Assembly: GCA_020523885.1 (NCBI GenBank)
Contig: JAJAPY010000008.1
Span: 20,872-84,871 of the forward strand
Reading direction: 5' to 3'
DNA: 64,000 nucleotides
Source of the DNA: Candidatus Liberimonas magnetica
GTDB taxonomy: Bacteria; Elusimicrobiota; Endomicrobiia; Endomicrobiales; JAFGIL01
Shown here: positions 1 through 64,000 of the stretch, piece by piece
Layout: every line of letters starts with the position of its first letter
How positions within the stretch are numbered: the first letter of the stretch is position 1
Position numbers and translations under genes: made by a program
The notes under the pieces: model-generated
Seen by the model: only the letters and a program-made list of their open reading frames with translations
What the model was told of the DNA's origin: nothing
Database searches by the model: none

Positions 1-75
1 CGAAATGACAGCAAATCTGCGAAATGACAGCAAATCTGCAAATGACAACAAATGTACGAAATGACAGGAAATGGG
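1..75. repeat. Four tandem ~19-bp repeats (CGAAATGACAGCAAATCTG-like), cut by the window edge
   Basis: Units at 1-19 and 20-38 are identical; 39-56 and 57-75 are diverged copies. Read directly. Confidence 0.8.
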
Positions 76-91
76 CAACATGAGAAAATAA

Positions 92-2713
92 ATGAAAAAT
101 TATTATATTGTTTCAACAATTATTTTAGCTTTCTTATACGGTGTTCTAATACCGTCCGGTGTATATGCCAGCGGTGACGGTGGGGCTCCGGGGTATATAC
201 TTTCAGAAGGTATCGGGGCACGCTCTCTAGGGATGGGGCGTAGCTTTACAGCAGTAAGTGATGATGTATCAGCTCTATTTTATAATCCGGCAGGGCTCTA
301 CCAGTTGCAACAAAAAGAAGCACAGTACATGTATATTAAACTTTTTGAAGATACAGGGTATAATGCTATAGGGTATGTGCACACGAACGGTTCGCCTTTG
401 ACTCTTGGAGCGGCTGTTACACAGCTGCAATCTGATAACTTTGTAAGCCGAGACGCACTTAACCTGCCGGGCCCTGCATTTTCCGATACTGAACTCACTA
501 TGCTGTTAGGCGGGTGTTATGAGATAACCGATAAATTGGGCATAGGCACGGCGGTAAAATCTATTGATAAAAAAATGGAAACGCTGCACAACTCCGCTAT
601 TGATTGTGATGCGGGTGTATTATACAAACCTATGAAAAATCTATCCTTTGGTTTTGATTTACAAAACCTCTTAGGTGCGTCATTTCAGCAGGATGATAAA
701 CTGCCGCTCACGTCAAGATTGGGTACAGCGCTAAAACTGTTAAACGGGTCTTTAACGCTTGCTGCGGATTTTGAAGAATCCAGCCAAACTTCGCTAAGGG
801 TACATTCCGGAATGGAATATTCGTTTAAGAATTTATTTGCTGTCCGGGCCGGGTATGACGTTGATACCGTAACAACAGGCTTGGGGGCAAGGTTTAAAGA
901 TTATTATTTTGATTATGCGCTATATTCAAATACGAACCTTGGTTTAAGCCACAGAATGTCTATGGGCATAAAATTCGGGAAGGAGAAAAATGAACTTAAG
1001 AAAATATCAGAAAAACAGAGGCTGGCAAACGGGCTTAAGAAGACTATTAAAACATGCTTGGCAAAAGCCAGGAAATTTGTTGCGGATGAAAACTGGTATA
1101 ATGCAATAAATGAGGTTAGCAAGGTGTTAGAATTAGCACCCAATAATAAAGAAGCCCTGGAACTAAAACAGCAAGCAGAAAATATAAAAAACAAAAAAGG
1201 CAGTAAGATTAATATAGCCATAATAGATTTCGGCACGCGCAATGTTTCTTCCGCTGATGCTATGGTTGTATCCGACCTTCTCAGGTCTGAAATGGTAAAA
1301 AGAAATGTTTTTAATGTCCTTGAAAGAAGCAATATGGACATGATACTTAGTGAACAAAAATTTCAGAATTCAGGTTGTACAGAACAGGCTTGTGCTGTAA
1401 CGCTCGGGAAGATATTAAACGTGCATAAGGTTATTATGGGCACTGTGTCTAAGCTTTTGGATGCTTATTACATAGTGGCTAATGTAGTTGATGTTGAGAC
1501 CGGCGCGATTACTTTATCGGAAAAAGAAAAAGCGCGGAGCGCCGATGAGATATCCAGCGCATGCCGGAAAATAGCGCGCAAAATAGAAGCCGGCCTGTTG
1601 CCCCAGCAGGGTAAAGCTGTAAACCAGGAAATGTTTTTAGCCGAGAACTATCCGGTTAAAATAAAAGTGATGAAGGACGTGCCGTCAGCCATATACGGGC
1701 TCTTGGAAAATTATAATGCTGCACCGATATCGGTTTCAATTGAGAATAATACGGAGTTTGAAGCCAGGTTTAAAATAATATACAGGTATGAGCCAAAGAC
1801 TCAGGAACAAATATCTTCTGTTAACATAGAACCGGGCGATATAGCTGATGTTAATCTATACCCGCAATTACCGTCCCAGGTTATATCCGGCATAAAAAAA
1901 CAGGAAAGCCAGTTAGTGCGGGTAAGCCTGTATTATATTGATTCAAAGGGCACTGCAATAAAACTAAGGGATGATTTTACGGATTATGTAACGCTTTACC
2001 CGTACAACCAGTTCTTTACCAGCGTCTACACCGCCCTGGGAAATGAAGTCCCTGTAATAGAAACGCTTGTTGCCTGGGTTACTTATAATGACCCGGCGTT
2101 GAATGAAGTTTTACTAAAAGCAAGCAAACGCGGAGCTGAACTTAAGCCGCAGGTAAAAATTGTCGGCGGGCAGGACCCGAGGATATTCTTAAGGGCTGCT
2201 GACCAGCTGGATAAAGATTTCCTGCATCAGATAGAGCTTATATATAACACGTTAAAAGAAGATTATAAGATAGACTATTTGAATAACCCTATCGTCTCGG
2301 ATACAGGTAAACTGTTAAAAACGCAGAGAGTAAAATTTCCCAGTGAAACCCTGAAATTTAAGGGAAATTGTATTGATTTGGCGGTACTATTTGCAACAAT
2401 ACTTGAAAGTATTGAAATTAACCCGGTTATAGTCCTGCTTCCCAATGACGGCCATTGTGTGGTAGGGTGGGAAGTTCCGGGTACTGATAAATATATGTAT
2501 CATCTGCTTGAAACAAATAACTTTGGCCAGGATTTTTATAAGGTATTGAACAATGGTAAAGTATGGGTGGATAAATACGGCTTGACGGACAAATTCAACT
2601 CCGGCATAGACTTTGACAAGAAAGGGATTTACAAGCAGAACAATGATGTTATAATTTTCAATATTAAGAAGATCAGAAAATTTGTCCCTCCTTCCAGCTG
2701 CATTGTAGAATAA
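92..2713 (+). CDS. Large multidomain envelope protein: signal peptide, PorV/FadL-like beta-barrel N-domain, TPR-like linker, CsgG/LpoB-like domain, C-terminal transglutaminase-like Cys/His core
   Basis: 873-aa ORF. GARSLGMGRSFTAVSDDVSALFYNPAGL barrel signature. NVFNVLERSNMDMILSEQKFQNSG resembles CsgG/LpoB. GNCIDLAVLFATILE...DGHCVVGWE is transglutaminase-like. Confidence 0.6.
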   Translation: MKNYYIVSTIILAFLYGVLIPSGVYASGDGGAPGYILSEGIGARSLGMGRSFTAVSDDVSALFYNPAGLYQLQQKEAQYMYIKLFEDTGYNAIGYVHTNGSPLTLGAAVTQLQSDNFVSRDALNLPGPAFSDTELTMLLGGCYEITDKLGIGTAVKSIDKKMETLHNSAIDCDAGVLYKPMKNLSFGFDLQNLLGASFQQDDKLPLTSRLGTALKLLNGSLTLAADFEESSQTSLRVHSGMEYSFKNLFAVRAGYDVDTVTTGLGARFKDYYFDYALYSNTNLGLSHRMSMGIKFGKEKNELKKISEKQRLANGLKKTIKTCLAKARKFVADENWYNAINEVSKVLELAPNNKEALELKQQAENIKNKKGSKINIAIIDFGTRNVSSADAMVVSDLLRSEMVKRNVFNVLERSNMDMILSEQKFQNSGCTEQACAVTLGKILNVHKVIMGTVSKLLDAYYIVANVVDVETGAITLSEKEKARSADEISSACRKIARKIEAGLLPQQGKAVNQEMFLAENYPVKIKVMKDVPSAIYGLLENYNAAPISVSIENNTEFEARFKIIYRYEPKTQEQISSVNIEPGDIADVNLYPQLPSQVISGIKKQESQLVRVSLYYIDSKGTAIKLRDDFTDYVTLYPYNQFFTSVYTALGNEVPVIETLVAWVTYNDPALNEVLLKASKRGAELKPQVKIVGGQDPRIFLRAADQLDKDFLHQIELIYNTLKEDYKIDYLNNPIVSDTGKLLKTQRVKFPSETLKFKGNCIDLAVLFATILESIEINPVIVLLPNDGHCVVGWEVPGTDKYMYHLLETNNFGQDFYKVLNNGKVWVDKYGLTDKFNSGIDFDKKGIYKQNNDVIIFNIKKIRKFVPPSSCIVE

Positions 2714-2961
2714 AAACCTGAATCTGATAAATTAAACCCTTATTTTAGTAGTGTAATGTTATCAATAGATCTTTATATTTGATTGTCCTTTCGGCCAAAG
2801 GGAGAAATCTTGATTTTTCAAATATATAAAAGATTTCTCCTCATCCCGACTTGGCGGGATTCGTCGAAATGACAACATCAAGATATATTATCCAACTGTA
2901 AAGGAATTTCTGAAACATAACGCTATATTATTTCCTGGATAATTTTGTCTTATATAAAAAC

Positions 2962-2990
2962 TTGCGTCTTATATTCTATTCTGGTATAAT
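2962..2990 (+). promoter_or_regulatory. Sigma70-like promoter, TTGCGT-17-TATAAT
   Basis: -35 at 2962-2967 and -10 at 2985-2990, upstream of the AI-2E transporter gene. Confidence 0.45.
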
Positions 2991-3017
2991 TCATTAGGGA
3001 GTTAAGAAATATCGGAG

Positions 3018-4181
3018 GTGCAGCAATTTATGGAAGCAGATGACAAAAAATCATGTTTGCCTGATACTGATAGAAGGCAAAAGGATATGCTTAGCAAAGA
3101 AAGGTTCAGCAAGTATTTTCTTTTAGGTGTATTTATCATTTCTTTGTTGATTTTTTTGTATATAATTAAAATATTTATTTTAGATATAACTCTTGCAGTA
3201 GTTTTAGCCACTTTTTTTTATCCTTTATTCAAAAACATTCTTCGTATTTTTAGAAATAAGCATGGGATCAGCGCTCTGTTAACATGCGTAATAATATTGC
3301 TTGTATTCTTGATACCATTAGTTATCATTTCAAATATAATAGTAATTCAAAGTAAAGAGTTTTATCATTTGTCCGCTCCTCAGATAAAAGAAATAATAGA
3401 ACGCAAGGTGGCTTTTTTTGCCAGGCTGCAGGAATCTGCTGTCGGGGATTTACTGTCGGATTATGGCTTCGATTGGCAGAATGAGCTAAATGACGTGATG
3501 AAGTTTATAGGCACACACATCGCTACTGTCGTAAATAAGACATCACAAAAAGCTTTCAAGATAATATTTGATCTATTTATAATCCTATTTGCCACATTTT
3601 ATTTTTTAAAAGACGGGCAAAGGATCCTGGTCAGGATAAAGAACAGCATACCGTTAAATGATGAGTACAAGGAAAATATTATTTCGAAGTTTTCATCTGT
3701 GTTGGATGCAACAGTTAAAGGTGTTTTTTTTATAGCCATATTGCAGAGTTCTTTGGCTACAGTAACCCTTTGGGCTTTCGGGATAAAAGCCTGGCTGTTA
3801 TGGGGAGGTGTGATGCTTGTGCTTTCCACCATACCTTTTGTGGGTACGGGTTTTGTACTGGTTCCTACCGGTATAATAAAAATAGTAAACGGCGATATAG
3901 GTTCCGGGATAGCTATTATCATAATAAGCTTATTTTTTATCTCATTGATAGATAATTTCATCAGGCCCCGTATAGTCGGCCATTATGCGGGAATGCACGA
4001 CCTGGTGACTTTTTTTGGCATAGTAGGGGGTATCAGCGTATTCGGCCCTGTCGGGATTATTATAGGCCCGATTATAATCGCGATATTTGTCACGATACTT
4101 GAAATATACAATATTGAATTTTATGAACATATAAATTACTCCAAGCGTAAAACAAACAAAAACGAAATCATTCCAAAATAA
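3018..4181 (+). CDS. AI-2E family transporter (PerM/UPF0118-like permease)
   Basis: Polytopic membrane ORF with the FATFYFLKDG motif typical of the family. The start may be the internal Met at 3087. Confidence 0.75.
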   Translation: MQQFMEADDKKSCLPDTDRRQKDMLSKERFSKYFLLGVFIISLLIFLYIIKIFILDITLAVVLATFFYPLFKNILRIFRNKHGISALLTCVIILLVFLIPLVIISNIIVIQSKEFYHLSAPQIKEIIERKVAFFARLQESAVGDLLSDYGFDWQNELNDVMKFIGTHIATVVNKTSQKAFKIIFDLFIILFATFYFLKDGQRILVRIKNSIPLNDEYKENIISKFSSVLDATVKGVFFIAILQSSLATVTLWAFGIKAWLLWGGVMLVLSTIPFVGTGFVLVPTGIIKIVNGDIGSGIAIIIISLFFISLIDNFIRPRIVGHYAGMHDLVTFFGIVGGISVFGPVGIIIGPIIIAIFVTILEIYNIEFYEHINYSKRKTNKNEIIPK

Positions 4182-4323
4182 TTGGAGTAAAAACTCTCCT
4201 GCCTTATGATATTCCCCAAAATTCTTTGATAGTATTGTTTTGTTGTTCTGCCTGCGGTTTATCACGTTTTCTATTTGAATTTTAAATCATTTTTTTGTAA
4301 AATCACCTACCTGGGAGTTACGT

Positions 4324-5304
4324 ATGGACGCATGGGAAAAATTCAAAATAGCAATAAAAAAAGACGGCCTTGTGAATGAAGGAGACAGGATAATTTTAGC
4401 TGTCTCAGGCGGGCCGGATTCTGTTTGTCTGACGCACCTTTTCTGGAGGCTGGCAAAGGCCCTGGATTTAGAACTGGTGATCGTTTATTTTGACCACGGC
4501 TTGAGAGTACAGGCAAAGAAAGAAATATTTTTTATTAAAAAGTTAGGCGGAAAACTAAATATACCGGTACAAGTCCGGGTATTGAAAGTAAAAGAACATT
4601 CAAGCCAAAATAAAGTATCTATAGAGACCGCAGGCAGGGATCTGCGTTATCAGGAACTGGATAATGTCGCAAAGGAATTGAAGTTCAATAAAATCGTGAC
4701 AGGGCACAATGCAAATGACAATGCGGAAACTGTCCTTATGTGGCTGATCCGGGGGACCGGGGCAGAGGGACTCTCAGGTATACCTCCCAAGCGCAAAACA
4801 AAAGGGAACATTGAGGTTATCAGGCCGATTTTATCTGTAACAAGAAAAGAGATATTAACTTATCTCAAACGCCAGAAGATGTTTTTTTGCATAGACCGTT
4901 CAAATTTTGACATTGACTATACAAGAAATAAGATAAGGCACGAGCTTATCCCAATGTTAAACAAATATAATAGTAACGTAGTAGAGCATCTTTATAATCT
5001 TTCAAGAATAGTTTCCCGTGAAAATACGTATTTAAATATGCTTTCACAAAAGGCGCAAAAGAATCTGGTTTCGGTATCAAAAAACAAAATCTCACTTGAT
5101 TTAAAAGGATTTTTTGGATATAATAAGGCAATACAAAATCGAATTATAAAAAATATTTTGCCGCAGAAACGGTCGCAACTCCAAATTGAACGTTTAATGG
5201 ATTTTTTGTCCGCCCCTCATAAAAAAAATATTCATTTTTCCAGTAATTGGGAAATAGAGAAGTCCCCCGGGAAACTGGTAATAAAAAAGTTAGTGCAGGC
5301 ATAA
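4324..5304 (+). CDS. tilS: tRNA(Ile)-lysidine synthetase
   Basis: PP-loop SGGPDS (LAVSGGPDSVCL). Conserved tilS-hpt-ftsH order. Confidence 0.9.
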   Translation: MDAWEKFKIAIKKDGLVNEGDRIILAVSGGPDSVCLTHLFWRLAKALDLELVIVYFDHGLRVQAKKEIFFIKKLGGKLNIPVQVRVLKVKEHSSQNKVSIETAGRDLRYQELDNVAKELKFNKIVTGHNANDNAETVLMWLIRGTGAEGLSGIPPKRKTKGNIEVIRPILSVTRKEILTYLKRQKMFFCIDRSNFDIDYTRNKIRHELIPMLNKYNSNVVEHLYNLSRIVSRENTYLNMLSQKAQKNLVSVSKNKISLDLKGFFGYNKAIQNRIIKNILPQKRSQLQIERLMDFLSAPHKKNIHFSSNWEIEKSPGKLVIKKLVQA

Positions 5305-5858
5305 TGGCGAAAAACAAGAGCATAGAAGTTCTTTTAACCGCAGCACAAATCAAAAAAAGAGTAAAACTCCTTGCCAAAGAAATCTCGAGAGATTACAAAG
5401 GCGCAAAATTAACCGTAGTTCCGATACTTAAAGGAAGTATTTTATTTTTTTCTGACCTGTTAAGGAATCTGAAAGTTGATTGTGTGATAGATTTTATTTC
5501 GGTCTCTTCGTATAAAGCCGACAGATCAAAAGGCATAGTCAGGCTGTTAATGGATTTAAGGCAAAGCCCGCAAAATAAACATATATTGATCGTAGAAGAT
5601 ATAGTCGATACAGGGTACACGCTGGATTATCTTTGTAAGAATTTAAAGCAGAGGCGGCCGCTTTCTGTCAGAACCTGCGTACTTCTTGATAAACCTTCTT
5701 TAAGAAAAGTGCCCGTAAAGATCGATTATAAAGGGTTTAAAGTGCCGGATAAATTCGTTGTAGGCTACGGGCTAGATTACAAAGAAAAATATAGAAATTT
5801 ACCTTTTATAGGAATATTAAGGGAAATTAATTCGGAGGTTGTTAATAATGAAAGATAA
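5304..5858 (+). CDS. hpt: Hypoxanthine phosphoribosyltransferase
   Basis: PRPP-binding ILIVEDIVDTGYTL. ATG at 5304 overlaps the tilS stop (TAATG). The track ORF from 5247 is an upstream extension. Confidence 0.9.
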   Translation: MAKNKSIEVLLTAAQIKKRVKLLAKEISRDYKGAKLTVVPILKGSILFFSDLLRNLKVDCVIDFISVSSYKADRSKGIVRLLMDLRQSPQNKHILIVEDIVDTGYTLDYLCKNLKQRRPLSVRTCVLLDKPSLRKVPVKIDYKGFKVPDKFVVGYGLDYKEKYRNLPFIGILREINSEVVNNER

Positions 5859-7791
5859 GAATCGTTTAGGCCTGGTTGTCTGGATAGTGATTTTCGGCAT
5901 TTTACTTTATTTTATCCAATCTGTACGGAAAATGAACCTTGAGCAGGAACTCCCTTACTCAACTTTCAAGAAGTATTTAAAATCGAACCAGGTGCTTGAA
6001 GTTACGGTCGCAAATGAAATGATCAAAGGCAAATTCAAAGCTCCGGACGGGAAAACCTTAAATTTTAAAACAATTCCGCTTAATGATCCGAAACTCGTAG
6101 AGGAACTTGAATCATATAATGTTTCGCAGTTTTCAGGCACTATAGAGCGCAACTGGCTCATGGCTCTTCTTCTTAACTGGGGCCCTATGATACTCTTGAT
6201 CGCTTTTTGGCTTTGGATGATGAAAGGGATGCAGAGCGGCGGAAGGCAGGTAATGTCTTTCGGCAGGAGCAAGGCAAAACTGCAATCGTCTAAAAATATG
6301 AAGATAACTTTTGCCGATGTCGCGGGCTGCGACGAGCCTAAAGAGGAGTTAAAAGAGATCATTGAATTCTTAAAAGACCCCGCAAAATTCCAGAAACTTG
6401 GCGGAAAAATACCCAAAGGTGTACTGGTATACGGCGCTCCGGGCACTGGAAAAACCCTTTTAGCTAAAGCTGTCGCAGGAGAAGCGGGTGTGCCGTTTTT
6501 TTCATCAAGCGGGTCTGAGTTCGTGGAGATGTTCGTAGGAGTCGGTGCGTCCCGTGTAAGAGACCTTTTTGACCAGGGAAGAAGGAGCGCTCCGTGTTTG
6601 CTTTTTATCGATGAAATAGATGCCGTAGGAAGGCACCGTTTTGCCGGCATAGGCGGCGGGCATGACGAAAGAGAACAGACGCTTAATCAGCTCTTAGTTG
6701 AAATGGACGGGTTTGATACGAAAGAAGGGGTTATTTTAATAGCGGCCACGAACAGGCCCGATGTGCTTGACCCTGCATTACTTCGGCCAGGCCGGTTTGA
6801 CAGGCATATAGCTGTTCCTACGCCTGATCTAAGAGGAAGGGAAGAAATATTGAACGTACATACCCGCACAGTCAAAGTTGCCAAGGAAGTTGACTTGAAG
6901 GTAATAGCAAGGCGCACTCCAGGTTTTGTAGGTGCCGACATAGCGAATTTAGTAAATGAGGCTGCGCTCCTTGCTGCAAGAAAGAACCGGCCCAGTGCCA
7001 TAATGGAGGATTTTGAAGAAGCTATCGATAGGGTATTAGCAGGGCCTCAAAGGAAATCAAGGTTTATATCTGATTACGAGAAAAAAATAATAGCTTATCA
7101 TGAATCAGGCCATACGCTTGTAGCAAAGTTCACCCCGGGGGCTGACCCTGTTCATAAGGTCTCTATCATTTCAAGAGGCCCGGCTTTAGGCTACACTTTA
7201 CAGCTCCCGCTGGAAGACAGGTACCTGACCACCAAGAAAGAGATACTTTCAAGGCTTGCGGTTTTCCTCGGAGGCCGCGCTGCTGAACAGATGATGTTCA
7301 AGGAAATAACCACCGGTGCTCAAAACGACCTATCCAAGGCGACTGAAATGGCGATGAGAATGGTAGTAGAGTTCGGCATGAGCGATAAAATAGGCCCGGT
7401 GTCGCTTAAAAGACCGAATGAAGAAATATTCCTGGGCCGCGACATTTCGCGCGAGCCAAGGTTTTCAGATAAAACCTCGGAGATAATAGATGAAGAAGTA
7501 AAACGCATAGTTGAAGAGGCGGAAAAGCGGGCTGAAGACATATTAAAAAAACATAAAGATAAACTGCAGGCACTTGCAGAAAGGCTCATAGAAAAAGAGA
7601 TCCTGGACGGAGAAGAAGTCGAGCTCCTGGTAAACGGAAAAACAGAAAAAGCCGAAAAACAGGAGAAAACAGAAAAACCCGAGAATATCGACAAAGCCGA
7701 AAAACCCGAGCAAAAAAAGGAAGCCGTAAAAGAAGATAAAACTAAAAATATAAAGCAGGACGATAATACAACAGGAGACCTGTTCGGATAA
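5848..7791 (+). CDS. ftsH: ATP-dependent zinc metalloprotease FtsH with Lys/Glu-rich C-terminal tail
   Basis: Walker [17 protein letters not shown] zinc motif, and a repetitive [25 protein letters not shown] tail. Confidence 0.95.
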
Positions 7792-7799
7792 AAAAATCA

Positions 7800-7935
7800 T
7801 TGAAAAATGAAAAATTCAAAATTAATGTGCCCACTCCGGCGGATTTATTTAAAATAATCCCGCAAAGCGGGATACAACAATTTTGCATTTTACAATTTTC
7901 ATTTTTCATTTAAGTTAGGTCGCTTTTGGCGATAT
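7800..7935. repeat. Structured ~140-150 nt intergenic element, copy 1 of 3
   Basis: Shares AAAATGAAAAATTCAAAATTAA...ATCCCGC-N4-GCGGGAT...AATTTTGCATTTTACAATTTTCATTT...AAGTTAGG with 28572-28722 and 29414-29563. Confidence 0.8.
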
Positions 7936-7938
7936 AGT

Positions 7939-8511
7939 TTGCGGGAGTTAACCTTGAATAAAAAGAAAGCTGAAAAGGCTATTTCACTGCTTCTCGAAGC
8001 GTTCGGAGAAGATATAAACAGGGAAGGTTTAAAGAATACTCCCTGCCGGGTCGCAGAATTTTATGAAGATGCCCTTTCGGGGATGAAGCTCAAACCTGCC
8101 GACGTCCTGAGCGTGTACTATGAAAAAGAAGGGCATGAGGAAATAGTTTTGGTCAAGGACATCCCTTTTTATTCTTTATGCGAACACCACCTGCTCCCTT
8201 TTTTCGGGAAAGTACATGTTGCTTATATACCTAAGAAAGACCGCCTTTTAGGTGTGTCAAAACTCGTTCGTGTAGTCGATATGTTCTCAAAGAGGCTGCA
8301 GCTTCAGGAGAGGATGACCAAGCATATCGCCGATACGATAATGCAGATAGCAAAGCCTTACGGGGCTATGGCGGTAATAGAAGCTGAACATTTATGCCTG
8401 ACCATGAGGGGAGTAAAAAAGCCCGGCTCAAAAATGATAACCTCTGCGATGAGAGGCATCTTTTTAAAGGACGCGAGGACAAGAAGCGAAGCTATGGCGC
8501 TTTTAAGATAG
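7939..8511 (+). CDS. folE: GTP cyclohydrolase I
   Basis: LCEHHLLPFFGKVHVAYIP motif. Non-ATG start (TTG at 7939, or TTG at 7954 behind a GGGAG RBS). Confidence 0.9.
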   Translation: MRELTLNKKKAEKAISLLLEAFGEDINREGLKNTPCRVAEFYEDALSGMKLKPADVLSVYYEKEGHEEIVLVKDIPFYSLCEHHLLPFFGKVHVAYIPKKDRLLGVSKLVRVVDMFSKRLQLQERMTKHIADTIMQIAKPYGAMAVIEAEHLCLTMRGVKKPGSKMITSAMRGIFLKDARTRSEAMALLR

Positions 8512-8523
8512 AGGGATTTCCGG

Positions 8524-9726
8524 TTGAAAGCCAGAATAATAGAGATCAATAAAGAATCAGATGCGATAGAAAGAATAAAAGATACCGGTGCAGATTTGAG
8601 TTCTTTGAAACTTATGTCTTCTAAAACGTTGTTCAGGAATATCCTTTTAGAAAAGATAGACAACAGAGCTGCGAATTTAATCAAGCAGGAGATACTTTCT
8701 CTCGGAGGGGATGCCGCTGTAAACTGGCAGGTCAGCAGGTTTTCTAAAGGGGTTTCCGATGTCTTATTGATGGCAACGGAAAAACAGTTAAATTCTCTCA
8801 TTAAAAAGTTTGAGAAACAGCCTTTCGGGTTAAAATTGCTGGCTAAAGAGATAGGGGCCGTTATCCTAAACTACAAAAAAGAGGAGTTTCGCTCAGGGGG
8901 CATAAATATCTCTAGACAAGGCCCTCTTGTCATGGGGATACTTAATGTAACTCCGGATTCTTTTTCCGACGGGGACATATATTTCGATGTAGAAACCGCA
9001 CTAGAACACGGCCTTGATATGGTAAAAGAAGGCGCAGGGATAATTGATATCGGCGGCCAGTCAACAAGGCCCGGGTCAAAGCCCGTCAGCGCAAAAGAAG
9101 AGATAAGAAGAATAGTGCCTGTAATAAAAAAGCTGGCCAAAAAGATAAGGATACCTATTTCCGTTGATACATACAAGCCTGAAGTCGCACAAGCAGCGAT
9201 AGATTCCGGCGTAAGAATGATAAACGATATTACCGGTTTAAGATATAAAAACGGGCTTATGGCAAAAGTTGCCGCCAGGAACAAACTTCCTGTTATCATA
9301 ATGCACATGCAGGGAAACCCCTCCAATATGCAGGATAACCCGAAGTATAATGATGTGGTAGCAGATATAGCTGATTTTTTTGACAAAAGGATAGATTTTG
9401 CGGTGGAGAGTGGAATAAAAAGCGATAATATTCTCCTTGACCCGGGTATTGGTTTTGGAAAGACCCCGGATCATAACCTTCAAATATTAAAAAGGCTAAG
9501 AGAATTTACTTCTTTTGGAAAACCTCTTGTTGTGGGGACTTCCTTGAAAGCTTTTATTGGAAAAATCCTTGGCGGGATACCCGCAGGAGAAAGGCTGTCC
9601 GGAAGCCTGGCAAGTTTTGTCTGGGCGAGCTTGAACGGTGCAGGTATTTTAAGAGTGCATAACGTAAAAGAAGCAGTTCAAGCTTTAAAAGTTATTAAAG
9701 CAATTAACGAATTACAAACAAAATAA
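8524..9726 (+). CDS. folP: Dihydropteroate synthase with ~130-aa N-terminal extension
   Basis: Pterin-binding core (GILNVTPDSFSDG, GAGIIDIGGQSTRPG) begins near aa 135. The N-terminal segment is unassigned. Confidence 0.85.
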   Translation: MKARIIEINKESDAIERIKDTGADLSSLKLMSSKTLFRNILLEKIDNRAANLIKQEILSLGGDAAVNWQVSRFSKGVSDVLLMATEKQLNSLIKKFEKQPFGLKLLAKEIGAVILNYKKEEFRSGGINISRQGPLVMGILNVTPDSFSDGDIYFDVETALEHGLDMVKEGAGIIDIGGQSTRPGSKPVSAKEEIRRIVPVIKKLAKKIRIPISVDTYKPEVAQAAIDSGVRMINDITGLRYKNGLMAKVAARNKLPVIIMHMQGNPSNMQDNPKYNDVVADIADFFDKRIDFAVESGIKSDNILLDPGIGFGKTPDHNLQILKRLREFTSFGKPLVVGTSLKAFIGKILGGIPAGERLSGSLASFVWASLNGAGILRVHNVKEAVQALKVIKAINELQTK

Positions 9727-9834
9727 TGAAAAATATAAAATGAGTGTATTTGAAATTTTGGATTTGTTCGGCCGGGATTTGACGTTTTGGGATTTTGTCA
9801 TTGTTTTGTTGGGATTTATTCAGCGGAGCTAACA

Positions 9835-10614
9835 ATGGAACTGATCAGGTTTTTGTGGTTGAATTATGTGGTAAACATTATCGATATACTGATGGTAGCC
9901 TATATATTTTACAGGCTTCTTCTGATTATAAAAGGCACAAGAGCTGTCCAGATCGTAGTCGGAATACTCATATTGGCTGTTGTAACGGTGCTCGCAAAAG
10001 AGGTTTTAGGCCTTAAGGCCTTAGGCTGGCTCCTGGACAAGTTCTGGCTGGGTGCTGTTGTAATACTTGTCGTGGTTTTTCAGCCTGAGATACGTTCGGC
10101 TCTTGCGCTGCTCGGCAGCCACAGATGGGGAAGGATACTGATATCAAAAGAATTGAGTTTTATTGAAGAAATAATTGAAGCCATAAAAGACTGCAGCAAG
10201 AAACAAATAGGAGCGCTGATAGTCTTAGAACAGGACGTAGGATTAAAAACCTATATAGAAACAGGGATATTCATAAATGCGCAGGTCAGTAAAGAGCTTA
10301 TAACTACTATTTTTAACCCGAAATCTGCCATGCATGACGGAGCCCTGGTACTGCGAAACGAACATTTGATAGCTGCCAGATGTATACTCCCGTTAAGCCA
10401 TGAACCGATAGTTTCTATCCTCGGCACGAGGCACAGGGCAGCTATAGGGCTTAGCGAGATATCTGATTCAATAATAATCGTGGTCTCTGAAGAGACCGGC
10501 AAGGTCTCCACAGCGTACAAAGGAAGGCTTGAGTCGGATATTGACCCGGAAGACTTGAGAAAGAGGCTGATAGCATTATACAGAAAACGCGGAGAAAGCG
10601 TTTTGTTCGGCTAG
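9835..10614 (+). CDS. cdaA: Diadenylate cyclase (c-di-AMP synthase)
   Basis: TM N-terminus plus DAC domain (HDGALVL, GTRHRAAIGLSE, VSEETG). ATG at 9835 behind a GGAG RBS. Confidence 0.9.
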   Translation: MELIRFLWLNYVVNIIDILMVAYIFYRLLLIIKGTRAVQIVVGILILAVVTVLAKEVLGLKALGWLLDKFWLGAVVILVVVFQPEIRSALALLGSHRWGRILISKELSFIEEIIEAIKDCSKKQIGALIVLEQDVGLKTYIETGIFINAQVSKELITTIFNPKSAMHDGALVLRNEHLIAARCILPLSHEPIVSILGTRHRAAIGLSEISDSIIIVVSEETGKVSTAYKGRLESDIDPEDLRKRLIALYRKRGESVLFG

Positions 10615-10640
10615 CGCAGCGTACCGTAACAGAGGATCTT

Positions 10641-10742
10641 ATGGGAAATATATTAAGAAAGATAAAAGAGAATTGGCAGTTGAAATTAATAGCATTGTTC
10701 CTGGCATTGATACTGTGGTTTATTTTAAATAATGTAAGGTAA
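10641..10742 (+). CDS. 33-aa CdaR/YbbR-like N-terminal TM anchor only (mini-ORF or gene remnant)
   Basis: MGNILRKIKENWQLKLIALFLALILWFILNNVR matches the CdaR leader/TM pattern. It sits directly downstream of cdaA and is followed by a hairpin, GGGTCTTTCAAGACCC. Confidence 0.4.
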   Translation: MGNILRKIKENWQLKLIALFLALILWFILNNVR

Positions 10743-10779
10743 AAAGGGTCTTTCAAGACCCGATAAGGAGACGAAATAA

Positions 10780-11508
10780 ATGCCTAAATTAGGCGTAAAT
10801 ATCGATCATATAGCCACGCTCAGGCAGGCAAGGAAAGAAAAAGAACCCGACCCTGTAGAAGCTGCGGTTATCTGCGAACTTGCAGGTGCAGACGGAATAA
10901 CCGTTCACTTAAGGGAAGACAGGCGGCATATCCAGGACAGGGATGTTCAACTGCTTCGGCAGACCATAAAATCAAAACTTAATTTGGAGATGTCTATAGC
11001 AAATGAAATAGTCGATATTGCACTTCAAGTAAAACCGGATGATGTCTGCCTGGTCCCTGAAAAGAGGCTGGAACTTACCACTGAAGGCGGTATAGACGTA
11101 GTCAGCCAGAAAGAAGTTTTTGAATCTGTCATAACAAAATTAAAAAATGCAGGTATAAGAGTAAGTCTTTTCGTCGACCCGGACGAGGCTCAGGTAAGTG
11201 CGGCAAAGGTCGTAGGAGCCGATGCTGTCGAGCTTCATACAGGCAGATATGCTCAAGTATTTAACTATAGGCCCAGAGATAACAGGCTGGTTATAGAGGA
11301 AATTGAAAGGCTGAAAAAAGCCGCGAAAATAGCCAGGAGTTTCGGCCTGACGCTGAATGCCGGGCACGGGCTTGATTATAAAAACGTTGGGCCTGTTGCA
11401 AGTATCCTTGAGATGAATGAATTGAATATAGGTTTCTCTATAATAGCGCGTGCGGTGTTAGTGGGACTGGACCGAGCGGTTAGAGAGATGAAAGAATTGG
11501 TAAGATAG
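10780..11508 (+). CDS. pdxJ: Pyridoxine 5'-phosphate synthase
   Basis: [16 protein letters not shown]-terminus and full-length PdxJ pattern. Confidence 0.9.
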
Positions 11509-11512
11509 ACTT

Positions 11513-11576
11513 CAGACCTCAGACTACAGACCAAAAACAAGTTAGGCTTTTAGTCTGTTGTCTGTTGTCTGTAGTC
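11513..11576. repeat. Intergenic inverted repeat built from CAGAC-type words
   Basis: CAGACCTCAGACTACAGACC ... GTCTGTTGTCTGTTGTCTGTAGTC. Same word family at 19441-19518 and 22381-22410. Confidence 0.75.
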
Positions 11577-11585
11577 GGAGGTAAA

Positions 11586-13418
11586 ATGTGCGGGATAGTG
11601 GGGTACATAGGTTCTAAACAGGCAAGTGACGTTATAATCGACGGATTAAGTCGCCTTGAATACCGCGGGTATGATTCTGCCGGGGTTGTAGTTATTTCCG
11701 GTGACAAGATAGAGCTTAGAAGAAGCGAAGGAAAACTGGAAAAACTGCGTAAGATAGTAAATAAAATGCCTGTAAAGGGGAGCTTGGGTATCGGCCATAC
11801 CAGGTGGGCTACCCACGGTAAACCGAGTGAAGAAAATGCCCATCCTCATACTGATTGCACGGGGAAAATAGTAGTTGTTCACAACGGTATAATTGAAAAC
11901 TATGTAGAATTAAAAAAGAAATTAATAAGTGAAGGGCATAGATTCAAATCCGAAACGGACACGGAAGTTGTGGCACATATCGTAGAAAAGTATTTTAAAG
12001 GCAATTTACTTGAAGCAGTATTTAAAGCTTTAAACGAGATAAGAGGCTCTTATGCTTTAGGCATAATATCGGCAGACGACCCGGGGCATATCATAGCTGC
12101 AAGGCAGGATGCGCCGCTTATAGTGGGTTTTGGAAAGGGCGAGAATTTTATCGCATCCGATATACCGGCTCTTTTACCCTACACAAGAGACATGGCCTTT
12201 TTAGAAGAAGGAGATGTGGCGGAACTCACAAAAGACCGCGTCAGGGTATTCGGGAAGGATAGGAAGGAAATAAAAAGAAAGGTCCATAATATAACCTGGG
12301 ACGCTATCCAGGCTGAAAAAGGCGGGTATAAGCATTTCATGCTCAAAGAGATCCATGAGCAGCCGCAGGCTATCAGGGAAACATTTCTGGGCAGGCTGTA
12401 CCCGGAAGAATCACGCGTAAATTTAAAGGAAGAGATCGACCTAAGCGAAGCAGCACTCAAGAAAATTTTTAAGATTTATATTGTCGCCTGCGGAACGTCG
12501 TACCACTCAGGGCTTGTAGGGAAATTCCTTTTTGAAAAACTTGCCGGCATACCCGCAGAAGTGGATATAGCTTCGGAATTCAGGTACCGCTCACCGGTGC
12601 TCGGCAAAGATACGATGGTAATAATAATCACGCAGTCCGGAGAGACCGCAGACACGCTTGCCGCACTCAGGCTTGCAAAAGAAAATAAATGCCAGACCCT
12701 TGCCATATGTAACGTCGTGGGCTCTACTGCCAGCAGGGATGCGGATAATGTAATATATACGAGGTGCGGCCCCGAGATAGGTGTAGCTTCAACAAAGGCT
12801 TTTACCGGACAGTTGACTGTGCTGTACCTATTGGCTATTGACTGGGCCATAAAGAAAAAAATGCTCTCCAATTACGAAATAGATAGATTGATCAATGAAT
12901 TCTGGGAAATCCCTTTAAAAGCAAGTGAAGTGCTAAAGCTTGAAAAAAATATTGAGGAGCTTGCCAAAGAGTTCATGAACAAAAGGGATTTTTTGTATCT
13001 CGGCAGACATTTAAATTACCCGATTGCTCTTGAAGGAGCTTTAAAGTTAAAGGAAATATCCTATATTCACGCCGAGGGCTACCCCGCAGGCGAAATGAAA
13101 CACGGGCCCATAGCCTTGATAGATGAGAACATGCCTTTATTGGTAGTTGCCACGCAAAGCAGTATTTATGAAAAGATATTGAGCAATATAGAAGAAGCAA
13201 AGGCCAGGGGCGGTATTGTGATAGCGTTGGCAACAAAAGGGAACAACGATATAAAAAACAGGACTGACCGGCAAATATTCCTGCCTGAAGTCGATGAAGT
13301 TTTTTCGCCTCTCCTGAACGTTATCCCGATGCAGTTATTTGCTTATTATGTAGCTGTATATTTGGGATGCGATGTCGACCAGCCTAGGAACCTGGCAAAG
13401 TCAGTAACTGTGGAGTAA
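11586..13418 (+). CDS. glmS: Glutamine--fructose-6-phosphate aminotransferase
   Basis: MCGIVGY N-terminal nucleophile and two SIS domains. ATG at 11586. Confidence 0.95.
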   Translation: MCGIVGYIGSKQASDVIIDGLSRLEYRGYDSAGVVVISGDKIELRRSEGKLEKLRKIVNKMPVKGSLGIGHTRWATHGKPSEENAHPHTDCTGKIVVVHNGIIENYVELKKKLISEGHRFKSETDTEVVAHIVEKYFKGNLLEAVFKALNEIRGSYALGIISADDPGHIIAARQDAPLIVGFGKGENFIASDIPALLPYTRDMAFLEEGDVAELTKDRVRVFGKDRKEIKRKVHNITWDAIQAEKGGYKHFMLKEIHEQPQAIRETFLGRLYPEESRVNLKEEIDLSEAALKKIFKIYIVACGTSYHSGLVGKFLFEKLAGIPAEVDIASEFRYRSPVLGKDTMVIIITQSGETADTLAALRLAKENKCQTLAICNVVGSTASRDADNVIYTRCGPEIGVASTKAFTGQLTVLYLLAIDWAIKKKMLSNYEIDRLINEFWEIPLKASEVLKLEKNIEELAKEFMNKRDFLYLGRHLNYPIALEGALKLKEISYIHAEGYPAGEMKHGPIALIDENMPLLVVATQSSIYEKILSNIEEAKARGGIVIALATKGNNDIKNRTDRQIFLPEVDEVFSPLLNVIPMQLFAYYVAVYLGCDVDQPRNLAKSVTVE

Positions 13419-13420
13419 AG

Positions 13421-13584
13421 GAGTTTGCCCAACTGGTTCTTGTTTCGGCTGCGGAAACTGTATTTTTGGCTGCAACTTCGAAATCTTTTCCTAACGTAGC
13501 TCTGCTACGCTTCGTCAAAGATTTCTTTGTTTCGCTCAAAAATCCTGCTTCCTCGCTGCGAAACCGGATCAGCTGGGCAAACTC
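13421..13584. repeat. ~165-nt long imperfect hairpin / MITE-like element
   Basis: Terminal inverted repeats GAGTTTGCCCAACTGG... / ...CAGCTGGGCAAACTC. Inner arms GAAATCTTT/AAAGATTTC and AACGTAGC/GCTACGCTT. Confidence 0.7.
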
Positions 13585-13643
13585 ATTGATATTGGCAGGA
13601 GCAATGATAATTACATCACTAAACATGATAAATAGGAAATAAA

Positions 13644-13976
13644 ATGAGAGTGGGCATAGACATAGTTGAAGTAAAACGTATAGAAAAACTTATTAAGAAC
13701 AGGAAATTCCTGAAAAAGATCTATACAAACCAGGAAATCGGTTATTGCAAGGACAAAGTCAATAAAGGGCAGCATTTTGCCGTAAGGTTCGCCGCAAAAG
13801 AAGCTGTCTGGAAGGCGTTAATGGAAAAGAGTATCACACATAAAGATATAGGCATAAAGAACCTGGCCGACGGAAGGCCTGAGGTTTTTATTAAAGGCAA
13901 AAAAAGAAGAAATATAGATATTTCGCTTTCTCATACAAAAGACCATGCGATAGCCTGTGCAATTGTTGATAAATAA
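13644..13976 (+). CDS. acpS: Holo-[acyl-carrier-protein] synthase
   Basis: MRVGIDIVEV start, 110 aa, FAAKEAVWKA motif. Confidence 0.9.
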   Translation: MRVGIDIVEVKRIEKLIKNRKFLKKIYTNQEIGYCKDKVNKGQHFAVRFAAKEAVWKALMEKSITHKDIGIKNLADGRPEVFIKGKKRRNIDISLSHTKDHAIACAIVDK

Positions 13977-13981
13977 ATCCA

Positions 13982-14890
13982 ATGTCTGAAAAAAAAATAA
14001 CTTCAAGTTTTGTAAGGTCTTTGATATTAAAAAGAAAAAGGGATTCGCATAAAGGCGATTACGGCCATGTCCTTGTAATAGCAGGGTCTCTTGGCCTGGC
14101 CGGTGCAAGTGTGCTTTCTTCTTTTGGGGCGTTACGCTCAGGTGCCGGGCTTGTGACAGTTGCTCTGCCGGAAAGCCAGCAGCCTATAGTGGCAAAAAAA
14201 CTGCGGCCTGAAATAATGACGCTTTCTTTAAGCGAGACGAAATATAAGACAATAAGTTTGAAGGCATTTGATAAGATACTTGGGTTTATTGATAGAAGAA
14301 AAATCACTTCGGTTGTCCTTGGCCCCGGGCTTGGAGTAAACGATGAGACGGCGGCTTTAGTAAAGAAGCTTTTGTCTAATATTAAACTGCCCGTGATTCT
14401 TGATGCAGACGGGATCAACTGCATCAAAAACGGTAAGCAAGCACTTAAGATACCTGTTCTTAAAAATGCGAAAGCGAATATAATCATAACACCGCACCCG
14501 GGGGAAATGTCGAGGCTGACAGGGATCCCTGTAAAAAAAATAAATAATAACAGGGCTTATATAACAAAGGCATTTGCTAAAGAAAACAAAGTTATCTGTA
14601 TCCTGAAAGGCAACAGGACCGTTGTAAGCGACGGGAACAGCTCTTATATTAACGCTACGGGAAATCCGGGTATGGCAACTGCCGGGTCAGGCGATGTTTT
14701 AAGCGGGATGATAGCTGGTTTTATCAAGCAGGTCAAAGAACCAAGGTTGTTGAATGCAGGGCTTGCTGGAGTATTTATACACGGACTTGCCGGAGATATA
14801 GTTGCAAAAGAAGAAACTGAGATAGCTTTGATAGCCGGAGATATAGTTGAAAAGATACCTGATGCAATAAAAAGAATTATAAATGGATAA
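13982..14890 (+). CDS. nnrD: ADP-dependent NAD(P)H-hydrate dehydratase (YjeF C-terminal type)
   Basis: HKGDYGHVLVIAGS and ATAGSGDVLSGMIAG motifs. Confidence 0.85.
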   Translation: MSEKKITSSFVRSLILKRKRDSHKGDYGHVLVIAGSLGLAGASVLSSFGALRSGAGLVTVALPESQQPIVAKKLRPEIMTLSLSETKYKTISLKAFDKILGFIDRRKITSVVLGPGLGVNDETAALVKKLLSNIKLPVILDADGINCIKNGKQALKIPVLKNAKANIIITPHPGEMSRLTGIPVKKINNNRAYITKAFAKENKVICILKGNRTVVSDGNSSYINATGNPGMATAGSGDVLSGMIAGFIKQVKEPRLLNAGLAGVFIHGLAGDIVAKEETEIALIAGDIVEKIPDAIKRIING

Positions 14891-16049
14891 TAAAATTAGT
14901 AAAAATTTGATCTCTATAAGAAGGCAGATACATACAAACCCGGAACTCAGTTCTTGCGAGTTTAAGACCGCGGCTTTTATAGAAAAAAAATTAAAACAGG
15001 CAGGGATAAAAACCATAAGGCTGGCTAAAACCGGTGTCATAGGAATAATAAACGGCACAGGGACGGCAAACGGCAAAAAGAGGTCTTTTGCACTGCGGGC
15101 CGATATAGATGCGCTGCCTATCAAAGAAGAAACAAATAAACCCTATGCTTCTAAAAATTCTGGAGTCATGCACGCTTGCGGGCATGACGCAAACACTACT
15201 ATCGTTCTTGGCGCAGGGTTTTTGCTTAACAGGGAACGAAGAAGTTTTAGCGGCACGGTTAAACTGATTTTTCAGCCCAGCGAAGAAGACGGCAATGGGG
15301 CTGCGGCGTTGATCAAAGCAGGAGTGCTTTTAAACCCCAGAGTAGAAGCCATCGTAGGCGTCCATGTAAACCCCTGGCTCAAAACCGGCGAGATCGGGCT
15401 TAAATATGATGAAATGATGGCTGCTGTGGATAAATTCAACATTGAGATACTCGGCAACAGCGGGCACGGGGCATATCCTCATCTCGGCAAAGATGCTGTA
15501 GTAATAGCAAGCCAGGTCATTAATTCTATCCAAACGGTAGTTTCAAGAGAAACAGACCCTACTGAGCCGATAGTTATTACAATCGGAAAAATACAGGGAG
15601 GGAACAGGTATAATGTTTTGTGCGGAAAAGTTGAACTGGAAGGCACGGTAAGGACTTTGAATGAAAAACTTCACAGGTTGGTCCCTAAGATCATAGAAAA
15701 AAAGATAAAGTATATAACAAAAGCTTATGGGGCAGGATACAAGTTCAACTATGAAGTAGTGGGCTACCCGCTTCGGAATACAAAAAAGATATTAGAGTTG
15801 TGCAAAAAAACCGGGGAGAATATATTGGGGAAAAACCGGGTAAAAATACTTAAAAAGCCGTCTATGGGCGGTGAAGATTTTTCAGAATATCTCCGCCAGG
15901 TGCCGGGATGTTTTGTGTATTTAGGTAGTTCGAAAAAAAACTCATATTCCTGGCATCACGAAAAGTTTGATATAGATGAAAATGTCCTATCAAACGGAGC
16001 AAATCTCCTGTTTGAAATAGCTAAAGAATTTTTAAATAGTGATAAATGA
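14883..16049 (+). CDS. M20D family amidohydrolase (N-acyl-amino acid amidohydrolase-like)
   Basis: RRQIHTNPELS, ALRADIDALP and HACGHD motifs. Confidence 0.8.
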   Translation: MDNKISKNLISIRRQIHTNPELSSCEFKTAAFIEKKLKQAGIKTIRLAKTGVIGIINGTGTANGKKRSFALRADIDALPIKEETNKPYASKNSGVMHACGHDANTTIVLGAGFLLNRERRSFSGTVKLIFQPSEEDGNGAAALIKAGVLLNPRVEAIVGVHVNPWLKTGEIGLKYDEMMAAVDKFNIEILGNSGHGAYPHLGKDAVVIASQVINSIQTVVSRETDPTEPIVITIGKIQGGNRYNVLCGKVELEGTVRTLNEKLHRLVPKIIEKKIKYITKAYGAGYKFNYEVVGYPLRNTKKILELCKKTGENILGKNRVKILKKPSMGGEDFSEYLRQVPGCFVYLGSSKKNSYSWHHEKFDIDENVLSNGANLLFEIAKEFLNSDK

Positions 16050-16122
16050 TAAATAAAGCCCGTAACCCGTAACCCGAAACCCGTTCTTGCAGGTTGCTGG
16101 TTACGAAATACGGGTTACGAAT
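16049..16122. repeat. Intergenic inverted repeat built from CCCGTAA words
   Basis: CCCGTAACCCGTAACCCGAAACCCG pairs with GGTTACGAAATACGGGTTACG. Confidence 0.75.
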
Positions 16123-16134
16123 TTGGAGGTAAAA

Positions 16135-16344
16135 ATGTTAGCGGTTATTTTTGGTTTATTGTTTGCAATTATGGGTATCTGGGGAATTGTCACATGGTGG
16201 TCAGATTATATAATAGTTTTAAAAGGACTTGTGCCGTTCATGCTTTTTTGCGGGGGTATTATATCGATAATAGTTGGTATAAGTGCCATCTCGGATTCCT
16301 TGAAATCAAAAGAATCTCCAGGTAGAGAAGAAAATATAGAATAA
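16135..16344 (+). CDS. Small two-TM membrane protein
   Basis: ATG at 16135 behind a GGAGG RBS. Hydrophobic 69-aa product. Confidence 0.6.
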   Translation: MLAVIFGLLFAIMGIWGIVTWWSDYIIVLKGLVPFMLFCGGIISIIVGISAISDSLKSKESPGREENIE

Positions 16345-16352
16345 CAAAAGCT

Positions 16353-17369
16353 ATGTTAAAAAAGAAGTTAAAGATAAATAAAATAGGAGAATTTGAACTT
16401 GTAGAAAGAATAAAGAAAATAATTTATCCCGCCAAAAGGGGTAACGGCAGGTTAATAATTGGTCCGGGTGACGATGCTTTTGTTTCTAAAATATCCCCGG
16501 ATTTTTTGCTGGTTGTAACAAAAGATCTTTTGATAGAAGACGTGCATTTTAAGCTTGGCTGGACAACTGCGCAAGACCTGGGTTATAAAGCAATAGCAGT
16601 GAATTTAAGCGATTTAGCAGCCATGGGTGCGGTTAGACCGTTATATGCCCTTGTGGGTATAGCACTCCCTGGGGATATCTCTGTGGATTTTGTGGAAAAG
16701 TTGTATATAGGTATGTGCAAAATTTCTGATAAATATGGTTTAAAGATAGCCGGCGGCGATACGACATCATCTAAAAAACACATTGTAATATCAATCACTT
16801 TGTTAGGTGAAGCAAAGAAAAAACACATATTGTTACGTTCAGGCGCAATGCCTGGCGACCTCATAATGGTTACAGGCACGTTTGGAGATTCTGCAGGAGG
16901 TCTTTTTTTGCTTAAAAGAGGCATTAAAAAGCCTAAAAATTATCAAAAATACCTAATAAACAAACATAGACTTCCGGAGCCAAGAATAAGCCAGGCCCAT
17001 AAAATAGCAGGATCCGGGCTTGCTACAAGCATGATAGATTCCTCTGATGGTTTAGCGGCCTGTGTTAACTTTTTATCTAAGGAGAGCAAGTCTGGGATGC
17101 GTTTAGATCTTGAAAAAGTGCCTGTTTCAAAACAATTAAATGAACTGAAAAAAGATTTCAACGAAGTTGATTTGCTTGATTATGCTTTAAAAGGCGGAGA
17201 AGATTACGAACTTGTTTTTACTGTTAATCCTAAAAATCTGAAAAAGGTAAATAAAATCCTGCCCGGTGCAAGAGAGGTCGGTGAAGTTACAAAAGATAAG
17301 GGTATAAAGTATTGTCTTTATAATAAAGAAATAAAACTGGAAATTTCAGGGTACCAGCATTTCAATTAA
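16353..17369 (+). CDS. thiL: Thiamine-monophosphate kinase
   Basis: IGPGDDAFV...DLLIEDVHF AIR-synthase-like fold motifs. Confidence 0.9.
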   Translation: MLKKKLKINKIGEFELVERIKKIIYPAKRGNGRLIIGPGDDAFVSKISPDFLLVVTKDLLIEDVHFKLGWTTAQDLGYKAIAVNLSDLAAMGAVRPLYALVGIALPGDISVDFVEKLYIGMCKISDKYGLKIAGGDTTSSKKHIVISITLLGEAKKKHILLRSGAMPGDLIMVTGTFGDSAGGLFLLKRGIKKPKNYQKYLINKHRLPEPRISQAHKIAGSGLATSMIDSSDGLAACVNFLSKESKSGMRLDLEKVPVSKQLNELKKDFNEVDLLDYALKGGEDYELVFTVNPKNLKKVNKILPGAREVGEVTKDKGIKYCLYNKEIKLEISGYQHFN

Positions 17370-17799
17370 AAGGATCAAAGACAGCTCTTTTATAAGCTCT
17401 TCTGCCAAACAGACCATAAAGGTCGGCAAAGATTTTTCAAAACTTCTGAAAACCGGTGACCTGGTCTGTTTAAGCGGAGAGCTCGGCTCAGGCAAGACGA
17501 CTTTTGCAAAGGGTATAGCCAGAGGTTTCGGGATAAAAGAGTTTGTAAGAAGCTCAAGTTTCGTTATAGTTAACGAATACAAAACAAAAAATATAAAACT
17601 TTATCATATAGACCTTTACCGTTTAACTGCGAAGAGCCTGAAGAATGTAGGGCTTGAAGAATACTTGAACACCGACGGGGTCAGTATAATCGAGTGGGCA
17701 GAAAAGATAAACTATAAGAAATTACACGGTTATTGGGATGTCAAAATAACCTGGCTTGGTGATAAAAAAAGGAAAATAGCGGCAAGTTATAACAAATGA
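17359..17799 (+). CDS. tsaE: tRNA t6A37 biosynthesis ATPase TsaE, with no canonical start codon
   Basis: Frame encodes GELGSGKTTFAKGIARG ... YHIDLYRL ... IEWAEK. No in-frame ATG/GTG/TTG lies upstream of the P-loop after the stop at 17332. Best candidate start is ATT 17359, 6 nt after AGGGT. Confidence 0.7.
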   Translation: MSIKRIKDSSFISSSAKQTIKVGKDFSKLLKTGDLVCLSGELGSGKTTFAKGIARGFGIKEFVRSSSFVIVNEYKTKNIKLYHIDLYRLTAKSLKNVGLEEYLNTDGVSIIEWAEKINYKKLHGYWDVKITWLGDKKRKIAASYNK

Positions 17800-17889
17800 T
17801 CCCAGCCCCTCCTGGAAATTTCTTAATATCAGGGGTGCCAGGGAAATAATAAAAATATTATTTTTGCTTAAATTCTTAGGAGGAGCTGG

Positions 17890-18534
17890 GTGACCATTCT
17901 TGCAATTGAAACATCAGGGAAAACGTTCAGCATAGCTGTCGCACAAAACGGAGAGTTAGCCGGCGAGGTTTTTTGGAATTCGGATTTTACCCATTCTGAG
18001 AAGCTTATCCCTGCTATCAAGTGGTTGTTAAATAACCTAAATTTAAAGATAGAACAGGTCCAAAAAATAGCTGTTTCAACAGGCCCAGGAAGTTTTACAG
18101 GGATACGGGTAGGAATGTCCTGCGCAAAGGTCCTGGCGCAAAACCTGGATGCGGAACTTGTTTGCGTTGATACATTTGACATATTGTCAAAAAGCGTGAA
18201 CGCGGACGGTTGCCTTGTAATCCCGGTCATAGATGCCTTAAGAGGCGAAGCCTTTGTCAAATTAAACAATAAGGCAGCTCTATATACAATAGAAGGCCTT
18301 GCTAAAAAAATAAACAGCATAAGCTCAAAAGTAGCACTGGCAGGAAGCGCTCTTGTAAAAAATAAAGATAGATTAAAAAAACTTATGTCTAATAAGAAAA
18401 AAGTGATCTTTTCAAATGTCTATTTTCCGAGAGCCGGTGTTCTTGCATTGATGGCAGGAAAATTAAAAAGTATAAATTATAATATGGCAAAACCGCTCTA
18501 CATAAGACAGTCTTGGGCGGAAGAAAATAAATAG
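17890..18534 (+). CDS. tsaB: tRNA t6A37 biosynthesis protein TsaB (YeaZ)
   Basis: ILAIETSGKTFSIAV and GPGSFTGIRVG motifs. GTG start. Confidence 0.85.
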   Translation: MTILAIETSGKTFSIAVAQNGELAGEVFWNSDFTHSEKLIPAIKWLLNNLNLKIEQVQKIAVSTGPGSFTGIRVGMSCAKVLAQNLDAELVCVDTFDILSKSVNADGCLVIPVIDALRGEAFVKLNNKAALYTIEGLAKKINSISSKVALAGSALVKNKDRLKKLMSNKKKVIFSNVYFPRAGVLALMAGKLKSINYNMAKPLYIRQSWAEENK

Positions 18535-18630
18535 CGGATAGCGTGCAGCGGATAGCGTATAGTTTACGGCAAAAACATAAAAGTTTATGGCTTTTCTATA
18601 CGCTAAACGCTATACGCTCTACGCTAATTC
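18535..18630. repeat. Intergenic inverted repeat built from GCGGATAGCG/CTATACGC words
   Basis: GCGGATAGCGTGCAGCGGATAGCGTATAG pairs with CTATACGCTAAACGCTATACGCTCTACGC. Confidence 0.75.
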
Positions 18631-18641
18631 GGAGGTTCAAA

Positions 18642-19433
18642 ATGGATTGGGGAATGGAAAACCGTTTAAAAGGGCTGATCAAAAGCGACGGCAGATGTTT
18701 TTTTATGCCTATTGACCACGGGTATTTCCAGGGGCCGACAAGCTGCCTGGAAAAACCGGGTGAGACTATAAAACCGCTTATGGAATATTGCGATGCTTTG
18801 TTCGTTACAAGAGGTGTCTTGCGCTCGGCTGTCCCGGGTTCCTTAACCAAACCTGTCATATTAAGAGTTTCAGGCGGGACAAGTATGGCCGGAAAAGACC
18901 TTGCAAACGAAGTTATTACTACTTCCATAGAAGAAGTAATAAGGTGCAATGCAAGTGCGGTAGGAGTATCAGTATTCGTAGGCAGTGATTATGAAAAAGA
19001 AACTCTTCTTAATCTTTCGAATATGGTTAACGAATGCGAGAAATACGGCATACCTGTCATGGCAGTAACGGCCGTGGGAAAAGAGGTTGAAAAAAGAGAG
19101 GCAAGGTATCTTGCCTTGGCCTGCCGGATAGCTGCGGAACTGGGGGCCAGGGTAGTCAAGACCTATTGGTGTGAGAAAGATTTTGAGAAGGTAGTTTGTG
19201 GATGCCCGGTTCCTGTTGTTATGGCAGGCGGCCCGAAATGCGAGACTGAAAAGCAGGTCTTTGAATTTGTCTATGACGGTCTCCAAAAAGGTTCCATAGG
19301 CATAAACCTCGGAAGGAATATATGGCAGAGCAAACATCCTGTTGCTGTGGCTAAGGCACTTGAAGCGATAGTCCACAAAAAAGCAAAAGTTAAGGATGCG
19401 GTTGAAATATTTGAAGAAACAAAAAAGAAATAA
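18642..19433 (+). CDS. DhnA/LsrF-type class I aldolase
   Basis: FMPIDHGYFQGP, VVKTYW and GINLGRNIWQ motifs. ATG at 18642 behind GGAGG. Confidence 0.75.
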   Translation: MDWGMENRLKGLIKSDGRCFFMPIDHGYFQGPTSCLEKPGETIKPLMEYCDALFVTRGVLRSAVPGSLTKPVILRVSGGTSMAGKDLANEVITTSIEEVIRCNASAVGVSVFVGSDYEKETLLNLSNMVNECEKYGIPVMAVTAVGKEVEKREARYLALACRIAAELGARVVKTYWCEKDFEKVVCGCPVPVVMAGGPKCETEKQVFEFVYDGLQKGSIGINLGRNIWQSKHPVAVAKALEAIVHKKAKVKDAVEIFEETKKK

Positions 19434-19440
19434 CAAATAA

Positions 19441-19518
19441 CAGACTGCAGACCACAGACCACAGGAAGGCACAAAAAGGTTTTGAGTCGGAAGTCCGCAG
19501 TCTGTGGTCTGAAGTCTG
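19441..19518. repeat. Intergenic inverted repeat built from CAGAC words
   Basis: CAGACTGCAGACCACAGACCACAGG ... CCGCAGTCTGTGGTCTGAAGTCTG. Confidence 0.75.
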
Positions 19519-19532
19519 ATTCTGGAGTTAAT

Positions 19533-20564
19533 ATGCATGTAGCGATGTATTATAACAATAAGGACGTACGGCTTGAAGAAATGCCGACCCCTAAAATAAA
19601 AGAGGGGGAGATCTTAGTTAAGGTCCAGGCAAGCGGCATTTGCGGCAGCGATGTGATGGAATGGTACAGGATAAAGAAAGCGCCTCTTGTCTTAGGCCAT
19701 GAAATTTCCGGTGAAATAGCTGAGGTTGCCCCGGGCGTAAAAGGATATAAGGTAGGTGAAAGGGTTTTTGTTTCGCATCATGTCCCGTGCAACGAGTGTA
19801 AATACTGCCTGAACGATCACCATACCGCCTGCCAGACCCTGCATACGACAAATTACGACCCGGGCGGTTTCTCGGAATATATAAGAGTCCCAAAAGTCAA
19901 TATGAAGTGCGGTGTTTTTAAACTGCCTGATTCGGTTTCCTACGAAGAAGGTACGTTCATCGAGCCTTTGGCCTGTGTAATACGGGCACAAGAAAAGGCA
20001 GGTTTTAAAAAAGGACAGAATATAGTTATTCTTGGTGGAGGTATATCCGGTATTCTTCATTTAATGTTAGCCCGTGCAAACGGGGCAAATAAAATAGTAG
20101 TAACGGATGTCAATAAGTACAGGCTGAAAATGGCAAAGGAGTTAGAAGCGGATACTGTTTTAAATGCAGCAGAAGATGTGCCTTCCTTGATAAAACAAGT
20201 TTTCGGCGGAAATCTTGCCGACCAGGTGATAGTCTGCGCAGGTGTGTTGACAGCTTTTGAACAGTCGTTAAAATGTGTTGACAGAGGAGGCGTAGTCCTG
20301 TGTTTCGCCACTACGCAGCCGGGTATAAACCTGGCCCTCCCATTAAATGATTTTTGGAGAAATGAGATAACAATAATGCCTTCTTACGGGGCAGCCCCTC
20401 AAGACATAGAAGCGGCTATCGGGCTATTAAAAGCTAAGAAAATTGACGTAAATAAAATGGTGACTCAGAGGCTTGAGTTAAAAGACACCGGCCTGGGTTT
20501 CAAACTCGTAGCTGAAGGCAAAGAGTCTTTAAAGGTCATCATTGAGCCACAAAAGAAAAGTTGA
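19533..20564 (+). CDS. Zn-dependent medium-chain alcohol/polyol dehydrogenase (sorbitol/threonine DH-like)
   Basis: GICGSDV, GHEISGE and structural-zinc CNECKYC motifs. GGGISG Rossmann motif. Confidence 0.8.
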   Translation: MHVAMYYNNKDVRLEEMPTPKIKEGEILVKVQASGICGSDVMEWYRIKKAPLVLGHEISGEIAEVAPGVKGYKVGERVFVSHHVPCNECKYCLNDHHTACQTLHTTNYDPGGFSEYIRVPKVNMKCGVFKLPDSVSYEEGTFIEPLACVIRAQEKAGFKKGQNIVILGGGISGILHLMLARANGANKIVVTDVNKYRLKMAKELEADTVLNAAEDVPSLIKQVFGGNLADQVIVCAGVLTAFEQSLKCVDRGGVVLCFATTQPGINLALPLNDFWRNEITIMPSYGAAPQDIEAAIGLLKAKKIDVNKMVTQRLELKDTGLGFKLVAEGKESLKVIIEPQKKS

Positions 20565-20574
20565 TACAGAGACT

Positions 20575-21588
20575 TCACGTGCGGGTGTTCATCTTAAGCC
20601 TGTTCAGTTCCTGAAGCATCCAGTTATAAATAACTTCAGATTTTAGTTTATTTGCATCATCGCTAAAGTGTATCTTATCATCTTTGTGTAATCTAAACCT
20701 TGTTATATCTTTTCCGAATTTATTAAAATAGCCCGTCAAGTCCAAATACCTTATCCCTGCCTGTTCCAGGCTATCGATTGTTGCCTTGTACTCTCTTTTC
20801 TCCGTATCATTATATTCATTCAAAGGTTTTAGATAAGGGAAAACAATGCCTAAGACCCTGTCCCCGCTAAAGTCTTTGACCTGATTTAGCCTGCTTACGG
20901 AATCGAAATCCTTTGAATTTTTGGTGTTTTCAATTATTTTATTGCTTATATAATTTTTTACATAGAATCTATACAGGTATGAATTTTGAAAGAGAAACGG
21001 GTCAATACTGAGAGTTAACAGAGACAATGCCTTGCCATCATTTACTTTTATGGCATAGGCTGTCCTCTCTTCCCATAAATCGTCTACTTTAGTTAAAAAT
21101 GCGATATTAGAACCTTCCATATCATTAAGACAAAACCCTATAAGTGTCAGGTCCGGTTCAAATTGCCGGGCTTTATACTTCATATACGCAAAGTAATTGT
21201 ACAACCCCCATCCTCTGACCGCACAATTCAATATTTCATATTTTCCATTTCTGTTTAATTTGTCTTCAACGTATTGGCTCCATTTGCCGAGCTCTGTTAT
21301 GGAATCTCCCAACAAAAGTATCCTGAAAGCATTTTTGGGTTTTGTCAGGGCATATTCTTTATCTTTCATGCCGAATGAATTTATTTCCTTGTTCGCATTG
21401 GGGATAAATTCATATCCGAGGGTTTTTGAATTCCTTAATACGTTATAATCAGGCTCTTTGTTTGTGAAATTGATGGTCATGGCATCAAAGCTGTATTCTT
21501 TGTTAAAATGTAACAGGATTTCTGCTAAAAAAAGAGAGGTTAAAACCGCAAGAAGTAAGGATATGGTTATAAAAAATATTCTTTTCAT
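20575..21588 (-). CDS. Membrane-anchored SGNH/GDSL hydrolase
   Basis: N-terminal TM (MKRIFFITISLLLAVL) and block I FRILLLGDSITE. Start trimmed to 21588 to clear the tatD stop. Confidence 0.7.
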   Translation of the reverse strand: MKRIFFITISLLLAVLTSLFLAEILLHFNKEYSFDAMTINFTNKEPDYNVLRNSKTLGYEFIPNANKEINSFGMKDKEYALTKPKNAFRILLLGDSITELGKWSQYVEDKLNRNGKYEILNCAVRGWGLYNYFAYMKYKARQFEPDLTLIGFCLNDMEGSNIAFLTKVDDLWEERTAYAIKVNDGKALSLLTLSIDPFLFQNSYLYRFYVKNYISNKIIENTKNSKDFDSVSRLNQVKDFSGDRVLGIVFPYLKPLNEYNDTEKREYKATIDSLEQAGIRYLDLTGYFNKFGKDITRFRLHKDDKIHFSDDANKLKSEVIYNWMLQELNRLKMNTRT

Positions 21589-21619
21589 TGTAAAATCAGT
21601 GAGATGGTTTAGACTTAGC

Positions 21620-22378
21620 TCATAATGCAAAAAGTCCCAGAGCATTTTGTGTAGTAATAGTGGAAACTTCATCAATAGAGACAGACTTTATATTTGCTGT
21701 TTCTTCTGCAATTTGTGCTAAGTACGACGGCTCGTTCCTTTTACCCCTGAATTCCTGCGGAGGAAGGTACGGGCTGTCCGTTTCAAGGACCAGCTTATCA
21801 AGCGGGATTTCTTTTACAACGTTTCTTAGGACAGCGGCTTTCGGATAAGTAATAGGCCCGTCTATCCCAAGTAAAAAACCCATTTCTATAAGCCGCAGCG
21901 CTTCATTGACATTGCCGGAAAAACAATGTATGACGCCTTTTATGCTTGGGTATGGCCCGAGAATTTCGATAAGGTCTTTATAGGCGTCCCTGCAGTGGAT
22001 TATGACCGGTTTACCGGTTTTTACGGCAAGCTCGATATGAAGTTTAAGGACTTTCTGCTGGACTTCTTTTGGTGAATGGTTATAGTAATAGTCAAGACCG
22101 GTCTCGCCTACTGCAACTGCTTTCGGGTATTTTAAAAGATCTTCAAGAGTTTTTAAAAGCTCCGGGGAAGCTAGTTTTGCTTCATGAGGGTGTATGCCAA
22201 AAGCGCAAAAAATACCCGGGTTCAGCTTGGCTAAGCGGAATGAGTCCTTCCATATATAGGGCTCGCAGCCGACCTCGACAATTTTGTTTATGCCGTTTTC
22301 AGAGGCTCTTTTGATGACAAGGTCCCTGTCTATAGAGAACTTCGGATCGGAAAGGTGTGCATGGGTATCAATTAACAT
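21620..22378 (-). CDS. tatD: TatD family metal-dependent hydrolase
   Basis: MLIDTHAHL start and ETDSPYL motif. Confidence 0.9.
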   Translation of the reverse strand: MLIDTHAHLSDPKFSIDRDLVIKRASENGINKIVEVGCEPYIWKDSFRLAKLNPGIFCAFGIHPHEAKLASPELLKTLEDLLKYPKAVAVGETGLDYYYNHSPKEVQQKVLKLHIELAVKTGKPVIIHCRDAYKDLIEILGPYPSIKGVIHCFSGNVNEALRLIEMGFLLGIDGPITYPKAAVLRNVVKEIPLDKLVLETDSPYLPPQEFRGKRNEPSYLAQIAEETANIKSVSIDEVSTITTQNALGLFAL

Positions 22379-22433
22379 ACTGCAGACTACAGACCACAGA
22401 CTAGAGACTAAAGAAGAGTCTTCCGTCTATAAA

Positions 22434-23969
22434 TCAGCCTTTTAATAATTTATCTTTTCTTGGAAAAAGGTTCCCGGCTTTTTTTGTGGCATTTCCGGGC
22501 TTGGGGCCGGAGATCCGGATGCCATTAAAAAATTCTTTAGCAGAGTTTTCAATGTTTTCGTTTTCTCCTATCTGTTCCCATATATTAATGCTTATTTGGG
22601 GCATGAACGGATACAGAGCCACTGCCGCAGTTTTTATGCTTTCAACGAGGTACCATAATACACCAGGCAGCTGGGGATCATTTTTTTTAGCCATTTCCCA
22701 TGGTGCATTATTTTGAATAAATTGGTTGGCAGAAGTTATGTGTTTTTGTATGACTTCTATTGCATAATGGAATTGAAGGTTCTCTAAATATTCGTTAAAC
22801 TCTGCAATATTTATTATTTCTTCCATTCCGCCTGAAGGCGTGTATTTAGGGATTATTCCATTACAATATTTTTCGACCATCGTAAGGGTTCTTGAAACGA
22901 GGTTGCCCAGGTTGTTGGCGAGGTCCGTGTTATATCTTTCTGTCAGCGCCTGCCAGGAAATATCGCCGTCACTACCGAACGGGAACAGTGAAACAAGAAG
23001 GTACCTGGTTGCATCAACGCCGAATTTTTCGATCAACTCTCCTGGTTTTATGACATTGCCCAGGGTTTTAGACATTTTCTCGTTATTTATCGTAAAAAAA
23101 CCGTGGGCGAACAATTTTTTAGGAAGCGGAAGTTCAAGCGCAAGTATCATGGCGGGCCAGATCACGCTGTGGAACCATAGTATGTCTTTTGCCATTAATT
23201 GGACGTTTGCCGGCCAGTATTTTTTGAATTTTTCCTCGTCCGTGCCGAAGCCTATCCCTGAAAGGTAATTTAGCAGGGCGTCTACCCATACGTAAACGGT
23301 CTGTTCTTTGTCAAAAGGAAGCGGGATACCCCATTCAAGAGCAGCCCGGGAAATGCTTATGTCTTCAAGGCCGAGTTTTAATTTTCCTATCGTTTCGTTC
23401 CTTCTTGTTAAGGGAAATACCGCGATATGTTTTGGGTGGTTCTCGTTCGAGAGCATTTCAAGGAGTTCATCCCTGAATTTTGACAGGCAGAAGAAGTAAT
23501 TCTCTTCAGAATGTTCTACGGGTTTCTGCCTGTGGTCTGGGCAGCAGAGGTTTTCGTCTAAATCTGTTTTTGACAGGAATTTTTCGCACGGCACGCAATA
23601 AAGTCCTTCATATTTTTTTTTATAAACCATTTTTTTATCGAATAAGTGTTTTAAAAATATCCCAACCGTCTTTTCATGGTTCAAGTCCGTGGTGCGTATA
23701 AACGAATCGTTGGTAATGTTCAAGCTCTTCCAGGCATTCTTAAACTCACCCGATACCTGATCGCATAATTCTTTTGGTGTCCGGTTTGAGTTTTTTGCCG
23801 CCTGCGCTATCTTTGCGCCGTGCTCGTCTGTCCCTGTAAGGAAATAAACATCGTCGCCTATTAACCTATGCCATCGTGCAAGGATGTCCGCAGCTACGGT
23901 AGTATAGGCATGCCCTAGATGAGGCAGGTCGTTTACATAATAGATGGGTGTAGTGATATAGTATTTCAT
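22434..23969 (-). CDS. metG: Methionine--tRNA ligase (short form)
   Basis: HLGHAY (HIGH) and KMSKT (KMSKS) motifs, plus a CxxC...CxxH zinc knuckle. Confidence 0.95.
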   Translation of the reverse strand: MKYYITTPIYYVNDLPHLGHAYTTVAADILARWHRLIGDDVYFLTGTDEHGAKIAQAAKNSNRTPKELCDQVSGEFKNAWKSLNITNDSFIRTTDLNHEKTVGIFLKHLFDKKMVYKKKYEGLYCVPCEKFLSKTDLDENLCCPDHRQKPVEHSEENYFFCLSKFRDELLEMLSNENHPKHIAVFPLTRRNETIGKLKLGLEDISISRAALEWGIPLPFDKEQTVYVWVDALLNYLSGIGFGTDEEKFKKYWPANVQLMAKDILWFHSVIWPAMILALELPLPKKLFAHGFFTINNEKMSKTLGNVIKPGELIEKFGVDATRYLLVSLFPFGSDGDISWQALTERYNTDLANNLGNLVSRTLTMVEKYCNGIIPKYTPSGGMEEIINIAEFNEYLENLQFHYAIEVIQKHITSANQFIQNNAPWEMAKKNDPQLPGVLWYLVESIKTAAVALYPFMPQISINIWEQIGENENIENSAKEFFNGIRISGPKPGNATKKAGNLFPRKDKLLKG

Positions 23970-24111
23970 AGTTACAAATTCAATGTAAAATTATCATTGC
24001 AAAATTAGCATTTCAAAATTAAAATCAAAAGCTTTATAACTTTTGCATTGCTAATTGTTAATTTTGCATTTTGCAATTAAATCATGTCGCCTTTGGCGAC
24101 ATGATTTGTAG
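23970..24111. repeat. AT-rich long inverted repeat plus terminal hairpin, related in style to the 7800/28572/29414 elements
   Basis: AATGTAAAATTATCATTGCAAAATTAGCATTTC ... GCATTGCTAATTGTTAATTTTGCATTTTGCAATT, then ATCATGTCGCC-TTTG-GCGACATGAT. Confidence 0.6.
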
Positions 24112-24924
24112 TTACAACCCAAGCTTGTCAAGTATCGTGTGGGAAATCTTTGAAAGCGGGTATGTTTTTGTTTGCTTGTCTTTTAATTCAACGGTAACTT
24201 CTTCTTTAAGTCCCATAACCGACACTACGGTACCGGGGCCGTCGGGAGTGCGGACCTTGCTTCCGACTTCAGGGACTTTCTTTTTTATTTCCGTGTAGTT
24301 CTGCTGTTCATAAGCAAGGCAGCACATGAGCCTGCCGCAAAGGCCGGAAAGTTTTGTGGTGTTCAAAGCCAGATCCTGTTCTTTGGCCATGTCGATTGTA
24401 ACAGAAGAAAAATCTTTTAGGAACCCTTTGCAGCACAGTTCCCTGCCGCAATGGCCGAGGCCTCCTATCATTTTCGCCTCGTCTCTAACACCTATCTGTA
24501 CCATTTGTATCCGCGTCTTAAGGATATGCCCCAGGTCTTTTATTAATTCCCTGAAATCGACCCTTGTTTCAGCAGTGTAATAAATGAAAAGCTTTGACCT
24601 GTCGAAAGTATACTGCACGGTCGTCAGCTTCATGTCAAGCTCATGGTCTTCGACTTTCTGAAGCACCATTTTCTGAGCCTGCAGGTTCTTTTTTTCATTT
24701 TCTATCAAACGGTTCCTGTCTTCAGGCGTAAACTTCCTGATAATCTTTACTATGGGGTCTTTCGGTTTTTCGATCAACTTTTCTTTTTCAAATATCGTAC
24801 CGGTCTCTTGCCCGTGTTCTGTCTCAACTATCACGCAATCTCCGATATTCAAATCAAGATGGCCCGGGTCTCCCAGGACCTTGTCTTTAATCCTTCGCAT
24901 TATCAAGCCTGTGACTACTGGCAT
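24112..24924 (-). CDS. PSP1 domain protein (RicT/YaaT-like)
   Basis: PSP1 C-terminal pattern CGRELCC...CGRLMCCL. Conserved position next to holB-tmk. Confidence 0.8.
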   Translation of the reverse strand: MPVVTGLIMRRIKDKVLGDPGHLDLNIGDCVIVETEHGQETGTIFEKEKLIEKPKDPIVKIIRKFTPEDRNRLIENEKKNLQAQKMVLQKVEDHELDMKLTTVQYTFDRSKLFIYYTAETRVDFRELIKDLGHILKTRIQMVQIGVRDEAKMIGGLGHCGRELCCKGFLKDFSSVTIDMAKEQDLALNTTKLSGLCGRLMCCLAYEQQNYTEIKKKVPEVGSKVRTPDGPGTVVSVMGLKEEVTVELKDKQTKTYPLSKISHTILDKLGL

Positions 24925-24943
24925 AATTTGCTCCTGTCTACAT

Positions 24944-25891
24944 TTATTTCATATTGTTTTTTAATTTCAAAAAAGCCAAATCCAGCGCCATTTGTCCGTT
25001 CACATTAGCCTCTAAGAGGTTCAGGGAATTCAGCACAGTTTCCACGCAGGACCTGAAATAGGAAGGGTCCTGCCTGAAATCCTGTTTTACAAGCATAAGC
25101 AGCTGTGACAAGAACTCAAAAGGAGTTTTTGAGTATTTCTGGCTAAAAGACATGGCTTCAATGGTTGAAAAAGATTTATTTTTTATCTTTTGCCAGACCA
25201 GGCTGGTTTCTTCGAGGTCTTCTTCCATATGAAATACCGCATCCGCAATAGACCCTTCGCAGATTCGGGCTAAATTACCGGCTTTTTCTATAGAAAGAGA
25301 ATAATTTTTTATGAGGAACCCGGAAATTTCCTTTTCGGATAACGGATTGAATATGACTATCTGTGTCCTTGATACTACAGTAGCCGGAAGGTTGTCTTTA
25401 TGCAGGGCAAGAAGTATTATAATAGTCCACTGCGGAGGCTCCTCCAGGGTTTTTAGAAGGCAGTTGGCAGCATCCGTCGTTATCTTTTCAGCGGGTTCCA
25501 GGATAAATATTTTCCACTTGCTTTCAGAAGGCTTTAAGGATACTTCCTTCTGCACGGCTCTTATGGTGTCTATCTTAAGGGCTTTTTGTTTTTCGATGTC
25601 TTCGTCTTCAAGCCTTGCCTGCCAGTTGAAGTCTATGATCTGAACGTCAGGGTGCAAGGAATTATTTATTTTATTGCACGGTATACAAGTATTGCAGGCC
25701 TCGATTTTGCCTTGGCTGTAACCCTTGCAGTTAAGGATCTTTGCAAGTTCCAGGGCAAACTTCTTGCGTCCCACGCCGTCGGGCCCCAAAAACAGATAAG
25801 CATGCGGTATCCTTTTTGATCCCAGCTGTCCTAGGACTATTTGTTTTGCCTTGTCTTGGTTTATTATATTATTAAAGCTCATTATTGCCAC
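24944..25891 (-). CDS. holB: DNA polymerase III subunit delta'
   Basis: HAYLFLGPDGVGRK clamp-loader pattern with a CxxCxxC zinc module. Confidence 0.85.
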   Translation of the reverse strand: MAIMSFNNIINQDKAKQIVLGQLGSKRIPHAYLFLGPDGVGRKKFALELAKILNCKGYSQGKIEACNTCIPCNKINNSLHPDVQIIDFNWQARLEDEDIEKQKALKIDTIRAVQKEVSLKPSESKWKIFILEPAEKITTDAANCLLKTLEEPPQWTIIILLALHKDNLPATVVSRTQIVIFNPLSEKEISGFLIKNYSLSIEKAGNLARICEGSIADAVFHMEEDLEETSLVWQKIKNKSFSTIEAMSFSQKYSKTPFEFLSQLLMLVKQDFRQDPSYFRSCVETVLNSLNLLEANVNGQMALDLAFLKLKNNMK

Positions 25892-25996
25892 CAGGGTCGT
25901 ATCAAAACCCTAAATACTAAATCCCCGCCTCGCCGGCGAGGCGGGCGAAACCCTAAAAAATTTCAAAAGCACAAAATTAAAAACTCAAAAACTTTT

Positions 25997-26677
25997 TTAG
26001 ATTGCACACTTATCTTTAGTTTTAGATTTTAGCAATCTATTTACTACAGACACTATTTTTTTATGAGTTTCATTTATTTCTTCTGCCACGTTAATAACTT
26101 TTATCCTTTCAGGGTCGCTTTTTGCAAGCGTTAAAAATCCATCGCGTACTTTGTTATGAAAACAAATGTCCTCTCTTTCGATCCTGTCGCCGTTTTCATA
26201 AGATTCTTTCCTTAAACCGCGAGCTTTTTGAAGCGCGTTTTTTATGGGGAAATCAAGGTATATTGTTAAATCAGGGATTATCCCGTGAGCAGCGATAGTG
26301 TTCAGGGTTTTTATCATCTTCAGGTCAAGGCCGCGCGCATAACCCTGATAAGCCAGGGTTGAATCAGTGAACCTGTCGCATATTACAATTATATTATTTT
26401 CCAGGTTCGGGATCACGCAATATTTTACGTTCTGCGCCCTGTTTGCTTCATACAAGAGCAGTTCAGCCAGCGGATCAACTGAATATTCCGGGTTTAAAAG
26501 GATCTTTCTTATATTATCCGAAATATTGCTTCCGCCCGGTTCACGTATTGAAATTACGCCGTTATAACCGAAATTCTTTTTATCTTTTATATATTTTACC
26601 AATAGCTCAAGCTGTGTGCTTTTCCCGCTTCCATCGCCGCCTTCAAAGGTTATAAACAGCCCTTTTTTTATGTGCAT
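25997..26677 (-). CDS. tmk: Thymidylate kinase
   Basis: FITFEGGDGSGKSTQ P-loop. Confidence 0.9.
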   Translation of the reverse strand: MHIKKGLFITFEGGDGSGKSTQLELLVKYIKDKKNFGYNGVISIREPGGSNISDNIRKILLNPEYSVDPLAELLLYEANRAQNVKYCVIPNLENNIIVICDRFTDSTLAYQGYARGLDLKMIKTLNTIAAHGIIPDLTIYLDFPIKNALQKARGLRKESYENGDRIEREDICFHNKVRDGFLTLAKSDPERIKVINVAEEINETHKKIVSVVNRLLKSKTKDKCAI

Positions 26678-26925
26678 GGAGTTAATCTTAACAAAATAAT
26701 ATTATAGTGTCAAAGTTTCCTCGGATGGAGCTTCACTTGAATGATAATGCAGATTTTGTTATAATTTTACAAGTTCCTTCGGAAACTTATCGATCATTCA
26801 ATTTCACTCACGATGTTGAGTCCTTCGGCAGGGATATTCGGCTAAGCTCAAGCGAAGCCCTCAGGACAATAAGTGCAGTCGAATTGCAATGTCGAACCAT
26901 AGAGTATTCCTATAGTATAAATTAA

Positions 26926-28572
26926 ATGAATAAAAAACCTAATTTCTATCTTTTATTCCTTGTTATGTGCTGTCTTGTAAAAGCAAGCGCTTTTGAAGGC
27001 CAAAAAGCCGGGAAAAAAGCGGTTTTTTTTGCTGATTGGGGCAATGACCCTGTTCCTCAGGAAATTGTCAACGTTTTATATGAACACCCGGTCTTAAAAC
27101 TCGCGGCCTCTTTGCCAAAGAATACACAAAACACCGAATCATTAAAACCTTTGATCGATAACGGACAGCTTGAAGTGGCCCTAACATTGCCTGATGAGCC
27201 CATACTTCCTTTGATCTACGAAACGGTCATATCCACAACTGCAATTGTTAAATTCGCATGGCAGCAGGACGTCTGGGATATAATAGCCAATGCAGGACAG
27301 AAATTTTATCAGGACTATTCCCTGCCTGCACACGGTTTATATATGCGCTCGGGTATTTTTTCAGATGTGCTGATACAGAAGTTACATTATATGGGATTAC
27401 GCTGGGTAAATATGAACAAACCTGACGGTTTTGAGGACAGTGTATGTTTTAAAGATGATTTTGTGATTTTTATAAATAAAAAAGATAAATATAAAAATGC
27501 AAATGAATGCATAAAACTGATATACTTAAGTTCAGGGCCCGTAACCTGTGTTTTCTTTGATAAAGATACCCCTCTAACGCTTAAGTTCTTACTGGATTTT
27601 GCCAAGGAAATAGAAAAGGAAAAAGACGTAACTGAAGACAATATCGTCATGTCAACCCCGTGGCAGTTGTACTCTGACATGAAAGATATAGCAGCCAAAG
27701 CTAAAGCCCCCGCTATAAGTTCAGATCTAAAGCCATGGCTTCAAAAGCCCATTATGTGGTATTATCTAAACGAAGCAAGGAAGGTTGTAGAAGACTACAG
27801 GAATTCCGGCCAGGCCACAATGGACATGCTTGAGAAAATGAAAGGCGAAATATATCAATTATACAGGTATGAATTGATCGATGCGATACAGAAAAACCCA
27901 AAACCTGGAAACGAAGAATTGTTCCGGGCAGGCATTGCAAATGTTTACGGGCTGGCTAAGCTTCCTTTGCCGGCTTGGATAAATAATTCTCTCGATTACT
28001 GGTCTGCGGCAGCTGAAAAGTCATCCTACTCAATAGGCCTGCAAGAAGAGACATTAGAAATAAAAAATTCAGATTCCTCAAACGCAGGGATACATATAAA
28101 AAACTTCAAAGTTACGATGGGAAACGAAAACGTAATCTATTCTATCGGCTTGGACAGCGCTCCGGCTAATGCCTCTAACAGGATAGAGATATACATAGAT
28201 TTAAATAATAAATACAGAGTAGGTTCAACAGATATGTTAAATGAAACCAATGCATTCCTGGACCCTGACGATGCCTGGGAACTTGCCTTAAGAGTGGAAA
28301 ATGGAGTTGCCTGTCTATTCCGTTCAGGCAGGGATAAGCCGAAATTAATAAGAAAACTAAATGCTGAAGATTTAAACCATATAAGCATATCAAGAAACAT
28401 CCTGAGAGGCAACCCCTTAAAATGGGGGTATCAGGCAATAATTTTAATGAAAAATCAGGGGTCAGAGACATGGGTAATTTCAGATTTTCTATCGCCTGAT
28501 AAAAATACAAAACATAAGTTAATGAAGAAACCCGTGATTAATTTACCGGCATTAAGGTATATAGAAAAGTAA
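26926..28572 (+). CDS. Secreted protein of unknown function
   Basis: Signal peptide, 548 aa, no family confidently recognised. Confidence 0.6.
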   Translation: MNKKPNFYLLFLVMCCLVKASAFEGQKAGKKAVFFADWGNDPVPQEIVNVLYEHPVLKLAASLPKNTQNTESLKPLIDNGQLEVALTLPDEPILPLIYETVISTTAIVKFAWQQDVWDIIANAGQKFYQDYSLPAHGLYMRSGIFSDVLIQKLHYMGLRWVNMNKPDGFEDSVCFKDDFVIFINKKDKYKNANECIKLIYLSSGPVTCVFFDKDTPLTLKFLLDFAKEIEKEKDVTEDNIVMSTPWQLYSDMKDIAAKAKAPAISSDLKPWLQKPIMWYYLNEARKVVEDYRNSGQATMDMLEKMKGEIYQLYRYELIDAIQKNPKPGNEELFRAGIANVYGLAKLPLPAWINNSLDYWSAAAEKSSYSIGLQEETLEIKNSDSSNAGIHIKNFKVTMGNENVIYSIGLDSAPANASNRIEIYIDLNNKYRVGSTDMLNETNAFLDPDDAWELALRVENGVACLFRSGRDKPKLIRKLNAEDLNHISISRNILRGNPLKWGYQAIILMKNQGSETWVISDFLSPDKNTKHKLMKKPVINLPALRYIEK

Positions 28573-28722
28573 AATTCAAAATGCAAAATGAAAGATGTAG
28601 AATTAAGGTGCCTGCTATGGCGGACTTATTGAAATTAATCCCGCCATGGCGGGATACAACAATTTTGCATTTTACAATTTTCATTTTGCATATAAGTTAG
28701 GGCGCTTTGGAGGCCCTAACTT
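28572..28722. repeat. Structured ~150-nt intergenic element, copy 2 of 3
   Basis: Collinear with 7800-7935 and 29414-29563. Ends in the AAGTTAGGG...CCCTAACTT hairpin. Confidence 0.85.
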
Positions 28723-28736
28723 ATATGGGAGCATTT

Positions 28737-29402
28737 ATGTCAAAGGTATTATTTGTTTCAAGTGATGTCAAAATGGTTTCTTCATGGCAGGATGTGCTGC
28801 TTCTTGGAGGTTATAAAGTTGATGCCGCAATAACAGGCGAAGAAGCCGTAAAAAGGGCTTTGTCCGGAGCACCTGATATAATCCTGATAGATGAAAAAGA
28901 CAGTTCAAGAGATATAATAATAAAACATCTAAAGAAAGAAATTAAAACGCGTGCCATCCCGGTGATGGACATAGAATCATTGGATATTACAAGGTCCGAT
29001 ATCGTTTTAAAAAATATCAGCGAAATCCTAAAGAAGAAAAAAGTACTGATAGCCGAAGATGACAGGCAGATGTCCAGTATCTTAAAGGCTGTCCTTGAAA
29101 CTAGAAATTATGATATTAAGGTTACCTACGACGGGGCAGAGACTTTAAAAGAAGTCAAGTCCTGGCAGCCTGAGCTTTTAGTGCTGGACATAATGCTCCC
29201 GATAATTGACGGGTTTCATATTTGCCAAAACATCAACGAGGACCCCGCATACGAGTTAAAGCCAAAAGTCTTGATCATTTCGGGGAGAGAGAGCGACTGG
29301 GATAAGAATTTGGGCGAAGTATGCGGTGCCGAATGTTATCTTGTAAAACCGTTTGATAACTTGTATTTTTTGGAAAAGGTTCAGGAAATCCTGAATAATT
29401 AG
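28737..29402 (+). CDS. Tandem receiver-domain protein (degenerate REC + canonical REC)
   Basis: Second REC: VLIAEDD...LLVLDIMLP...KP. The first REC lacks the acidic DD pocket (SSD). Confidence 0.75.
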   Translation: MSKVLFVSSDVKMVSSWQDVLLLGGYKVDAAITGEEAVKRALSGAPDIILIDEKDSSRDIIIKHLKKEIKTRAIPVMDIESLDITRSDIVLKNISEILKKKKVLIAEDDRQMSSILKAVLETRNYDIKVTYDGAETLKEVKSWQPELLVLDIMLPIIDGFHICQNINEDPAYELKPKVLIISGRESDWDKNLGEVCGAECYLVKPFDNLYFLEKVQEILNN

Positions 29403-29413
29403 CAGTATAGACA

Positions 29414-29563
29414 ATTAAAAATGCAAAATGAAAAATTCAAAATTAAGGTGTCCGCTGCAGCGGACTTATTTAGATCAAACCCGCCGTGGCGGGATACAAT
29501 AATTTTGCATTTTGCGATTTTCATTTTTCATTTAAGTTAGGCTGGCTTTAAATGGCCTAACTT
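29414..29563. repeat. Structured ~150-nt intergenic element, copy 3 of 3
   Basis: AAAAATGCAAAATGAAAAATTCAAAATTAAGGTGTCCGCTGCAGCGGAC...CCCGCCGTGGCGGGAT...TTTTGCATTTTGCGATTTTCATTTTTC...AAGTTAGGC...GCCTAACTT. Confidence 0.85.
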
Positions 29564-29580
29564 GTATAAAGGAAAAAAAG

Positions 29581-30495
29581 ATGGCAAAAGTACTCATAGC
29601 AGATGATGACCTGGAAATATTAGAACTCCTAAAATTTACTTTTGAAAATGAGAATTATGAGGTTTTGACGGCCTGTGATGGAGAAGAAGCCGTTAATTTA
29701 ATCAATATTAATAAACCAGATATTATTTTGCTGGACGTTAATATGCCGAAGCTTACCGGTTACGAAGTGTTGGAAAAGGTGCGCCAAAACAGTGCTACCA
29801 GCCTTACCCCGGTGATCATGCTCACCTCCCTTACAAAAACGAAAGACAAGATCACCGGCATAAAGCTAGGGGCAGATGAATATGTCGGGAAACCTTTCGA
29901 ACCATTTGAAATAGTTGCCAGAGTAGAAGGGTTGTTGAAAAGAATCAAAGTCTCTTTATCCGCAAACCCGTTGACCGGCATACCCGGCAACATCTCAATA
30001 GAGAACGAAATTAAGAAAAGGCTCGAAAACAATGAAGTTTTTTCAGTGGCTTATGTTGATGCAGATAATTTCAAATCTTTCAATGATAAATACGGTTTTG
30101 AAAGAGGAGACAGTGTAATAAGGCTCATAGGCGTGATACTCCGCAGCGCGATAGCCGAGTTGGGGAATAAAGAAGATTATATCGGGCATTTGGGCGGCGA
30201 GGACTTTATTTTGATATCTTCAAAGGACAAGATCCGCCAAATAGTAGAAAAATCTATAGAAGTTTTTGATTCTCTGATACCATGCCAGTATGATGCAGAA
30301 GAACGGACTAAGGGGTACATGATAGCGCTGAACAGGCACGGTAACACTGAAAAATATCTTTTGATGAGTATTTCAATAGGGATAATCTCGGTAGATCCCG
30401 CTTCGTACAAAAATTATTCTCAAGTTGTTGAAAAAGTCAACGAAGTACTAAAGTCCGCAAAAGCGATCCCCGGAAGTGTTTATAAGATGGAATAG
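29581..30495 (+). CDS. Response regulator with GGDEF-type domain, variant GGEDF active-site motif
   Basis: REC (VLIADDD...ILLDVNMP...KP) plus a GGDEF fold (YVDADNFKSFNDKYGFERGD ... HLGGEDFILIS). Confidence 0.8.
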   Translation: MAKVLIADDDLEILELLKFTFENENYEVLTACDGEEAVNLININKPDIILLDVNMPKLTGYEVLEKVRQNSATSLTPVIMLTSLTKTKDKITGIKLGADEYVGKPFEPFEIVARVEGLLKRIKVSLSANPLTGIPGNISIENEIKKRLENNEVFSVAYVDADNFKSFNDKYGFERGDSVIRLIGVILRSAIAELGNKEDYIGHLGGEDFILISSKDKIRQIVEKSIEVFDSLIPCQYDAEERTKGYMIALNRHGNTEKYLLMSISIGIISVDPASYKNYSQVVEKVNEVLKSAKAIPGSVYKME

Positions 30496-30658
30496 AACGG
30501 GCCTCAATATTACCCCGCCGCACGGAAATTTATCTCTTTTTTGCCGATACTGTAATTAGTGTCCCAGGCCCGGTGATTCGATCGAAATAATATTTAAAAA
30601 GCCATCATCTAAGGTTTGATCTGAGCGTTCAGGATATGATGAGTTTTTTAAGCAGTCC

Positions 30659-32170
30659 CTACTTTACGATGATTACCAACACGCCGAGTATTACTATAAT
30701 TGTCAATACTGCCAGGGAAGCGCTAAAGAATGAAGAGCCTTTTTTCCTTATGGTTTCGATAGGTTTTTCTTTAACTTGTTTCTGGGTTATTTTATGCCCT
30801 TTTACTACTACTTCTTCAGTGGTTATATTGCCGGCATAGTCCTGTGCAGTCACAGTGATAACATCGTAAGCTCTTTTAGGCAGTATGGCAGAGATGAACC
30901 TGCCATTTTCATCTACGGGGACAGGGTTATCATTTACTTTCAGCAGGGCGCCCGGCTCTGTCTTTCCCTCAATATGTATGAATTTGTCAGCGGTATCTGC
31001 TTTTTTTTCAGGGTATATCTCTAAGACCGGAGAAACATTGTCGATGCCAAATTCTATAGGGAGGGTATATCTTCCCTCGAAGTCTAAATTATCGATATAG
31101 GCATACCTGTAGTAATAAATCCCGTCTGGTAAGTCGTAATCTGCGAATCTAATATTAACTTTTTCGCTGAAACTATGTATCTTGTCAATCAGCACGGAAT
31201 GAAAATCCGAACCTGACGATATTTGAAGATGGTACCTCGTCACGTTTTTATTTGCAACTACAGGGGCTCCATATTCGGCTTTTGAGCTTCTTGAAACATT
31301 TGTATCCGGAGGGGGTATTACACTTACATCAAGAGAACTTGAAACAACTTTTTTCACAGGGTGGGAGGGGGTGGCAGAAGGCCCGGTTTTCGACATATTT
31401 ATCGAGATATCTGTTTTAGGTTCCGGCGGTAAAGCATGGGGGAGTGAAGGGGGTTCTTTAACCTTTACTTCAGTCCCAAAACCTTTTGTCAGCGTAACTG
31501 TCCTTCCCTGAGAAGTAACATCAACTATACCTTCAAAGACTTCAACGATAGTGGTCATGTCCTCTTTTATCTTTGTTTTAAAATCCGGGGGTATCCCTCT
31601 TGCGTCAATATGCGGGTCGACTATAGTGCTGGCTGTCAGGATCTTGGTCCTGGAACTGCGGAGCCCGCCCGAGAGCAGGCTTGCTTCTTCGCGGACCTTT
31701 TCAGGCCGTAAAATAACCAGGGAATTTTCATCGAGTTTTAAGATCTCTCCGGACGGGAATTTTACCTGTGCTATCGACTGCTGTAGTGTCCTCAGCCCGT
31801 CTTCGTTGTATAATTTCATATCTTTCCAGGCAGGGTTCCATTCCGCATCTTTTTGCCTCCGGTAACGGACATCATTTACTACTTCTATCAGGGACGCTGT
31901 CCTTAAGTTCTCTTTTATTAAAAGGATGGGCACGTTCAACTTCATTCCCGGCAGGATGAGGTTCGGGTCGCTTGAAGGGAGTTTATTGTATTTTAAGATC
32001 TCAGGCCACCGTTTGGGGTCTTTTAAATAATAATTAGCGACGCCCCATAAGGTGTCGCCTTCTTTAACCGTGATTTCCTGCAAAACTTCTGCGTAAATTA
32101 TTGAACAGAATATCACTAATAAAAAGAAAGGCGTTAAGTATATTTTCGCGAATTTGATTATACTAAGCAT
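30659..32170 (-). CDS. LysM domain protein with FecR-like middle region and C-terminal TM anchor
   Basis: LysM: ITVKEGDTLWGVANYYL...PGMKLNVP. The C-terminus ends in a hydrophobic helix. Confidence 0.7.
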   Translation of the reverse strand: MLSIIKFAKIYLTPFFLLVIFCSIIYAEVLQEITVKEGDTLWGVANYYLKDPKRWPEILKYNKLPSSDPNLILPGMKLNVPILLIKENLRTASLIEVVNDVRYRRQKDAEWNPAWKDMKLYNEDGLRTLQQSIAQVKFPSGEILKLDENSLVILRPEKVREEASLLSGGLRSSRTKILTASTIVDPHIDARGIPPDFKTKIKEDMTTIVEVFEGIVDVTSQGRTVTLTKGFGTEVKVKEPPSLPHALPPEPKTDISINMSKTGPSATPSHPVKKVVSSSLDVSVIPPPDTNVSRSSKAEYGAPVVANKNVTRYHLQISSGSDFHSVLIDKIHSFSEKVNIRFADYDLPDGIYYYRYAYIDNLDFEGRYTLPIEFGIDNVSPVLEIYPEKKADTADKFIHIEGKTEPGALLKVNDNPVPVDENGRFISAILPKRAYDVITVTAQDYAGNITTEEVVVKGHKITQKQVKEKPIETIRKKGSSFFSASLAVLTIIVILGVLVIIVK

Positions 32171-34340
32171 TAAGAGTCTCGGTAGTTTCCTGATTTTCTT
32201 CCGGTTTCAACGTTTTTGAAATAGTAAAACAAAATTTTGACCCTTCTCCTATTTTTGATTCTGCCCAGATAGTCCCGTTATGTGCTTCGACAATATGTTT
32301 ACATATCGTAAGGCCCAGCCCCGTGCCCCCTCTCCGCTGGCCGGCGACCTGCTGGAACTTATCAAAGATCTTTGATGTATATTCCGGAGGTATCCCTTCA
32401 CCAGTGTCCGTTACTACGACCAGTATATGGTCCTTTTCATCAGTTATATTTACAGTGATCTGGCCGTTATCCGGGGTGAACTTTAAGGCATTTCCGATAA
32501 GGTTTCCGAAAACCCGTTCAAGAAGCCTTGAGTCTGCCAAGACTGGCTCAAGACCTTCCGGGGCGTTAACGGAAAGCTTTATGGATTTTCTCACTGCGTG
32601 TGGTTCCAGGAACTCGATCATCTTTTGTGCGACGGAATAGATATCGGTTTTTTCAAGGTTCAAATGCATCCTGCCGGCCTCAAGTTTTGCAATGTCCAAT
32701 ATATCGTCTATAAGCCCTATGAGTCTTTGAGTTGCGCGGTTCATAGTATCAAGCATCTTTTTTTGTTTCTCGTTCACTTCCCCGCCGACCCCGTCAATAA
32801 GGAATTTCAAGAACCCCCTGATCGAGGTGACGGGATTCCGCAGGTCGTGCGTGATGGAATGGAGGAAATCATCTTTCATTTTTTCAAGTTCTTTTTCGAG
32901 TGTGATATCCCTTATAAGGATCAAAACACCGAGCTTTTCATTTTTTTCCCGGGTTACGACGTCTTCAGCCGAGATCTCATAGCATTTGGTCAAGGCGTCG
33001 GAAGATAGACTGACCTGTTTGGGTTCTTTTCTTTTCGCCATGTTTACCACTTCAAACAGAACGTCTTTGATGAGGGGGTTTTTTACGAGGTTCCAAACTG
33101 CCTTGTTTTGCCAGTTTTCCCCTGCGGGCAAGCCCAACAATTCTTCCGCTTTCCTGTTTACGAGCTGCAGCCTTCCTTCCTGGTCTATCAACAAAAGCCC
33201 GTCGGAGATAGAGTGAACGACCGATTCGGTCTTTGTTTTTTCCGTTATTACTTTATCCACCTGCATTTCGTCATAACGCCTGAGTTCCATAGTCATATTG
33301 TTGAAAGTCTCTGCAAGGTCCTGCAGTTCATCCCTTGTATGGACGCTGACATGCACATTAAAATTCTTTTCGGCAATAAATTGCGCCGCTTTTGTAAGGC
33401 TGACCAGGGGCTTTGTAAAGTCCCGCGCGATAAAAAAAACCAGAGCTGAAGCTATTACTAAACTGATAAGGATAAGGAATACCGCCTGTTTCTGCATTCG
33501 TTTTACGGAAATGTAAGCTTCGTCTTTATCCTGCTGGATTATTACAGCCCACTTTAAGCCTTCTATCGGAGCATAGGCTCCTACTACCCCCTTACTGTCG
33601 GAAAGCCTTGTATATTCTTTTGAACCTACAGATACGGCCTTCAAGGCTTCGTTCACTATAGGGAGGTCTTTAACGGGTGTCTTGGTTTTTGCAAGGTTGA
33701 CCTGCGGGTGTGCGATTATTTCACCCTTGCTGTTCACCAAAAAGGCATACCCTGTAGATGCGATCCTTGTATGGGTTATTTTTTTCCAGAGGTTATCCAG
33801 GGTGACCGTAACATAGAGGCAGTATTGAAAGTCAAGCGGATAAACGATATTTATCCTGGGCTCGTCATTAACAAAATATACTTCGCTTAACGATGAAAGT
33901 TTGGGGCTCTTCCAGAAAGAAATAAAAGTCTGGTCTTGTTTCATCGACAAAAGGCGCGGATTCTTTTCAAGGGAAGCATTATAGGCTTTCAGGAACTCAC
34001 TCCCTTTCTTCTCTACGATAGAGACAGAAACCAGGTTTTCATTGGTATTTAAGAGGGCTTGGAGCACCGACTGTCGGTCGTTCCATGTCATCTGCGAAGA
34101 CAAAGTTTGTATAACATATTGTATTTCCCTGTCCAGGTTTTTTAAATACTCGTTGACGCTGTCAGCAAGGGATATGGCCATGTTCGTGTGCAGTTCCAGG
34201 ATAGCGGCCTGCATCCCTTCTTTGTTGATATTTACCGTTCTCCAGCCTACGATGGCGGCAGGAACGACCGCAAGGATCACAAGAATTATGAAGAATTTTG
34301 GAAAGAGTTTTAATCTCATGTATATCCTAATTTTAGCCAA
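32163..34340 (-). CDS. Sensor histidine kinase (Cache-like periplasmic domain, HAMP, PAS, HisKA, HATPase_c)
   Basis: H-box FLHSITHDLRNP. N/G boxes GNALKF, DTGEGI, GTGLGL. Confidence 0.9.
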   Translation of the reverse strand: MAKIRIYMRLKLFPKFFIILVILAVVPAAIVGWRTVNINKEGMQAAILELHTNMAISLADSVNEYLKNLDREIQYVIQTLSSQMTWNDRQSVLQALLNTNENLVSVSIVEKKGSEFLKAYNASLEKNPRLLSMKQDQTFISFWKSPKLSSLSEVYFVNDEPRINIVYPLDFQYCLYVTVTLDNLWKKITHTRIASTGYAFLVNSKGEIIAHPQVNLAKTKTPVKDLPIVNEALKAVSVGSKEYTRLSDSKGVVGAYAPIEGLKWAVIIQQDKDEAYISVKRMQKQAVFLILISLVIASALVFFIARDFTKPLVSLTKAAQFIAEKNFNVHVSVHTRDELQDLAETFNNMTMELRRYDEMQVDKVITEKTKTESVVHSISDGLLLIDQEGRLQLVNRKAEELLGLPAGENWQNKAVWNLVKNPLIKDVLFEVVNMAKRKEPKQVSLSSDALTKCYEISAEDVVTREKNEKLGVLILIRDITLEKELEKMKDDFLHSITHDLRNPVTSIRGFLKFLIDGVGGEVNEKQKKMLDTMNRATQRLIGLIDDILDIAKLEAGRMHLNLEKTDIYSVAQKMIEFLEPHAVRKSIKLSVNAPEGLEPVLADSRLLERVFGNLIGNALKFTPDNGQITVNITDEKDHILVVVTDTGEGIPPEYTSKIFDKFQQVAGQRRGGTGLGLTICKHIVEAHNGTIWAESKIGEGSKFCFTISKTLKPEENQETTETLNA

Positions 34341-34355
34341 ATCTATGCTTAATTG

Positions 34356-35528
34356 TCAATGTATGCGTGCCAGTTCAGAGAGAGCTGTTTTTGCCGTTTT
34401 GGTAAAATCATCCTTATATTTGGCCTCGATGCTTTTAACCACAGGGAATTTCATTGTCATAAAGTTCATGAAGCTCCCGTCTTTTTTCATCCTGAAGTCA
34501 AGGTGCGGCCCGGTAGCAAGCCCTGTGGCGCCCACATACCCGACAACCTGCCCCTGCCTGACACTTTCTCCGAGCCGCAGGCTTCTTTCAAAATGGGAAA
34601 GGTGGCCGTAATAGGATTCGTAGCCGTTCGGATGACGGACCCTCACGAGGTTGCCGAAACCGCCTTCCCTGGCTCTAAATACCACATGCCCGTCACCTAC
34701 CGACGATACGGGCGTGCCTGCAGGCGCTGCATAATCGATGCCAAGATGAGGCCTGAATATTTTTAAGATGGGATGATACCTCCGTCCTGTAAAAAAGGAG
34801 CTTATGCGCCTGTACTGGAGAGGAGCACGCAGGAATGCCCTGCGCAGAGAGTCGCCCTTTATACTGTAATAATCGCTTTTACCGTCCGGGTAAAGGAAAT
34901 ATATCGCCGTATAAGTCCTGCCCCTTGATATGTACTGCGCACCGGTGATAGTATCCTTGATTATAGTCCCGTCGCCAGTCTCTTCTCTTTGCCAGACGGC
35001 TTTATAGATGTCACCGACCCGCGGCTCGGTCAGGAAGTCTATCTGCCAGGAAAAGACCTCGGCAAAGCTTACTATCAATTCCGGGTCGATCCCTTTTGCT
35101 ATCATTGATTCCCACAAAGATGTTTTGATGGCCCCCTGTGTAGTATATGTTTTGTGAACGATTTCCTTAGTCTTTTTAGCCGAACTTATAACTCCACTCG
35201 AGCTTTTTTCAACTATGTAAAAATTCAAGCCCGAAGGTTTATAGGTGAACCTTGACCAGTTGTTTGAAGTGTCGGTTTCAACTTCATACTTGTCCCCTGC
35301 TTTACAATACCTGGGGTTAAATACCTTTGAAAGGCTCGAAATTATCTTATCGTTTTCTTGCTGGGGCAGGTTTGCAGATTTCAGGCTCTGGCCCAGTGTG
35401 TCTCCGGCTTTTAAATTAAAGGATTTTACAGGTGTTTTTACTTGTACCGGTTCAGGGTTTTTGCAGCCGGAAAGAATGAATACTGATATTAAAAGAAAGA
35501 GATTTAAATATTTGACAAATTTGACCAT
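34356..35528 (-). CDS. M23 family metallopeptidase
   Basis: HLGIDYAAPAGTPV and GATGLATGPHLDF motifs. Confidence 0.9.
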   Translation of the reverse strand: MVKFVKYLNLFLLISVFILSGCKNPEPVQVKTPVKSFNLKAGDTLGQSLKSANLPQQENDKIISSLSKVFNPRYCKAGDKYEVETDTSNNWSRFTYKPSGLNFYIVEKSSSGVISSAKKTKEIVHKTYTTQGAIKTSLWESMIAKGIDPELIVSFAEVFSWQIDFLTEPRVGDIYKAVWQREETGDGTIIKDTITGAQYISRGRTYTAIYFLYPDGKSDYYSIKGDSLRRAFLRAPLQYRRISSFFTGRRYHPILKIFRPHLGIDYAAPAGTPVSSVGDGHVVFRAREGGFGNLVRVRHPNGYESYYGHLSHFERSLRLGESVRQGQVVGYVGATGLATGPHLDFRMKKDGSFMNFMTMKFPVVKSIEAKYKDDFTKTAKTALSELARIH

Positions 35529-35645
35529 AAATATTTCAGTATTTTAGCAGATTTTTTACGATTTAACAATTTTATTAGAACGTTCAGGATAAATTGACTA
35601 TATCTTCTCTTAATAATATAATAATATATATAAATAAAAAATTAT

Positions 35646-36347
35646 ATGAATAGATATTATGAATTGATAAAAGAACTGGAAGGTCTGAAAAACCCTGGGA
35701 AAGCTAAATTATTATCCAGTTTTTTTAAAACCGGCAAAGGCGAGTACGGCGAGGGAGATGTTTTCCTTGGTATCACGCTGCCTGAACAAAGAATAGTGTA
35801 TAAAAAATACCTTGATCTTGGAACGGCGGGTTTAAAAAAACTCCTTTCAAGCGGTATCCACGAGCACAGGCTTGTTGCATTGTTGATACTCGTAGAAAAT
35901 TATAAAAGATCCGGTGAAGCAAACAGAAAAAAAATAGCAGAGTTTTATATAAAGAACAAAAAAGGGATAAATAACTGGGACCTGGTGGACCTCTCAGCGC
36001 CTTCTATCCTGGGCCATTATTTTTTTAACAAAGACAAAAGCCTCTTATACAACTTTGCCCGTTCAAAAAACCTGTGGGCAAAACGGATAGCGGTCCTTTC
36101 ATCGTTTTATTTTATCAGGAATAGAGAGTTCAAAGATGCTCTTAAGATATCTGCTATACTGCTCCATGACAAGCATGACCTTATACATAAAGCTGTAGGC
36201 TGGATGCTGAGGGAACTGGGAAAAAGGGATATAAAAGTTGAAGAATCATTTTTAAAAAAGTATTATAAAACAATGCCCCGGACAATGCTCCGCTATGCGA
36301 TAGAAAAGTTCGCTAAGGACAAAAAATTATTCTATATGACAAAATAA
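35646..36347 (+). CDS. DNA alkylation repair protein (AlkD-like HEAT-repeat family)
   Basis: Family-typical FFKTGKGEYGEGDVFLGI ... NNWDLVD ... GWMLRE pattern. Confidence 0.8.
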   Translation: MNRYYELIKELEGLKNPGKAKLLSSFFKTGKGEYGEGDVFLGITLPEQRIVYKKYLDLGTAGLKKLLSSGIHEHRLVALLILVENYKRSGEANRKKIAEFYIKNKKGINNWDLVDLSAPSILGHYFFNKDKSLLYNFARSKNLWAKRIAVLSSFYFIRNREFKDALKISAILLHDKHDLIHKAVGWMLRELGKRDIKVEESFLKKYYKTMPRTMLRYAIEKFAKDKKLFYMTK

Positions 36348-36409
36348 GCCCCTCTGCTTTGCTCATCAAAAGCTAGCTTGGCAAAAAAGGGCTAAGGAGA
36401 GAATTCAAC

Positions 36410-36766
36410 ATGAAAAAGTTTATTGTTGTTAGCTTGATGTTTTTTTTGTTTGCCGGCATCGGTTTTGCCAAATCAAAACCCATTACGGTAAAAGGGTATA
36501 TCCTGGACAATGTGTGCATAAAGCTTAACCAAAAAGACCTCCCTGGCTGTGCTGCCAAGCATACGAAAGAATGCGCTCTTACGCCTGCCTGTTATGAGAG
36601 CGGGTACGCTGTCTATACAGACGAAGGCAAACTTATCCCTTTATCCAAGAAAGCCACTGCAAAAACCAGGGCATACTTAAAAAATACTGAAAGTTCGATC
36701 AAAGTAATGATATCGGGAGAAAAATCCGGTAAATACCTGGACATCATCACTATCCAGAACCAATAA
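36410..36766 (+). CDS. Small secreted Cys-containing protein, unknown function
   Basis: Signal peptide and a GGAGAG RBS. Confidence 0.6.
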   Translation: MKKFIVVSLMFFLFAGIGFAKSKPITVKGYILDNVCIKLNQKDLPGCAAKHTKECALTPACYESGYAVYTDEGKLIPLSKKATAKTRAYLKNTESSIKVMISGEKSGKYLDIITIQNQ

Positions 36767-36790
36767 TTATGATAACAAAGGTCAAAATTA

Positions 36791-37867
36791 ATGAGTAAAT
36801 TACCTAAATTGACGGGTTTCTTGGTCGTGTGGGTGTTTCTTTCTATAGGCACGGCGTTCTGTGAGGATTATTTCATTTCAATTCTGGCAGGAGGGGGCAC
36901 TCTTTTAGGGGACGGAAATAATGCATCTTTTGCCCGGTTCAACCACCCTGCGGGTATCGCTCTTGATACTTACGGGAATATCTATATCGCAGACACCTGG
37001 AACCAGCGTATAAGAACAATCGACTCCTCTGGCTTAGTAACTACTATAGCAGGAAACGGAACAAAAGAGTTTTCAGGAGACTTCAATTCAGCGGCCTCAG
37101 CCAGCCTCAATGACCCCTCAGGAGTAACGGTTGATGCATACGGGAATGTTTATATAGCAGACACGGCGAATAACAGGATAAGAAAAGTAGACGGCACAGG
37201 CAATATAACTACTATAGCCGGAGGCACCGGGGTTGAACAGGGAAACGGCGGGTCTGCGGTGTCCGCAGTACTTAGCTTTCCTTTGTGTGTCGCGGCCGGC
37301 CTTTCAGGCGATCTTTATGTAGCTGATACAGCGAATAACTGTATAAGGAAAATCGATAGTTTAGGCATTATAAGTGCTGTAGCCGGAACAGGGACCGCAG
37401 GCTATTCCGGAGACGGCGGGAAAGCAGCTGCCGCCCGGCTGAACCAACCTTCAGCAGTAGCTGTAGACAGGTTAGGGAATATATTTATAGCAGACACATT
37501 AAATAACCGCATAAGAAAGATCGATAAGTACAAGCAAATAACAACTGTGGCCGGCAACGGGAAAACAGGTTTTCAGGGAGACGGCGGTACTGCAACTTCA
37601 GCCCAGCTTAACAGCCCTTGTGGCGTAGCAGTTGACGAGCACAGGAACGTCTATATAGCCGACACTTTAAACGACCGTATTAGAAAAGTAGATATATTTG
37701 GCGTGATAACAACGATAGCCGGGAACGGAGATGCAGGAAGAGATGTATCATCTACGCAGCTTCGCGCACCGTTAGGAGTTGCGGTAGACACTTCCGGCAA
37801 TGTCTATATTGCCGACACGGGCAATAATCTTATAAGAAAACTAACCCCGAACAGCTCTCAGGAATAG
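36791..37867 (+). CDS. NHL-repeat beta-propeller protein
   Basis: Six repeats of P.GV(A/T)VD..GN(I/V)YIADT.NNRIRK(I/V)D. Confidence 0.9.
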   Translation: MSKLPKLTGFLVVWVFLSIGTAFCEDYFISILAGGGTLLGDGNNASFARFNHPAGIALDTYGNIYIADTWNQRIRTIDSSGLVTTIAGNGTKEFSGDFNSAASASLNDPSGVTVDAYGNVYIADTANNRIRKVDGTGNITTIAGGTGVEQGNGGSAVSAVLSFPLCVAAGLSGDLYVADTANNCIRKIDSLGIISAVAGTGTAGYSGDGGKAAAARLNQPSAVAVDRLGNIFIADTLNNRIRKIDKYKQITTVAGNGKTGFQGDGGTATSAQLNSPCGVAVDEHRNVYIADTLNDRIRKVDIFGVITTIAGNGDAGRDVSSTQLRAPLGVAVDTSGNVYIADTGNNLIRKLTPNSSQE

Positions 37868-37967
37868 AGAAATCCCCGTTCTTTAAAACCTTGGCGAAAA
37901 AGAAGGCTGGTCGGGAGTATAAAGCTATATTAAATCTCTCAATAAATAGTTTTAACCCGGGGTATGT

Positions 37968-38447
37968 ATGACGAAAAATATGATAGAACCGGTAAGCGGT
38001 TTTGAGACCTCGAAGTATCTTGGCAAATGGTATGAGATCGCCCGGCTTCCTAACTTCTTTGAAAAAGACCTGACTGATATTACCGCAGAATACAAATTCG
38101 GAGAAAAAGGCAGGATAGTTGTCATAAATTCCGGGTATGATATGAAAAAACAGCAGCGGGAAAATACTCTCGGCTATGCCAGATTTGCAGGTGTTCAGGA
38201 TGTTGCAGACCTAAAAATAAGGTTTTTCTGGCCGTTCTATGCACAATATAAAATAATTGCCCTTGATAAAGTATCATATTCGTGGGCGCTTGTTTGCGGC
38301 TCGAAGTTCAATTATCTATGGATACTTTCCCGTACACCTCAAATGGACAAACAGCAGCTTGAACAGCTTATTCGATTTGCATCGGATAAAGGTTTCAACA
38401 CCGGCAAATTAGTTTTTGTAGACCAGTCAAGGAATATTAATTCATGA
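37968..38447 (+). CDS. blc: Bacterial lipocalin (Blc-like)
   Basis: YLGKWYEIARLPN lipocalin signature. Confidence 0.85.
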   Translation: MTKNMIEPVSGFETSKYLGKWYEIARLPNFFEKDLTDITAEYKFGEKGRIVVINSGYDMKKQQRENTLGYARFAGVQDVADLKIRFFWPFYAQYKIIALDKVSYSWALVCGSKFNYLWILSRTPQMDKQQLEQLIRFASDKGFNTGKLVFVDQSRNINS

Positions 38448-38578
38448 GAATAAAATCCCTCCTTCGTCCCGCAAAGCGGGACTACGGAGGACAAGCCCCA
38501 TTAAAGAAATTGGGGACGTGTGCGTCGAAGCTTTGTGCGAAGGCTCATGAATGTGGAATTCAGTTTCTAATATAAACC

Positions 38579-40624
38579 ATGAACCCAGCTCAAAAATTAC
38601 CAAAAAACGTTATTTCCCCGTTGTTTGCTCTTACTATTTTCTTCTTATTTGCAAATAAGGCTTTTGCCAGCAACGAAGTTCATGAAGGCAGTTTAACAGT
38701 TTCCACAGGGCAAGAATACCTGGTGGAAAATAAAACGTTCCAGGTAAACGGCGATTTGACGGTGGAAAAGGGTGCGAGGTTTGTCCTCCATAATTCAACG
38801 CTTGTTATTTCCACTGCAACAAAGATCAGTTCATCAACCGTCGCATTCATATACTGGCTTCCGGGTTCGGATTTTGAAATAAAGAGCAGTACGGTAGGTA
38901 TTTTTGTATTTTTCCTGACCGATACAAAAAAAGAAACAATAGAATTTAGCGGGCTTTACAAGAAAGGGATTGTAAATTATTCTGTTTCCATGGCCGGAGG
39001 AAAACTTAATATCGAAGGTTCAATTATTACAATAGGATTGCAGTTTTGTTTTGACTGGTGTACACAGAGGGATGTTACCATAAAAGATTCTAACATATCG
39101 CTTATATGGACAAGGTACCCGCCTACAAAAGAACGCATAAAAGTATTTGACCTGCCTAATGGGCATATTGATAATTTCACGCTCAGCCAGCATATCACAG
39201 GCCTGACTCTTCCCTATGACGTACATCTCATTAATACTGATTTTGAAGACGGTTTTAAGCCTGAATTTCTAGGGACAAAGGCTGAAATAACCAATTCGCG
39301 TGCCATGGTCCATCCATACGATTTTGCAGATGTGATAGCAAGCAGCTGTACTTTAATAAGCATGAATTGTTATGGGTGCAGGCGGGCGGAAATCATAAAC
39401 AGCGATATAAAATATACCCTGCAATTTATTGACAAGCCCGGTTTCCATCAAGTTATTTACGGAAGTACTGTTGGGGTAGGCGGGTATTTTGATTTTATAT
39501 TCCGGAATTCAAAAATAACTTCGCAGGAAGTGATTGTCGCCTGCGCAACCGGAACGATCAAAGGCGATGTGGAAATCGTATCTCCGCAGGATATAGCAAA
39601 GGTCAGCTGGGTTAAAGGTAGTATTTTGCGGACGTATCCCTTGAAGCTCAGGAAACTGGATGGCACCCCTGTCCCGGGGGCAGCTGTAACGCTTCTTAGC
39701 TCCGGCAAAACGATATCTTCGGGAACAACGGATGCAAACGGAGAATATTCGTTTGACATATCATTTGATTCCAATACATATACCAGGGAATATACAGTAG
39801 ATCTGCAAAATGTGCCTGTAGTTAAAAAGATAGGGTTTCTTACTACCACTCCGGTCGTTTGTTATGCAACGGCTCAAGGGCAGAGTTATGTCTATGATTC
39901 AAGCGGTACAATAAAGGAGATAGATACACCGGCCGGTAAGGTTAAAGTAAAGCTGCCTGCCGAAAGCATCACGGGAAACTATTATCTTGAAATTTCAACC
40001 TCGCCTTCAAGCCAAAGCATCGATCTGGCAAACCAGTCGGATGAGCTTGATAAAACTTTAAACAGGCTAGGCCAAAGCATCGTTGAAATAAAGGTTTTAA
40101 ACTCTACAGGAACGGTCATTAACGCCGTATTTAACCAAAACGCCGCTCTTACCCTGCCTTATCCTGATACGGATAACGACGGTATAATTGACGGTACAGA
40201 TCCAGAGATCAATGAAAATACTTTGGAAATATATACCCTGGCAAACAACCGGTGGCAAAAAACCGCAGGAAGCAGTGTGGACCCGGCTAATAATCAGGTA
40301 ACGGCCGGTCTCAACCATTTTTCAGTTTTTATTCTGATGGGTGCTCCGGCAGCAGAAAACCTCAGCAAGGTTTATGTATACCCATCACCTTGCAAAAGTG
40401 ACAGCGACACTGTTACTTTTGCAAGGATCAGTAATAATACGGAAATAAAAATATATAATATCGCCGGCGAGCTTGTTAGAACACTGAAAAACAACGGCGG
40501 CTATGATCATCTAAAATGGGATTTAAAAAATGAAAATGACAGAAAGGCAGCAAGCGGTATTTATATTTATACAGCTTCAGACTGCAAATCAGTACAAAAA
40601 GGAAAATTCGCTATAGTCAAATAA
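38579..40624 (+). CDS. Secreted protein with C-terminal FlgD-Ig/T9SS-type sorting domain
   Basis: Signal peptide. C-terminus VYVYPSP...IKIYNIAGELVRTL...WDLKNENDRKAASGIYIY...GKFAIVK. Confidence 0.75.
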   Translation: MNPAQKLPKNVISPLFALTIFFLFANKAFASNEVHEGSLTVSTGQEYLVENKTFQVNGDLTVEKGARFVLHNSTLVISTATKISSSTVAFIYWLPGSDFEIKSSTVGIFVFFLTDTKKETIEFSGLYKKGIVNYSVSMAGGKLNIEGSIITIGLQFCFDWCTQRDVTIKDSNISLIWTRYPPTKERIKVFDLPNGHIDNFTLSQHITGLTLPYDVHLINTDFEDGFKPEFLGTKAEITNSRAMVHPYDFADVIASSCTLISMNCYGCRRAEIINSDIKYTLQFIDKPGFHQVIYGSTVGVGGYFDFIFRNSKITSQEVIVACATGTIKGDVEIVSPQDIAKVSWVKGSILRTYPLKLRKLDGTPVPGAAVTLLSSGKTISSGTTDANGEYSFDISFDSNTYTREYTVDLQNVPVVKKIGFLTTTPVVCYATAQGQSYVYDSSGTIKEIDTPAGKVKVKLPAESITGNYYLEISTSPSSQSIDLANQSDELDKTLNRLGQSIVEIKVLNSTGTVINAVFNQNAALTLPYPDTDNDGIIDGTDPEINENTLEIYTLANNRWQKTAGSSVDPANNQVTAGLNHFSVFILMGAPAAENLSKVYVYPSPCKSDSDTVTFARISNNTEIKIYNIAGELVRTLKNNGGYDHLKWDLKNENDRKAASGIYIYTASDCKSVQKGKFAIVK

Positions 40625-40690
40625 AAGAAAGAGAAAAGGGGGAGTTAGTTGATTTGTTATATTAAATCATTGCTGTCCAAATTAGGTGTC

Positions 40691-40758
40691 ATACCCGCGA
40701 AAGCGGGTATCCAGCAGTTAAAACTTGTGCCGCTATGGATTCCTGCTTTCGCAGGAAT
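40691..40758. repeat. Two REP-like GC hairpins (ATACCCGC-GAAA-GCGGGTAT and ATTCCTGC-TTTC-GCAGGAAT)
   Basis: Read directly at 40691-40710 and 40739-40758. Related (A/G)TCCCGC-N4-GCGGGA(T/C) hairpins at 2843-2860, 7857-7873, ~28640, ~29480 and ~38475. Confidence 0.8.
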
Positions 40759-40820
40759 GACAACCAAGGCTATTTCAAATCTAAAAAAGCTAATCCGACA
40801 AAACTGCAAGCCCATCTTTA

Positions 40821-41396
40821 TTGGGTTATATCGACAAGAGGATATCCTTTAAACGGTTAAAAGATACCCTCCGCTGGACACACGAAGCCGGGATTTGGAC
40901 AGGGCTTGAAACTATATGCGGTTTTCCTTATGAGACCCAGCAGGATGTTGAGTTAACTGCGGAATTTTTAAATGAGAACAGAAAACATCTAGATACGGTC
41001 TACTATAACGTATTTTACCTGGAAAACAACTCTAAAATTTACCTTTATCCTGAAAAATACGGAATTACCAATATATGCGATTTTGACCCGCAAAGCCACC
41101 CTGAAAAAGAATTATTGAACCTGCTGCGGTATAGTTTTGATGAAATATCCGGATTGAAATGGAAAGAAAAACTCGATCAGTCAATTAAAAGCTACTATTA
41201 TTTATACAATAACACAAACGGCGATGAATATTTATTTCCATACTATGAAATTGAGCACTTTTTATTTTACCTGTATAAACGTTTTAAAAATAAGGCAAGC
41301 ATAACCGAAGCATTTAAAAAAATCAATAAAGATTTTGTTAAATCGATAAAAGATAGCTCCTTCGGCCGGCGCGAACATAAAGTAATGCTGCCCTGA
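40821..41396 (+). pseudogene. C-terminal fragment of a radical SAM (B12-binding class-like) enzyme
   Basis: The ORF starts mid-domain (GLETICGFPYETQQDVELTAEFL). No CxxxCxxC N-terminal half is present, and REP hairpins lie immediately upstream. Confidence 0.55.
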
Positions 41397-41648
41397 CAAG
41401 AAACCGGTGCCAACGAGCATTGCCCAGCTGCACAGGAACCCATTTCCATCCATGCGGGACCATACAGGACAAGCTGTATTAAAGAAATCCTGAAAATATC
41501 GGTGTCAGACTTGAGTCATTAACGATAACTATAGCATCATATTAATATTTATTTCTTTCCATCCGCATTTCATTTCACCTGCCTGGGACAGGGTGCGGAG
41601 AACTTAAGGGGTCTTGATTTATAACGCATAATGTATTATATTTTAAGT

Positions 41649-42641
41649 ATGAAACAAAAAATCGCTGGGATTTTATTAATTATCGTATCGTTGACCCTTT
41701 ACGGCTGTGCCGGAGGCAGGATAAAGCTCTCTTCCGATACTGCGCACGTCAATAATGTTTACTCCTCTATCAGAAAGATGCTTGAACATGGGGACACGGT
41801 CTGCGTGAGGGTGAGCTACAAAAGTTCTTTTAAAGGCCTCCCAGAAGATGAAACTCCAGAGGACTACGGGTGCGAGACGGACCCGAAGACAATAGTAGAG
41901 ACTGAAAAATATCTTCTCTTGGAGGCCTTTTCAAAGTTCCCGAACTTCAGCGTAGTAGACCGTACCACTCTTGACGAAACATATAACGAGATGAAGCTCT
42001 CCATGGACGGCGCAACCTCATCGAATCTTGAGCCTGGGCAGATTAAGAGTGCCACACACTTGCTGCTCATAGATTCAAAAGACTATTTTATCACTTCTAA
42101 TGACGAGACAACTGATAATTTCTTCGAAGTAAAAAAACTAATGGACCTCAAGAAAAATGTTCTTATCGCGATGAACAAGTTTGCCGAGTCGCGTGTAGTT
42201 CATCTGATATTCGAGGAAGACGACTCCCGGGATTCCGATGAAGAGGAGCCCCGTTATTCAGTGTTGATATCGGGCCCGTCTATGCCCGGCAAAACCGAAC
42301 AGGAAAGCGACAATAACGCCCCATATACACCTCCGCAATCACAGCTTAAAGAAAACGAAATGATTTCTATTACAGGAATAAGGCCTAGTGATTCCGACCC
42401 GGCTGCATCTAACAATACTGACACGAGTTCTGATGCAATGAAGGTGCCCAATTGGCCGATCGCAAGGGTAATAAGGCAGAGTTATCCTGAATTCAGCGGA
42501 CAGAGCGACAGCTATGTAGTGAAGCATTTTATAACAAGCCATCCCGGATACACCCGGAGAATAACTCCCGAATCACATCCGGAAAGCCAATTCCACGGAA
42601 ACCTCCCTAAATACGGGCCCTCACAGTTTTTTAAACAGTAA
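41649..42641 (+). CDS. Lipoprotein with CsgG/LpoB-like N-domain and low-complexity acidic/Ser-Pro tail
   Basis: Lipobox LTLYGC. FSVVDRTTLDETYNEMKLSMDG resembles the domain in ORF 92-2713. Confidence 0.6.
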   Translation: MKQKIAGILLIIVSLTLYGCAGGRIKLSSDTAHVNNVYSSIRKMLEHGDTVCVRVSYKSSFKGLPEDETPEDYGCETDPKTIVETEKYLLLEAFSKFPNFSVVDRTTLDETYNEMKLSMDGATSSNLEPGQIKSATHLLLIDSKDYFITSNDETTDNFFEVKKLMDLKKNVLIAMNKFAESRVVHLIFEEDDSRDSDEEEPRYSVLISGPSMPGKTEQESDNNAPYTPPQSQLKENEMISITGIRPSDSDPAASNNTDTSSDAMKVPNWPIARVIRQSYPEFSGQSDSYVVKHFITSHPGYTRRITPESHPESQFHGNLPKYGPSQFFKQ

Positions 42642-42766
42642 GGGGGCCTAAACATTTCACCCTTGACCCTGCTTTACTTTGCTTAGTGGTCACTTATTTT
42701 TTTCATTTTTCCAAATTGATAAAGACTTACCAATATAATATAATCATTGAAGATCTAAAGAAAAGG

Positions 42767-42824
42767 GGCGTAGCTTATACCTTAAAAAGGTCGTAACTTA
42801 TACTATAAAAGTCGCAGCTTTTAC
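42767..42824. repeat. Three phased 14-bp direct repeats G(G/T)CG(T/C)A(G/A)CTT(A/T)TAC
   Basis: GGCGTAGCTTATAC 42767-42780, GTCGTAACTTATAC 42790-42803, GTCGCAGCTTTTAC 42811-42824. Spacing is 23 and 21 bp. Confidence 0.75.
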
Positions 42825-42978
42825 TTTAATCGACATTTTGTAAGGCACAAAGAATGATGGCACTGGGTTACAAGCTCTTTCGACGACATAAGTTGACACT
42901 CCTTTTTTGTTAAGAAAAAATATTCCAATCAAAGTTGGCATTCCCTAACAAATTCTAAAGAATAGTGACATTGCCTTT

Positions 42979-43557
42979 TTATGGGTTTTTCGCGTGTTTA
43001 AGGAAGCGCAGCTTATCCCATTTAATATGTTTAAAATACTTTTTCTTGTCGAATTTGTCGCCATAATATGATAAATCCCGGTCGCCGCCCTGGTTCACAG
43101 TAAAATCAGTCTCGCCGCAAATATAATCTAATATATCATTTAGTTTCCATGCAATGAAAGGCGTATTAGTATCTATAAGGCTTTCCAGCATTTTGAGAAA
43201 ATAAGGGATATAGTCATCTTGAGAAACGTTAAGTATATATTTTTGTTCCTTATTGTATGGCGGAAATAAAGTGATTCCTATAGATTGAAAATGGAATAAT
43301 ATTTCAAATGGATGCGATCCTGACCATTTTTCACTGTGATACCATTGCTCAAATTCCTTACGGCTATCAAAATCCTTGATATCAAGCATATATCCATCAC
43401 GTCTATCAGCATGAGCTTTATACATTTGGAGAGGCGTATTTCCTCTTTCTTTTGGGAAAATTGCTCTATAACAGGTTGCACAACTGTTTAGATATTCATT
43501 TAAGGAACATCCTTCTATAGGAAGAACATTTTTCTGGTAGTTGCTATATTCTGACAA
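42979..43557 (-). CDS. Hypothetical protein, last gene of the metallophosphoesterase operon
   Basis: 192-aa ORF, 6 nt downstream of the preceding gene. No family recognised. Confidence 0.6.
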   Translation of the reverse strand: MSEYSNYQKNVLPIEGCSLNEYLNSCATCYRAIFPKERGNTPLQMYKAHADRRDGYMLDIKDFDSRKEFEQWYHSEKWSGSHPFEILFHFQSIGITLFPPYNKEQKYILNVSQDDYIPYFLKMLESLIDTNTPFIAWKLNDILDYICGETDFTVNQGGDRDLSYYGDKFDKKKYFKHIKWDKLRFLKHAKNP

Positions 43558-43563
43558 TATTCT

Positions 43564-44049
43564 TTACTTTTCTTTTCTTGGAAGAATTCCCTCTAATGCA
43601 TACTTACCGAGTATCTTACCTGTACGAAATATATATGGAACGTGTTTTTCAATATAATCGGGGTTAAAGTTATTAGAATGAGTGAACTCTAAAGCGCTTT
43701 TCAAAAAGGTGTATATGTCATTATAAAATGAAGTTCCCTTTTCGATATCCAGCCTGCCATGTTGTCCAAGGAAACAAAAATATCGGTTATTATATTCGGA
43801 CATACTAAAAGGAAAAAGAACAATACCTTTTCCTTTTTTTAAAGGCGTGTAAAGATATTCCCAGAAGATATCGGGTTTTGTCTCTGAAGGAACGGCAGAT
43901 TCAGATAATTTCTTTGCAATATTATAAATATCATCATCAGGAACTGTTTTCCAGCTTGAAAACGTATTGCGAAATTGGTCGATAGTAAGTAGTTTATTCA
44001 TTTTCATATAATAAGAAAAAACATGAGCTGATTGGGCATTATAATGCAA
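43564..44049 (-). CDS. Hypothetical protein, third gene of the metallophosphoesterase operon
   Basis: 161-aa ORF. Start uncertain: TTG 44049, or ATG 44007/44001. No family recognised. Confidence 0.55.
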   Translation of the reverse strand: MHYNAQSAHVFSYYMKMNKLLTIDQFRNTFSSWKTVPDDDIYNIAKKLSESAVPSETKPDIFWEYLYTPLKKGKGIVLFPFSMSEYNNRYFCFLGQHGRLDIEKGTSFYNDIYTFLKSALEFTHSNNFNPDYIEKHVPYIFRTGKILGKYALEGILPRKEK

Positions 44050-44086
44050 TTATTCATATAGTATGAAAGTATTTTGCATTGTATTT

Positions 44087-44914
44087 TTATATAGTTTTTC
44101 TTTCTATGTTCATTTTTTCTAAATTTACCGTTATATACACAAAATCTCCCATATGATCGCCCTGCCCAGGCTGAACGCAGACAGTTTCCCCAAGTTTTGT
44201 TTTCCATGTTTCTGACATAACAGGAGATTCATGAATATGTCCGTGTAAAGTTAGCATGGGCTGGTTTTGTTTTATAAAGCGATAAATGGCTTTAGAACCC
44301 ACCTTTTCACCATTTGAACAGACATCGAGCCCGAGATCGGCCGGAGGCATGTGCATTACATATACTGCTTTTAAGTAATCTGCCGGTTTTTCAAGGCGCT
44401 CAAGTTCTTCTTCTATGGTAGGAAGCTTTTCAACATATATTTTCCAGTCAGGTATATCTTCAAAGCCATTTTCTCTTGAGAAAACACCTTCACCTTTCTG
44501 AAACCCGATTTTATAATCCTTGTCATCTTTCCGGCAGCGATCCTTAAGTAAGAACGGAAAGTCGACACAAAAGTTCATTCCGATAAAATCATAGTCTCCA
44601 ATCTTAATCTTCTTTTGAGCAAGGTATTTTACAAAAAGGTATTTGTTGCATGTCTCTTCAAAAACATTGTCAAAAGCCATTAAATCATCATTGCCCGGGT
44701 AACAAAGATAGTATATCTTCATTTCGTTAAATACTTTAAAGTGCTCAGATAGATTAAAAAGTATATATTCCTTTTGCCTATGAAGGTTATTGTCATTGGT
44801 CAGCATATCCCCGCCGTTTATGACAATATCGGGTTTGTATTCTGAGGCTGCTTTAACAAGCTGTTTGTACTTCCATGCATTGCCATGCAGGTCTGTCGTA
44901 TAGATTATTTTCAT
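44087..44914 (-). CDS. Calcineurin-like metallophosphoesterase
   Basis: Motifs DLHG, GGD, GNDD, MHMPP and GHIHE in canonical order. Confidence 0.85.
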   Translation of the reverse strand: MKIIYTTDLHGNAWKYKQLVKAASEYKPDIVINGGDMLTNDNNLHRQKEYILFNLSEHFKVFNEMKIYYLCYPGNDDLMAFDNVFEETCNKYLFVKYLAQKKIKIGDYDFIGMNFCVDFPFLLKDRCRKDDKDYKIGFQKGEGVFSRENGFEDIPDWKIYVEKLPTIEEELERLEKPADYLKAVYVMHMPPADLGLDVCSNGEKVGSKAIYRFIKQNQPMLTLHGHIHESPVMSETWKTKLGETVCVQPGQGDHMGDFVYITVNLEKMNIERKTI

Positions 44915-45189
44915 GATTTTTCATCCCCTGCCGGATTAAAAAGGATATTTCGCATATCTTCTGGCAGCCCTTCTAAAAGGTTATTTACCTTGATTACTTC
45001 AGGTTCGATAGAAGAAGCAATTTCGCGGATATTTGTAAGCACTGTATTAATATCCTCAAAGAGATTTTCATAAGTATTTAAGGTTTCTTTGGGTACTTTA
45101 TTTCGGGTAAGCTCTAATTTAACCATTAGGCGGGTATAATACCGCTGCAATTTCTTTATTTTTTCTGAGGCATTGAGTATCTCTCGCAT
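44911..45189 (-). CDS. Small helical hypothetical protein, first gene of the operon
   Basis: 92-aa ORF. Its stop overlaps the phosphoesterase start (ATGA), suggesting translational coupling. Confidence 0.55.
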   Translation of the reverse strand: MREILNASEKIKKLQRYYTRLMVKLELTRNKVPKETLNTYENLFEDINTVLTNIREIASSIEPEVIKVNNLLEGLPEDMRNILFNPAGDEKS

Positions 45190-45309
45190 CTCTTTAAATA
45201 CTTTTGATTCTTCCTTGACTATTTCTATTGATATTTTTGATGCAATACGGTTTTTTCTTAAATCAAAAGATAAAGAAATGATGCCTAATTGGTTGAAACC
45301 ATAAATCTT

Positions 45310-45546
45310 TTAGTTGTTTTTTCCGGTTATTTCCCGTTTGCTGAAGATATCTGCGACTTCTTTTTTATTTAAAACAATTTTATCGTTTTTTAGGTACTTC
45401 GCTTTATGTTTGGAAGCAGTAAAAAGCAGATATTTTTTATCAACTCCAAAGAATTCGGCCACATCAATATCAATGGCGTAATAATCGCCCCTTACTTTGT
45501 AAAGTTTTAATTTCTTGCCTTGAAATGAAAAATATTTAGTTTCCAT
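45310..45546 (-). CDS. Bro-N/ORF6N-like (KilA-N superfamily) small DNA-binding protein
   Basis: KVRGDYYAIDIDVAEFFGVDKKYL pattern resembles ORF6N/Bro-N antirepressor N-domains. Divergent from lexA. Confidence 0.4.
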   Translation of the reverse strand: METKYFSFQGKKLKLYKVRGDYYAIDIDVAEFFGVDKKYLLFTASKHKAKYLKNDKIVLNKKEVADIFSKREITGKNN

Positions 45547-45576
45547 AATGCCTTATGTGCTCGATTTCCCGAGTAA

Positions 45577-45596
45577 ATACTCATTTTAATGAGTAT
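45577..45596. promoter_or_regulatory. Perfect palindrome ATACTCAT-TTTA-ATGAGTAT (candidate operator)
   Basis: Read directly, about 30 nt upstream of the 45546 start. Confidence 0.5.
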
Positions 45597-45606
45597 GATT
45601 CTTTGC

Positions 45607-45640
45607 CATATAACACCAAGTTGTTATATGCTGTTATATA
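45607..45640. promoter_or_regulatory. CATATAACA-N6-TGTTATATG inverted repeat plus an extra TGTTATATA direct copy (candidate operators)
   Basis: Read directly: 45607-45615, 45622-45630, 45632-45640. Confidence 0.5.
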
Positions 45641-45665
45641 CACCTAAGTGTTATGTCCGCATTGC

Positions 45666-45695
45666 TTGACAAACTGTATATACATACAGTATAAT
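45666..45695 (+). promoter_or_regulatory. lexA promoter TTGACA-18-TATAAT with embedded SOS box CTGTATATACATACAG
   Basis: -35 at 45666-45671, -10 at 45690-45695, CTGT-N8-ACAG at 45674-45689. The ATG lies only 9 nt after the -10. Confidence 0.75.
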
Positions 45696-45704
45696 ATATT
45701 TGCA

Positions 45705-46337
45705 ATGGAAAAGCAAGAACTTACGAATCGTCAGCAAGAAATATTGGGTTTTATAAAAGAATCCATAAATTCTAAAGGATTTCCACCTTCCGTTAAGGAA
45801 GTCCAGGTTTACTTTGGTTTTAAGTCTCCGACTGCTGCTCAGGATCATTTAAATATGTTGGCAAGGAAAGGCTATATTTTAAGGCATCCATATATTTCCA
45901 GGGGTATTGAGATCGTTGCTGAGAAAGAACGAAAACAGGAGAACATTGATTCGTCCTCTATCCCGGTTGTCGGTCATATCTCTGCTGGAACCCCTATACT
46001 TGCTCAGGAAAACATTGAATATAACATATCAGTGGACAAATCTTTATTTGGGAATGCTGAATCTCTATTTGCGCTGAAAGTAAAAGGCGACAGTATGATA
46101 AATGCCGGTATATTTAACGGCGACTTCGCAATAATACATAAGCAAGCGGCTTTAGAAAGAGGCGAGATTGGCGCTGTACTAATTGATGATGAAGCAACCC
46201 TGAAAAGAGTTTTTATTTATAAGGATACAATGCGATTAGTGCCCGAAAACAATTTAATGAAACCTTTATTAATAAAAAATGGAGAAAAGAATATATCAAT
46301 AGTAGGCAAGCTTAAAGGAGTTATTAGAAAAATTTAG
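45705..46337 (+). CDS. lexA: LexA repressor
   Basis: Winged-HTH N-domain (RQQEILGFI...SVKEVQ...AAQDHLNMLARKGYI), an AG cleavage site region, and the S24 Ser/Lys dyad (VKGDSM ... ATLKR). Confidence 0.9.
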   Translation: MEKQELTNRQQEILGFIKESINSKGFPPSVKEVQVYFGFKSPTAAQDHLNMLARKGYILRHPYISRGIEIVAEKERKQENIDSSSIPVVGHISAGTPILAQENIEYNISVDKSLFGNAESLFALKVKGDSMINAGIFNGDFAIIHKQAALERGEIGAVLIDDEATLKRVFIYKDTMRLVPENNLMKPLLIKNGEKNISIVGKLKGVIRKI

Positions 46338-46349
46338 GAGGTTGGAATT

Positions 46350-46556
46350 ATGTTTACTAAAGAAGAGCTGCAAGAAAGCGTAGATACATCGATAAAGATG
46401 ATTAATGCTATGCTTGATACAGTAAAAAAGAAAAAAACATTAGAAAAACTTGCAAGTGCATCAAAAGCCTATTATGATGAGCTAATTAAAGTAGGTTTTT
46501 CTGAAGAAGCAGCAATTAAAATTGTTTCTAAATTCAACATAATCGGAAAACAGTAG
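46350..46556 (+). CDS. Small helical hypothetical protein
   Basis: 68-aa ORF, 12 nt after the lexA stop, behind a GGAGG RBS. Confidence 0.55.
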   Translation: MFTKEELQESVDTSIKMINAMLDTVKKKKTLEKLASASKAYYDELIKVGFSEEAAIKIVSKFNIIGKQ

Positions 46557-46681
46557 ATGTTAGTTTTATTAGAATGAAGCAATTGTATTTCTATGAATAT
46601 GAAGGCAGAGGTTTTGTATGCCTAATAAATCAAAAGCTTAAAGAAAATAGTTGGTTTATTCAAGGGGGTAATAAGGAAAAC

Positions 46682-47689
46682 ATGAAAAAGTTAATTAAAT
46701 CTGATTACATTACTTTTTTGAAAGGAATAATTACCGAGGTTAGAAAATCTCAGTATAAAGCTTATCAATCAGTTAATCGTTACACCGTTGAATTATATTG
46801 GTCTATAGGAAAACAATTGCATGATAAAATTGAAATTGCGAAATGGGGCGATGGGGTAATTGATATCCTATCAACGGATTTAAAGAAAACATTCCCAAAT
46901 ATGAGTGGGTTTAATAGAAGAAACTTATACCGCATGATACAGTTTTATAAAACTTACAGTGATAATGCGTTTGTGTCAGAGGCTCTGACACAAATCAATT
47001 GGACCAATAATTTGTTGATAATATCAAAGTCCGATACCTCTCAGGAGCGGGATTTTTATATAAATATGTGTATAAAGGAAAGATGGTCGTCACCTGAGTT
47101 AGAAAGGCAAATGAACAATCATCTCTTTGAAAAATGGTCATGTTCCGGAAAGAATAATAGGATTATTCCTCATTCCGGAGAAACAGAACCGTCCTCTCAT
47201 TTTAGAGATGAATATAACCTTGCTTTCCTGGGGCTAAAAGAACCTTTTGATGAAAAAGATTTAAGGAAGGCAATAGTACACAATTTGCGCGATTTTTTTC
47301 TTGAGTTTGGCAAACATTTGGCATTTGTCGGGGAAGAATATCCTGTAACAATAGGTAATAGAGATTTTAAAGTTGACCTGTTATTCTACCACAGAGTTAT
47401 GCAACGATTAATCGCAGTGGAATTAAAAATTAGCAAATTTGTGCCTGAATATATCGGTAAAATGCAGTTCTATCTGAACGCTCTGGACAAAAACATAAAA
47501 TTAGAGCACGAGAATCCATCAGTTGGCCTGATATTATGTAAAACCAAAAATGATGAAGTTGTCAAGGTTGCAGTTGGCAGTTTAAATAAATCCATGAAGG
47601 TAGCTACATACGAAATAATTGATCAAAAACTTCTAGAACATAAAATGCATTCTCTGCCATGTTTGGAAAACAAAACAGAAATAAAATAA
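46682..47689 (+). CDS. DUF1016/YhcG-type PDDEXK nuclease
   Basis: FKVDLLFYHRVMQRLIAVELKISKF (D...E.K) core. ATG at 46682 behind an AAGGA RBS. The track ORF from 46574 is probably an upstream extension. Confidence 0.7.
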   Translation: MKKLIKSDYITFLKGIITEVRKSQYKAYQSVNRYTVELYWSIGKQLHDKIEIAKWGDGVIDILSTDLKKTFPNMSGFNRRNLYRMIQFYKTYSDNAFVSEALTQINWTNNLLIISKSDTSQERDFYINMCIKERWSSPELERQMNNHLFEKWSCSGKNNRIIPHSGETEPSSHFRDEYNLAFLGLKEPFDEKDLRKAIVHNLRDFFLEFGKHLAFVGEEYPVTIGNRDFKVDLLFYHRVMQRLIAVELKISKFVPEYIGKMQFYLNALDKNIKLEHENPSVGLILCKTKNDEVVKVAVGSLNKSMKVATYEIIDQKLLEHKMHSLPCLENKTEIK

Positions 47690-47748
47690 CAGGGGAAATA
47701 TAAAGTTCAGATTTAAAAAAATGACATAGTCAAAACGAGGTGTGAATT

Positions 47749-48159
47749 ATGGAATATACTAAAAAGCACAAGATACTAATAGCAAAATATTTAAAAAATG
47801 CTGGAATGATTAAAGAGGCGAGAAAAATATTAACTACTGATAAGTATAATTTCAAAATTAGTAACGCCATTAGAGATGCTGCTGAAAAAACTAGAATAGG
47901 CATAGGAAGAAGCCCTGCTTTACTGGATGCGGTAAGACGGTATGAAAACAGGAGCTGCGCTATTTTTGAAGAATGCCCTTTACCTCGATGTGAGGGAGGT
48001 GTATGGTGCAGCATTTACAATCTCGGTGGAAGTCACGGCCAAACAGGTGAGAATTACAGATATTTAGCAAAAAGTGCAGTATTAGTGCCTTTGAGAAAAA
48101 GGCGCGAAATAATGTTTCAAATGCTGGAACATAAAACTGGACATAAATTTAAGAAATGA
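47749..48159 (+). CDS. Hypothetical protein
   Basis: 136-aa ORF behind a GAGG RBS. No family recognised. Confidence 0.5.
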   Translation: MEYTKKHKILIAKYLKNAGMIKEARKILTTDKYNFKISNAIRDAAEKTRIGIGRSPALLDAVRRYENRSCAIFEECPLPRCEGGVWCSIYNLGGSHGQTGENYRYLAKSAVLVPLRKRREIMFQMLEHKTGHKFKK

Positions 48160-48398
48160 TTAAAAATAATAAATTTAATAAGTTGGCAACAAGAATTCGG
48201 GAGATTATTGCTCAAGCAATAAAGATATATTCCCACGAAGTCGAAGTTATTATAGTTTCCCGATCTACGGATGAAAACCGTATTCAGAACATTCTTGACG
48301 GGATGCTTGATTTCTGTTATGACGAAAATATGCTTGAACTGTACAAAAAACTTTGTAGATACTACTATAAAATAAATCCATCTGTAACAGTTATATAA
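48156..48398 (+). CDS. Hypothetical protein
   Basis: 80-aa ORF. Its start overlaps the previous stop (ATGA). Confidence 0.5.
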   Translation: MIKNNKFNKLATRIREIIAQAIKIYSHEVEVIIVSRSTDENRIQNILDGMLDFCYDENMLELYKKLCRYYYKINPSVTVI

Positions 48399-48623
48399 GC
48401 TGTCATGGGGATGTCCGTGGGGTGATGTTCCAGCTGTAAAAAAGAATTTAATAAAGCCAGGTGGTTTGCATCAAAGAATATCCCTTTTGAAAAAGCAGGG
48501 TAGATTAAAACCAATAACAGCCGCTTTGCTTGAAATAATATCGCAATGTTACTATGATTAATATTTAACTTCGGTGCCTGAAGACTTAATTGAACCTTGT
48601 CAGAGTTGGTTGTTGGAGTTGGT

Positions 48624-48659
48624 TTGATTGTTCACTGCTTTAAATGTATAATTGTACAG
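48624..48659 (+). promoter_or_regulatory. Candidate dnaE promoter TTGATT-17-TATAAT overlapped by SOS-like box ATGTATAATTGTACAG
   Basis: -35 at 48624-48629, -10 at 48647-48652. The 16-mer at 48644-48659 has one mismatch to CTGT-N8-ACAG. Confidence 0.45.
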
Positions 48660-48748
48660 TCAGAAAAATCTAATAAAGGATCGGGAAAAGATGTTTTTGA
48701 CATCTTTTGCTGCAAAAATTGACATCTTTTACTGAAAATGACACATTT

Positions 48749-51700
48749 ATGCCAAATACTGAATTTGTGCATCTTCATAACCATACTGAATATTCTCTTT
48801 TGGACGGGGCCTGCAGGATACTTGATGACAAAGGAAAGCCCGCGGACATGATCCGTACCATGGCGGCGCATTTTAAAATGCCGGCTTTTGCTATTACAGA
48901 CCACGGCAACATGTACGGCGCGATAGAATTTTACAATGCGTGCAGGGAATCGGGAATAAAACCTATAATCGGCTGCGAGGTTTATGTAGCTCCGGGGTCA
49001 AGGCACGATAGGAAGTCAAACGGTATGGGGGACTACTATCACCTGACGCTTTTGGCAAAAGACCACACCGGTTACCAGAACCTGATGAACATAGTAAGCA
49101 AAGGGTTTCTTGAAGGGTTTTATTATAAACCAAGGGTGGACAGGGAGCTTTTAGCAGGTTACGGCAAGGGTATAATAGCTCTTTCAGGATGCCTGAAAGG
49201 AGAACTCTGCGGCGCTCTGTTGAAAGACGACTTAAAGCTTGCAGAAAAAATTGCCGGGGAACATCGCGATATATTCGGGAAAGAATTTTACTATATCGAA
49301 ATCATGGACCACGGCCTGGAAGAACAGAAAAAAGTAAACCCTAAGCTTATAGAGCTTGCCAAAAGGATGAACATACCTCTTGTGGCGACAAACGACTGCC
49401 ACTATTTAAAAAAAGAAGACTCATATAACCACGATGTGCTCCTGTGCATAGGTACCGGAAAAACCCTGGATGAACCGGACAGGATGCGTTTTTCAACTGA
49501 CCAGTTCTATTACCGTTCACCGCAGGAAATGGCAAAACTATTTTCTCATATACCTGAGGCAATAAAAAACACCGTAGAAATCGCCGAGAAAACTTCGCTT
49601 GAGATAGGTTTTAACCAGCTTCTTTTGCCGGACTATCCCGTGCCCGGAGGTGAAACTGCGGAAAAGTACCTTGAACGGCTCTGCCGTGAAGGTTTGAAAA
49701 AAAGGTACACGGATATAAAAGAAGAACATGAAAAAAGGCTCCAACATGAACTGGGCATTATAAAACAGATGGGTTTTGCAACCTATTTTCTGATAGTCTG
49801 GGATTTTATACATTACGCCAAAAAGAATAGTATACCGGTAGGCCCTGGCCGCGGTTCCGGAGCGGGGTCGATAGTAGCATATACACTCGGCATAACCGAT
49901 GTGTGCCCGTTAAAGTACGGGCTGTTGTTCGAACGGTTCTTAAACCCGGACAGGCGTTCAATGCCTGACCTCGACATAGATTTTGCAGATACCGGCCGAG
50001 ACAGGGTGATTGACTACGTACGCAATAAATACGGGCATAACAACTGCGCTCAGATAATCACATTCGGCTCCATGCAGGCGCGCCTGGTCTTAAGGGACGT
50101 TGCGCGTGCCATGGGTTTTACCCCGAGCGAAGGAGATAGGATAGCAAAACTTATCCCGTTCGGCATGAACATTTACAATGCCATGCAGACAGTCCCGGAG
50201 ATAGCGGCTCTGGCAAAAAGCGATGAGCGGATGAACAAGCTTATTTCAAGCGCACAGAGCCTTGAGGGCTTAAAGAGGCACACCGGTGTCCATGCAGCAG
50301 GCATGGTAATAGCAAAAGAGGAAATAACGAAGTATGCACCTCTTGCAAAAGGCAGTAAGGACGTGGTTACTACGCAGTATAACGATAAATGCATGTTAAA
50401 ACTCGGCCTGTTAAAAGTCGACTTTCTGGGGCTCCGTACCCTTACTATCATAGAAGATACCGTTAACCTTATAAAGAAAAGCCTTGACGCGAAGTTCGAC
50501 ATAAACACTATACCCTTGGACGACAAAAAAACATTCAAACTTTATCATGACGCAAAAACCCTCGGGGTATTCCAGCTGGAAAGCCGCGGTATGCGCGACC
50601 TCTTAAGGAAATTAAAACCTACTGACATAGAAGATATAATAGCTCTGATATCTCTTTACAGGCCCGGCCCCATGGGCTCAGGCATGATAGACGATTTCGT
50701 CTCGCGCAAACACGGCAGGACAAAAGTTGTTTATGACCACCCTGTGCTTGAACCCATATTAAAAGATACGCACGGCGTCATCCTTTACCAGGAACAGGTT
50801 ATGCGTATAGCTCAGGATATGGCTGGCTTCAGCGCTGGCGAAGCGGACGGCCTGCGCCGCGCTATGGGAAAAAAGATACCCGAGGAAATAGAAAAAGAAA
50901 GAGCTCATTTTATAAACGGCGCAAAAAAGAAAAAGATAGAACACAGGCTTTCCGAGAAAGTCTTTGACCAGATACTGCATTTTGGAGGGTACGGATTTAA
51001 TAAATCGCATGCTGCAGCTTACGGAATCCTTGCTTACCGCACGGCATATTTAAAAGCAAATTATAAGATACAGTATATGGCCTCGCTCCTAAATTCCGAA
51101 ATAGGCCGTTCCGCTGTAGGGAAAGAAGAGGAGATTTCAAAGATCGTGAGCTATATCCAGGACGCTGAAACTCTGAACATAAAGATCCTGCCTCCTGACA
51201 TCCAGAAGTCGGAAATGCTGTTTTCCATTGAAGGTGCTAACATCAGTTTCGGGCTTCTGGCAGTAAAGAATGTAGGCGAAGGCGCGTGCGAATCCATAAC
51301 TGCGGCAAGAAAAGCGAACGGCACGTTCAAGTCCTGGGACGATTTTATGACCAGGGTTGACATGCACTGCGTAAACCGGAAAGTCCTTGAATCCCTTATT
51401 AAAGCAGGAGCGTTCGACAGTTTCGGGGAAAGCCATATTTATACTCGCTCCGAGCTCATAGCGAAAATGGACGAATCCATCGGGTGGGCAAGCAAACACC
51501 AGAAAGATGTTTCTATCGGGCAGGAACTCCTGTTTGAAATAAACGACGTGGCGAACAACGGCACGCAATCCAGCATAAAAGTCGAGCCCTGGTCAGAGCA
51601 CACGGCGTTGTCTTACGAAAAAGAAGTGCTCGGTTTTTACCTTTCAGGCCATCCGCTTGCCCAGCACACGCATGACCTTTTGATGTTTTCGCAGTACAGG

Positions 51701-52246
51701 CTGGACAAACTGCCCCAGCCGACTTCAGGCAGGGACCAGGCTTTGATAAGGGTTTCGGGTATGGTATCTAACGTTAAAAAACTTGTGACAAAGGAAAAGA
51801 AAGAGCAGTATGCCAGGTTCAGGCTCGAAGATCTTTACGGGGAAGTAGATGTAGTGGTATTTCCAAAAAATTTCAAGAAGATGTTAAAATACCTGGAGCT
51901 GAATACTCTGGTGGTGGTAAAAGGCCGGCTTTCGGACAGAAGCTCCGAAAGCGAGATACTGGCAGAAGAGATGATGACCATTGAAGAGGCAAAGGAAAAG
52001 ATGCCTGCTTTTACGGGATCCGTGCATCTTAAGATATCCTCTCTAGGCCTTGAAGACGAGGTCCTGGACAGGATAAAAGATATTATCAAAGAACATCCGG
52101 GAAAGTCGCCGGTATACCTGGACGTATCTTCATCCAGCCAGCATGAATACGTGGTTGAAACCTCTCTCAGGGTCAAACCGGAAGTCAATTTCTTTAAGAA
52201 CATAGAAAAAATTTTAGGGCCTGAAGCGCTTGAACTAAGGTCTTGA
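48749..52246 (+). CDS. dnaE: DNA polymerase III alpha subunit (DnaE1 type)
   Basis: PHP domain FVHLHNHTEYSLLDG, polymerase core, and a C-terminal OB fold. An alternative TTG start lies at 48707. Confidence 0.95.
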   Translation: MPNTEFVHLHNHTEYSLLDGACRILDDKGKPADMIRTMAAHFKMPAFAITDHGNMYGAIEFYNACRESGIKPIIGCEVYVAPGSRHDRKSNGMGDYYHLTLLAKDHTGYQNLMNIVSKGFLEGFYYKPRVDRELLAGYGKGIIALSGCLKGELCGALLKDDLKLAEKIAGEHRDIFGKEFYYIEIMDHGLEEQKKVNPKLIELAKRMNIPLVATNDCHYLKKEDSYNHDVLLCIGTGKTLDEPDRMRFSTDQFYYRSPQEMAKLFSHIPEAIKNTVEIAEKTSLEIGFNQLLLPDYPVPGGETAEKYLERLCREGLKKRYTDIKEEHEKRLQHELGIIKQMGFATYFLIVWDFIHYAKKNSIPVGPGRGSGAGSIVAYTLGITDVCPLKYGLLFERFLNPDRRSMPDLDIDFADTGRDRVIDYVRNKYGHNNCAQIITFGSMQARLVLRDVARAMGFTPSEGDRIAKLIPFGMNIYNAMQTVPEIAALAKSDERMNKLISSAQSLEGLKRHTGVHAAGMVIAKEEITKYAPLAKGSKDVVTTQYNDKCMLKLGLLKVDFLGLRTLTIIEDTVNLIKKSLDAKFDINTIPLDDKKTFKLYHDAKTLGVFQLESRGMRDLLRKLKPTDIEDIIALISLYRPGPMGSGMIDDFVSRKHGRTKVVYDHPVLEPILKDTHGVILYQEQVMRIAQDMAGFSAGEADGLRRAMGKKIPEEIEKERAHFINGAKKKKIEHRLSEKVFDQILHFGGYGFNKSHAAAYGILAYRTAYLKANYKIQYMASLLNSEIGRSAVGKEEEISKIVSYIQDAETLNIKILPPDIQKSEMLFSIEGANISFGLLAVKNVGEGACESITAARKANGTFKSWDDFMTRVDMHCVNRKVLESLIKAGAFDSFGESHIYTRSELIAKMDESIGWASKHQKDVSIGQELLFEINDVANNGTQSSIKVEPWSEHTALSYEKEVLGFYLSGHPLAQHTHDLLMFSQYRLDKLPQPTSGRDQALIRVSGMVSNVKKLVTKEKKEQYARFRLEDLYGEVDVVVFPKNFKKMLKYLELNTLVVVKGRLSDRSSESEILAEEMMTIEEAKEKMPAFTGSVHLKISSLGLEDEVLDRIKDIIKEHPGKSPVYLDVSSSSQHEYVVETSLRVKPEVNFFKNIEKILGPEALELRS

Positions 52247-52435
52247 CCTGAAAACTATGTTAACACAACGACTTAGCATAAGGCTTTTTCTGTTTGCAAT
52301 TAACGCCTTATCTCAACATCCCAGAAGGCCTATATACTTTCCCGTATTTCATGCCAAGGGACTCCAGCATTTGGATTTTGATGATAAGTATTAAGCCTAT
52401 TATCTAACTCCTTTTTTTATTCTTCTGATAATTGT

Positions 52436-52494
52436 ACCATAAAAAATCAGCGGATTTGCCTTTGGCAAATCCGCTGGATTGTTTTGTTAGAGTA
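52436..52494 (-). repeat. attC, distal-most in the array, with a degenerate outer core
   Basis: CCATAAAAAATCAGCGGATTTGCC-TTT-GGCAAATCCGCTGGATTGTTTTGTTAGAG. 13-bp perfect stem. Confidence 0.8.
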
Positions 52495-52500
52495 TTTATA

Positions 52501-52734
52501 TTATTTCCCGATTTCATATAGAAAATCAGGTGAGAAGTCCGCATTGTTTGGCCATACAATCGTATCTATATCTTTATTCAATCTAACCTTTCTAAAATAA
52601 GAAATATTTTTTAGTGGTTTAAATACTTTCCCTTCAAGATGATTTTTTAAATCAACAACTTTTGTTTTTCTGTTTCCAAATACTATTTTTAATTTGTAAT
52701 CTTCAAGATAGTCAAAATCTTTAATCCAGTACAT
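52501..52734 (-). CDS. DUF2442 family protein (cassette 15)
   Basis: ATG at 52734 behind GGAGGT. Partner of the upstream DUF4160 gene. Confidence 0.7.
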   Translation of the reverse strand: MYWIKDFDYLEDYKLKIVFGNRKTKVVDLKNHLEGKVFKPLKNISYFRKVRLNKDIDTIVWPNNADFSPDFLYEIGK

Positions 52735-52745
52735 ATAAATACCTC

Positions 52746-53006
52746 CTAAACCAATGGCTTTATTTTCTTTAAAATATCGTGCTTTTGAGCACGTTCCCAA
52801 TCCTCAAGCAACTCTTTTCTGTGTTCAAATGCCCACTCCAAAACAAGAGAAACGATTCTTTTTGGTAATTTCCCTTCAATAATTTCTAAATCATTTATAG
52901 AAAATGCAGCTCTTTTTCCTGCATATTTTGCATGGAAATGAGGGGGAGCATGCTCTTTAAAGTACATTGATATAATAATTCCTAAAAACCTACTAATCTC
53001 TGGCAT
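52746..53006 (-). CDS. DUF4160 family protein (cassette 15)
   Basis: MPEISRFLGIIISMYFKEHAPPHFHA signature. Confidence 0.8.
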   Translation of the reverse strand: MPEISRFLGIIISMYFKEHAPPHFHAKYAGKRAAFSINDLEIIEGKLPKRIVSLVLEWAFEHRKELLEDWERAQKHDILKKIKPLV

Positions 53007-53053
53007 CGTTTATATCCTTTCATGTTCTATTATAGCAGATTTACTTACATTTT

Positions 53054-53085
53054 TCTAACGCATTTTTTGTATTGATTTGTTAGAT
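53054..53085 (-). repeat. attC relic with cores only (TCTAAC-N19-GTTAGAT) and no stem
   Basis: Read directly. Too short (32 nt) for a functional attC. Confidence 0.5.
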
Positions 53086-53280
53086 AATTTTATTAAATTG
53101 CCACTCTGCGATTGTAAATTCGTTTATATGAAAACCGCATTTAATTGCAGCAGAAAGCCAATTAATCTGTGTTTGTCTGATTTTGTCTTTGGATTTCCAT
53201 TTTGACTCAATGAATTTAATATCAGAACCTTTCCAGCAAAATAAATCAAAAGCGCTATGCGTGCTTTTTGCCAAAATCAC
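53080..53280 (-). CDS. Mini VRR-NUC-like protein (cassette 14)
   Basis: DLFCWKGSDIKFIESKWKSKDKIRQTQINWLSAAIKCGF resembles the D..(E)xK ... Q..W core of VRR-NUC. GTG start inside the upstream attC. Confidence 0.35.
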   Translation of the reverse strand: MILAKSTHSAFDLFCWKGSDIKFIESKWKSKDKIRQTQINWLSAAIKCGFHINEFTIAEWQFNKII

Positions 53281-53323
53281 CTGCCGTGCGGAGCACGGTC
53301 AGGTGGATTGCTTTGTTAGAAAT
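53268..53323 (-). repeat. attC
   Basis: CACCTGCCGTGC-GGA-GCACGGTCAGGTG stem with one bulge, then GATTGCTTTGTTAGAA. Confidence 0.75.
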
Positions 53324-53339
53324 TTATTTGTTGTTCTAT

Positions 53340-53645
53340 TCAATATAAAGATAACTGGTTTTTTTCGTGATGAATAGTAGAAAATGCTCGGCTGGTTGTC
53401 TGATTAAGGGTTAATTTCTCGTACAATGTTTCAGGGGCAATATCTACGCCATTAGGCCAGGCTATTGTGCCGCCGTCAATAGTTGCTTTTTTGAAGATTC
53501 GCATATCTTTTAATGCTTTAAATACAGGGCCTCTATTTATATAATCTGAAAAATCTATATCGCCTTTTGTTCCGTCATCAAATACGATATGGTAAATATA
53601 GTTGCTCTTGTATTTAATTTTTTTAACTTCATTCATATTCCACAT
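53340..53645 (-). CDS. DUF2442 family protein (cassette 13)
   Basis: Diverged paralogue of 52501-52734. Downstream of a DUF4160 gene. Confidence 0.7.
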
Positions 53646-53653
53646 GTTTCACC

Positions 53654-53914
53654 TCATTTTAATGGGGCAATTTTCTTTATTTCTTTGCCGGCTTTTGATA
53701 GTTTCCAATCCGCTTCAAGTTCTGTTACATGAATGTCGATCCAATCTCTGATAAGTTTTCTTGCAGTTTTGGATTGTATGTTTCCTTTGAGTATGTTTCC
53801 CTGTAGATCAAAAACGGCTTTTTCACTTTGATATTCCGCATGCAAATGCGGCGGATTATGCTCATAATAGAACATTCTTATTACAATTCCAAAAAATTTA
53901 GAAATTATCGGCAT
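53654..53914 (-). CDS. DUF4160 family protein (cassette 13)
   Basis: MPIISKFFGIVIRMFYYEHNPPHLHA signature. Confidence 0.8.
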   Translation of the reverse strand: MPIISKFFGIVIRMFYYEHNPPHLHAEYQSEKAVFDLQGNILKGNIQSKTARKLIRDWIDIHVTELEADWKLSKAGKEIKKIAPLK

Positions 53915-53965
53915 TTATATCTCCTATCTCTTTGTTAATTTATTATAGCAAATTTTATTAGATTT

Positions 53966-54022
53966 TTCTAACACTACAGTATTTGTGCAAAAGGGGACGT
54001 CCCCTAAGCCCCTGTGTTTTTT
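53966..54022 (-). repeat. Variant attC with 14-nt palindrome AGGGGACGTCCCCT
   Basis: Plus strand TTCTAACACTACAG...AGGGGACGTCCCCTAAGCCCCTGTGTTTTTT. AACAC/GTGTT outer pairing. Confidence 0.6.
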
Positions 54023-54676
54023 ATTAATCAGCTAATAGTATTTCTCTATCCCACCAAAGCCTATTTGCTTGTTTTCTTTTGTCTTTGCAATAAAATTTGT
54101 AAGTCTCTTTTGAAATTCTTCTGGGCGATTCCGCGCTGCTTCAATGTAAGCAATACGTATTCTTCTATATGAGTCGGAAAACCTGTGATAATTCTCCCAT
54201 GCCAAATGATCGCTTTTTATTGCATTAATTATATCTGGAGAGAAAATAAACTTCTCGTCAATAATCCTTTTCGCAATATCTAGTATTGATGGATGCAGTA
54301 AATTCTCCTTAAGAAGCCATTTTAACCTCTCTTTGTTAGCTTGTGAGTAACCACTCTTGGGGTTTCTTGGTGAGAATCTTTGTGCGCTACTATTTTCGCT
54401 AACAGATTTCAGTTGGCTATCAATCCAGCCGAAACACAAAGCTTCTTCCACAGCGTCGTTATATGATATACGCGGTTTTCCTGAAGACTTGTTTGGATAG
54501 ACCAGCCAGACCTCTTTCTCTTTACTAGAGTTTAGTTCAAGCCATGCACGCCAGTCTTTTCTGTTGACTACATACAGCGTTTTAAGTTTATCCACAATAA
54601 CAACCATTCTGCGTTAACTAACCTAACTCAGGCACAAAAAGCTATCGCTATTTTCTTTCCAACATCCGAAATCAGC
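53998..54676. repeat. 679-bp direct repeat, copy 1 (YdeI cassette)
   Basis: Offset of exactly 4046 bp to 58044-58722. The encoded proteins are identical. One mismatch seen (54009 C vs 58055 T). Confidence 0.85.
54032..54607 (-). CDS. YdeI/OmpD-associated family protein, copy 1 (cassette 12)
   Basis: WRAWLE...VWLVY...ISYNDAVEEALCFGWIDS...RFSPRNPKSGYS pattern. Confidence 0.75.
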   Translation of the reverse strand: MVVIVDKLKTLYVVNRKDWRAWLELNSSKEKEVWLVYPNKSSGKPRISYNDAVEEALCFGWIDSQLKSVSENSSAQRFSPRNPKSGYSQANKERLKWLLKENLLHPSILDIAKRIIDEKFIFSPDIINAIKSDHLAWENYHRFSDSYRRIRIAYIEAARNRPEEFQKRLTNFIAKTKENKQIGFGGIEKYY

Positions 54677-54718
54677 GGAATTGCCAGAGGCAATTTCCGC
54701 TGTATTGATTTGTTAGAA
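54657..54718 (-). repeat. attC
   Basis: CCAACATCCGAAATCAGCGGAATTGCC-AGA-GGCAATTTCCGCTGTATTGATTTGTTAGAA, with one extrahelical T. Confidence 0.85.
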
Positions 54719-54767
54719 AATTTATTGTCGTATAGTTCAAATTGTTAAATTTAACGAATACCGTATT

Positions 54768-54810
54768 ACCTAACTACGTCCCCTAAGTCCGCTGGATTGT
54801 TTTGTTAGTA
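54768..54810 (-). repeat. Chimeric/short attC
   Basis: ACCTAACTACGTCCCCTAAGTCCGCTGGATTGTTTTGTTAGTA. It has the standard right half but no CAGCGG partner arm. Confidence 0.55.
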
Positions 54811-54830
54811 TTTAGATTCTATTTCTATCA

Positions 54831-55079
54831 TTATAAGGCAACTTTATGCAGTATCTCAGATATAAACGTTTGATATTTAACGCCTATATTTCTTGCTTTT
54901 TGTTTTATGCTTTCAAGGTCATGACTATTAATTCTTATGTTTAATACCGAATCTTTCTTTCTTCTGGCTATAGCTTGCGAGATAACATGAAAATCTTGCT
55001 TGTTGACAGGAGTATAAGTTCCTTCTAAAAGGTCTTTTTCAATTTCTTTTTCTTGTAAATTTAATTTTATTCTTTTCAT
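54831..55079 (-). CDS. CopG/BrnA-like antitoxin (cassette 10)
   Basis: C-terminal RHH-like IRINSHDLESIKQKARNIGVKYQTFISEILHK. 4-nt overlap with the toxin gene. Confidence 0.65.
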   Translation of the reverse strand: MKRIKLNLQEKEIEKDLLEGTYTPVNKQDFHVISQAIARRKKDSVLNIRINSHDLESIKQKARNIGVKYQTFISEILHKVAL

Positions 55080-55333
55080 TTGTTTGCTCCTTTAAATATT
55101 TTGGTATATTTTCTACTGGGGTAAAGAGTTTTGAGAAAATAGTAGTTTTCTTCTTCTACAAAAGGGACTACCCATATGTATTTTTTATATTCAAACAGCA
55201 TTATCTTTTGGTTCTCTTTGATCGGATGTCTCAATATGTTAATAAGCTTTGAATTAACTAACTCATCAAAAGAAACGCCTCTGGTTTTTATTAATCTTTC
55301 ATTTTTAAGCAAGTTCCAGCGAAGTTCTTTCAT
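55076..55333 (-). CDS. BrnT-like (DUF497-related) toxin (cassette 10)
   Basis: KNERLIKTRGVSFDEL ... VVPFV ... FLKTLYPSRK pattern. Confidence 0.55.
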   Translation of the reverse strand: MKELRWNLLKNERLIKTRGVSFDELVNSKLINILRHPIKENQKIMLFEYKKYIWVVPFVEEENYYFLKTLYPSRKYTKIFKGANK

Positions 55334-55391
55334 TGTTTTAATTGTAGCATATTACAAATGTATATACAATATGTAATTCAATATAATTTTA

Positions 55392-55451
55392 TGCTAACAT
55401 AAAAAATCAGCAGCTCCGACCGAAGCGTCGGAGTCGGCTGTATTGTTAGAA
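55392..55451 (-). repeat. attC
   Basis: GCTAACATAAAAAATCAGCAGCTCCGAC-CGAAGC-GTCGGAGTCGGCTGTATTGTTAGAA. Confidence 0.8.
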
Positions 55452-55492
55452 ATTTAATTGTTGTTATCTTAATATCTTAAGACCGCCCCTAG

Positions 55493-55963
55493 TTACTCGT
55501 GACCTTCTTTCCCTATTCTCCTTTGTAAAAGTCTTTCAAACACGGCCGCGGTAGTAGCGATTACAACAGAGACAAAAATCATAAAGAGACCCAAAGCAAC
55601 ACCACCCGCTATGTCATCCTTGCCGCGCACAGCTATAAATAGGTAGGCTTCTGCAGCTACAATAAAACCAACAAGAGATATCGCACAGTATTCTATTGTA
55701 CGTAAAGCTCTCACGGATTTTAGTGAGAATACTTTATTTTGTCCGAGGTATCCGAGCAACACAAACGATTGATATAACGCCACGAAAAATGAAATGGACG
55801 CTATATACGCATACGCCAGAAAAGGATCTTTAAAGTAAATCTCAAAGAGCGTGGCGTGCACGTTCCTGCCCTCAATATGGGGTTCCCAAAGCATAAAGGC
55901 AAGAGCGCCGATGCCGATGACTACAATGATTACCTGAAGAAATATTGTTGAGTTCTTTTTCAT
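55493..55963 (-). CDS. Four-TM membrane protein, possibly DUF2975-like (cassette 9)
   Basis: Hydrophobicity pattern. The family call is tentative. Confidence 0.5.
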   Translation of the reverse strand: MKKNSTIFLQVIIVVIGIGALAFMLWEPHIEGRNVHATLFEIYFKDPFLAYAYIASISFFVALYQSFVLLGYLGQNKVFSLKSVRALRTIEYCAISLVGFIVAAEAYLFIAVRGKDDIAGGVALGLFMIFVSVVIATTAAVFERLLQRRIGKEGHE

Positions 55964-55982
55964 AGATAGTTTTTATAGGATA

Positions 55983-56042
55983 TCTTAACATAAAAAATCA
56001 GCTGCCCGCCTTGAGTGGGTCAGCTGTATTGACTTGATAATA
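55983..56042 (-). repeat. attC with a degenerate ORF-proximal core (GATAATA)
   Basis: TCTTAACATAAAAAATCAGCTGCCCGCC-TTGA-GTGGGTCAGCTGTATTGACTTGATAATA. Confidence 0.7.
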
Positions 56043-56060
56043 TAAGGGCAATTAATTCTA

Positions 56061-56273
56061 TTAAGCAGCCCATTTGAATAGAAGTTTTTTGTGCGAATGA
56101 GCACATTCGCTAAGATACAAATTAATTAAATTTTGGTATGGCATTCCATACTCATTTGCTAAACCCTTGAAATAACTAATGGTTTCATGGTCAAGACGAA
56201 TGGTAATTTGTTTTTTCAGTTTTTTGAAGTATGGATTCTTTGTTGCATTGCTAAAATCGTATTGTTTATTCAT
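56061..56273 (-). CDS. brnA: BrnA antitoxin (cassette 8)
   Basis: ITIRLDHETISYFKGLANEYGMPYQNLINLYL pattern. 4-nt overlap with brnT. Confidence 0.75.
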   Translation of the reverse strand: MNKQYDFSNATKNPYFKKLKKQITIRLDHETISYFKGLANEYGMPYQNLINLYLSECAHSHKKLLFKWAA

Positions 56274-56563
56274 GACAATTTCTCCTTATATTGTTTTTGT
56301 TCTTTTTTGTTTGCTTTTCTAGCTGAAATAATTCTAATTATCTCATCATCTTTTCTATAGCAATGGCAAACAACTAACAATCGTAAAATACGGCTTACGC
56401 CAAGCATAATAAAACGGTCTTCATGGTCAGAATGTGATGGATCATGTATCAATAAAGCATTGGGGTCATAAAATATTGTTTTTGCTTCTTCAAAAGATAT
56501 TCCATGTTTCTTTTTATTGCTATTATCTTTTTTCTTGTCCCATTCAAATTCAATGTGCTTCAT
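56270..56563 (-). CDS. brnT: BrnT toxin (DUF497) (cassette 8)
   Basis: FEWDKKKDNSNKKKHGISFEEAKTIFYDP ... IRIISARKANKKEQKQY. Confidence 0.8.
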   Translation of the reverse strand: MKHIEFEWDKKKDNSNKKKHGISFEEAKTIFYDPNALLIHDPSHSDHEDRFIMLGVSRILRLLVVCHCYRKDDEIIRIISARKANKKEQKQYKEKLS

Positions 56564-56598
56564 AATTATATTGTAATTATATTCTAATTATTTGTCAA

Positions 56599-56659
56599 GT
56601 CTAACATCCGAAATAAGCTACTCGACCTGAAGGGGAGGGTCAGCTGTATTGTGTTAAAT
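56599..56659 (-). repeat. attC
   Basis: GTCTAACATCCGAAATAAGCTACTCGACC...GGGAGGGTCAGCTGTATTGTGTTAAAT. The stop of the upstream ORF lies in the core. Confidence 0.75.
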
Positions 56660-57370
56660 ATCAGTTTCTTTTGATTTTATAAATTCATAAAATTGATAAC
56701 TAAAACTTGTGTATGCAAAACCAGTACCTAAATCCTGGCTTTTTCTATATTCTCCAAGCTCGTATTTATACCATTCTGTTGTAGAACTAAATATTCCTAA
56801 GGATTTCATTTCTTCTATGGCAGAATCAACTAAATAGGGCTCAAAGACATTTTTCAAATTATTTATTATTCTACGTTTATCAATTTGTACAGGTTGGCAA
56901 GAGCTTTTATTAAGATATTTTATTAATGGTTCTCTATAAACTTTATCAATTTCTATTAAAACTAATACAGCAGAACAAGACATGTTTCTTAGAATATCAA
57001 TAAATTTCAATTTTTTCATAATTGGTATCTTTTTATTATTAATGCCGTTTATCAGTGCGTTTACAAATAATTCTTGCTTTTCTTCTATTTGTGCATCCAT
57101 CGCAGAAGCAAAGATTTTATTTACAAATAAGTTGCCATCCTTAGTTTTTAACCATTTGTCACATAATAATTTCTTTACATCGGCAACTTTTAATTCTAAA
57201 TGATTTGTAAATGTTTTAGCATTTCTATCAAATACGTGTTTTTTAAATACATCATAGCCCAATACTATTGGTAATAAAATAGGATATTCCGATAGCAATA
57301 CTGTCCTTGAAACAGTTTTTAAAGAATTAAAGAGACTTTTTGTTTGTTTTGTTATTTTTAGTTTTGTCAT
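56654..57370 (-). CDS. Hypothetical protein, possibly Abi_alpha/DUF4393-like (cassette 7)
   Basis: ATG at 57370, just outside the attC. FASAMDAQIEEKQELFVNALINGIN ... FIDILRNMSCSAVLVL resembles the DUF4393 pattern. Confidence 0.35.
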   Translation of the reverse strand: MTKLKITKQTKSLFNSLKTVSRTVLLSEYPILLPIVLGYDVFKKHVFDRNAKTFTNHLELKVADVKKLLCDKWLKTKDGNLFVNKIFASAMDAQIEEKQELFVNALINGINNKKIPIMKKLKFIDILRNMSCSAVLVLIEIDKVYREPLIKYLNKSSCQPVQIDKRRIINNLKNVFEPYLVDSAIEEMKSLGIFSSTTEWYKYELGEYRKSQDLGTGFAYTSFSYQFYEFIKSKETDI

Positions 57371-57371
57371 T

Positions 57372-57434
57372 TCTTTACATAAAAAATCAGCGGATTTTGC
57401 CGAAGGCAAATTCCGCTGTATTGATTTGTTATCT
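57372..57434 (-). repeat. attC
   Basis: TCTTTACATAAAAAATCAGCGGATTTTGCC-GAA-GGCAAATTCCGCTGTATTGATTTGTTATCT. Confidence 0.8.
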
Positions 57435-57436
57435 TT

Positions 57437-57700
57437 TTATTTGCCTAATAGTCGTTCGTATTCGGAATGTGAACCAATCCAAAACCAAATAATACCTTCT
57501 TTCTCTGGAATACTAACACCTAATGCTCTTATATACAAGCTTGAACGTACTGACCAATATTTACCAATTCGTTTTAGTCGTAATGAAGGATGTTTAGGAT
57601 TATTTTTAAGAAGTTCAAAACTTGTGTTTGCAGAGTTTTTTTCTGTTGCAGATAGCTTGATATAAAATTCCCAGAATGCCGGTGACGTGAAATGTTTCAT
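57437..57700 (-). CDS. RelE/ParE-superfamily toxin (cassette 6)
   Basis: NPKHPSLRLKRIGKYWSVR...RALGV...WFWIGSHSEYERLL pattern. ATGA overlap with the antitoxin stop. Confidence 0.6.
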   Translation of the reverse strand: MKHFTSPAFWEFYIKLSATEKNSANTSFELLKNNPKHPSLRLKRIGKYWSVRSSLYIRALGVSIPEKEGIIWFWIGSHSEYERLLGK

Positions 57701-57894
57701 AATTCTTTGCATTTCCCTGCTTTGTAAGTATTCAATGCTTTTTCTGCAATTTGGTCCAATTTGCCTTTTGAAACATCTACTTCAATTTCTTTATCCCATT
57801 TATCTTCTTCGATTTTATGGAACCATTCTGATAAGGAAATTAATTCCTTTTCTTCAAGATGTTCAATTGCATTTTTAATTTCATTAATTGTCAT
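57697..57894 (-). CDS. Addiction-module antitoxin component (cassette 6)
   Basis: MTINEIKNAIEHLEEKELISLSEWF... small acidic helical protein. Start trimmed to Met 57894. Confidence 0.55.
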   Translation of the reverse strand: MTINEIKNAIEHLEEKELISLSEWFHKIEEDKWDKEIEVDVSKGKLDQIAEKALNTYKAGKCKEL

Positions 57895-57956
57895 AATAAC
57901 CTCCGAACATATAACATATTTCGTTATAAGTATAATCAATAATTATTTAATTTTCA

Positions 57957-58013
57957 AGATAACATCCGAAATCAGTGGTTTTGCGGAGCAAAATCCGCTG
58001 GATTGTGTTAGAA
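57957..58013 (-). repeat. attC
   Basis: AGATAACATCCGAAATCAGTGGTTTTGC-GGA-GCAAAATCCGCTGGATTGTGTTAGAA. Confidence 0.8.
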
Positions 58014-58043
58014 ATTTCATTGCTAAAGTTGTCAAGTTGACTT

Positions 58044-58722
58044 CGTCCCCTAAGTCCCTGTGTTTTTTATTAATCAGCTAATAGTATTTCTCTATCCCAC
58101 CAAAGCCTATTTGCTTGTTTTCTTTTGTCTTTGCAATAAAATTTGTAAGTCTCTTTTGAAATTCTTCTGGGCGATTCCGCGCTGCTTCAATGTAAGCAAT
58201 ACGTATTCTTCTATATGAGTCGGAAAACCTGTGATAATTCTCCCATGCCAAATGATCGCTTTTTATTGCATTAATTATATCTGGAGAGAAAATAAACTTC
58301 TCGTCAATAATCCTTTTCGCAATATCTAGTATTGATGGATGCAGTAAATTCTCCTTAAGAAGCCATTTTAACCTCTCTTTGTTAGCTTGTGAGTAACCAC
58401 TCTTGGGGTTTCTTGGTGAGAATCTTTGTGCGCTACTATTTTCGCTAACAGATTTCAGTTGGCTATCAATCCAGCCGAAACACAAAGCTTCTTCCACAGC
58501 GTCGTTATATGATATACGCGGTTTTCCTGAAGACTTGTTTGGATAGACCAGCCAGACCTCTTTCTCTTTACTAGAGTTTAGTTCAAGCCATGCACGCCAG
58601 TCTTTTCTGTTGACTACATACAGCGTTTTAAGTTTATCCACAATAACAACCATTCTGCGTTAACTAACCTAACTCAGGCACAAAAAGCTATCGCTATTTT
58701 CTTTCCAACATCCGAAATCAGC
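58044..58722. repeat. 679-bp direct repeat, copy 2 (YdeI cassette)
   Basis: See 53998-54676. Confidence 0.85.
58078..58653 (-). CDS. YdeI/OmpD-associated family protein, copy 2 (cassette 5)
   Basis: The 191-aa product is identical to 54032-54607. Confidence 0.75.
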   Translation of the reverse strand: MVVIVDKLKTLYVVNRKDWRAWLELNSSKEKEVWLVYPNKSSGKPRISYNDAVEEALCFGWIDSQLKSVSENSSAQRFSPRNPKSGYSQANKERLKWLLKENLLHPSILDIAKRIIDEKFIFSPDIINAIKSDHLAWENYHRFSDSYRRIRIAYIEAARNRPEEFQKRLTNFIAKTKENKQIGFGGIEKYY

Positions 58723-58766
58723 TGCCCGACCCGAAGGGGCGGGTCAGCTGGATTGATTTGTTAGAT
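58703..58766 (-). repeat. attC
   Basis: TTCCAACATCCGAAATCAGCTGCCCGACCC-GAAG-GGGCGGGTCAGCTGGATTGATTTGTTAGAT. Confidence 0.8.
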
Positions 58767-58769
58767 GTT

Positions 58770-59396
58770 TTATTGGTTTCTTAAAATAAAATCTTGTATA
58801 CCTTGATACATAATTTTTACCTGCTCTAAAGTATATTCGTTAAAACAACCATGTGCTGCCTTATTTCTTAAGTCTAACCAGCTTGTTATTGATTTTTGGT
58901 CCAGTTTAGAGTAAGCATTAGCTTTATACAGTTCTGCATTCATTGTATCTGCTTTTATGGGTTTATCATTTTGTGTTGTTGGAATATTGTTTGTGCTACA
59001 TAATAACCTAAGTTTTTCTTCTAATACTGCACCGACAATAACAGCCGCAGGGTCTTTGTAACTATTGTCTATTAAATACTGGGACATTTCTAAAAAATCA
59101 GTAAATATATCTCCTTGAACTATTGTTTCAACTGTTTTTAAATATCCAGCTTCATAGTCTGCTCGCAAAGCTTTTAAAGCACCAACAATAAATGCTGGAC
59201 TAAATTCTATTTGACTTCTGTATGGCGATCCTTTTGGAGCTATTCTCGTTAGGCATGATGTTAATCTTACTCTTACCTCTGTTTTAACAGCATCCTCTAA
59301 ATCAGAAAGATCATCATATTTTGCTTTTTTCCTATACTCTTCATAAAAAAGTAATAATGAACTAATTTCATCAATAATCTTCTTTGCATTTATCAT
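58770..59396 (-). CDS. HEPN-domain protein (DUF4145-like C-terminus) (cassette 4)
   Basis: C-terminal PAAVIVGAVLEEKLRLL ... WLDLRNKAAHG (R-x4-H). About 110-aa helical N-domain. Confidence 0.55.
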   Translation of the reverse strand: MINAKKIIDEISSLLLFYEEYRKKAKYDDLSDLEDAVKTEVRVRLTSCLTRIAPKGSPYRSQIEFSPAFIVGALKALRADYEAGYLKTVETIVQGDIFTDFLEMSQYLIDNSYKDPAAVIVGAVLEEKLRLLCSTNNIPTTQNDKPIKADTMNAELYKANAYSKLDQKSITSWLDLRNKAAHGCFNEYTLEQVKIMYQGIQDFILRNQ

Positions 59397-59407
59397 TTTA
59401 ATTCCTC

Positions 59408-59465
59408 ATCTAACATCCAAGCTCAGCGGCGCCGGAACGGCGTCCGCTGTAGCGTTTTGTTAAAC
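59408..59465 (-). repeat. attC
   Basis: ATCTAACATCCAAGCTCAGCGGCGCCG-GAA-CGGCGTCCGCTGTAGCGTTTTGTTAAAC. Confidence 0.8.
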
Positions 59466-59489
59466 TCTTTTAGCCCAATTAACGAAAAT

Positions 59490-60098
59490 CTACTTTTGTT
59501 CACTAGGATTAATAATATCTAATACTTTAAATTCTGTATATTTTAGTTTTTCTACTTTTTCGGGTTTGTTTGATGTTAATAATAAATTATAATAATTTAA
59601 TGTAATTATATCATTAGGTTCAATAAACTCATACGGCAAATCAACTGTTACCATATACTTATTGTCTTTAGTAAAATATATAAACCTTCCAGTAGGTTCA
59701 AGTTCTATCGTTTTTTCTTTAATAAGATCATAATAAGCTAATGTTTCTATTTTTAGTTTTCCACCATAGGTAAAATGCTGTGAAAATAAAAAGTATCCTT
59801 TTTTATCTAGTGTTTCAAAAGCATCATGATATATAAGATAGCTATCCTTAAATTCTTCGTGTATTTTGTCATTTTCATAAATATTGTACTTTCTATATAC
59901 CATTGGATAATATTCTTTTCTATGTTTCTCCTTTGTGTTTCCATTCCATATAATTTCATAATCGATTATTAATGGTTTTACATCATTTAAATTTACATTA
60001 GGATGATTAATTTTAGTAACTTGTCCACCAATTATTGAATCAGCCGATATAAAATGCACATTAAATAAAATTACCAAAAAGGTGATAAATATTCTCAT
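59490..60098 (-). CDS. Secreted protein, unknown function (cassette 3)
   Basis: Signal peptide MRIFITFLVILFNVHFISA. No family recognised. Confidence 0.6.
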   Translation of the reverse strand: MRIFITFLVILFNVHFISADSIIGGQVTKINHPNVNLNDVKPLIIDYEIIWNGNTKEKHRKEYYPMVYRKYNIYENDKIHEEFKDSYLIYHDAFETLDKKGYFLFSQHFTYGGKLKIETLAYYDLIKEKTIELEPTGRFIYFTKDNKYMVTVDLPYEFIEPNDIITLNYYNLLLTSNKPEKVEKLKYTEFKVLDIINPSEQK

Positions 60099-60125
60099 AT
60101 TCTTTCTTTCTCCATTTTTTCATTT

Positions 60126-60195
60126 GTTTAACATCCGAAATCAGCGGTTTTGGCACGCGCAGCGTGACAAAATCCGCTGGATTGACTTGTTAGAA
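60126..60195 (-). repeat. attC, longest at 70 nt
   Basis: GTTTAACATCCGAAATCAGCGGTTTTGGCACGCGCAGCGTGACAAAATCCGCTGGATTGACTTGTTAGAA. Confidence 0.8.
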
Positions 60196-60275
60196 TATTT
60201 ATTGCTTTTTAAGCTAAACTAATCAACTAACCCCGCCCACTATTATTTAAGGTTTCGAATTAAACAAAACTTATT

Positions 60276-60800
60276 TCACATTTCTCTGCCGTATATAAGG
60301 GTATCGTAAGGATTTGTATCAAGTTTTCCCATAGATCGTTTATAGGCTATACAAGCGGAAGGAGAGTTGAATTGTTTATGAATAACAACATACTTGTTTT
60401 GTCCATTTGTATCCATAAAAGCATAAGTTGGCTTTGCGTTGGTGTTAGTATTATAGGATAGTAATGCTATTTTGGTTTGATAGCGATTATTTGTTACTGG
60501 ATAATTTTCAAAGCTATCTTTTATTGTATATAAATGTGTATAAGTTATGGTTGTTGGAGCTTTTATCCAAGAATCGTAAGCTGTTTGTGTGGATTTAATT
60601 ACTATATATACTTCTATTAAATCTGTATTTTTATCGAATCCTTTTGATAAATAAAATTCAAATGGATTTGCGTCTGCATATCCTGAAAATGTTTCTGAAT
60701 AAGCTACGGACGGAATCCCTTTTTCACCATCTTTACCTTTCAACTGGTCGCACCCACAGAAAACCATTGAACAAATCACAATAGCCCAAAAATACCGCAT
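60276..60800 (-). CDS. Probable lipoprotein/exported protein, unknown function (cassette 2)
   Basis: MRYFWAIVICSMVFCGC leader. ATG at 60800. Confidence 0.55.
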   Translation of the reverse strand: MRYFWAIVICSMVFCGCDQLKGKDGEKGIPSVAYSETFSGYADANPFEFYLSKGFDKNTDLIEVYIVIKSTQTAYDSWIKAPTTITYTHLYTIKDSFENYPVTNNRYQTKIALLSYNTNTNAKPTYAFMDTNGQNKYVVIHKQFNSPSACIAYKRSMGKLDTNPYDTLIYGREM

Positions 60801-60815
60801 TTTTTCTCCTCCTTT

Positions 60816-60879
60816 TTCTAACATCCGAAATCAGCGGCCCGACCCGCAGGGGAGGGTCAGCTGGATTGACTTGTTATAT
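60816..60879 (-). repeat. attC
   Basis: TTCTAACATCCGAAATCAGCGGCCCGACCC-GCAG-GGGAGGGTCAGCTGGATTGACTTGTTATAT. Confidence 0.8.
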
Positions 60880-60888
60880 TGGTAGTAT

Positions 60889-61614
60889 TTATGACAAATC
60901 TCTGTATAAAATATGTAATACTTCCAGTGCTATTTTGGCTTCCTCGGTGTCAAATGTTAACTTGTCTCGAATTTCTCGCCCAGGATGTACTAAATTACGG
61001 TATTCACGTAAAGAGTGTGACAATTTTTCAATTCCTGAACTTACTAATTTTAAATCTACGCTGACATTTATTAAATCTGAAAAATCCCATTTTGTGATAT
61101 CAGGCTTATTAGGTGCTTGTGATGAACTCTTTGCCGATGATTCATTAACCAAGAGTAGGTCCATTAATATTGCTTCTATTGAGCCACCCGAAAGTATAAT
61201 GACTGATTTCCAGCACTCTGATACATAAGCTCTTTGTATTTCTAAATAATCTCTTTCAAGTATTTTTCTTAGTTCTGTATTACTAATGAAAGAAAATTCT
61301 TTTAATTCAGTTATTGGAGTTTGAGTAGGTTCGTCAATCGCTACTTTTAATCTTGATATGGCAGTTGATAGATACGAACGAACCCCGGTACGGTTGTATA
61401 TTAGATTTCCAGCTTCGTCAACTTTGTAATACTCTTGAGGGTTAAATGATGGTAATAATTTGGGGAACGAACTATCGATTTCCTTTAATTCTTTAATTAG
61501 AACATTAGCAGGATAAGCAGAAATATAAATACCTCTTTCTTCTTCAATAACTTTTTGCTGCCCTAGAAGAGAATGATAATATTGTCGCAATTGTTTTAAT
61601 TCAATTTTGGTCAT
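60889..61614 (-). CDS. HEPN-like protein (cassette 1, attI-proximal)
   Basis: C-terminal CWKSVIILSGGSIEAILMDLL ... LSHSLREYRNLVHPG (R-x6-H / RN..H). AGGAG RBS 7 nt upstream. Confidence 0.5.
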   Translation of the reverse strand: MTKIELKQLRQYYHSLLGQQKVIEEERGIYISAYPANVLIKELKEIDSSFPKLLPSFNPQEYYKVDEAGNLIYNRTGVRSYLSTAISRLKVAIDEPTQTPITELKEFSFISNTELRKILERDYLEIQRAYVSECWKSVIILSGGSIEAILMDLLLVNESSAKSSSQAPNKPDITKWDFSDLINVSVDLKLVSSGIEKLSHSLREYRNLVHPGREIRDKLTFDTEEAKIALEVLHILYRDLS

Positions 61615-61630
61615 TAAATTCTCCTTTGCT

Positions 61631-61646
61631 ATATAACAGTTATTAT
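61631..61646 (-). other. Candidate attI simple site (ATATAAC-A-GTTATTA; minus strand G|TTATAT core)
   Basis: Imperfect palindrome 17 nt upstream of the first cassette ATG. Same GTTATAT core as attC 60873-60879. Confidence 0.45.
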
Positions 61647-61688
61647 ACGTAATGCCTGTTTATTTTTTGTTTCGACCTTTATAGCGGT

Positions 61689-61717
61689 ATTTTACTATTT
61701 TAAATAAGTAAATGCAA
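61689..61717 (-). promoter_or_regulatory. Candidate cassette promoter Pc, TTGCAT-17-TAAAAT (minus strand)
   Basis: -35 at 61712-61717 and -10 at 61689-61694, reverse-complement reading. Confidence 0.4.
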
Positions 61718-61745
61718 AGAATTATTACATTAGTAATAAATACAT

Positions 61746-61775
61746 TTGACAACAACTGGATAAATAACATACAAT
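61746..61775 (+). promoter_or_regulatory. Candidate PintI, TTGACA-18-TACAAT
   Basis: -35 at 61746-61751 and -10 at 61770-61775, about 55 nt upstream of the intI ATG. Confidence 0.45.
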
Positions 61776-61830
61776 AGCACAAAATACGAAACGCTGGATA
61801 TTGAATATATTTAATAAATCGAGGTTTTTT

Positions 61831-63159
61831 ATGGACAAAACAATTTTGCCGGAATTTCAGGCGTTTTTGTTGTTAAAAAGGCTTGTGAAAGAAAAAAGTG
61901 TGAGTTATTATGCGTCTTGGGTAAGCAAATTCATTGGATTTTCTAACACAAATGAAAAACTTAATGATACAGGAAGCATAGATTCTTTGATAGGCGAGTT
62001 TATAAGCTCTCTTGGCAACGGGAACAAAATTGAAGAGTGGCAGTTGCAGCAGGCAAGGGACGCAGTAAATCTGTATATCAACAATTATCTCAAAGGTGAC
62101 ACTTCAAGCGTCCTGCCAAACAGAACGCTTGAAATGCTGCATGCTGCTATGGATTATTCAGGTGTACTTAACCGCATGAAAACTGCTTTAGAAGTAAAAC
62201 ACTACGCTTATAAAACGGAACGGTCGTACCTGGACTGGGCTAAAAGATTTTTTGAGTATGTATCTAAAACAAACAGAAAAGATGCGGCAATCAGCGCGAT
62301 AAGCCAGAATGATGTAAAGGACTATTTAACCCATTTGGCGCTGCATCATAAAGTTGCCGCTTCGACACAAAACCAGGCTTTTAACGCTCTTCTTTTTCTT
62401 TTAAAAAACGTGCTTGATGCGGACACAAACGATCTTGCTAAAACTGTGCGCGCCAAACGCGGCCCAAAACTTCCTGTTGTGTTGAGTGTTGAAGAGGTGC
62501 AGAAGCTGCTTGACGGGATGGAAGGGGAAAACAAGCTTATAGCCCAGCTTCTGTATGGTGCTGGCTTGAGGCTTATGGAAGTAGCGCGCTTAAGGGTAAA
62601 AGACATTGATTTTTCATCGAATTTGCTGTTTGTGCGTAGTGCCAAGGGTGATAAAGACAGAACAACTGTTTTGCCGGGAATGATTAAGGAAGACTTGCAG
62701 CTGCAACTTCAAAAAGTGAAAGAGCTGCATGAGAAAGATATCGCGCTAGGGCACGGTGAGGTTTATATGCCCGATGCCTTAAGCAGAAAATATCCCAATG
62801 CAGGGAAAACCATTGGCTGGCAGTATGTGTTTCCGGCAGCAAAGCTTTCGGTTGATCCGCGCTCCGCTAAGGTGAGGCGTCATCATATTGGCGAAAAATC
62901 AATCCAAATTGCAATTCAAAAAGCAGTCAGGAATGCAGGTATTGTTAAACCCGCCTCTGTGCACACCCTGCGCCACAGCTTTGCAACGCATCTATTGTTG
63001 AACGGAACTAACGTTCGCCAGATACAAGACCTGCTTGGACATAAACACCTTGAAACAACTATGATATACACCCATGTTGTACGCAACATGTACAATGCTC
63101 CACAAAGCCCGCTGGATGTGCTGCAGAATAAATTAAAAAGTGAAAATAAACAAAGTTAA
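61831..63159 (+). CDS. intI: Integron integrase with extended N-terminus (two SAM-like N-domains)
   Basis: Collinear with IntI1 through ALSRKYPNAGKTIGWQYVFPAAKLSVDPRSAKVRRHHI (IntI-specific segment), HTLRHSFATHLL and LLGHKHLETTMIYTHV. ATG at 61831 behind GAGG. Confidence 0.9.
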   Translation: MDKTILPEFQAFLLLKRLVKEKSVSYYASWVSKFIGFSNTNEKLNDTGSIDSLIGEFISSLGNGNKIEEWQLQQARDAVNLYINNYLKGDTSSVLPNRTLEMLHAAMDYSGVLNRMKTALEVKHYAYKTERSYLDWAKRFFEYVSKTNRKDAAISAISQNDVKDYLTHLALHHKVAASTQNQAFNALLFLLKNVLDADTNDLAKTVRAKRGPKLPVVLSVEEVQKLLDGMEGENKLIAQLLYGAGLRLMEVARLRVKDIDFSSNLLFVRSAKGDKDRTTVLPGMIKEDLQLQLQKVKELHEKDIALGHGEVYMPDALSRKYPNAGKTIGWQYVFPAAKLSVDPRSAKVRRHHIGEKSIQIAIQKAVRNAGIVKPASVHTLRHSFATHLLLNGTNVRQIQDLLGHKHLETTMIYTHVVRNMYNAPQSPLDVLQNKLKSENKQS

Positions 63160-63160
63160 G

Positions 63161-63215
63161 CTAGATTCCTGCTGGAGTTTACCCTCGAACGCCCTAATCG
63201 GGGGCAGGAATGACG
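63161..63215. repeat. REP-like hairpin GATTCCTGC...GCAGGAATG
   Basis: Same arm sequence as 40739-40758. Confidence 0.6.
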
Positions 63216-63225
63216 GGATTTTGTA

Positions 63226-63381
63226 ATGATACGTCAAAAAGGAAGCCATACTTTTTGGGAACACAATGATGGCAGATGTACGGTGGTCCCTATTCATAAG
63301 GGCAAGGATATCGGAAGAGGTTTATTGAAAAGTATTTTAAACGATATAGATATTGAAACGGAAAATTTTTTTAAATTATAA
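63226..63381 (+). pseudogene. N-terminally truncated HicA-like toxin remnant (51 codons)
   Basis: MIRQKGSHTFWEHNDGRCTVVPIHKGKDIGRGLLKSILNDIDI matches the HicA core from GSH onward. The N-terminal ~20 aa are missing. Confidence 0.5.
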
Positions 63382-63850
63382 ATATGGATTTTACGGGTAT
63401 AGCCCGTGTTGTATATAACTGCGTGTTAGTGCCACGAAGTCTGAAAGATGAAGTTTCTTCATCATAAATAGCTTCAAACAGGAAGGTCTTTGGTACGCGA
63501 GCTGTTGGGACATAAGTGTCCAATAAGGAACTGCTCGTGCATTGAAAAATTAATGAAAAATTGATTTCTATGATGAGTGTAATGGGAAAATGATTCAAAA
63601 AGAATAGGGATTCTCGGAAAGCAGGACATAGTATTGAATATGTCCTTGATAAATTTAAGAAAGAAATGATGCGGTCCCGCCACTCAAAAAAACCTTGAAA
63701 AAACTTCAAAAAACAGGCAAAAATTGACAAAATAATATCAAAAATGTAAACTATATCTTCAATAAAGAAATTTTGAAGATAGAATAGCAAAACTCGAAAA
63801 AATATTAGCCCACCTCTTCGGTGGGCCCGCCGATGAGGCGGGGAGGCTTA

Positions 63851-64000
63851 GTGGAAATTTCCGCACTTGAACAATATGCAAAAAAGATAAGGCGCAGTAT
63901 AATAAATATGCTTTTAGATGCCGAATCCGGCCACCCGGGAGGCAGCCTTTCAGCCGCAGATATAGTTACAGCTTTATATTTTAACGAGATGAATTTTGAC
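63851..64000 (+). CDS. Transketolase N-terminal subunit (partial, runs off the window)
   Basis: GTG start behind GGGAGG. ESGHPGGSLSAADIVTALYF motif. Confidence 0.8.
   Translation, partial: MEISALEQYAKKIRRSIINMLLDAESGHPGGSLSAADIVTALYFNEMNFD

What the first reader, a model, noticed from the sequence alone, without database searches (positions are those of the whole stretch)
42979..45189. Compact four-gene operon: 92-aa helical protein, calcineurin-like phosphoesterase and two unknown proteins. Candidate undescribed system
The genes overlap or are separated by no more than 37 nt (ATGA overlap at 44911-44914; 6-nt gap at 43558-43563). The operon lies in an AT-rich island next to lexA, a Bro-N/ORF6N-like gene and a PDDEXK nuclease. 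Only the phosphoesterase (DLHG/GGD/GNDD/MHMPP/GHIHE) is recognisable; I cannot place the 92-, 161- and 192-aa partners in any family. Metallophosphoesterases act as effectors or signal-degrading enzymes in several defence and counter-defence contexts, so this could be a new defence module, an anti-defence (cyclic-nucleotide-degrading) module, or a DNA-end-processing module tied to the SOS response.
Basis: inference. Interest (0 to 1): 0.75.

Follow-up and report, generated by a model that had tools for sequence, protein, structure and literature searches.

The report
Broken three-gene phosphoesterase cassette beside lexA
The supposed four-gene operon is really three genes, two of them cut by premature stop codons, but one broken gene belongs to an undescribed protein family with no recognisable fold that repeatedly sits next to phosphoesterase genes in uncultured bacteria and archaea.

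Summary
The four minus-strand ORFs exist at the stated coordinates, in an Elusimicrobia MAG. They are not four genes.

- **161-aa and 192-aa ORFs:** these are the two halves of one ~340-aa gene ("FAM350"), split by an in-frame TAA at 43564-43566. About 200 homologues of ~340-370 aa align across the junction. AlphaFold2 folds the joined sequence as one protein (pLDDT 94).
- **92-aa ORF:** this is the helical tail of the neighbouring "ORF6N-like" gene, also cut by an in-frame TAA (45310-45312). A sister contig (L002) encodes both genes intact.
- **Ancestral unit:** three genes, namely an ORF6N-like/coiled-coil protein, a metallophosphoesterase (MPE) and FAM350. Only the MPE is intact here.
- **FAM350:** no Pfam, NCBIfam, PADLOC, PHROG, PDB-sequence or Foldseek match.
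- **Linkage:** an MPE of one of three subfamilies lies next to FAM350 in 12 of 81 other FAM350 loci, usually immediately upstream. The 275-aa MPE family itself is widespread and usually sits among housekeeping genes.
- **SOS context:** the cassette is transcribed divergently from lexA, across an intergenic region holding a CTGT-N8-ACAG LexA box. L002 has the same layout.

Function is unknown. My best guess is an SOS-linked nucleic-acid-processing or conflict module of a variable island, probably defunct in this genome.

The parts
44911..45546 (-). Interrupted gene for an ORF6N-like DNA-binding domain plus a C-terminal helical hairpin. It has 211 codons with one internal TAA. The intact orthologue is 207 aa in L002:5375-5998.
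   Evidence: The read-through translation aligns 1-205 with the L002 207-aa protein at 45% identity, E 2e-59. The Pfam ORF6N alignment extends across the stop (residues 14-93, profile 2-84 of 86) but scores 22.2 bits, below the 27.8 cut-off.
45310..45546 (-). N-terminal fragment (78 aa) of the ORF6N-like gene.
   Evidence: ORF6N E 0.0011, profile 2-62 of 86, truncated domain. 62% identical to L002 207-aa residues 1-68.
45310..45312 (-). Premature in-frame TAA inside the ORF6N-like domain.
   Evidence: The L002 orthologue reads through this column. No in-frame ATG/GTG/TTG occurs until 45189, so about 40 codons are lost.
44911..45189 (-). The 92-aa ORF of the finding. It is the C-terminal helical-hairpin part of the ORF6N-like gene, starting at a conserved internal Met, and overlaps the phosphoesterase start by ATGA.
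   Evidence: 37% identical to L002 207-aa residues 118-203. The single-sequence AF2 model gives two long helices, 115-146 and 153-192, with pLDDT 84-94. No family above noise.
44087..44914 (-). Intact calcineurin-like metallophosphoesterase (275 aa).
   Evidence: Metallophos 44.9 bits and Metallophos_3 42.6 bits, both above cut-off. PADLOC PDC-S10 partial hit. phrog_1649. D8, H10, D36, N75, H188, H224, H226 and H228 are invariant in 33 homologues. 1838 homologues across bacteria and archaea. Nearest solved structure is Aquifex aq_1956, 2YVT.
42979..44001 (-). Interrupted FAM350 gene (about 340 codons with one internal TAA), a member of an undescribed two-domain family. The ORF listing TTG start at 44049 is probably not used.
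   Evidence: phmmer of the joined sequence gave 207 hits, most 340-370 aa, aligned as one stretch across the junction. Alignment. AF2 pLDDT 94 and pTM 0.86 as one chain. The L002 orthologue is intact at 341 aa, 68% identity.
43564..43566 (-). Premature in-frame TAA in the inter-domain linker of FAM350. L002 has CAA (Gln) here.
   Evidence: L168 has a TAA at the same alignment column.
45674..45689 (+). LexA (SOS) box CTGTATATACATACAG, lying between the -35 and -10 of the lexA promoter in the intergenic region shared with the cassette.
   Evidence: It is the only CTGT-N8-ACAG in the 64 kb. The surrounding promoter matches the consensus 12 of 12. A near-identical box and promoter sit upstream of the MPE-lexA operon in L002.
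45705..46337 (+). lexA, transcribed divergently from the cassette.
   Evidence: LexA_DNA_bind 79.5 bits and Peptidase_S24 106 bits. Called as 210 aa in L001.
45577..45596 (.). Perfect palindrome ATACTCATT-N2-AATGAGTAT upstream of the ORF6N-like start. Operator-like, function unknown.

Best explanation
The locus is the remnant of a three-gene accessory cassette, not a four-gene operon.

Anatomy (shown). The cassette runs on the minus strand in this order:
- (i) A divergent ORF6N-like DNA-binding protein with a coiled-coil tail.
- (ii) A binuclear metallophosphoesterase whose start overlaps the stop of gene (i) by ATGA.
- (iii) FAM350, a ~340-aa two-domain protein of an undescribed family with no detectable fold relative.

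Genes (i) and (iii) each carry one premature in-frame TAA. That is what makes the locus look like ORF6N plus 92 aa, and 161 aa plus 192 aa. Only the phosphoesterase is intact. The recurrent core elsewhere is phosphoesterase plus FAM350, usually with the phosphoesterase directly upstream at -4 to +17 nt. This holds across about five FAM350 lineages and three phosphoesterase subfamilies. A Bro-N or ORF6N-type protein is sometimes attached.

Regulation (inferred). The cassette lies in an AT-rich variable island. It is transcribed divergently from lexA across an intergenic region that carries a LexA box, and the sister contig L002 has the same layout. I therefore infer that expression was coupled to the SOS response, or to a prophage-style repressor/antirepressor switch.

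Mechanism (inferred, weak). The phosphoesterase is the catalytic part and acts on nucleic-acid ends or nucleotides, by analogy with PdeM- and Mre11-type enzymes. FAM350 is its specificity or sensor partner.

State in this genome (inferred). The cassette is probably inactivated, leaving at most the phosphoesterase working.
For: Split genes:
- Same-frame ORFs.
- The L002 341-aa ORF covers both the 161-aa and 192-aa ORFs, and the L002 207-aa ORF covers both the ORF6N-like fragment and the 92-aa ORF.
- 207 FAM350 homologues, mostly full length and spanning the junction.
- AF2 single-chain model with pLDDT 94.
- The codon is CAA in L002 and TAA here.

The ORF6N-like break is inside the domain, and no restart codon occurs for about 40 codons.

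Intact phosphoesterase.

Recurrent pairing:
- A phosphoesterase is adjacent in 12 of 81 other FAM350 loci, 11 of them on the same strand.
- Metallophos ties for the most frequent Pfam family among 145 FAM350 neighbours, at 11 members.
- The lineages are distinct, with 24-60% identity between clades.
- A Bro-N protein lies downstream in L105, L112, L113 and L138.

SOS context:
- LexA box in the lexA promoter.
- Same box upstream of the MPE-lexA operon in L002, facing the cassette operon.
- An S24 repressor lies near the cassette in L126, and a LexA-like ORF in L146.
- The small phosphoesterases next to FAM350 weakly resemble the DNA-damage endonuclease PdeM, and the Bro-N partner weakly resembles DinD.

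Decay-prone family: 12 of 87 loci have a disrupted FAM350.

Island context: AT-rich, DUF1016/YhcG next door, and a truncated radical-SAM fragment at 40821-41396.
Against: - No experiment or known homologue fixes any function.
- The LexA box is 128 nt from the cassette's first start codon, and no good minus-strand promoter was predicted there.
- All three genes were seen together in only one other contig, from the same sample.
- About 85% of FAM350 loci have no adjacent phosphoesterase, and the 275-aa phosphoesterase family usually sits among housekeeping genes.
- Both halves of FAM350 keep every conserved residue, and the stop lies in a linker followed by a TTG. The split product could therefore still work.
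- No integrase, tRNA or clear att repeats mark the island as mobile.
Confidence: 0.6

Rival explanations
1. The split is functional. FAM350 is made as two polypeptides, an N-domain and a C-domain restarting at the TTG two codons after the stop. Alternatively, it is made as a full-length protein by programmed read-through or slippage in the A-rich linker. On this reading the cassette is still active.
For: - The stop lies in the predicted inter-domain loop: strand to 147, helix 148-151, next helix from 164.
- A TTG follows two codons later.
- All family-invariant residues are retained in both halves.
- L168, only 35% identical, has a TAA at exactly the same column.
- Frameshifts in L148, L156, L162/L167 and L171 fall within about 10 codons of it.
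- In the unbiased set, 3 of 9 breaks fall in 5% of the length.
Against: - The closest relative, L002, is intact with CAA at that codon.
- Most family members are single ORFs.
- Other disrupted copies break elsewhere, or several times.
- The A-rich linker is an obvious mutation and sequencing hot spot.
- The second interrupted gene is cut inside its ORF6N-like domain with no restart for 40 codons, which looks like decay.
- L165-L168 and L171 were chosen because they ended at the boundary, so selection bias applies.
Confidence: 0.2
2. The cassette, at least in its intact form, is an anti-phage defence or abortive-infection system. The phosphoesterase is the effector and FAM350 the sensor. The nonsense mutations reflect the usual loss of costly defence genes.
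For: - The phosphoesterase partly matches PADLOC candidate PDC-S10, the ORF6N-like fragment matches PDC-S05, and the adjacent DUF1016 matches PDC-S02 at E 6e-118.
- Neighbours of FAM350 elsewhere include AbiEi, PIN, ParE, HipA-N/HTH and AAA_14-DUF4143 ATPases. T5orf172 and TniQ occur in L002.
- The family is patchily distributed across bacteria and archaea.
- 14% of copies are disrupted.
Against: - No match of FAM350 or the 92-aa part to any PADLOC model above noise.
- PDC entries are untested candidates.
- FAM350 is absent from 50,697 phage and 72,556 plasmid records and from IMG/VR. That says nothing for defence.
- The 275-aa phosphoesterase family is mostly in housekeeping contexts.
Confidence: 0.25
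3. One reading: four separate proteins form a compact, functional four-gene system.
For: Tight spacing and the ATGA overlap. Each ORF has a possible start codon.
Against: Homologues show only three genes. The 161/192 and 78/92 boundaries are single stop codons inside conserved single-chain proteins.
Confidence: 0.04
4. The two TAA codons are sequencing or assembly artefacts, and the genome really carries an intact three-gene cassette.
For: The source is a metagenome-assembled genome. The FAM350 stop lies in an A-rich stretch.
Against: An independent Logan assembly of run SRR16235686 (L001) carries the same sequence, with both ORF pairs at the same spacing. Both defects are substitutions, not the homopolymer indels typical of errors. 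The caveat is that both assemblies may derive from the same reads.
Confidence: 0.06

Closest known systems
Calcineurin-like metallophosphoesterases of the Metallophos_3 type (Aquifex aq_1956, PDB 2YVT)
   Same: The 275-aa protein passes the Pfam cut-offs for PF00149 and PF14582. It keeps the metal-binding D-x-H, G-D, G-N, H and G-H-x-H residues. 2YVT is its only PDB sequence relative.
   Different: 2YVT has no assigned function. Similarity is confined to the C-terminal third (profile E 1.5e-7). Motif III reads GNDD rather than GNHD/E.
PdeM, the ligase-associated DNA-damage-response metallophosphoesterase endonuclease (NCBIfam TIGR04123; Lhr-MPE-ligase operons, from my own knowledge of the Shuman laboratory's work)
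   Same: A small phosphoesterase in a DNA-damage context. The 160-188-aa phosphoesterases directly upstream of FAM350 in L105 and L111 have PdeM as their best NCBIfam hit.
   Different: The scores are 29-36 bits against a cut-off of 150. The window's own phosphoesterase does not hit PdeM. No ligase, Lhr helicase or exonuclease neighbours were seen.
Prophage immunity regions: an S24 repressor divergent from an antirepressor-type Bro-N/KilA-N/ORF6N gene (domain family as I recall it from Iyer, Koonin and Aravind 2002)
   Same: A LexA/S24 repressor gene is divergent from an ORF6N-like gene with operator-like palindromes between them. Bro-N proteins accompany FAM350 in other loci.
   Different: No integrase, structural or replication genes are present. 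The repressor has a canonical LexA DNA-binding domain. ORF6N membership is below the Pfam threshold.
PADLOC 'phage defence candidates' PDC-S10, PDC-S05 and PDC-S02
   Same: The phosphoesterase, the ORF6N-like fragment and the adjacent DUF1016/YhcG protein hit these candidate models.
   Different: These are single-gene, untested candidates. The phosphoesterase hit covers only profile positions 115-196 of 223. FAM350 and the helical tail have no PADLOC model.
Mycobacteriophage A10ZJ24 Gp48, a phage metallophosphoesterase that damages host DNA and counters defence (PMC12287305)
   Same: A metallophosphoesterase used in phage-host conflict. The window protein hits the phage family phrog_1649.
   Different: No sequence comparison with Gp48 was made. 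The window is not a phage. FAM350 is absent from the phage collections.

Membership tests
Calcineurin-like metallophosphoesterase (Pfam PF00149) | Score above the Pfam gathering threshold | tested here: met
   44.9 bits against 21.5, covering residues 1-229.
Calcineurin-like metallophosphoesterase (Pfam PF00149) | Metal-binding motifs D-x-H, G-D, G-N-H/D, H, G-H and G-H-x-H | tested here: met
   D8/H10, D36, N75, H188, H224 and H226/H228 are invariant in 33 homologues. Motif III is GNDD.
Metallophos_3 (PF14582) | Score above the gathering threshold | tested here: met
   42.6 bits against 28.2. The best stretch covers only residues 171-272.
PdeM (TIGR04123) ligase-associated damage-response endonuclease | NCBIfam score above cut-off, plus ligase/Lhr neighbours | tested here: not met
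   The window phosphoesterase has no hit. Relatives next to FAM350 score 29-36 bits against 150. No ligase or helicase neighbour was found.
ORF6N domain (PF10543) | Score above the gathering threshold over the whole domain | tested here: not met
   The fragment scores 19.6 bits and the read-through product 22.2 bits (profile 2-84 of 86), against a cut-off of 27.8. The L002 orthologue has no hit. The resemblance is real but membership is unproven.
Known or candidate defence systems in PADLOC-DB v2 | All components match models of one system | tested here: not met
   Only single-gene candidates were hit (PDC-S10 partial, PDC-S05 weak). The 161- and 192-aa ORFs gave 0 families and the 92-aa ORF gave only noise.
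   The 161- and 192-aa ORFs are one protein in about 200 homologues. The 78- and 92-aa ORFs are one protein in L002. The full set was found in L002 only.
FAM350 (undescribed family defined here) | Single-stretch alignment over both domains, with the conserved ADxR[HD]GGML, G[SG]HPFEI, PP, GE..F.VN and W[DE] motifs | tested here: met
   HMM scores of 126 and 259 bits for the two halves.
LexA regulon member (SOS gene) | A LexA box overlapping the gene's promoter, and damage induction | tested here: inconclusive
   The box at 45674-45689 overlaps the lexA promoter and lies 128 nt upstream of the cassette's first start codon. L002 is analogous. Induction is not testable here.
Prophage or integrative mobile element | Integrase, att repeats, tRNA target, and phage or conjugation genes | tested here: not met
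   No tRNA. Only weak repeats. No integrase among the ORFs at 38-50 kb. FAM350 is not in the phage or plasmid collections.

The most novel reading that the evidence does not exclude
Phosphoesterase plus FAM350, with an optional Bro-N/ORF6N-type DNA-binding partner, is a previously undescribed two- or three-component conflict or DNA-damage system. It is shared by bacteria and archaea and built around a protein with a new fold. The recurrent breaks at one linker codon (TAA at the same column in two homologues only 35% identical) would then reflect a regulated split or read-through rather than decay.
Probability: 0.2. Interest if true: 0.65.

Novelty: new variant of a known kind. Interest (0 to 1): 0.4.

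Why it matters
For annotation, it shows how two nonsense codons can make a decaying three-gene cluster look like a novel four-gene operon.

Beyond this window, it defines an uncharacterised protein family:
- About 200 representatives at 50% identity.
- Found in Elusimicrobia, Desantisbacteria, Victivallales and Thermoplasmatota/Euryarchaeota.
- A confident predicted structure with no relative in the PDB or BFVD.
- A non-random link to three different metallophosphoesterase subfamilies and to LexA/S24 repressors.

If the pair is a functional unit, it would be a new phosphoesterase-based module in DNA-damage or phage-host biology. The instance in this window is probably dead, so the intact L002-type copy is the one to study.

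Tried and rejected
- **Word-indexed homologue search** with the 161- and 192-aa ORFs separately found only the self hits. This wrongly suggested orphan genes. The full HMMER search with the joined sequence resolved it.
Replacing the stop with X was accepted.
- **Pfam, NCBIfam, PADLOC and PHROGs** on the halves and on 53 family members found nothing.
- **PDB profile search** gave only noise: E 0.045 to an HNH protein and 0.15 to a nucleotidyltransferase.
- **Foldseek of the pLDDT-94 model** against the PDB and BFVD gave best E values of 0.57 and 0.18, with TM about 0.1.
- **FAM350 in other collections:** absent from IMG/VR, INPHARED phages and PLSDB plasmids.
- **Neighbourhood of the 275-aa phosphoesterase** in 80 GTDB genomes showed no conserved partner and mostly housekeeping genes. 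Its closest relatives at 65-72% identity lack FAM350 and ORF6N neighbours.
- **Stop-codon reassignment** was considered and rejected. dnaE and the other genes in the window are intact, and genes in this cluster end in TAA.
- **Same-frame adjacency** is common among neighbouring genes in the window, so it is not evidence by itself.
- **Island boundaries:** no tRNA, no Rfam hit and only weak repeats.
- **Structure of the ORF6N-like/helical protein:** The single-sequence model is poor for the N-terminal part, so I ran no further search on it.
- **Literature searches** found no description of this cassette.
Full report
**1. Source and observation**

The window comes from an Elusimicrobia metagenome-assembled genome (locus tags LHV68_). 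An independent Logan assembly of run SRR16235686 (L001) carries the same 8 kb.

The four minus-strand ORFs exist exactly as listed:
- 44911-45189, 92 aa
- 44087-44914, 275 aa
- 43564-44049, 161 aa
- 42979-43557, 192 aa

The ATGA overlap is real. The stretch from about 43 to 48 kb has GC 0.32-0.36, against 0.39-0.47 in the flanks. The 275-aa protein is a calcineurin-like metallophosphoesterase (MPE). It scores 44.9 bits for Metallophos and 42.6 bits for Metallophos_3, both above cut-off. Its metal-binding residues are intact.

**2. The 161- and 192-aa ORFs are one gene**

- The two ORFs share a frame and are separated only by TAA plus two codons.
- Searched separately in the word-indexed database, each found only itself.
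- On a second contig from the same sample (L002), a single 341-aa ORF covers both, at 74% and 62% identity.
- A full HMMER scan with the joined sequence (stop replaced by X) returned 207 proteins. Most are 340-370 aa and are matched in one stretch from about residue 34 to 351, across the junction (alignment).
- AlphaFold2 on that alignment gives one compact chain with mean pLDDT 94 and pTM 0.86. The stop falls in a loop between an N-terminal alpha/beta domain and a C-terminal domain.
- L002 has CAA (Gln) where the window has TAA, so one C-to-T change explains the stop.
- The L002 protein starts at MNKLLTIDQF, which corresponds to ATG 44001 in the window. The TTG start at 44049 and the '37-nt gap' are therefore probably artefacts of mechanical ORF calling.

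I call this family FAM350.

**3. The 92-aa ORF is the tail of the neighbouring ORF6N-like gene**

- The 78-aa ORF at 45310-45546 and the 92-aa ORF are in the same frame with a single TAA between them.
- The read-through translation aligns end to end with a 207-aa protein of L002 (45% identity over 205 residues, E 2e-59).
- With read-through, the Pfam ORF6N alignment extends across the stop to profile positions 2-84 of 86. It stays below the gathering score, at 22.2 against 27.8 bits. I therefore call the domain ORF6N-like.
- This stop is inside the domain, and no in-frame start codon occurs before 45189. About 40 codons are lost.
- A single-sequence AF2 model shows the 92-aa part as a two-helix hairpin with pLDDT 84-94.
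- In both the window and L002, this gene ends directly at the MPE start: an ATGA overlap here and a 2-nt gap in L002.

**4. What the unit is**

The ancestral unit has three genes: ORF6N-like/coiled-coil, MPE and FAM350. L002 has all three intact but in a different order: FAM350, then ORF6N-like, then MPE. In the window, two of the three carry premature stops.

**5. What FAM350 is**

- None of 53 members hits Pfam.
- There are no NCBIfam, PADLOC or PHROG hits.
- The PDB profile search gives only noise.
- Foldseek of the confident model finds nothing in the PDB or BFVD, with best E values of 0.57 and 0.18.
- The family is absent from IMG/VR, INPHARED phages and PLSDB plasmids.
- Named members are 'hypothetical proteins' of Candidatus Desantisbacteria and of Thermoplasmatota/Euryarchaeota MAGs. 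A Victivallales copy is L046.
- Conserved motifs are ADxR[HD]GGML, G[SG]HPFEI, PP, GE..F.VN and W[DE].

**6. Neighbourhood evidence, anchored on FAM350**

These results come from 81 loci other than the window.

- An MPE gene is directly adjacent in 12 loci, 11 of them on the same strand. Most often it lies immediately upstream, at -4 to +17 nt.
- Three MPE subfamilies are involved:
  - the 275-aa type in L002, L046, L085, L126 and L143
  - a 160-188-aa type in L105 and L111-L113
  - a 220-aa type in L095, L100 and L157
- These loci span about five FAM350 clades that share 24-60% identity.
- Among 145 neighbouring proteins, Metallophos and AAA_14 are the most frequent Pfam families, with 11 members each. 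Bro-N, AbiEi, PIN, ParE and MarR/HTH also appear.
- A Bro-N protein follows FAM350 in L105, L112, L113 and L138, which form one related lineage.

**7. Neighbourhood evidence, anchored on the MPE**

- The 275-aa family is large: 1838 hits, with 50-56% identity between bacteria and archaea.
- Only 1 of 80 GTDB loci has FAM350 nearby.
- Its neighbours are heterogeneous and mostly housekeeping.
- Its closest relatives, at 65-72% identity, lack both partners.

The linkage is therefore one-sided and facultative. By my estimate, chance adjacency would give about 0.3 cases, assuming metallophosphoesterases make up about 0.2-0.3% of genes. The observed 12 cases are well above that.

**8. SOS context**

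- The only CTGT-N8-ACAG in the 64 kb lies at 45674-45689, between the -35 and -10 of a consensus promoter for lexA.
- The cassette is transcribed divergently from that intergenic region.
- L002 has a near-identical box and promoter driving an operon of MPE paralogue, lexA and two small genes. Facing it is the operon that contains the intact cassette.
- L126 likewise has two MPE paralogues. One is divergent from an XRE-S24 repressor, and the other directly follows FAM350.
- L146 has a LexA-like ORF near FAM350.
- The small MPEs next to FAM350 weakly resemble the damage-response endonuclease PdeM, and the Bro-N partner weakly resembles DinD. Both are far below the family cut-offs.

These points suggest an SOS or damage link but do not prove one. 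No convincing minus-strand promoter was predicted next to the box.

**9. Decay or design?**

FAM350 is disrupted in 12 of 87 loci, mostly by frameshifts at various positions.

Several breaks cluster in the K/E-rich, A-rich inter-domain linker:
- L168, only 35% identical to the window copy, has a TAA at the identical alignment column.
- L148, L156, L162/L167 and L171 have frameshifts within about ten codons of it.

Part of this clustering is selection bias, because I picked L165-L168 and L171 on the grounds that their products ended at the boundary. In the unbiased set, 3 of 9 breaks still fall in 5% of the length.

Three readings remain possible: a mutational or sequencing hot spot, a tolerated split into two domain polypeptides, or a programmed event. 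I favour simple inactivation in this window, for three reasons:
- The sister copy is intact.
- The second gene is cut inside a domain with no restart.
- A truncated radical-SAM fragment nearby (40821-41396) indicates a decaying region.

**10. Comparison with known systems**

- The MPE is a member of PF00149 and PF14582. Its nearest solved relative is the uncharacterised Aquifex aq_1956 (2YVT).
- It partly matches PADLOC candidate PDC-S10. The ORF6N-like fragment matches PDC-S05 and the adjacent DUF1016/YhcG matches PDC-S02. All are untested single-gene candidates.
- The layout of a LexA/S24 repressor divergent from a Bro-N/ORF6N-type gene resembles a prophage immunity region. However, no integrase, tRNA, att repeats or phage genes are present.
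- A phage MPE that damages host DNA has been described (PMC12287305). I did not compare the sequences.
- No library or paper I could search describes the MPE-FAM350 pairing.

**11. Verdict**

It is not a four-gene system, the full set is rare, and this copy is probably defunct.
- The most interesting residue is FAM350 itself, together with its recurrent coupling to phosphoesterases and its oddly recurrent break point.
- Interest is 0.4.

Noticed in passing
window 45674-45689; L002 3366-3385: An Escherichia-type SOS box (CTGT-N8-ACAG) sits between the -35 and -10 of a perfect sigma-70-like lexA promoter in this Elusimicrobia MAG. A near-identical box and promoter occur in the sister contig, where a metallophosphoesterase paralogue is the first gene of the lexA operon.
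   Followed up: partly
L168 1276-1278 and window 43564-43566; also L148, L156, L162/L167, L171: Two FAM350 genes only 35% identical carry an in-frame TAA at the same alignment column. Frameshifts in several other copies fall within about 10 codons, in the A-rich inter-domain linker. It could be a hot spot, a tolerated split or programmed recoding. This is unresolved.
   Followed up: partly
window 45577-45596 and 45607-45654: A perfect palindrome ATACTCATT-N2-AATGAGTAT and nested TATAACA/TGTTATA inverted repeats lie in the lexA/cassette intergenic region. They look like operators for a regulator other than LexA.
   Followed up: no
window 46574-47689: A DUF1016_N + YhcG PDDEXK nuclease lies downstream of lexA and matches the PADLOC phage-defence candidate PDC-S02 at E 6e-118. 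It is followed by two small ORFs (136 and 80 aa) with no family. The 80-aa ORF has a 54%-identical relative in L003, near another copy of the phosphoesterase.
   Followed up: partly
window 40649-41396: The 191-aa ORF at 40821-41396 matches only the last third of the Radical_SAM profile (positions 122-166), so it looks like a truncated gene. Just upstream, overlapping ORFs on both strands (40649-40852 on +, 40657-40815 on -) each translate to PAKAGI...IPAFAGMT, which suggests a palindromic interspersed repeat element.
   Followed up: no
window 42761-42810 (weak third copy at 48346-48372): Two tandem copies, about 23 nt apart, of AAAAGGnCGTArCTTATAC lie in the 337-nt gap downstream of FAM350. 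A 74% copy lies near the other end of the AT-rich island, 5.6 kb away. The match is too weak to call att sites.
   Followed up: partly
L002 (whole contig) and L126: Both contigs carry two paralogues of the 275-aa phosphoesterase a few kb apart, one beside a LexA/S24 repressor and one beside FAM350. L002 also has an HTH + HipA-N (Couple_hipA) protein, TniQ and T5orf172, a mobile or defence-island flavour.
   Followed up: partly
L046 5560-6189: In the Victivallales locus, a DSP-PTPase phosphatase of the polymorphic-toxin-associated type (Tc-R-P, PTP-SAK) lies about 0.4 kb upstream of FAM350 (with a doubtful overlapping ORF between), which is itself followed by the metallophosphoesterase. This puts two different phosphatase folds around FAM350.
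   Followed up: no
window 52000-62000: A second, longer AT-rich stretch (GC 0.29-0.37) follows dnaE. It contains a run of 150-250-aa minus-strand ORFs. I did not examine it.
   Followed up: no

Follow-up and report, generated by a model that had tools for sequence, protein, structure and literature searches.

The gene under study lies on the minus strand of the window, by which the whole analyzed stretch of 64,000 nucleotides is meant. It belongs to a sedentary chromosomal integron, whose fourth cassette contains no other gene. The sequence reads as an open reading frame for a protein of 208 amino acids with an ATG start codon at 59396 and a TAA stop, and a Shine-Dalgarno sequence (GAGGA) is located 6 nt 5' of the ATG. 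The features of the locus on which the analysis draws are as follows:

58770..59396, minus strand: solo HEPN-family ORF, the only gene of cassette 4 (ORF, start codon, Shine-Dalgarno sequence, homologues, conservation)
59112..59396, minus strand: predicted N-terminal family-specific helical module, approximately residues 1-95 (AF2 model, conservation)
58773..59111, minus strand: predicted HEPN domain, approximately residues 96-208 (PF18735 match at 96-204, AF2 model, Foldseek)
58851..58868, minus strand: codons of the Rx4H catalytic-type motif R177-N-K-A-A-H182 (sequence, invariance in 34 homologues)
58703..58766, minus strand: attC site of cassette 4 (array-trained covariance model, 78 bits, E 1.6e-13)
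59408..59465, minus strand: attC site of the preceding cassette (array-trained covariance model, 67.6 bits, E 3e-11)
60889..61614, minus strand: cassette 1, with the other HEPN-like gene (REYRNLVHPG), of a different family (family, profile and model comparison)
61801..63159, plus strand, divergent from the array: integron integrase IntI, 452 aa (TIGR02249)

The integrase is recognized by the NCBIfam model TIGR02249 at E 8.5e-122 (406 bits, with the cutoff at 265) and additionally matches Phage_integrase and Phage_int_SAM_4 in Pfam. From about 52.4 to 61.6 kb of the window, all ORFs are oriented opposite to IntI and are separated by attC-type imperfect palindromes of 55-70 nt. A covariance model recovered all 12 attC sites of the array at E-values from 1e-8 to 1e-13, scores that express consistency within the array rather than independent detection, the model having been trained on the same 12 sites. 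Cassette 4 is separated from attI by three attC sites (60816-60879, 60126-60195 and 59408-59465). Cassette 4 itself is the fourth from attI and extends over 705 bp, from 59413 to 58709; its start is placed at 59413 because the preceding attC has its R' core, read from the sequence as GTTAGAT, at 59414-59408, and this core forms the 5' boundary of the cassette. In its own attC, the R'' core ATCTAAC begins 3 nt past the stop codon and the R' core GTTGGAA is found at 58709-58703. With a leader of 17 nt 5' of the ATG and only 3 nt from stop to attC, cassette 4 has no space for a second gene, and the attC sites on both sides together with IntI beside the array agree with the earlier claim, made in the sequence-only reading, of a single-gene cassette in an array. 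Promoter and terminator consensus scans over 58600-61900 gave background-level matches only. The neighboring cassettes encode unrelated proteins, two such unrelated cassettes being situated between cassette 1 and cassette 4, and small two-gene TA-like cassettes are present further along the array at 54831-55333, 56061-56563 and 57437-57939.

The two peptides quoted in the sequence-only reading correspond to residues 116-132 (PAAVIVGAVLEEKLRLL) and 172-183 (SWLDLRNKAAHG) of the 208-aa protein, and the C-terminal R-x4-H motif assigned from them to HEPN was upheld by the structural model and by the homologues alike. The AF2 model, computed with the family alignment, is all-helical with a mean pLDDT of 92, and its helices span residues 4-22, 35-52, 67-83, 85-110, 114-135, 149-158, 164-181 and 190-206. 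The last four of these make up the predicted HEPN core, into which a short beta hairpin is inserted at 141-146. R177 is located at the end of helix 164-181, the equivalent of HEPN helix 3, and H182 is the first residue beyond it; by definition the HEPN motif is an Rx4-6H string that closes helix 3 and has a polar residue following the arginine (PMC3710099). Among 34 homologues with 45-62% identity to the query, none departs from R177, N178 or H182, so the arginine and histidine are kept in homologues as had been anticipated, and E126, R130, K164, D166, K168 and W173 are likewise invariant in the same alignment. A loose Rx4H string is common by itself, being found in 14-17% of the ORFs in the fetched loci; here it is meaningful because of its invariance in the 34 homologues, its helix-end position and the HEPN structural matches of the model.

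A Foldseek search of the PDB returned HEPN domains as its meaningful matches, with probabilities of 0.9-1.0. The best of them is AF0298 (2hsb), with a TM-score of 0.75 on the target, an rmsd of 3.0 over 115 columns and a probability of 1.0; further HEPN matches include YutE (1ylm), 2q00, TM0613 (1o3u) and the HepT toxins 5yep, 6m6u and 7bxo. The E-values are all 0.07 or worse and sequence identity ranges from 8 to 16%. On this predicted structure, with its weak E-values, the four-helix up-down bundle core of the HEPN superfamily appears to be present. Searches of PDB chain sequences gave no match to the single protein, and with the family profile they gave an annexin match (E 0.077), which was rejected as spurious, and found no HEPN structure; Foldseek against viral predicted structures returned nothing meaningful. 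We consider it highly probable that the protein adopts a HEPN fold with a catalytic-type site, and its C-terminal ~110 residues are predicted to be the HEPN domain that bears the motif.

The N-terminal module, comprising the first three helices of the AF2 model and the start of helix 85-110, carries a conserved YDDLSDL loop and an RxAP motif (consensus RLAP). In the 34-homologue alignment D32, R51, P54 and S57 are conserved, R51 and G72 being invariant and the YDDLSDL loop nearly so. The module has no match in Pfam, NCBIfam, PADLOC or PHROG. Its earlier description as helical and unrelated to cassette 1 is in keeping with the four helices of the model between residues 4 and 110 and with the finding of no similarity between this part and cassette 1.

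Profile searches place the protein within the HEPN clan and outside its named families. The one Pfam match is PF18735 (HEPN_RiboL-PSP), at E 9.9e-5 and 22.8 bits, which is below the gathering cutoff of 28.4, and aligns residues 96-204 of the protein with positions 93-182 of the model. The same model is matched weakly by 27 of the 34 relatives; among ten relatives examined the scores ran from 24 to 29.5 bits and only one (P0068) reached the cutoff. An hhalign comparison of the family profile with a bona fide PF18735 member of 168 aa, encoded beside a family member in locus L025, produced no alignment. PF18735, or "Ribo L-PSP-HEPN", has been described as a distant relative of AbiD/AbiF (Anantharaman et al. 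2013, PMC3710099). The present family resembles it in that the match spans the HEPN core and the R-N-x3-H helix and in that both are predicted to be active RNases, and differs from it by the sub-cutoff score, by an N-terminal module that the model leaves uncovered and by context, since neither a fusion to endoRNase L-PSP nor an operon with ParB was found in the annotated contexts of the relatives or in cassette 4.

As for DUF4145 (PF13643), the protein had been called DUF4145-like, which the searches contradict: the Pfam model has no match to it at E<=1 and matches two of the 34 relatives weakly (best E 0.0057), PF18735 being the nearest model. The likeness is confined to a common HEPN clan, a similar C-terminal motif helix and one relative that is named "DUF4145 domain-containing protein" at NCBI, whereas it is the cassette-1 family for which DUF4145 is the weak best match. 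Neither NCBIfam nor PHROGs contained a match to the protein, a tblastn search of 50,697 phage records was likewise negative, and no family of PADLOC-DB 2.0 (AbiD/F/J/U/V, PD-T7-3, PD-T7-4 and others) matched at E<=1, this being a collection without the systems that received their names later than 2023 (HepS, Esos and Taranis among them). Within the HEPN clan this unnamed family is an outlier: RiboL-PSP-HEPN is its nearest neighbor, although the family falls short of membership there, and it is not DUF4145.

The family is large and its members are uniform in length. A word-indexed search yielded 561 homologues at E<=1e-3, and the best 120 of them are nearly all 208-245 aa long, most with an alignment that covers 95-100% of the query. 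When 1.84 billion cluster representatives (clusters at 50% identity) were searched exhaustively with the family profile, 4647 matched at E<=1e-3, of which 1062 also reached E<=1e-30; among the best 150 of the 4647, almost all have about 220 aa and are full length. Such near-uniform, full-length relatives indicate a constant pairing of N-terminal part and HEPN core in this family rather than a shuffled set of domains. Distribution is sporadic: a genome scan of 185,579 species found 348 relatives, corresponding to about 0.2% of species genomes, in Acidobacteriota, Chloroflexota, Planctomycetota, Pseudomonadota, Bacteroidota, Omnitrophota, Bacillota, Actinomycetota and other phyla. The source genome has one copy, and among 40 relatives sampled from its order a single one carries the gene.

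Clustering of the ORFs within 2.5 kb of family members in 80 loci detected no conserved neighbor, and the small recurrent neighbor groups are housekeeping synteny. Recurrent genes of about 700 aa upstream of the family member in four Acidobacteriota loci proved to be molybdopterin oxidoreductases and were set aside as lineage synteny rather than partnership. Several relatives are themselves clearly integron cassettes. At L014, attC sites flank the gene on both sides and IntI is encoded 4 kb from it; at L032, IntI is encoded within about 2.5 kb of the gene; at L004 and L035 an attC is present on either flank; and at L018, L057 and L011 an attC immediately follows the stop codon. The closest genomic relative (60% identity), at L003 in Omnitrophota, resides in a two-gene cassette, the second ORF of which encodes a TM protein with a weak DUF4145 match. 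A generic attC detector based on AAC...GTT cores and hairpin energy was unspecific in GC-rich loci (240 matches against 270 in reversed-sequence controls), and therefore only sites at gene ends and covariance-model matches were counted, giving cassette-borne relatives in at least 8 of the 80 loci as a rough lower bound.

Further contexts of relatives are likewise mobile or defense-like. One relative belongs to a prophage-like element that also encodes Phage_rep_O, HTH repressors and a large serine recombinase and in which a gene of the staphylococcal nuclease family (SNase) overlaps the start of the HEPN gene. Relatives on small Acinetobacter Rep_3 plasmids, named "HEPN domain-containing protein" by PGAP, adjoin a RelE/ParE-HTH pair, and for the gene that lies upstream of the relative in the Acinetobacter plasmid the other loci and the 64-kb window contain no homologue. 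A Hymenobacter plasmid carries a relative beside a NACHT gene, a recombinase and an IS, and in one locus GmrSD_N and another HEPN protein are encoded near the family member. Many family members stand alone among ordinary housekeeping genes, an isolation that neither favors nor excludes a role in defense.

A second HEPN-type gene was observed beside family members in approximately 7-9 of about 86 loci examined. At L010 it is a DUF4145 gene (58 bits) located 115 nt upstream; at L025, the bona fide PF18735 gene (64 bits) located 208 nt upstream; at L082, a tandem paralogue 12 nt downstream (hhalign probability 100%); and at L089, a gene two positions upstream whose protein matches PF18737 and PF18735. 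A cassette-1-like fragment is found near the family member at L054, and a TM protein with RNLVIH together with a DUF4145-like gene near that at L090; the second ORF of the L003 cassette mentioned above belongs to the same set of observations. A loose Rx4H regular expression was matched by 14% of the neighboring ORFs near the gene and 17% of those far from it; there being no enrichment, the observation is based on the profile-confirmed cases only. We read this recurrence as clustering of conflict genes, the partner varying from locus to locus and most loci having none.

The array of the window also contains, as the sequence-only reading had noted, a second and different HEPN-like cassette, at 60889-61614. 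The cassette-1 family, with 492 matches of about 240 aa conserved over their full length, has the invariant motif R206-N207-x2-H210-P-G and a weak best match to DUF4145 in Pfam (8 of 26 members). When the two family profiles were compared by hhalign, a probability of 9% was obtained and the aligned part covered the first HEPN helix and the next loop only. In the cassette-1 model the N-terminal module is of the alpha/beta type (strands at 30-32, 63-65 and 71-74), and Foldseek against the PDB gave no convincing match for this model, so that the comparison of folds between the two cassettes is one of secondary structure only. Of the two-domain architecture said to be common to both cassettes, what stands is a loose scheme of an N-terminal module followed by a C-terminal HEPN-like core; the modules themselves differ, all-alpha in cassette 4 and alpha/beta in cassette 1, and in the family of cassette 4 module and core are a fixed unit. 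The proposed diversification of one functional class is not supported either. The two cassettes are independent captures from separate families and no local divergence took place, since each family is large and has hundreds of homologues elsewhere.

Among characterized systems, HepS ("HEPN solo") is an abortive-infection protein of the Gifsy-1 prophage, a latent oligomer that acts as a phage-protein-activated anticodon nuclease (PMC13043305). The cassette-4 protein likewise is a lone HEPN protein of small size, has the canonical Rx4-6H motif and a mobile carrier and lacks a co-occurring partner gene, and by this analogy HepS may be taken as its best functional model; the carrier here is an integron cassette and not a prophage, and the likeness is one of description rather than of demonstrated sequence or structural relationship. 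DARNA is a further solo HEPN defense (bioRxiv 10.64898/2026.02.22.705581). Esos and Taranis, HEPN-bearing cassettes of the chromosomal integron of Vibrio cholerae, are experimentally phage-protective (bioRxiv 10.1101/2024.07.02.601686). For the family known as "integron cassette HEPN" (PDB 3jrt), a role as stress RNases has been proposed (PMC3710099). All of these are single-gene integron cassettes encoding a HEPN-like domain, as is cassette 4, which differs from Esos and Taranis in host lineage and is compared with them by description and not by sequence. 3jrt is absent both from the family-profile search of PDB sequences and from the best 50 Foldseek matches, and the cassette-4 protein is therefore of a different HEPN family. 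The closest solved folds to the C-terminal half are those of toxins of the HepT/MntA (HEPN-MNT) type II/VII toxin-antitoxin systems and of minimal HEPN domains (2hsb, 1ylm, SO_3166 5yep), with which it has the Rx4H RNase logic in common. Unlike the HepT/MntA pairs, it has no adjacent MNT gene and is longer by some 80-95 residues at the N terminus; no HEPN-MNT antitoxin gene was found in cassette 4 or the neighboring cassettes, and no neighbor recurred in the 80 loci.

By analogy with these systems, the gene product is probably a latent RNase toxin or defense effector, a statement which as a whole we hold with somewhat better than even confidence; for anti-phage defense specifically, the chance is put slightly short of even. 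Two HEPN cores would pair so that both Rx4H motifs contribute to one metal-independent endoribonuclease site, as in characterized HEPN enzymes. Read-through from the integron promoter would give constitutive production of the protein in small amounts, and the enzyme might be kept latent by an autoinhibited oligomer, by the N-terminal module or by both; that such an RNase toxin would be harmless without an antitoxin is assumed by analogy. A phage- or stress-derived trigger would then lead to cutting of cellular RNA, for which tRNA anticodon loops or mRNA are the usual targets, and hence to growth arrest or abortive infection. A bolder version of the same idea makes the N-terminal module, with its YDDLSDL loop, the detector of the phage trigger in a single-protein immune sensor-effector which in addition forms mixed assemblies with a second, unrelated HEPN protein, here that of cassette 1. 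We regard this as a long shot; if true, the mixed assemblies would explain the second HEPN gene in ~7-9 of ~86 loci.

The similarity of the fold to HepT toxins of HEPN-MNT pairs, which are among the most similar HEPN structures, invites another explanation, namely an addiction or stabilization toxin that stabilizes the array and is not anti-phage, with its antitoxin encoded elsewhere or of a non-protein kind (an MNT-type nucleotidyltransferase, or an RNA as reported for AbiF). The two-gene TA-like cassettes of the array and the RelE/ParE-HTH pair next to the Acinetobacter plasmid relatives would suit such a role, and HEPN proteins can indeed be restrained by RNA antitoxins or by covalent modification (bioRxiv 10.64898/2026.02.22.705581). 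An antitoxin in the usual adjacent position is nevertheless hard to accommodate: cassette 4 fits one gene only, its leader is too short for a tandem-repeat or RNA-antitoxin-like sequence, no neighbor is conserved across 80 loci, and the gene upstream of the Acinetobacter relative is without homologue in the other loci or the window. We consider this explanation improbable. To about the same low degree we credit a non-defense protein of RNA metabolism or stress, either a HEPN RNase or a non-catalytic HEPN binder, that tunes translation or dormancy. Integron HEPN cassettes have been proposed as dormancy-inducing stress-response RNases (Anantharaman et al. 2013, PMC3710099), and several family members sit among housekeeping genes away from mobile or defense neighbors. 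Against this, the family is present in only ~0.2% of species genomes and in one of 40 relatives and recurs on cassettes, plasmids and a prophage-like element, and such a sporadic and mobile distribution fits accessory conflict genes rather than core RNA metabolism; the invariant RNxxxH makes a function in binding alone less likely.

A heteromeric or paired system, in which a different second HEPN protein (here possibly that of cassette 1) regulates the first or completes its composite site, is the least probable of the explanations considered and would surprise us. It draws on the HEPN-type genes that adjoin members at L010, L025, L082, L089, L054, L090 and L003 and on the presence of two HEPN cassettes in the array of the window. 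Yet the family of the partner changes between loci, most of the 80 loci have no such neighbor and no neighbor family is conserved; in the window the two genes occupy separate cassettes with the two unrelated ones between them, and clustering of defense genes accounts for the adjacency without interaction.

Overall, the reading of the cassette-4 protein as a latent RNase toxin or defense effector poses no challenge to current ideas. Solo HEPN integron cassettes are an already described kind, to which cassette 4 adds a cleanly delimited member of a large uncharacterized family. Sedentary chromosomal integrons are now regarded as reservoirs of small anti-phage systems, often encoded by a single gene, and the solo HEPN RNases form an emerging group of proteins that are sensor and effector in one. 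The family comprises more than 4,600 clusters at 50% identity, is phylogenetically scattered, and moves on integron cassettes, plasmids and prophage-like elements. With 705 bp, one gene and clear catalytic residues to mutate, cassette 4 is a cheap candidate for a defense or toxicity screen, and should such a screen prove positive, thousands of "hypothetical proteins" would gain an annotation.

The array of the window holds further cassettes around the HEPN cassette (cassette 4). A 251-aa cassette protein encoded at 56654-57409 (-) gave a sub-threshold match to Abi_alpha (PF14337; 26.4 bits against a cutoff of 29) and is possibly another abortive-infection cassette candidate. An exact duplication of at least 300 nt (53998-54297 and 58044-58343) covers an OmdA/YdeI-like cassette, with identical 191-aa ORFs (54032-54607 and 58078-58653); of the two copies, the latter is the next cassette downstream of the HEPN cassette. 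Three other cassettes each contain two small overlapping or abutting ORFs arranged like toxin-antitoxin pairs, and the N-terminus of one protein from these cassettes presumably resembles BrnT-type toxins.

Putative toxin-antitoxin-like two-ORF cassettes of the window
54831-55333 (-)
56061-56563 (-)
57437-57939 (-)

The closest genomic relative of the cassette 4 protein (60% identity) is encoded in a two-gene cassette of an Omnitrophota MAG (JAQTVG010000138.1, 385-1729). A TM helix lies at the N-terminus of the second ORF, whose C-terminus shows a weak resemblance to DUF4145 (E 0.35) in a 'CNSAVHG' segment devoid of the motif arginine.

Features of the Omnitrophota cassette
385-1005, HEPN gene, first gene of the cassette
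1009-1653, second ORF (214 aa), starting 3 nt after the HEPN gene
1656-1729, attC following the 214-aa ORF

In the integron of a Myxococcota MAG (JANQOX010000019.1, 1776-12669), the integrase gene lies upstream of the cassettes on the same strand and is therefore transcribed towards the array, whereas the window integron has the usual divergent arrangement.

More than one HEPN-type gene was also observed at other loci with relatives. In an Ignavibacteriae MAG (L054, 4423-6639), a family member is immediately preceded by a HEPN gene that resembles that of cassette 1 and is apparently broken by a stop. The same element of about 40 nt, TTGCAA(A/G)TAATAACAAAT(A/T)TGATTATGTTTG, precedes both HEPN genes and appears to be a Bacteroidota-type promoter that was duplicated. 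The locus showed no attC sites. A cluster of three HEPN-like genes (L090, 1501-3652) occurs in a genome sharing its order with that of the window, and in Streptomyces sp. GC420 (6001-7331) two family paralogues stand in tandem with 12 nt between them, the second aligning to the family profile with an hhalign probability of 100% and 39% identity.

HEPN-type genes at L054 and L090
L054 4523-5404 and 5479-5766, cassette-1-like gene in two pieces ('YRNYVHPG')
L054 5983-6639, family member
L090 1501-2172, family member ('ADIRNNADHG')
L090 2221-2925, TM protein with C-terminal 'NYRNLVIHG'
L090 3320-3625, DUF4145-like gene ('IIGNWGAH'), opposite strand to the other two

Relatives were likewise found on a prophage-like element and on plasmids. 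The relative on the former (Logan SRR25013139 contig, 2759-3858; 62% identity) lies within an element carrying Phage_rep_O, HTH repressors and a large serine recombinase, and a 4-nt overlap joins its start to the stop of a gene of the staphylococcal-nuclease (SNase) family, which suggests that the two genes are co-transcribed as a putative DNase/RNase pair. Relatives annotated as 'HEPN domain-containing protein' (34.5% identity across 90% of the protein) are carried by the 6.5-kb Acinetobacter baumannii plasmid NZ_CP133710.1 and 21 other Acinetobacter plasmids. On these small Rep_3 plasmids they adjoin a RelE/ParE-HTH pair and a 133-aa orphan gene, and may represent dif-module cargo.

Follow-up and report, generated by a model that had tools for sequence, protein, structure and literature searches.

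The first gene cassette of the chromosomal integron in the 64,000-nucleotide stretch of DNA analysed here (the window) encodes a 241-residue protein of two domains. Its C-terminal ~135 residues are HEPN-like and probably represent a divergent part of the HEPN superfamily that is closest to the DUF4145/RiboL-PSP-HEPN branch. The protein is a plausible candidate for a single-gene phage-defence or toxin protein. We give an even chance to the reading that it is a stand-alone two-domain conflict protein, in which a HEPN RNase under the control of a regulatory N-terminal domain acts in abortive infection or growth arrest. The features on which the analysis is built are collected in Table 1.

Table 1. 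Features of cassette 1 and its surroundings, with positions in the window.
Feature	Position	Strand	Basis
ORF, ATG start, 241 aa, two-domain protein (large, unnamed family)	60889..61614	-	ORF translation
Shine-Dalgarno sequence AAGGAG, 7 nt 5' of the ATG	61621..61626	-	sequence
N-terminal domain, residues 1-104, alpha/beta	61303..61614	-	AF2 model
C-terminal HEPN-like (DUF4145-like) domain, residues 105-241	60892..61302	-	AF2, Foldseek, DUF4145, hhalign
Invariant acidic residue E147, helix 2	61174..61176	-	family conservation
Putative catalytic motif R203-E-Y-R206-N207-L-V-H210-P-G212	60979..61008	-	translation, family conservation
Cassette 1, 815 bp, single ORF	60822..61636	-	attI junction and attC1 R' box
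attI/cassette-1 junction core GTTATAT, recombination point G/TT	61631..61637	-	sequence
attC of cassette 1 (+ is the bottom strand)	60815..60878	+	covariance model 72.8 bits, hairpin fold
Candidate Pc, TTTGCA-18-TAAAAT, 9/12, sigma-70-like	61689..61718	-	consensus scan, weak
Candidate PintI promoter, TTGACA-18-TACAAT, 11/12	61746..61775	+	consensus match only
intI integron integrase, 452 aa, extra N-terminal SAM-like domain	61801..63159	+	TIGR02249
Cassette-4 protein, RiboL-PSP-HEPN-like, same array	58770..59396		

The integron setting is clear. The integrase scores 406.4 bits against TIGR02249 (cut-off 265), contains a Phage_integrase domain and two stretches of Phage_int_SAM_4, and is oriented divergently from the cassette array. 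Between 52431 and 60878 there are 12 attC sites of one family, which fold as AAC...GTT hairpins with bulges and show compensatory stem changes when aligned; the covariance model that scores the attC of cassette 1 was built from these 12 sites, with that attC among them. Read on the minus strand, this site has the R'' box ATATAAC and the R' box GTTAGAA. The cassette runs from 61636 to 60822, the latter position being the boundary G of the R' box (GTTAG), and the R'' box of the cassette is the complement of its 5' end (G/TTATAT), a rule that cassette 2 also obeys (TTAGAA and TTCTAAC). The interval from the ORF to intI is free of attC sites, and folding of the region 61600-61700 gave no hairpin; the ORF is therefore cassette 1, and the attI-proximal position assigned to it by the first-pass annotation is borne out. 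The marks of an integron cassette (an IntI signature, an attC at the 3' end, a complementary 5' end and a promoterless single ORF) are all present.

Cassette 1 holds one credible ORF only, in agreement with the earlier remark that no antitoxin-like ORF adjoins the gene, and neither tandem repeats nor Rfam matches were found in it. Two antisense ORFs on the plus strand (60866..61228 and 60879..61064) fall entirely within the conserved coding region of the gene, opposite to it. The sole candidate for Pc is placed between intI and attI and points into cassette 1. Promoter-like sites in the intI/attI region were not in excess over those in shuffled sequence in a consensus scan, and it is by position only that strong expression of cassette 1 from Pc is suggested.

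The protein belongs to a large family, with 492 homologues at E<=1e-3, the best 120 of which are near full-length and 51-67% identical, and a family size of 3,989 clusters or representatives at 50% identity. Searches of Pfam, NCBIfam and PADLOC with the protein itself gave no match, and thus no defence system from PADLOC. A weak match was obtained in PHROGs (PHROG 1305, 'DNA binding protein'; E=8e-5). Among all PDB chains, no HEPN chain was found at E<=10 by phmmer or profile search; chains of a DEAD-like helicase, myosin VI and FAM118B were matched at chance level only and were set aside. The P0255 and cassette-4 profiles likewise found no HEPN or RAZR chain in the PDB. A tblastn search of plasmids and phages returned only 'hypothetical' relatives of the C-terminal domain (25-32% identity).

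The full-length AF2 model has a pTM of 0.56, and Foldseek searches with it against the PDB and viral structures were swamped by long helical repeat proteins, the sole compact matches being HEPN proteins. The C-terminal domain was modelled alone to overcome this uninformative search, and the resulting model (pLDDT 87.3, pTM 0.82) recovered the same HEPN proteins. It comprises helices 113-131 and 135-156, an insert (157-192), helix 193-206 and a kinked helix 213-240. The model thus shows the up-down four-helix core of HEPN proteins, in which an insert separates helix 2 from helix 3; the first-pass annotation had staked its assignment on such a bundle. That annotation had, however, taken the segment beginning SVIIL... 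for the first helix, and this segment is helix 2, preceded by helix 113-131. The two-part layout that it described stands with altered sizes: the HEPN-like part is ~135 residues long (residues ~105-241) rather than ~100, and the N-terminal part ~100 rather than ~130. In a Foldseek search of the PDB with the C-terminal model, 14 of the 21 best matches are HEPN proteins (TM 0.42-0.59), with probabilities of up to 0.85 and every E>0.1. They include the HepT toxins 7bxo, 6m6w, 6m6u and 5yep, the Sulfolobus HEPN proteins 2q00 and 2jpu, YutE (1ylm), Csm6 (5yjc) and the HEPN toxin 7ae6/7ae8.

Profile comparisons point the same way. DUF4145 was matched at E<=1 by 26 of 42 family members (best E 2.4e-4), as well as by the family consensus and by seven of eight further members, and no other Pfam family was matched. 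The matches always cover residues ~124-218 and profile positions 2-77 of 88, that is, from helix 2 to the R...H motif. Members and consensus score 13.9-19.4 bits, below the gathering threshold of 23.1 bits, and the 241-residue protein itself had no match to DUF4145 at E<=1. With hhalign, the C-terminal domain aligned with the cassette-4 family at P=0.0017 (probability 15%) and the full-length protein at P=0.016. Both alignments are collinear; the RN and G of the motif are in register and the His is shifted by one residue. The cassette-4 family itself carries PF18735 (HEPN_RiboL-PSP) in many members, one of which is named 'DUF4145 domain-containing'. No single line of evidence for HEPN is significant by the usual cut-offs, but several modest lines agree. 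The HEPN-like assignment proposed from the sequence is accordingly backed by the sub-threshold DUF4145 matches, the HEPN majority in Foldseek, the hhalign match, and the conserved R...H pair with its helix-2 Glu.

The strings SVIILSGGSIEAILMDLL and LREYRNLVHPG, which the first-pass annotation had singled out, both occur in the translation and rank with the best-conserved positions in the family. The motif is an Rx6H arrangement with an embedded RNxxH (RxxRNxxH). In 269 family proteins R203 is conserved in 96%, R206 and N207 in 98% each and H210 in 99%, and E147, within helix 135-156, in 100%. R203 and H210 are located at the end of helix 200-206 (helix 3) and in the loop that follows, a loop modelled with the lowest confidence in both AF2 structures; an acidic residue in helix 2 is expected from the definition of HEPN domains (PMC3710099). 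The embedded RNxxH (Rx3H) lacks one residue of the canonical RNxxxH spacing, and an Rx4-6H spacing is satisfied by the upstream R203 only. Conservation of 96-100% at the R, N, H and E positions points to an enzyme.

The N-terminal domain is free of cysteines in residues 1-104 and, in the AF2 model, is made of helices 3-25, 33-49 and 75-94 and strands 30-32, 63-65 and 71-74. It has no match in Pfam, NCBIfam or PADLOC. A profile search with this domain returned only seven truncated proteins, so no fusion of it to another effector was found; the full-length family is oddly missing from these matches, which makes the sensitivity of the search doubtful. Within that search, the N-terminal domain is confined to the 241-residue family or to truncated copies of it. 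The C-terminal domain, in turn, is also found attached to other N-terminal regions, among them a DUF2321 zinc ribbon.

The family is patchily distributed over more than ten phyla. A pattern-limited scan of 185,579 species genomes gave 24 confirmed loci, three of which hold disrupted copies. Identity across phyla is 37-66%, a level above that typical of fast-evolving toxins, and this counts against a conflict role. The contexts of homologues include a Type ISP restriction-modification (R-M) system with an integrase, an island with MqsRA, TIR and Phd, PIN and MNT toxin-antitoxin (TA) genes with a recombinase, and a tRNA with an integrase remnant and an IS fragment; several homologues are solitary among housekeeping genes (aminoacyl-tRNA synthetase, folate). 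No neighbour family occurs in more than three of 25 homologue loci, and, where one homologue has an MNT gene nearby, that gene runs on the other strand and is paired with a partner of its own, located upstream. One context is a second integron, whose attC sites are unrelated to the 12-site family. Flanking sequence of the first 30 homologue loci contained no IntI. The 12-site covariance model with default filters gave no attC match in any of 37 foreign loci, which does not amount to absence because the model is sequence-specific; with the filters off it flagged two loci (L040 and L041), where inspection and folding confirmed attC hairpins.

Under the mechanism that we propose, the promoterless cassette 1 next to attI would be read from the Pc of the integron. 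The C-terminal domain would be a metal-independent RNase. R203/R206-N207-H210 and E147 would make up its active site, to which both subunits of a HEPN dimer would probably contribute at their interface. The ~100-residue N-terminal domain would serve as a regulatory or sensor part that keeps the nuclease silent, and a trigger, for example a phage protein, would release or assemble it. Cleavage of RNA would then stop translation, and the infection would be aborted or growth arrested. We infer the abortive-infection outcome from validated HEPN cassettes, from RAZR, and from the contexts of some homologues in defence and TA islands.

Three other explanations were weighed. That the C-terminal domain is not HEPN at all, but an unrelated helical bundle, perhaps for DNA binding or scaffolding, with a coincidental R...H string, is very improbable. 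Every HEPN line does fall below standard thresholds, the only other library match is the 'DNA binding protein' PHROG, the RNxxH spacing is non-canonical, and spurious structural matches come easily with helical bundles. Against this, four independent methods agree on the HEPN superfamily and on none other, and HEPN proteins dominate the best Foldseek matches although they are a tiny fraction of the PDB. [quoted passage not shown] If the fold is accepted, the protein might still be a non-toxic accessory protein that processes RNA or binds nucleotides or RNA (for example, tRNA or rRNA under stress), carried as a chance cassette with no conflict role. HEPN-clan domains are not all nucleases, and some bind the substrates of nucleotidyltransferases (PMC3710099); the high conservation between phyla, the copies adjoining aminoacyl-tRNA synthetase or folate-biosynthesis genes and the tolerance of the gene at what is presumed to be the most-expressed position would also suit such a role. 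We nevertheless consider it distinctly unlikely, given the very patchy distribution in the pattern-limited scan, the disrupted copies, the repeated linkage with integrases, R-M, TA genes and integron cassettes, the near-invariance of the catalytic-type residues and the lack of a conserved neighbour.

A role in stabilisation rather than defence is unlikely too, though slightly less so. On this view, the protein would be a self-contained addiction module in which the fused N-terminal domain acts as antitoxin to a toxic HEPN-like RNase; like the TA cassettes of chromosomal integrons, it would penalise loss of the array or of the mobile island carrying it. TA cassettes abound in the array (BrnTA, two DUF4160/DUF2442 pairs and a CopG-like pair), some homologues sit among TA genes, cassette 1 has no separate antitoxin, and the closest structural matches are the HepT toxins of HEPN-MNT TA systems. 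Post-segregational killing, however, requires an unstable antidote that is made separately, and a fused domain offers no obvious differential decay; neither MNT nor any other conserved partner is seen in ~25 contexts, and the many copies that are solitary among housekeeping genes have nothing there to stabilise. Besides these TA genes, the array includes a cassette for an Abi_alpha-like protein and a second one for a HEPN protein, contents that also favour a conflict role. The stand-alone conflict protein is the reading that we carry forward. Its extension to the whole family is more tentative: it is possible, though we would not bet on it, that a large family in many bacterial phyla and probably archaea consists of trigger-activated abortive-infection RNases, which pair an undescribed sensor with a DUF4145-like HEPN domain of the RxxRNxxH type and were taken up in separate events by two or more unrelated integrons.

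If these inferences hold, a widespread unannotated family, which Pfam, NCBIfam and PADLOC currently miss entirely, would join the compact single-gene HEPN defence and toxin proteins. It would bring a new sensor domain, opening the way to a search for the trigger, and its natural RNxxH loop would test how much variation in spacing a HEPN active site tolerates. Chromosomal integrons, familiar mainly from Vibrio as reservoirs of defence genes, would be known in this role from a low-GC uncultured-type lineage as well.

Among characterized systems, RAZR/PD-T7-4 (RAZR being a ring-activated zinc-finger RNase) offers an instructive comparison. It is one protein, with a sensor domain and a DUF4145-HEPN RNase, that is inactive until triggered by a phage protein (PMC13017515), and PD-T7-4 ranks with the most frequent defence systems that chromosomal integrons carry as cassettes. 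Both are single polypeptides of ~25 kDa with a non-catalytic N-terminus and a C-terminal divergent HEPN domain of the DUF4145 type, in both the Arg and His are wider apart than in the textbook motif (R146/H154 in RAZR, R203/H210 here), and neither has an antitoxin gene. RAZR, however, has a Cys4 zinc ribbon where the N-terminal domain described here is alpha/beta and cysteine-free, the RxxRNxxH motif is particular to the present protein, and activation by ring-shaped phage proteins is a feature of RAZR. Membership of RAZR/PD-T7-4 is ruled out by the missing zinc ribbon and the lack of a PADLOC match (no PADLOC family at E<=1). Ten domain-shuffled relatives gave no PD-T7-4 either, and three of them had weak unrelated matches (Csm3, REase_II).

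DUF4145 domains more widely (PF13643, HEPN clan CL0291) are fused to varied N-terminal modules and occur in R-M or defence operons (PMC3710099). The family resembles them in its varied N-terminal fusions and in DUF4145 being the sole Pfam family matched, but its N-to-H spacing is one residue shorter and its scores lie below the gathering cut-off. Proteins of the RiboL-PSP-HEPN-like family (PF18735), the cassette-4 protein among them, are similar in size (~210-240 residues) and in combining an N-terminal region with a C-terminal HEPN domain, and the proteins of cassettes 1 and 4 are both encoded by integron cassettes; the pattern D-[YF]-x-E ... [WY]-K ... G-x3-E-x2-L ... K-x-D ... R-N ... H-G is shared between the families. 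The two proteins are nonetheless only ~20% identical, PF18735 is not matched, and the canonical RNKAAH of cassette 4 is replaced by RNLVH with an extra upstream Arg. The C-terminal domain finds its best structural matches (TM 0.45-0.55) in HepT proteins (7bxo, 5yep, 7ae6), which are Rx4-6H RNases that function as dimers, but they are single domains of ~130 residues neutralised by an adjacent MNT, whereas the protein of cassette 1 has an additional N-terminal domain. A HEPN-MNT system is ruled out, with no MNT in cassette 1 and none conserved across 25 loci.

The 'Integron cassette HEPN' family (Anantharaman et al., 2013), represented by 3jrt, has no detectable sequence relation to the protein and is absent from the Foldseek top 50, and membership was rejected for want of sequence or close structural similarity. 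HEPN integron cassettes were a prediction of 2013 that gained its validation in 2024-2026, and cassette 1 opens no new category since integrons are already on record as carriers of defence cassettes with a single HEPN gene. Such cassettes include Esos, Taranis/AbiJ-like, AbiV and AbiU2-like proteins, several of which have been validated as protecting against phage by growth arrest or cell death. The present protein has no Pfam match to Abi_C, AbiV or AbiU2, and resembles them in being a HEPN-like protein encoded by a single-gene cassette. The validated examples are from Vibrio and other gammaproteobacteria, whereas cassette 1 comes from a low-GC genome of an uncultured type.

The gene lies where the first-pass annotation had placed it: it is a genuine ORF with an ATG start and its own Shine–Dalgarno sequence, and its position as the attI-proximal cassette is borne out, because hairpin folding revealed no attC site between this ORF and intI. 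The latter encodes, on the plus strand to the right, a 452-aa tyrosine recombinase that scores 406 bits against the integron-integrase model TIGR02249 (cut-off 265). This match begins only at residue 122, and the protein has an extra N-terminal extension of ~120 aa, apparently a second SAM-like domain (two PF13495 stretches). To the left are twelve attC sites, all from a single sequence family, which were detected by pattern, by alignment with compensatory stem changes and with a covariance model; they score 52–77 bits with this model, which was built from these same twelve sites, and fold, as expected, into AAC...GTT hairpins that contain bulged bases. All of the cassette ORFs point leftwards, with intI behind them. 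The first bases of cassette 1 (G/TTATAT, the slash marking the attI junction) are complementary to the R'' box of its own attC (ATATAAC), as is expected of cassettes that circularize, and cassette 2 follows the same rule. Cassette 1 contains no second credible ORF, tandem repeat or Rfam match, so the earlier statement that an antitoxin-like ORF is absent stands. Its status as the best expressed cassette is a positional expectation from established integron biology.

Coordinates of the integron features in the window
Feature	Position	Strand	Remarks
Target ORF	60889..61614	-	ATG start, 241 aa
Shine–Dalgarno AAGGAG of target ORF	7 nt upstream		from sequence
Cassette 1	61636 to 60822	-	815 bp; attI junction and own attC
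Strong sigma-70-like site towards intI	61746..61775		11/12 consensus match only
Weak sigma-70-like site into cassette 1	61718..61689		9/12 consensus match only
intI N-terminal extension	61801..62160	+	
Small ORF directly downstream of intI	63226..63381	+	
attC sites	52431..60878		
Cassette array	52430..61636		
BrnT/BrnA cassette	56061..56563	-	toxin–antitoxin type
DUF4160/DUF2442 pairs, two	52501..53006 and 53340..53914	-	toxin–antitoxin type
CopG-antitoxin-like pair	54831..55333	-	toxin–antitoxin type
Stretch of toxin–antitoxin-type cassettes	52501..56563	-	
Abi_alpha-like ORF	56654..57409	-	251 aa
OmdA/YdeI-family cassette, two copies	53998..54676 and 58044..58722		191-aa ORF
Cassette-4 ORF	58770..59396	-	208 aa

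The array also holds a BrnT/BrnA cassette, two DUF4160/DUF2442 pairs, a CopG-type pair, an Abi_alpha-like protein and a duplicated OmdA cassette, a content that is usual in sedentary chromosomal integrons. The Abi_alpha (abortive infection alpha) match is below threshold (26.4 bits, cut-off 29), and this product is a further candidate defence cassette. The two OmdA/YdeI copies are 99.85% identical over 679 bp, which suggests a recent duplication within the array. A second HEPN protein, from cassette 4, has the canonical motif RNKAAH and scores 22.8 bits, under the cut-off, against Pfam HEPN_RiboL-PSP; in its family (561 members) PF18735 HEPN_RiboL-PSP is common, one relative is named 'DUF4145 domain-containing' by NCBI and the nearest relatives with a name come from MAGs (metagenome-assembled genomes) of Candidatus Omnitrophica. 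The GC content of the array is 32.8%, compared with ~40% for the remaining window and 42% for intI. The small ORF next to intI (MIRQKGSHTFWEHNDGRCTVVPIHKGKDIGRGLLKSIL...) may, by eye, encode a HicA-type toxin-like protein.

The target protein has no matches in Pfam, NCBIfam or PADLOC. It has 492 homologues at E ≤ 1e-3, the best 120 of which are each ~240 aa long, near full-length and 51–67% identical, with neither a Pfam domain nor an informative name among them. When 1.84 billion representatives at 50% identity were searched exhaustively with a profile, 3,989 matched at E ≤ 1e-3 (2,314 at ≤1e-10 and 215 at ≤1e-30), by which measure the protein belongs to a large family. AlphaFold2 (42-sequence alignment) predicts two confident domains (pLDDT 86.8) of uncertain mutual arrangement (pTM 0.56): an alpha/beta N-domain (residues 1–~100) and an all-helical C-domain (residues ~105–241), joined by a conserved TPVTE-x-R-x-FSF linker. 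The observation in the first-pass annotation of a HEPN layout behind an unassigned N-terminal part holds, although its domain boundaries and helix labels need small corrections. The C-domain is also found behind different N-termini, such as a DUF2321 zinc ribbon, in proteins of 280–540 aa; the N-domain profile matched only truncated copies of the target family.

Four independent lines, none decisive singly, agree on a HEPN assignment for the C-domain. Pfam DUF4145, of the HEPN clan, is matched by 26 of 42 family members, with essentially no other family matched (best E 2.4e-4), and by the family consensus and seven of eight further members over the same region (residues ~124–218, profile positions 2–77 of 88) at 14–19 bits, below the cut-off of 23.1 bits. 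The C-domain modelled alone (pLDDT 87.3, pTM 0.82) retrieved HEPN proteins from the PDB as 14 of the best 21 Foldseek matches, with TM scores of 0.42–0.59 and probabilities of up to 0.85, all E-values being >0.1; these include HepT toxins (7bxo, 6m6w, 6m6u and 5yep), Sulfolobus HEPN (2q00 and 2jpu), YutE (1ylm), Csm6 (5yjc) and a HEPN toxin (7ae6 and 7ae8). The compact matches of the full-length model were 7bxo and 2q00 only. With hhalign, the C-domains of the target and cassette-4 families align with P = 0.0017, sharing D-[YF]-x-E, [WY]-K, G-x3-E-x2-L, K-x-D, R-N and a G after the His, and the full-length alignment is collinear across both domains (P = 0.016).

The fourth line is conservation. 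Conservation across 269 proteins of the family is highest at D122 (100%), K136 (99%), G143 (99%), E147 (100%), R203 (96%), R206 (98%), N207 (98%), H210 (99%) and E225 (98%). In the model, R203...H210 runs from the end of the third core helix into the loop that follows, and E147 is in the second core helix; these are the very positions given for the Rx4-6H motif and for the acidic residue of helix 2 in the HEPN reference analysis (PMC3710099). Residues ~201–220 have low pLDDT (52–67) in both models, which fits the frequently non-helical, flexible nature of the Rx4-6H segment in the superfamily (PMC3710099). A real departure from the HEPN pattern is that two residues, rather than the normal three, separate the RN dipeptide from the His (RNLVH), and Rx4-6H is satisfied only by the upstream R203 (Rx6H). 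A non-HEPN helical bundle, to which the sub-cut-off DUF4145 scores and the Foldseek E-values leave room, is less well supported, and the C-domain is, with moderate confidence, probably a member of the HEPN superfamily.

With each species represented by a single genome, a scan confirmed 24 loci of the family (37–66% identity to the query), all in MAGs, from deltaproteobacteria/Syntrophaceae/Geobacter, Chloroflexota/Dehalococcoidia, Elusimicrobiota, Acidobacteriota, Myxococcales, Saccharibacteria, Nitrospirota, Zixibacteria, WOR-3, Gemmatimonadetes and Binatia; the genes around one metagenomic homologue look archaeal. Frameshifts or in-frame stops disrupt three of the 24 copies (L012, L025 and L029) and suggest gene turnover. 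No neighbour is conserved across the loci compared, and IntI is absent from the flanks of homologue loci L001–L030. Some homologues are solitary amid housekeeping genes; one is flanked by tRNA genes on one side and an integrase remnant and IS fragment on the other, one lies within an island with MqsRA, a TIR protein, a Y1 transposase and a Phd antitoxin, and the closest (67% identity) has a PIN pair on one side, an MNT pair on the other and a small recombinase adjoining. Another follows genes for a helicase and a Type ISP R-M enzyme and adjoins an integrase fragment. At loci L031/L032 a 124–133-aa gene with no Pfam match (4607..5008), downstream of a Type ISP R-M enzyme, overlaps the homologue start by 8 bp; it was not seen at other loci and could be a context-specific partner. 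The homologue at L040/L041 (61% identity) has attC hairpins on both sides, unrelated in sequence to those of the window, and by this evidence is a second, independent integron capture. On this metagenomic contig (L040, 458..5004; GCA_004196315.1, SDBT01058293.1) the hairpin z-scores are -3.8 to -8, a protein-kinase cassette follows the homologue and, immediately upstream, there is a very short and apparently empty cassette.

By analogy with RAZR/PD-T7-4 and with single-gene HEPN cassettes, the protein is best read as a conflict system of two modules in one polypeptide, in which the C-domain would act as a HEPN-type RNase effector kept inactive by, or switched on through, the family-specific N-domain. 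Regulation of the putative nuclease in cis is argued from its tolerance without an antitoxin in the presumably best-transcribed position. The same two-domain layout might instead represent a fused toxin/antitoxin that stabilizes the cassette array, or the protein might be a benign RNA-processing protein; both are less well supported than the conflict system, for which an RNase and abortive-infection role is plausible, with the case about evenly balanced.

In mode of action the protein would resemble RAZR and HEPN Abi proteins. RAZR/PD-T7-4 (~25 kDa) combines a sensor domain with a DUF4145-HEPN domain and is innocuous until phage ring proteins assemble it, whereupon it cleaves RNA non-specifically; its proven catalytic pair, R146/H154, is wide-spaced like R203/H210 (PMC13017515). 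The single-gene HEPN cassettes Esos, Taranis, AbiV and an AbiU2-like protein arrest or kill infected cells. The protein is not itself a RAZR, lacking the zinc ribbon and a PADLOC match, nor a HEPN–MNT system, as the MNT gene is absent, nor a member of the known integron-HEPN family of 3jrt, which gave no sequence match and fell outside the top 50 structural matches. The family stays short of the formal DUF4145 threshold, and a relation to RiboL-PSP-HEPN is no more than suggested. The occurrence of HEPN cassettes in integrons, a prediction of 2013, was validated in 2024–2026, and the target is thus an unannotated addition to those already known, of note for the size of its family, its undescribed N-domain and its putative shortened catalytic loop.
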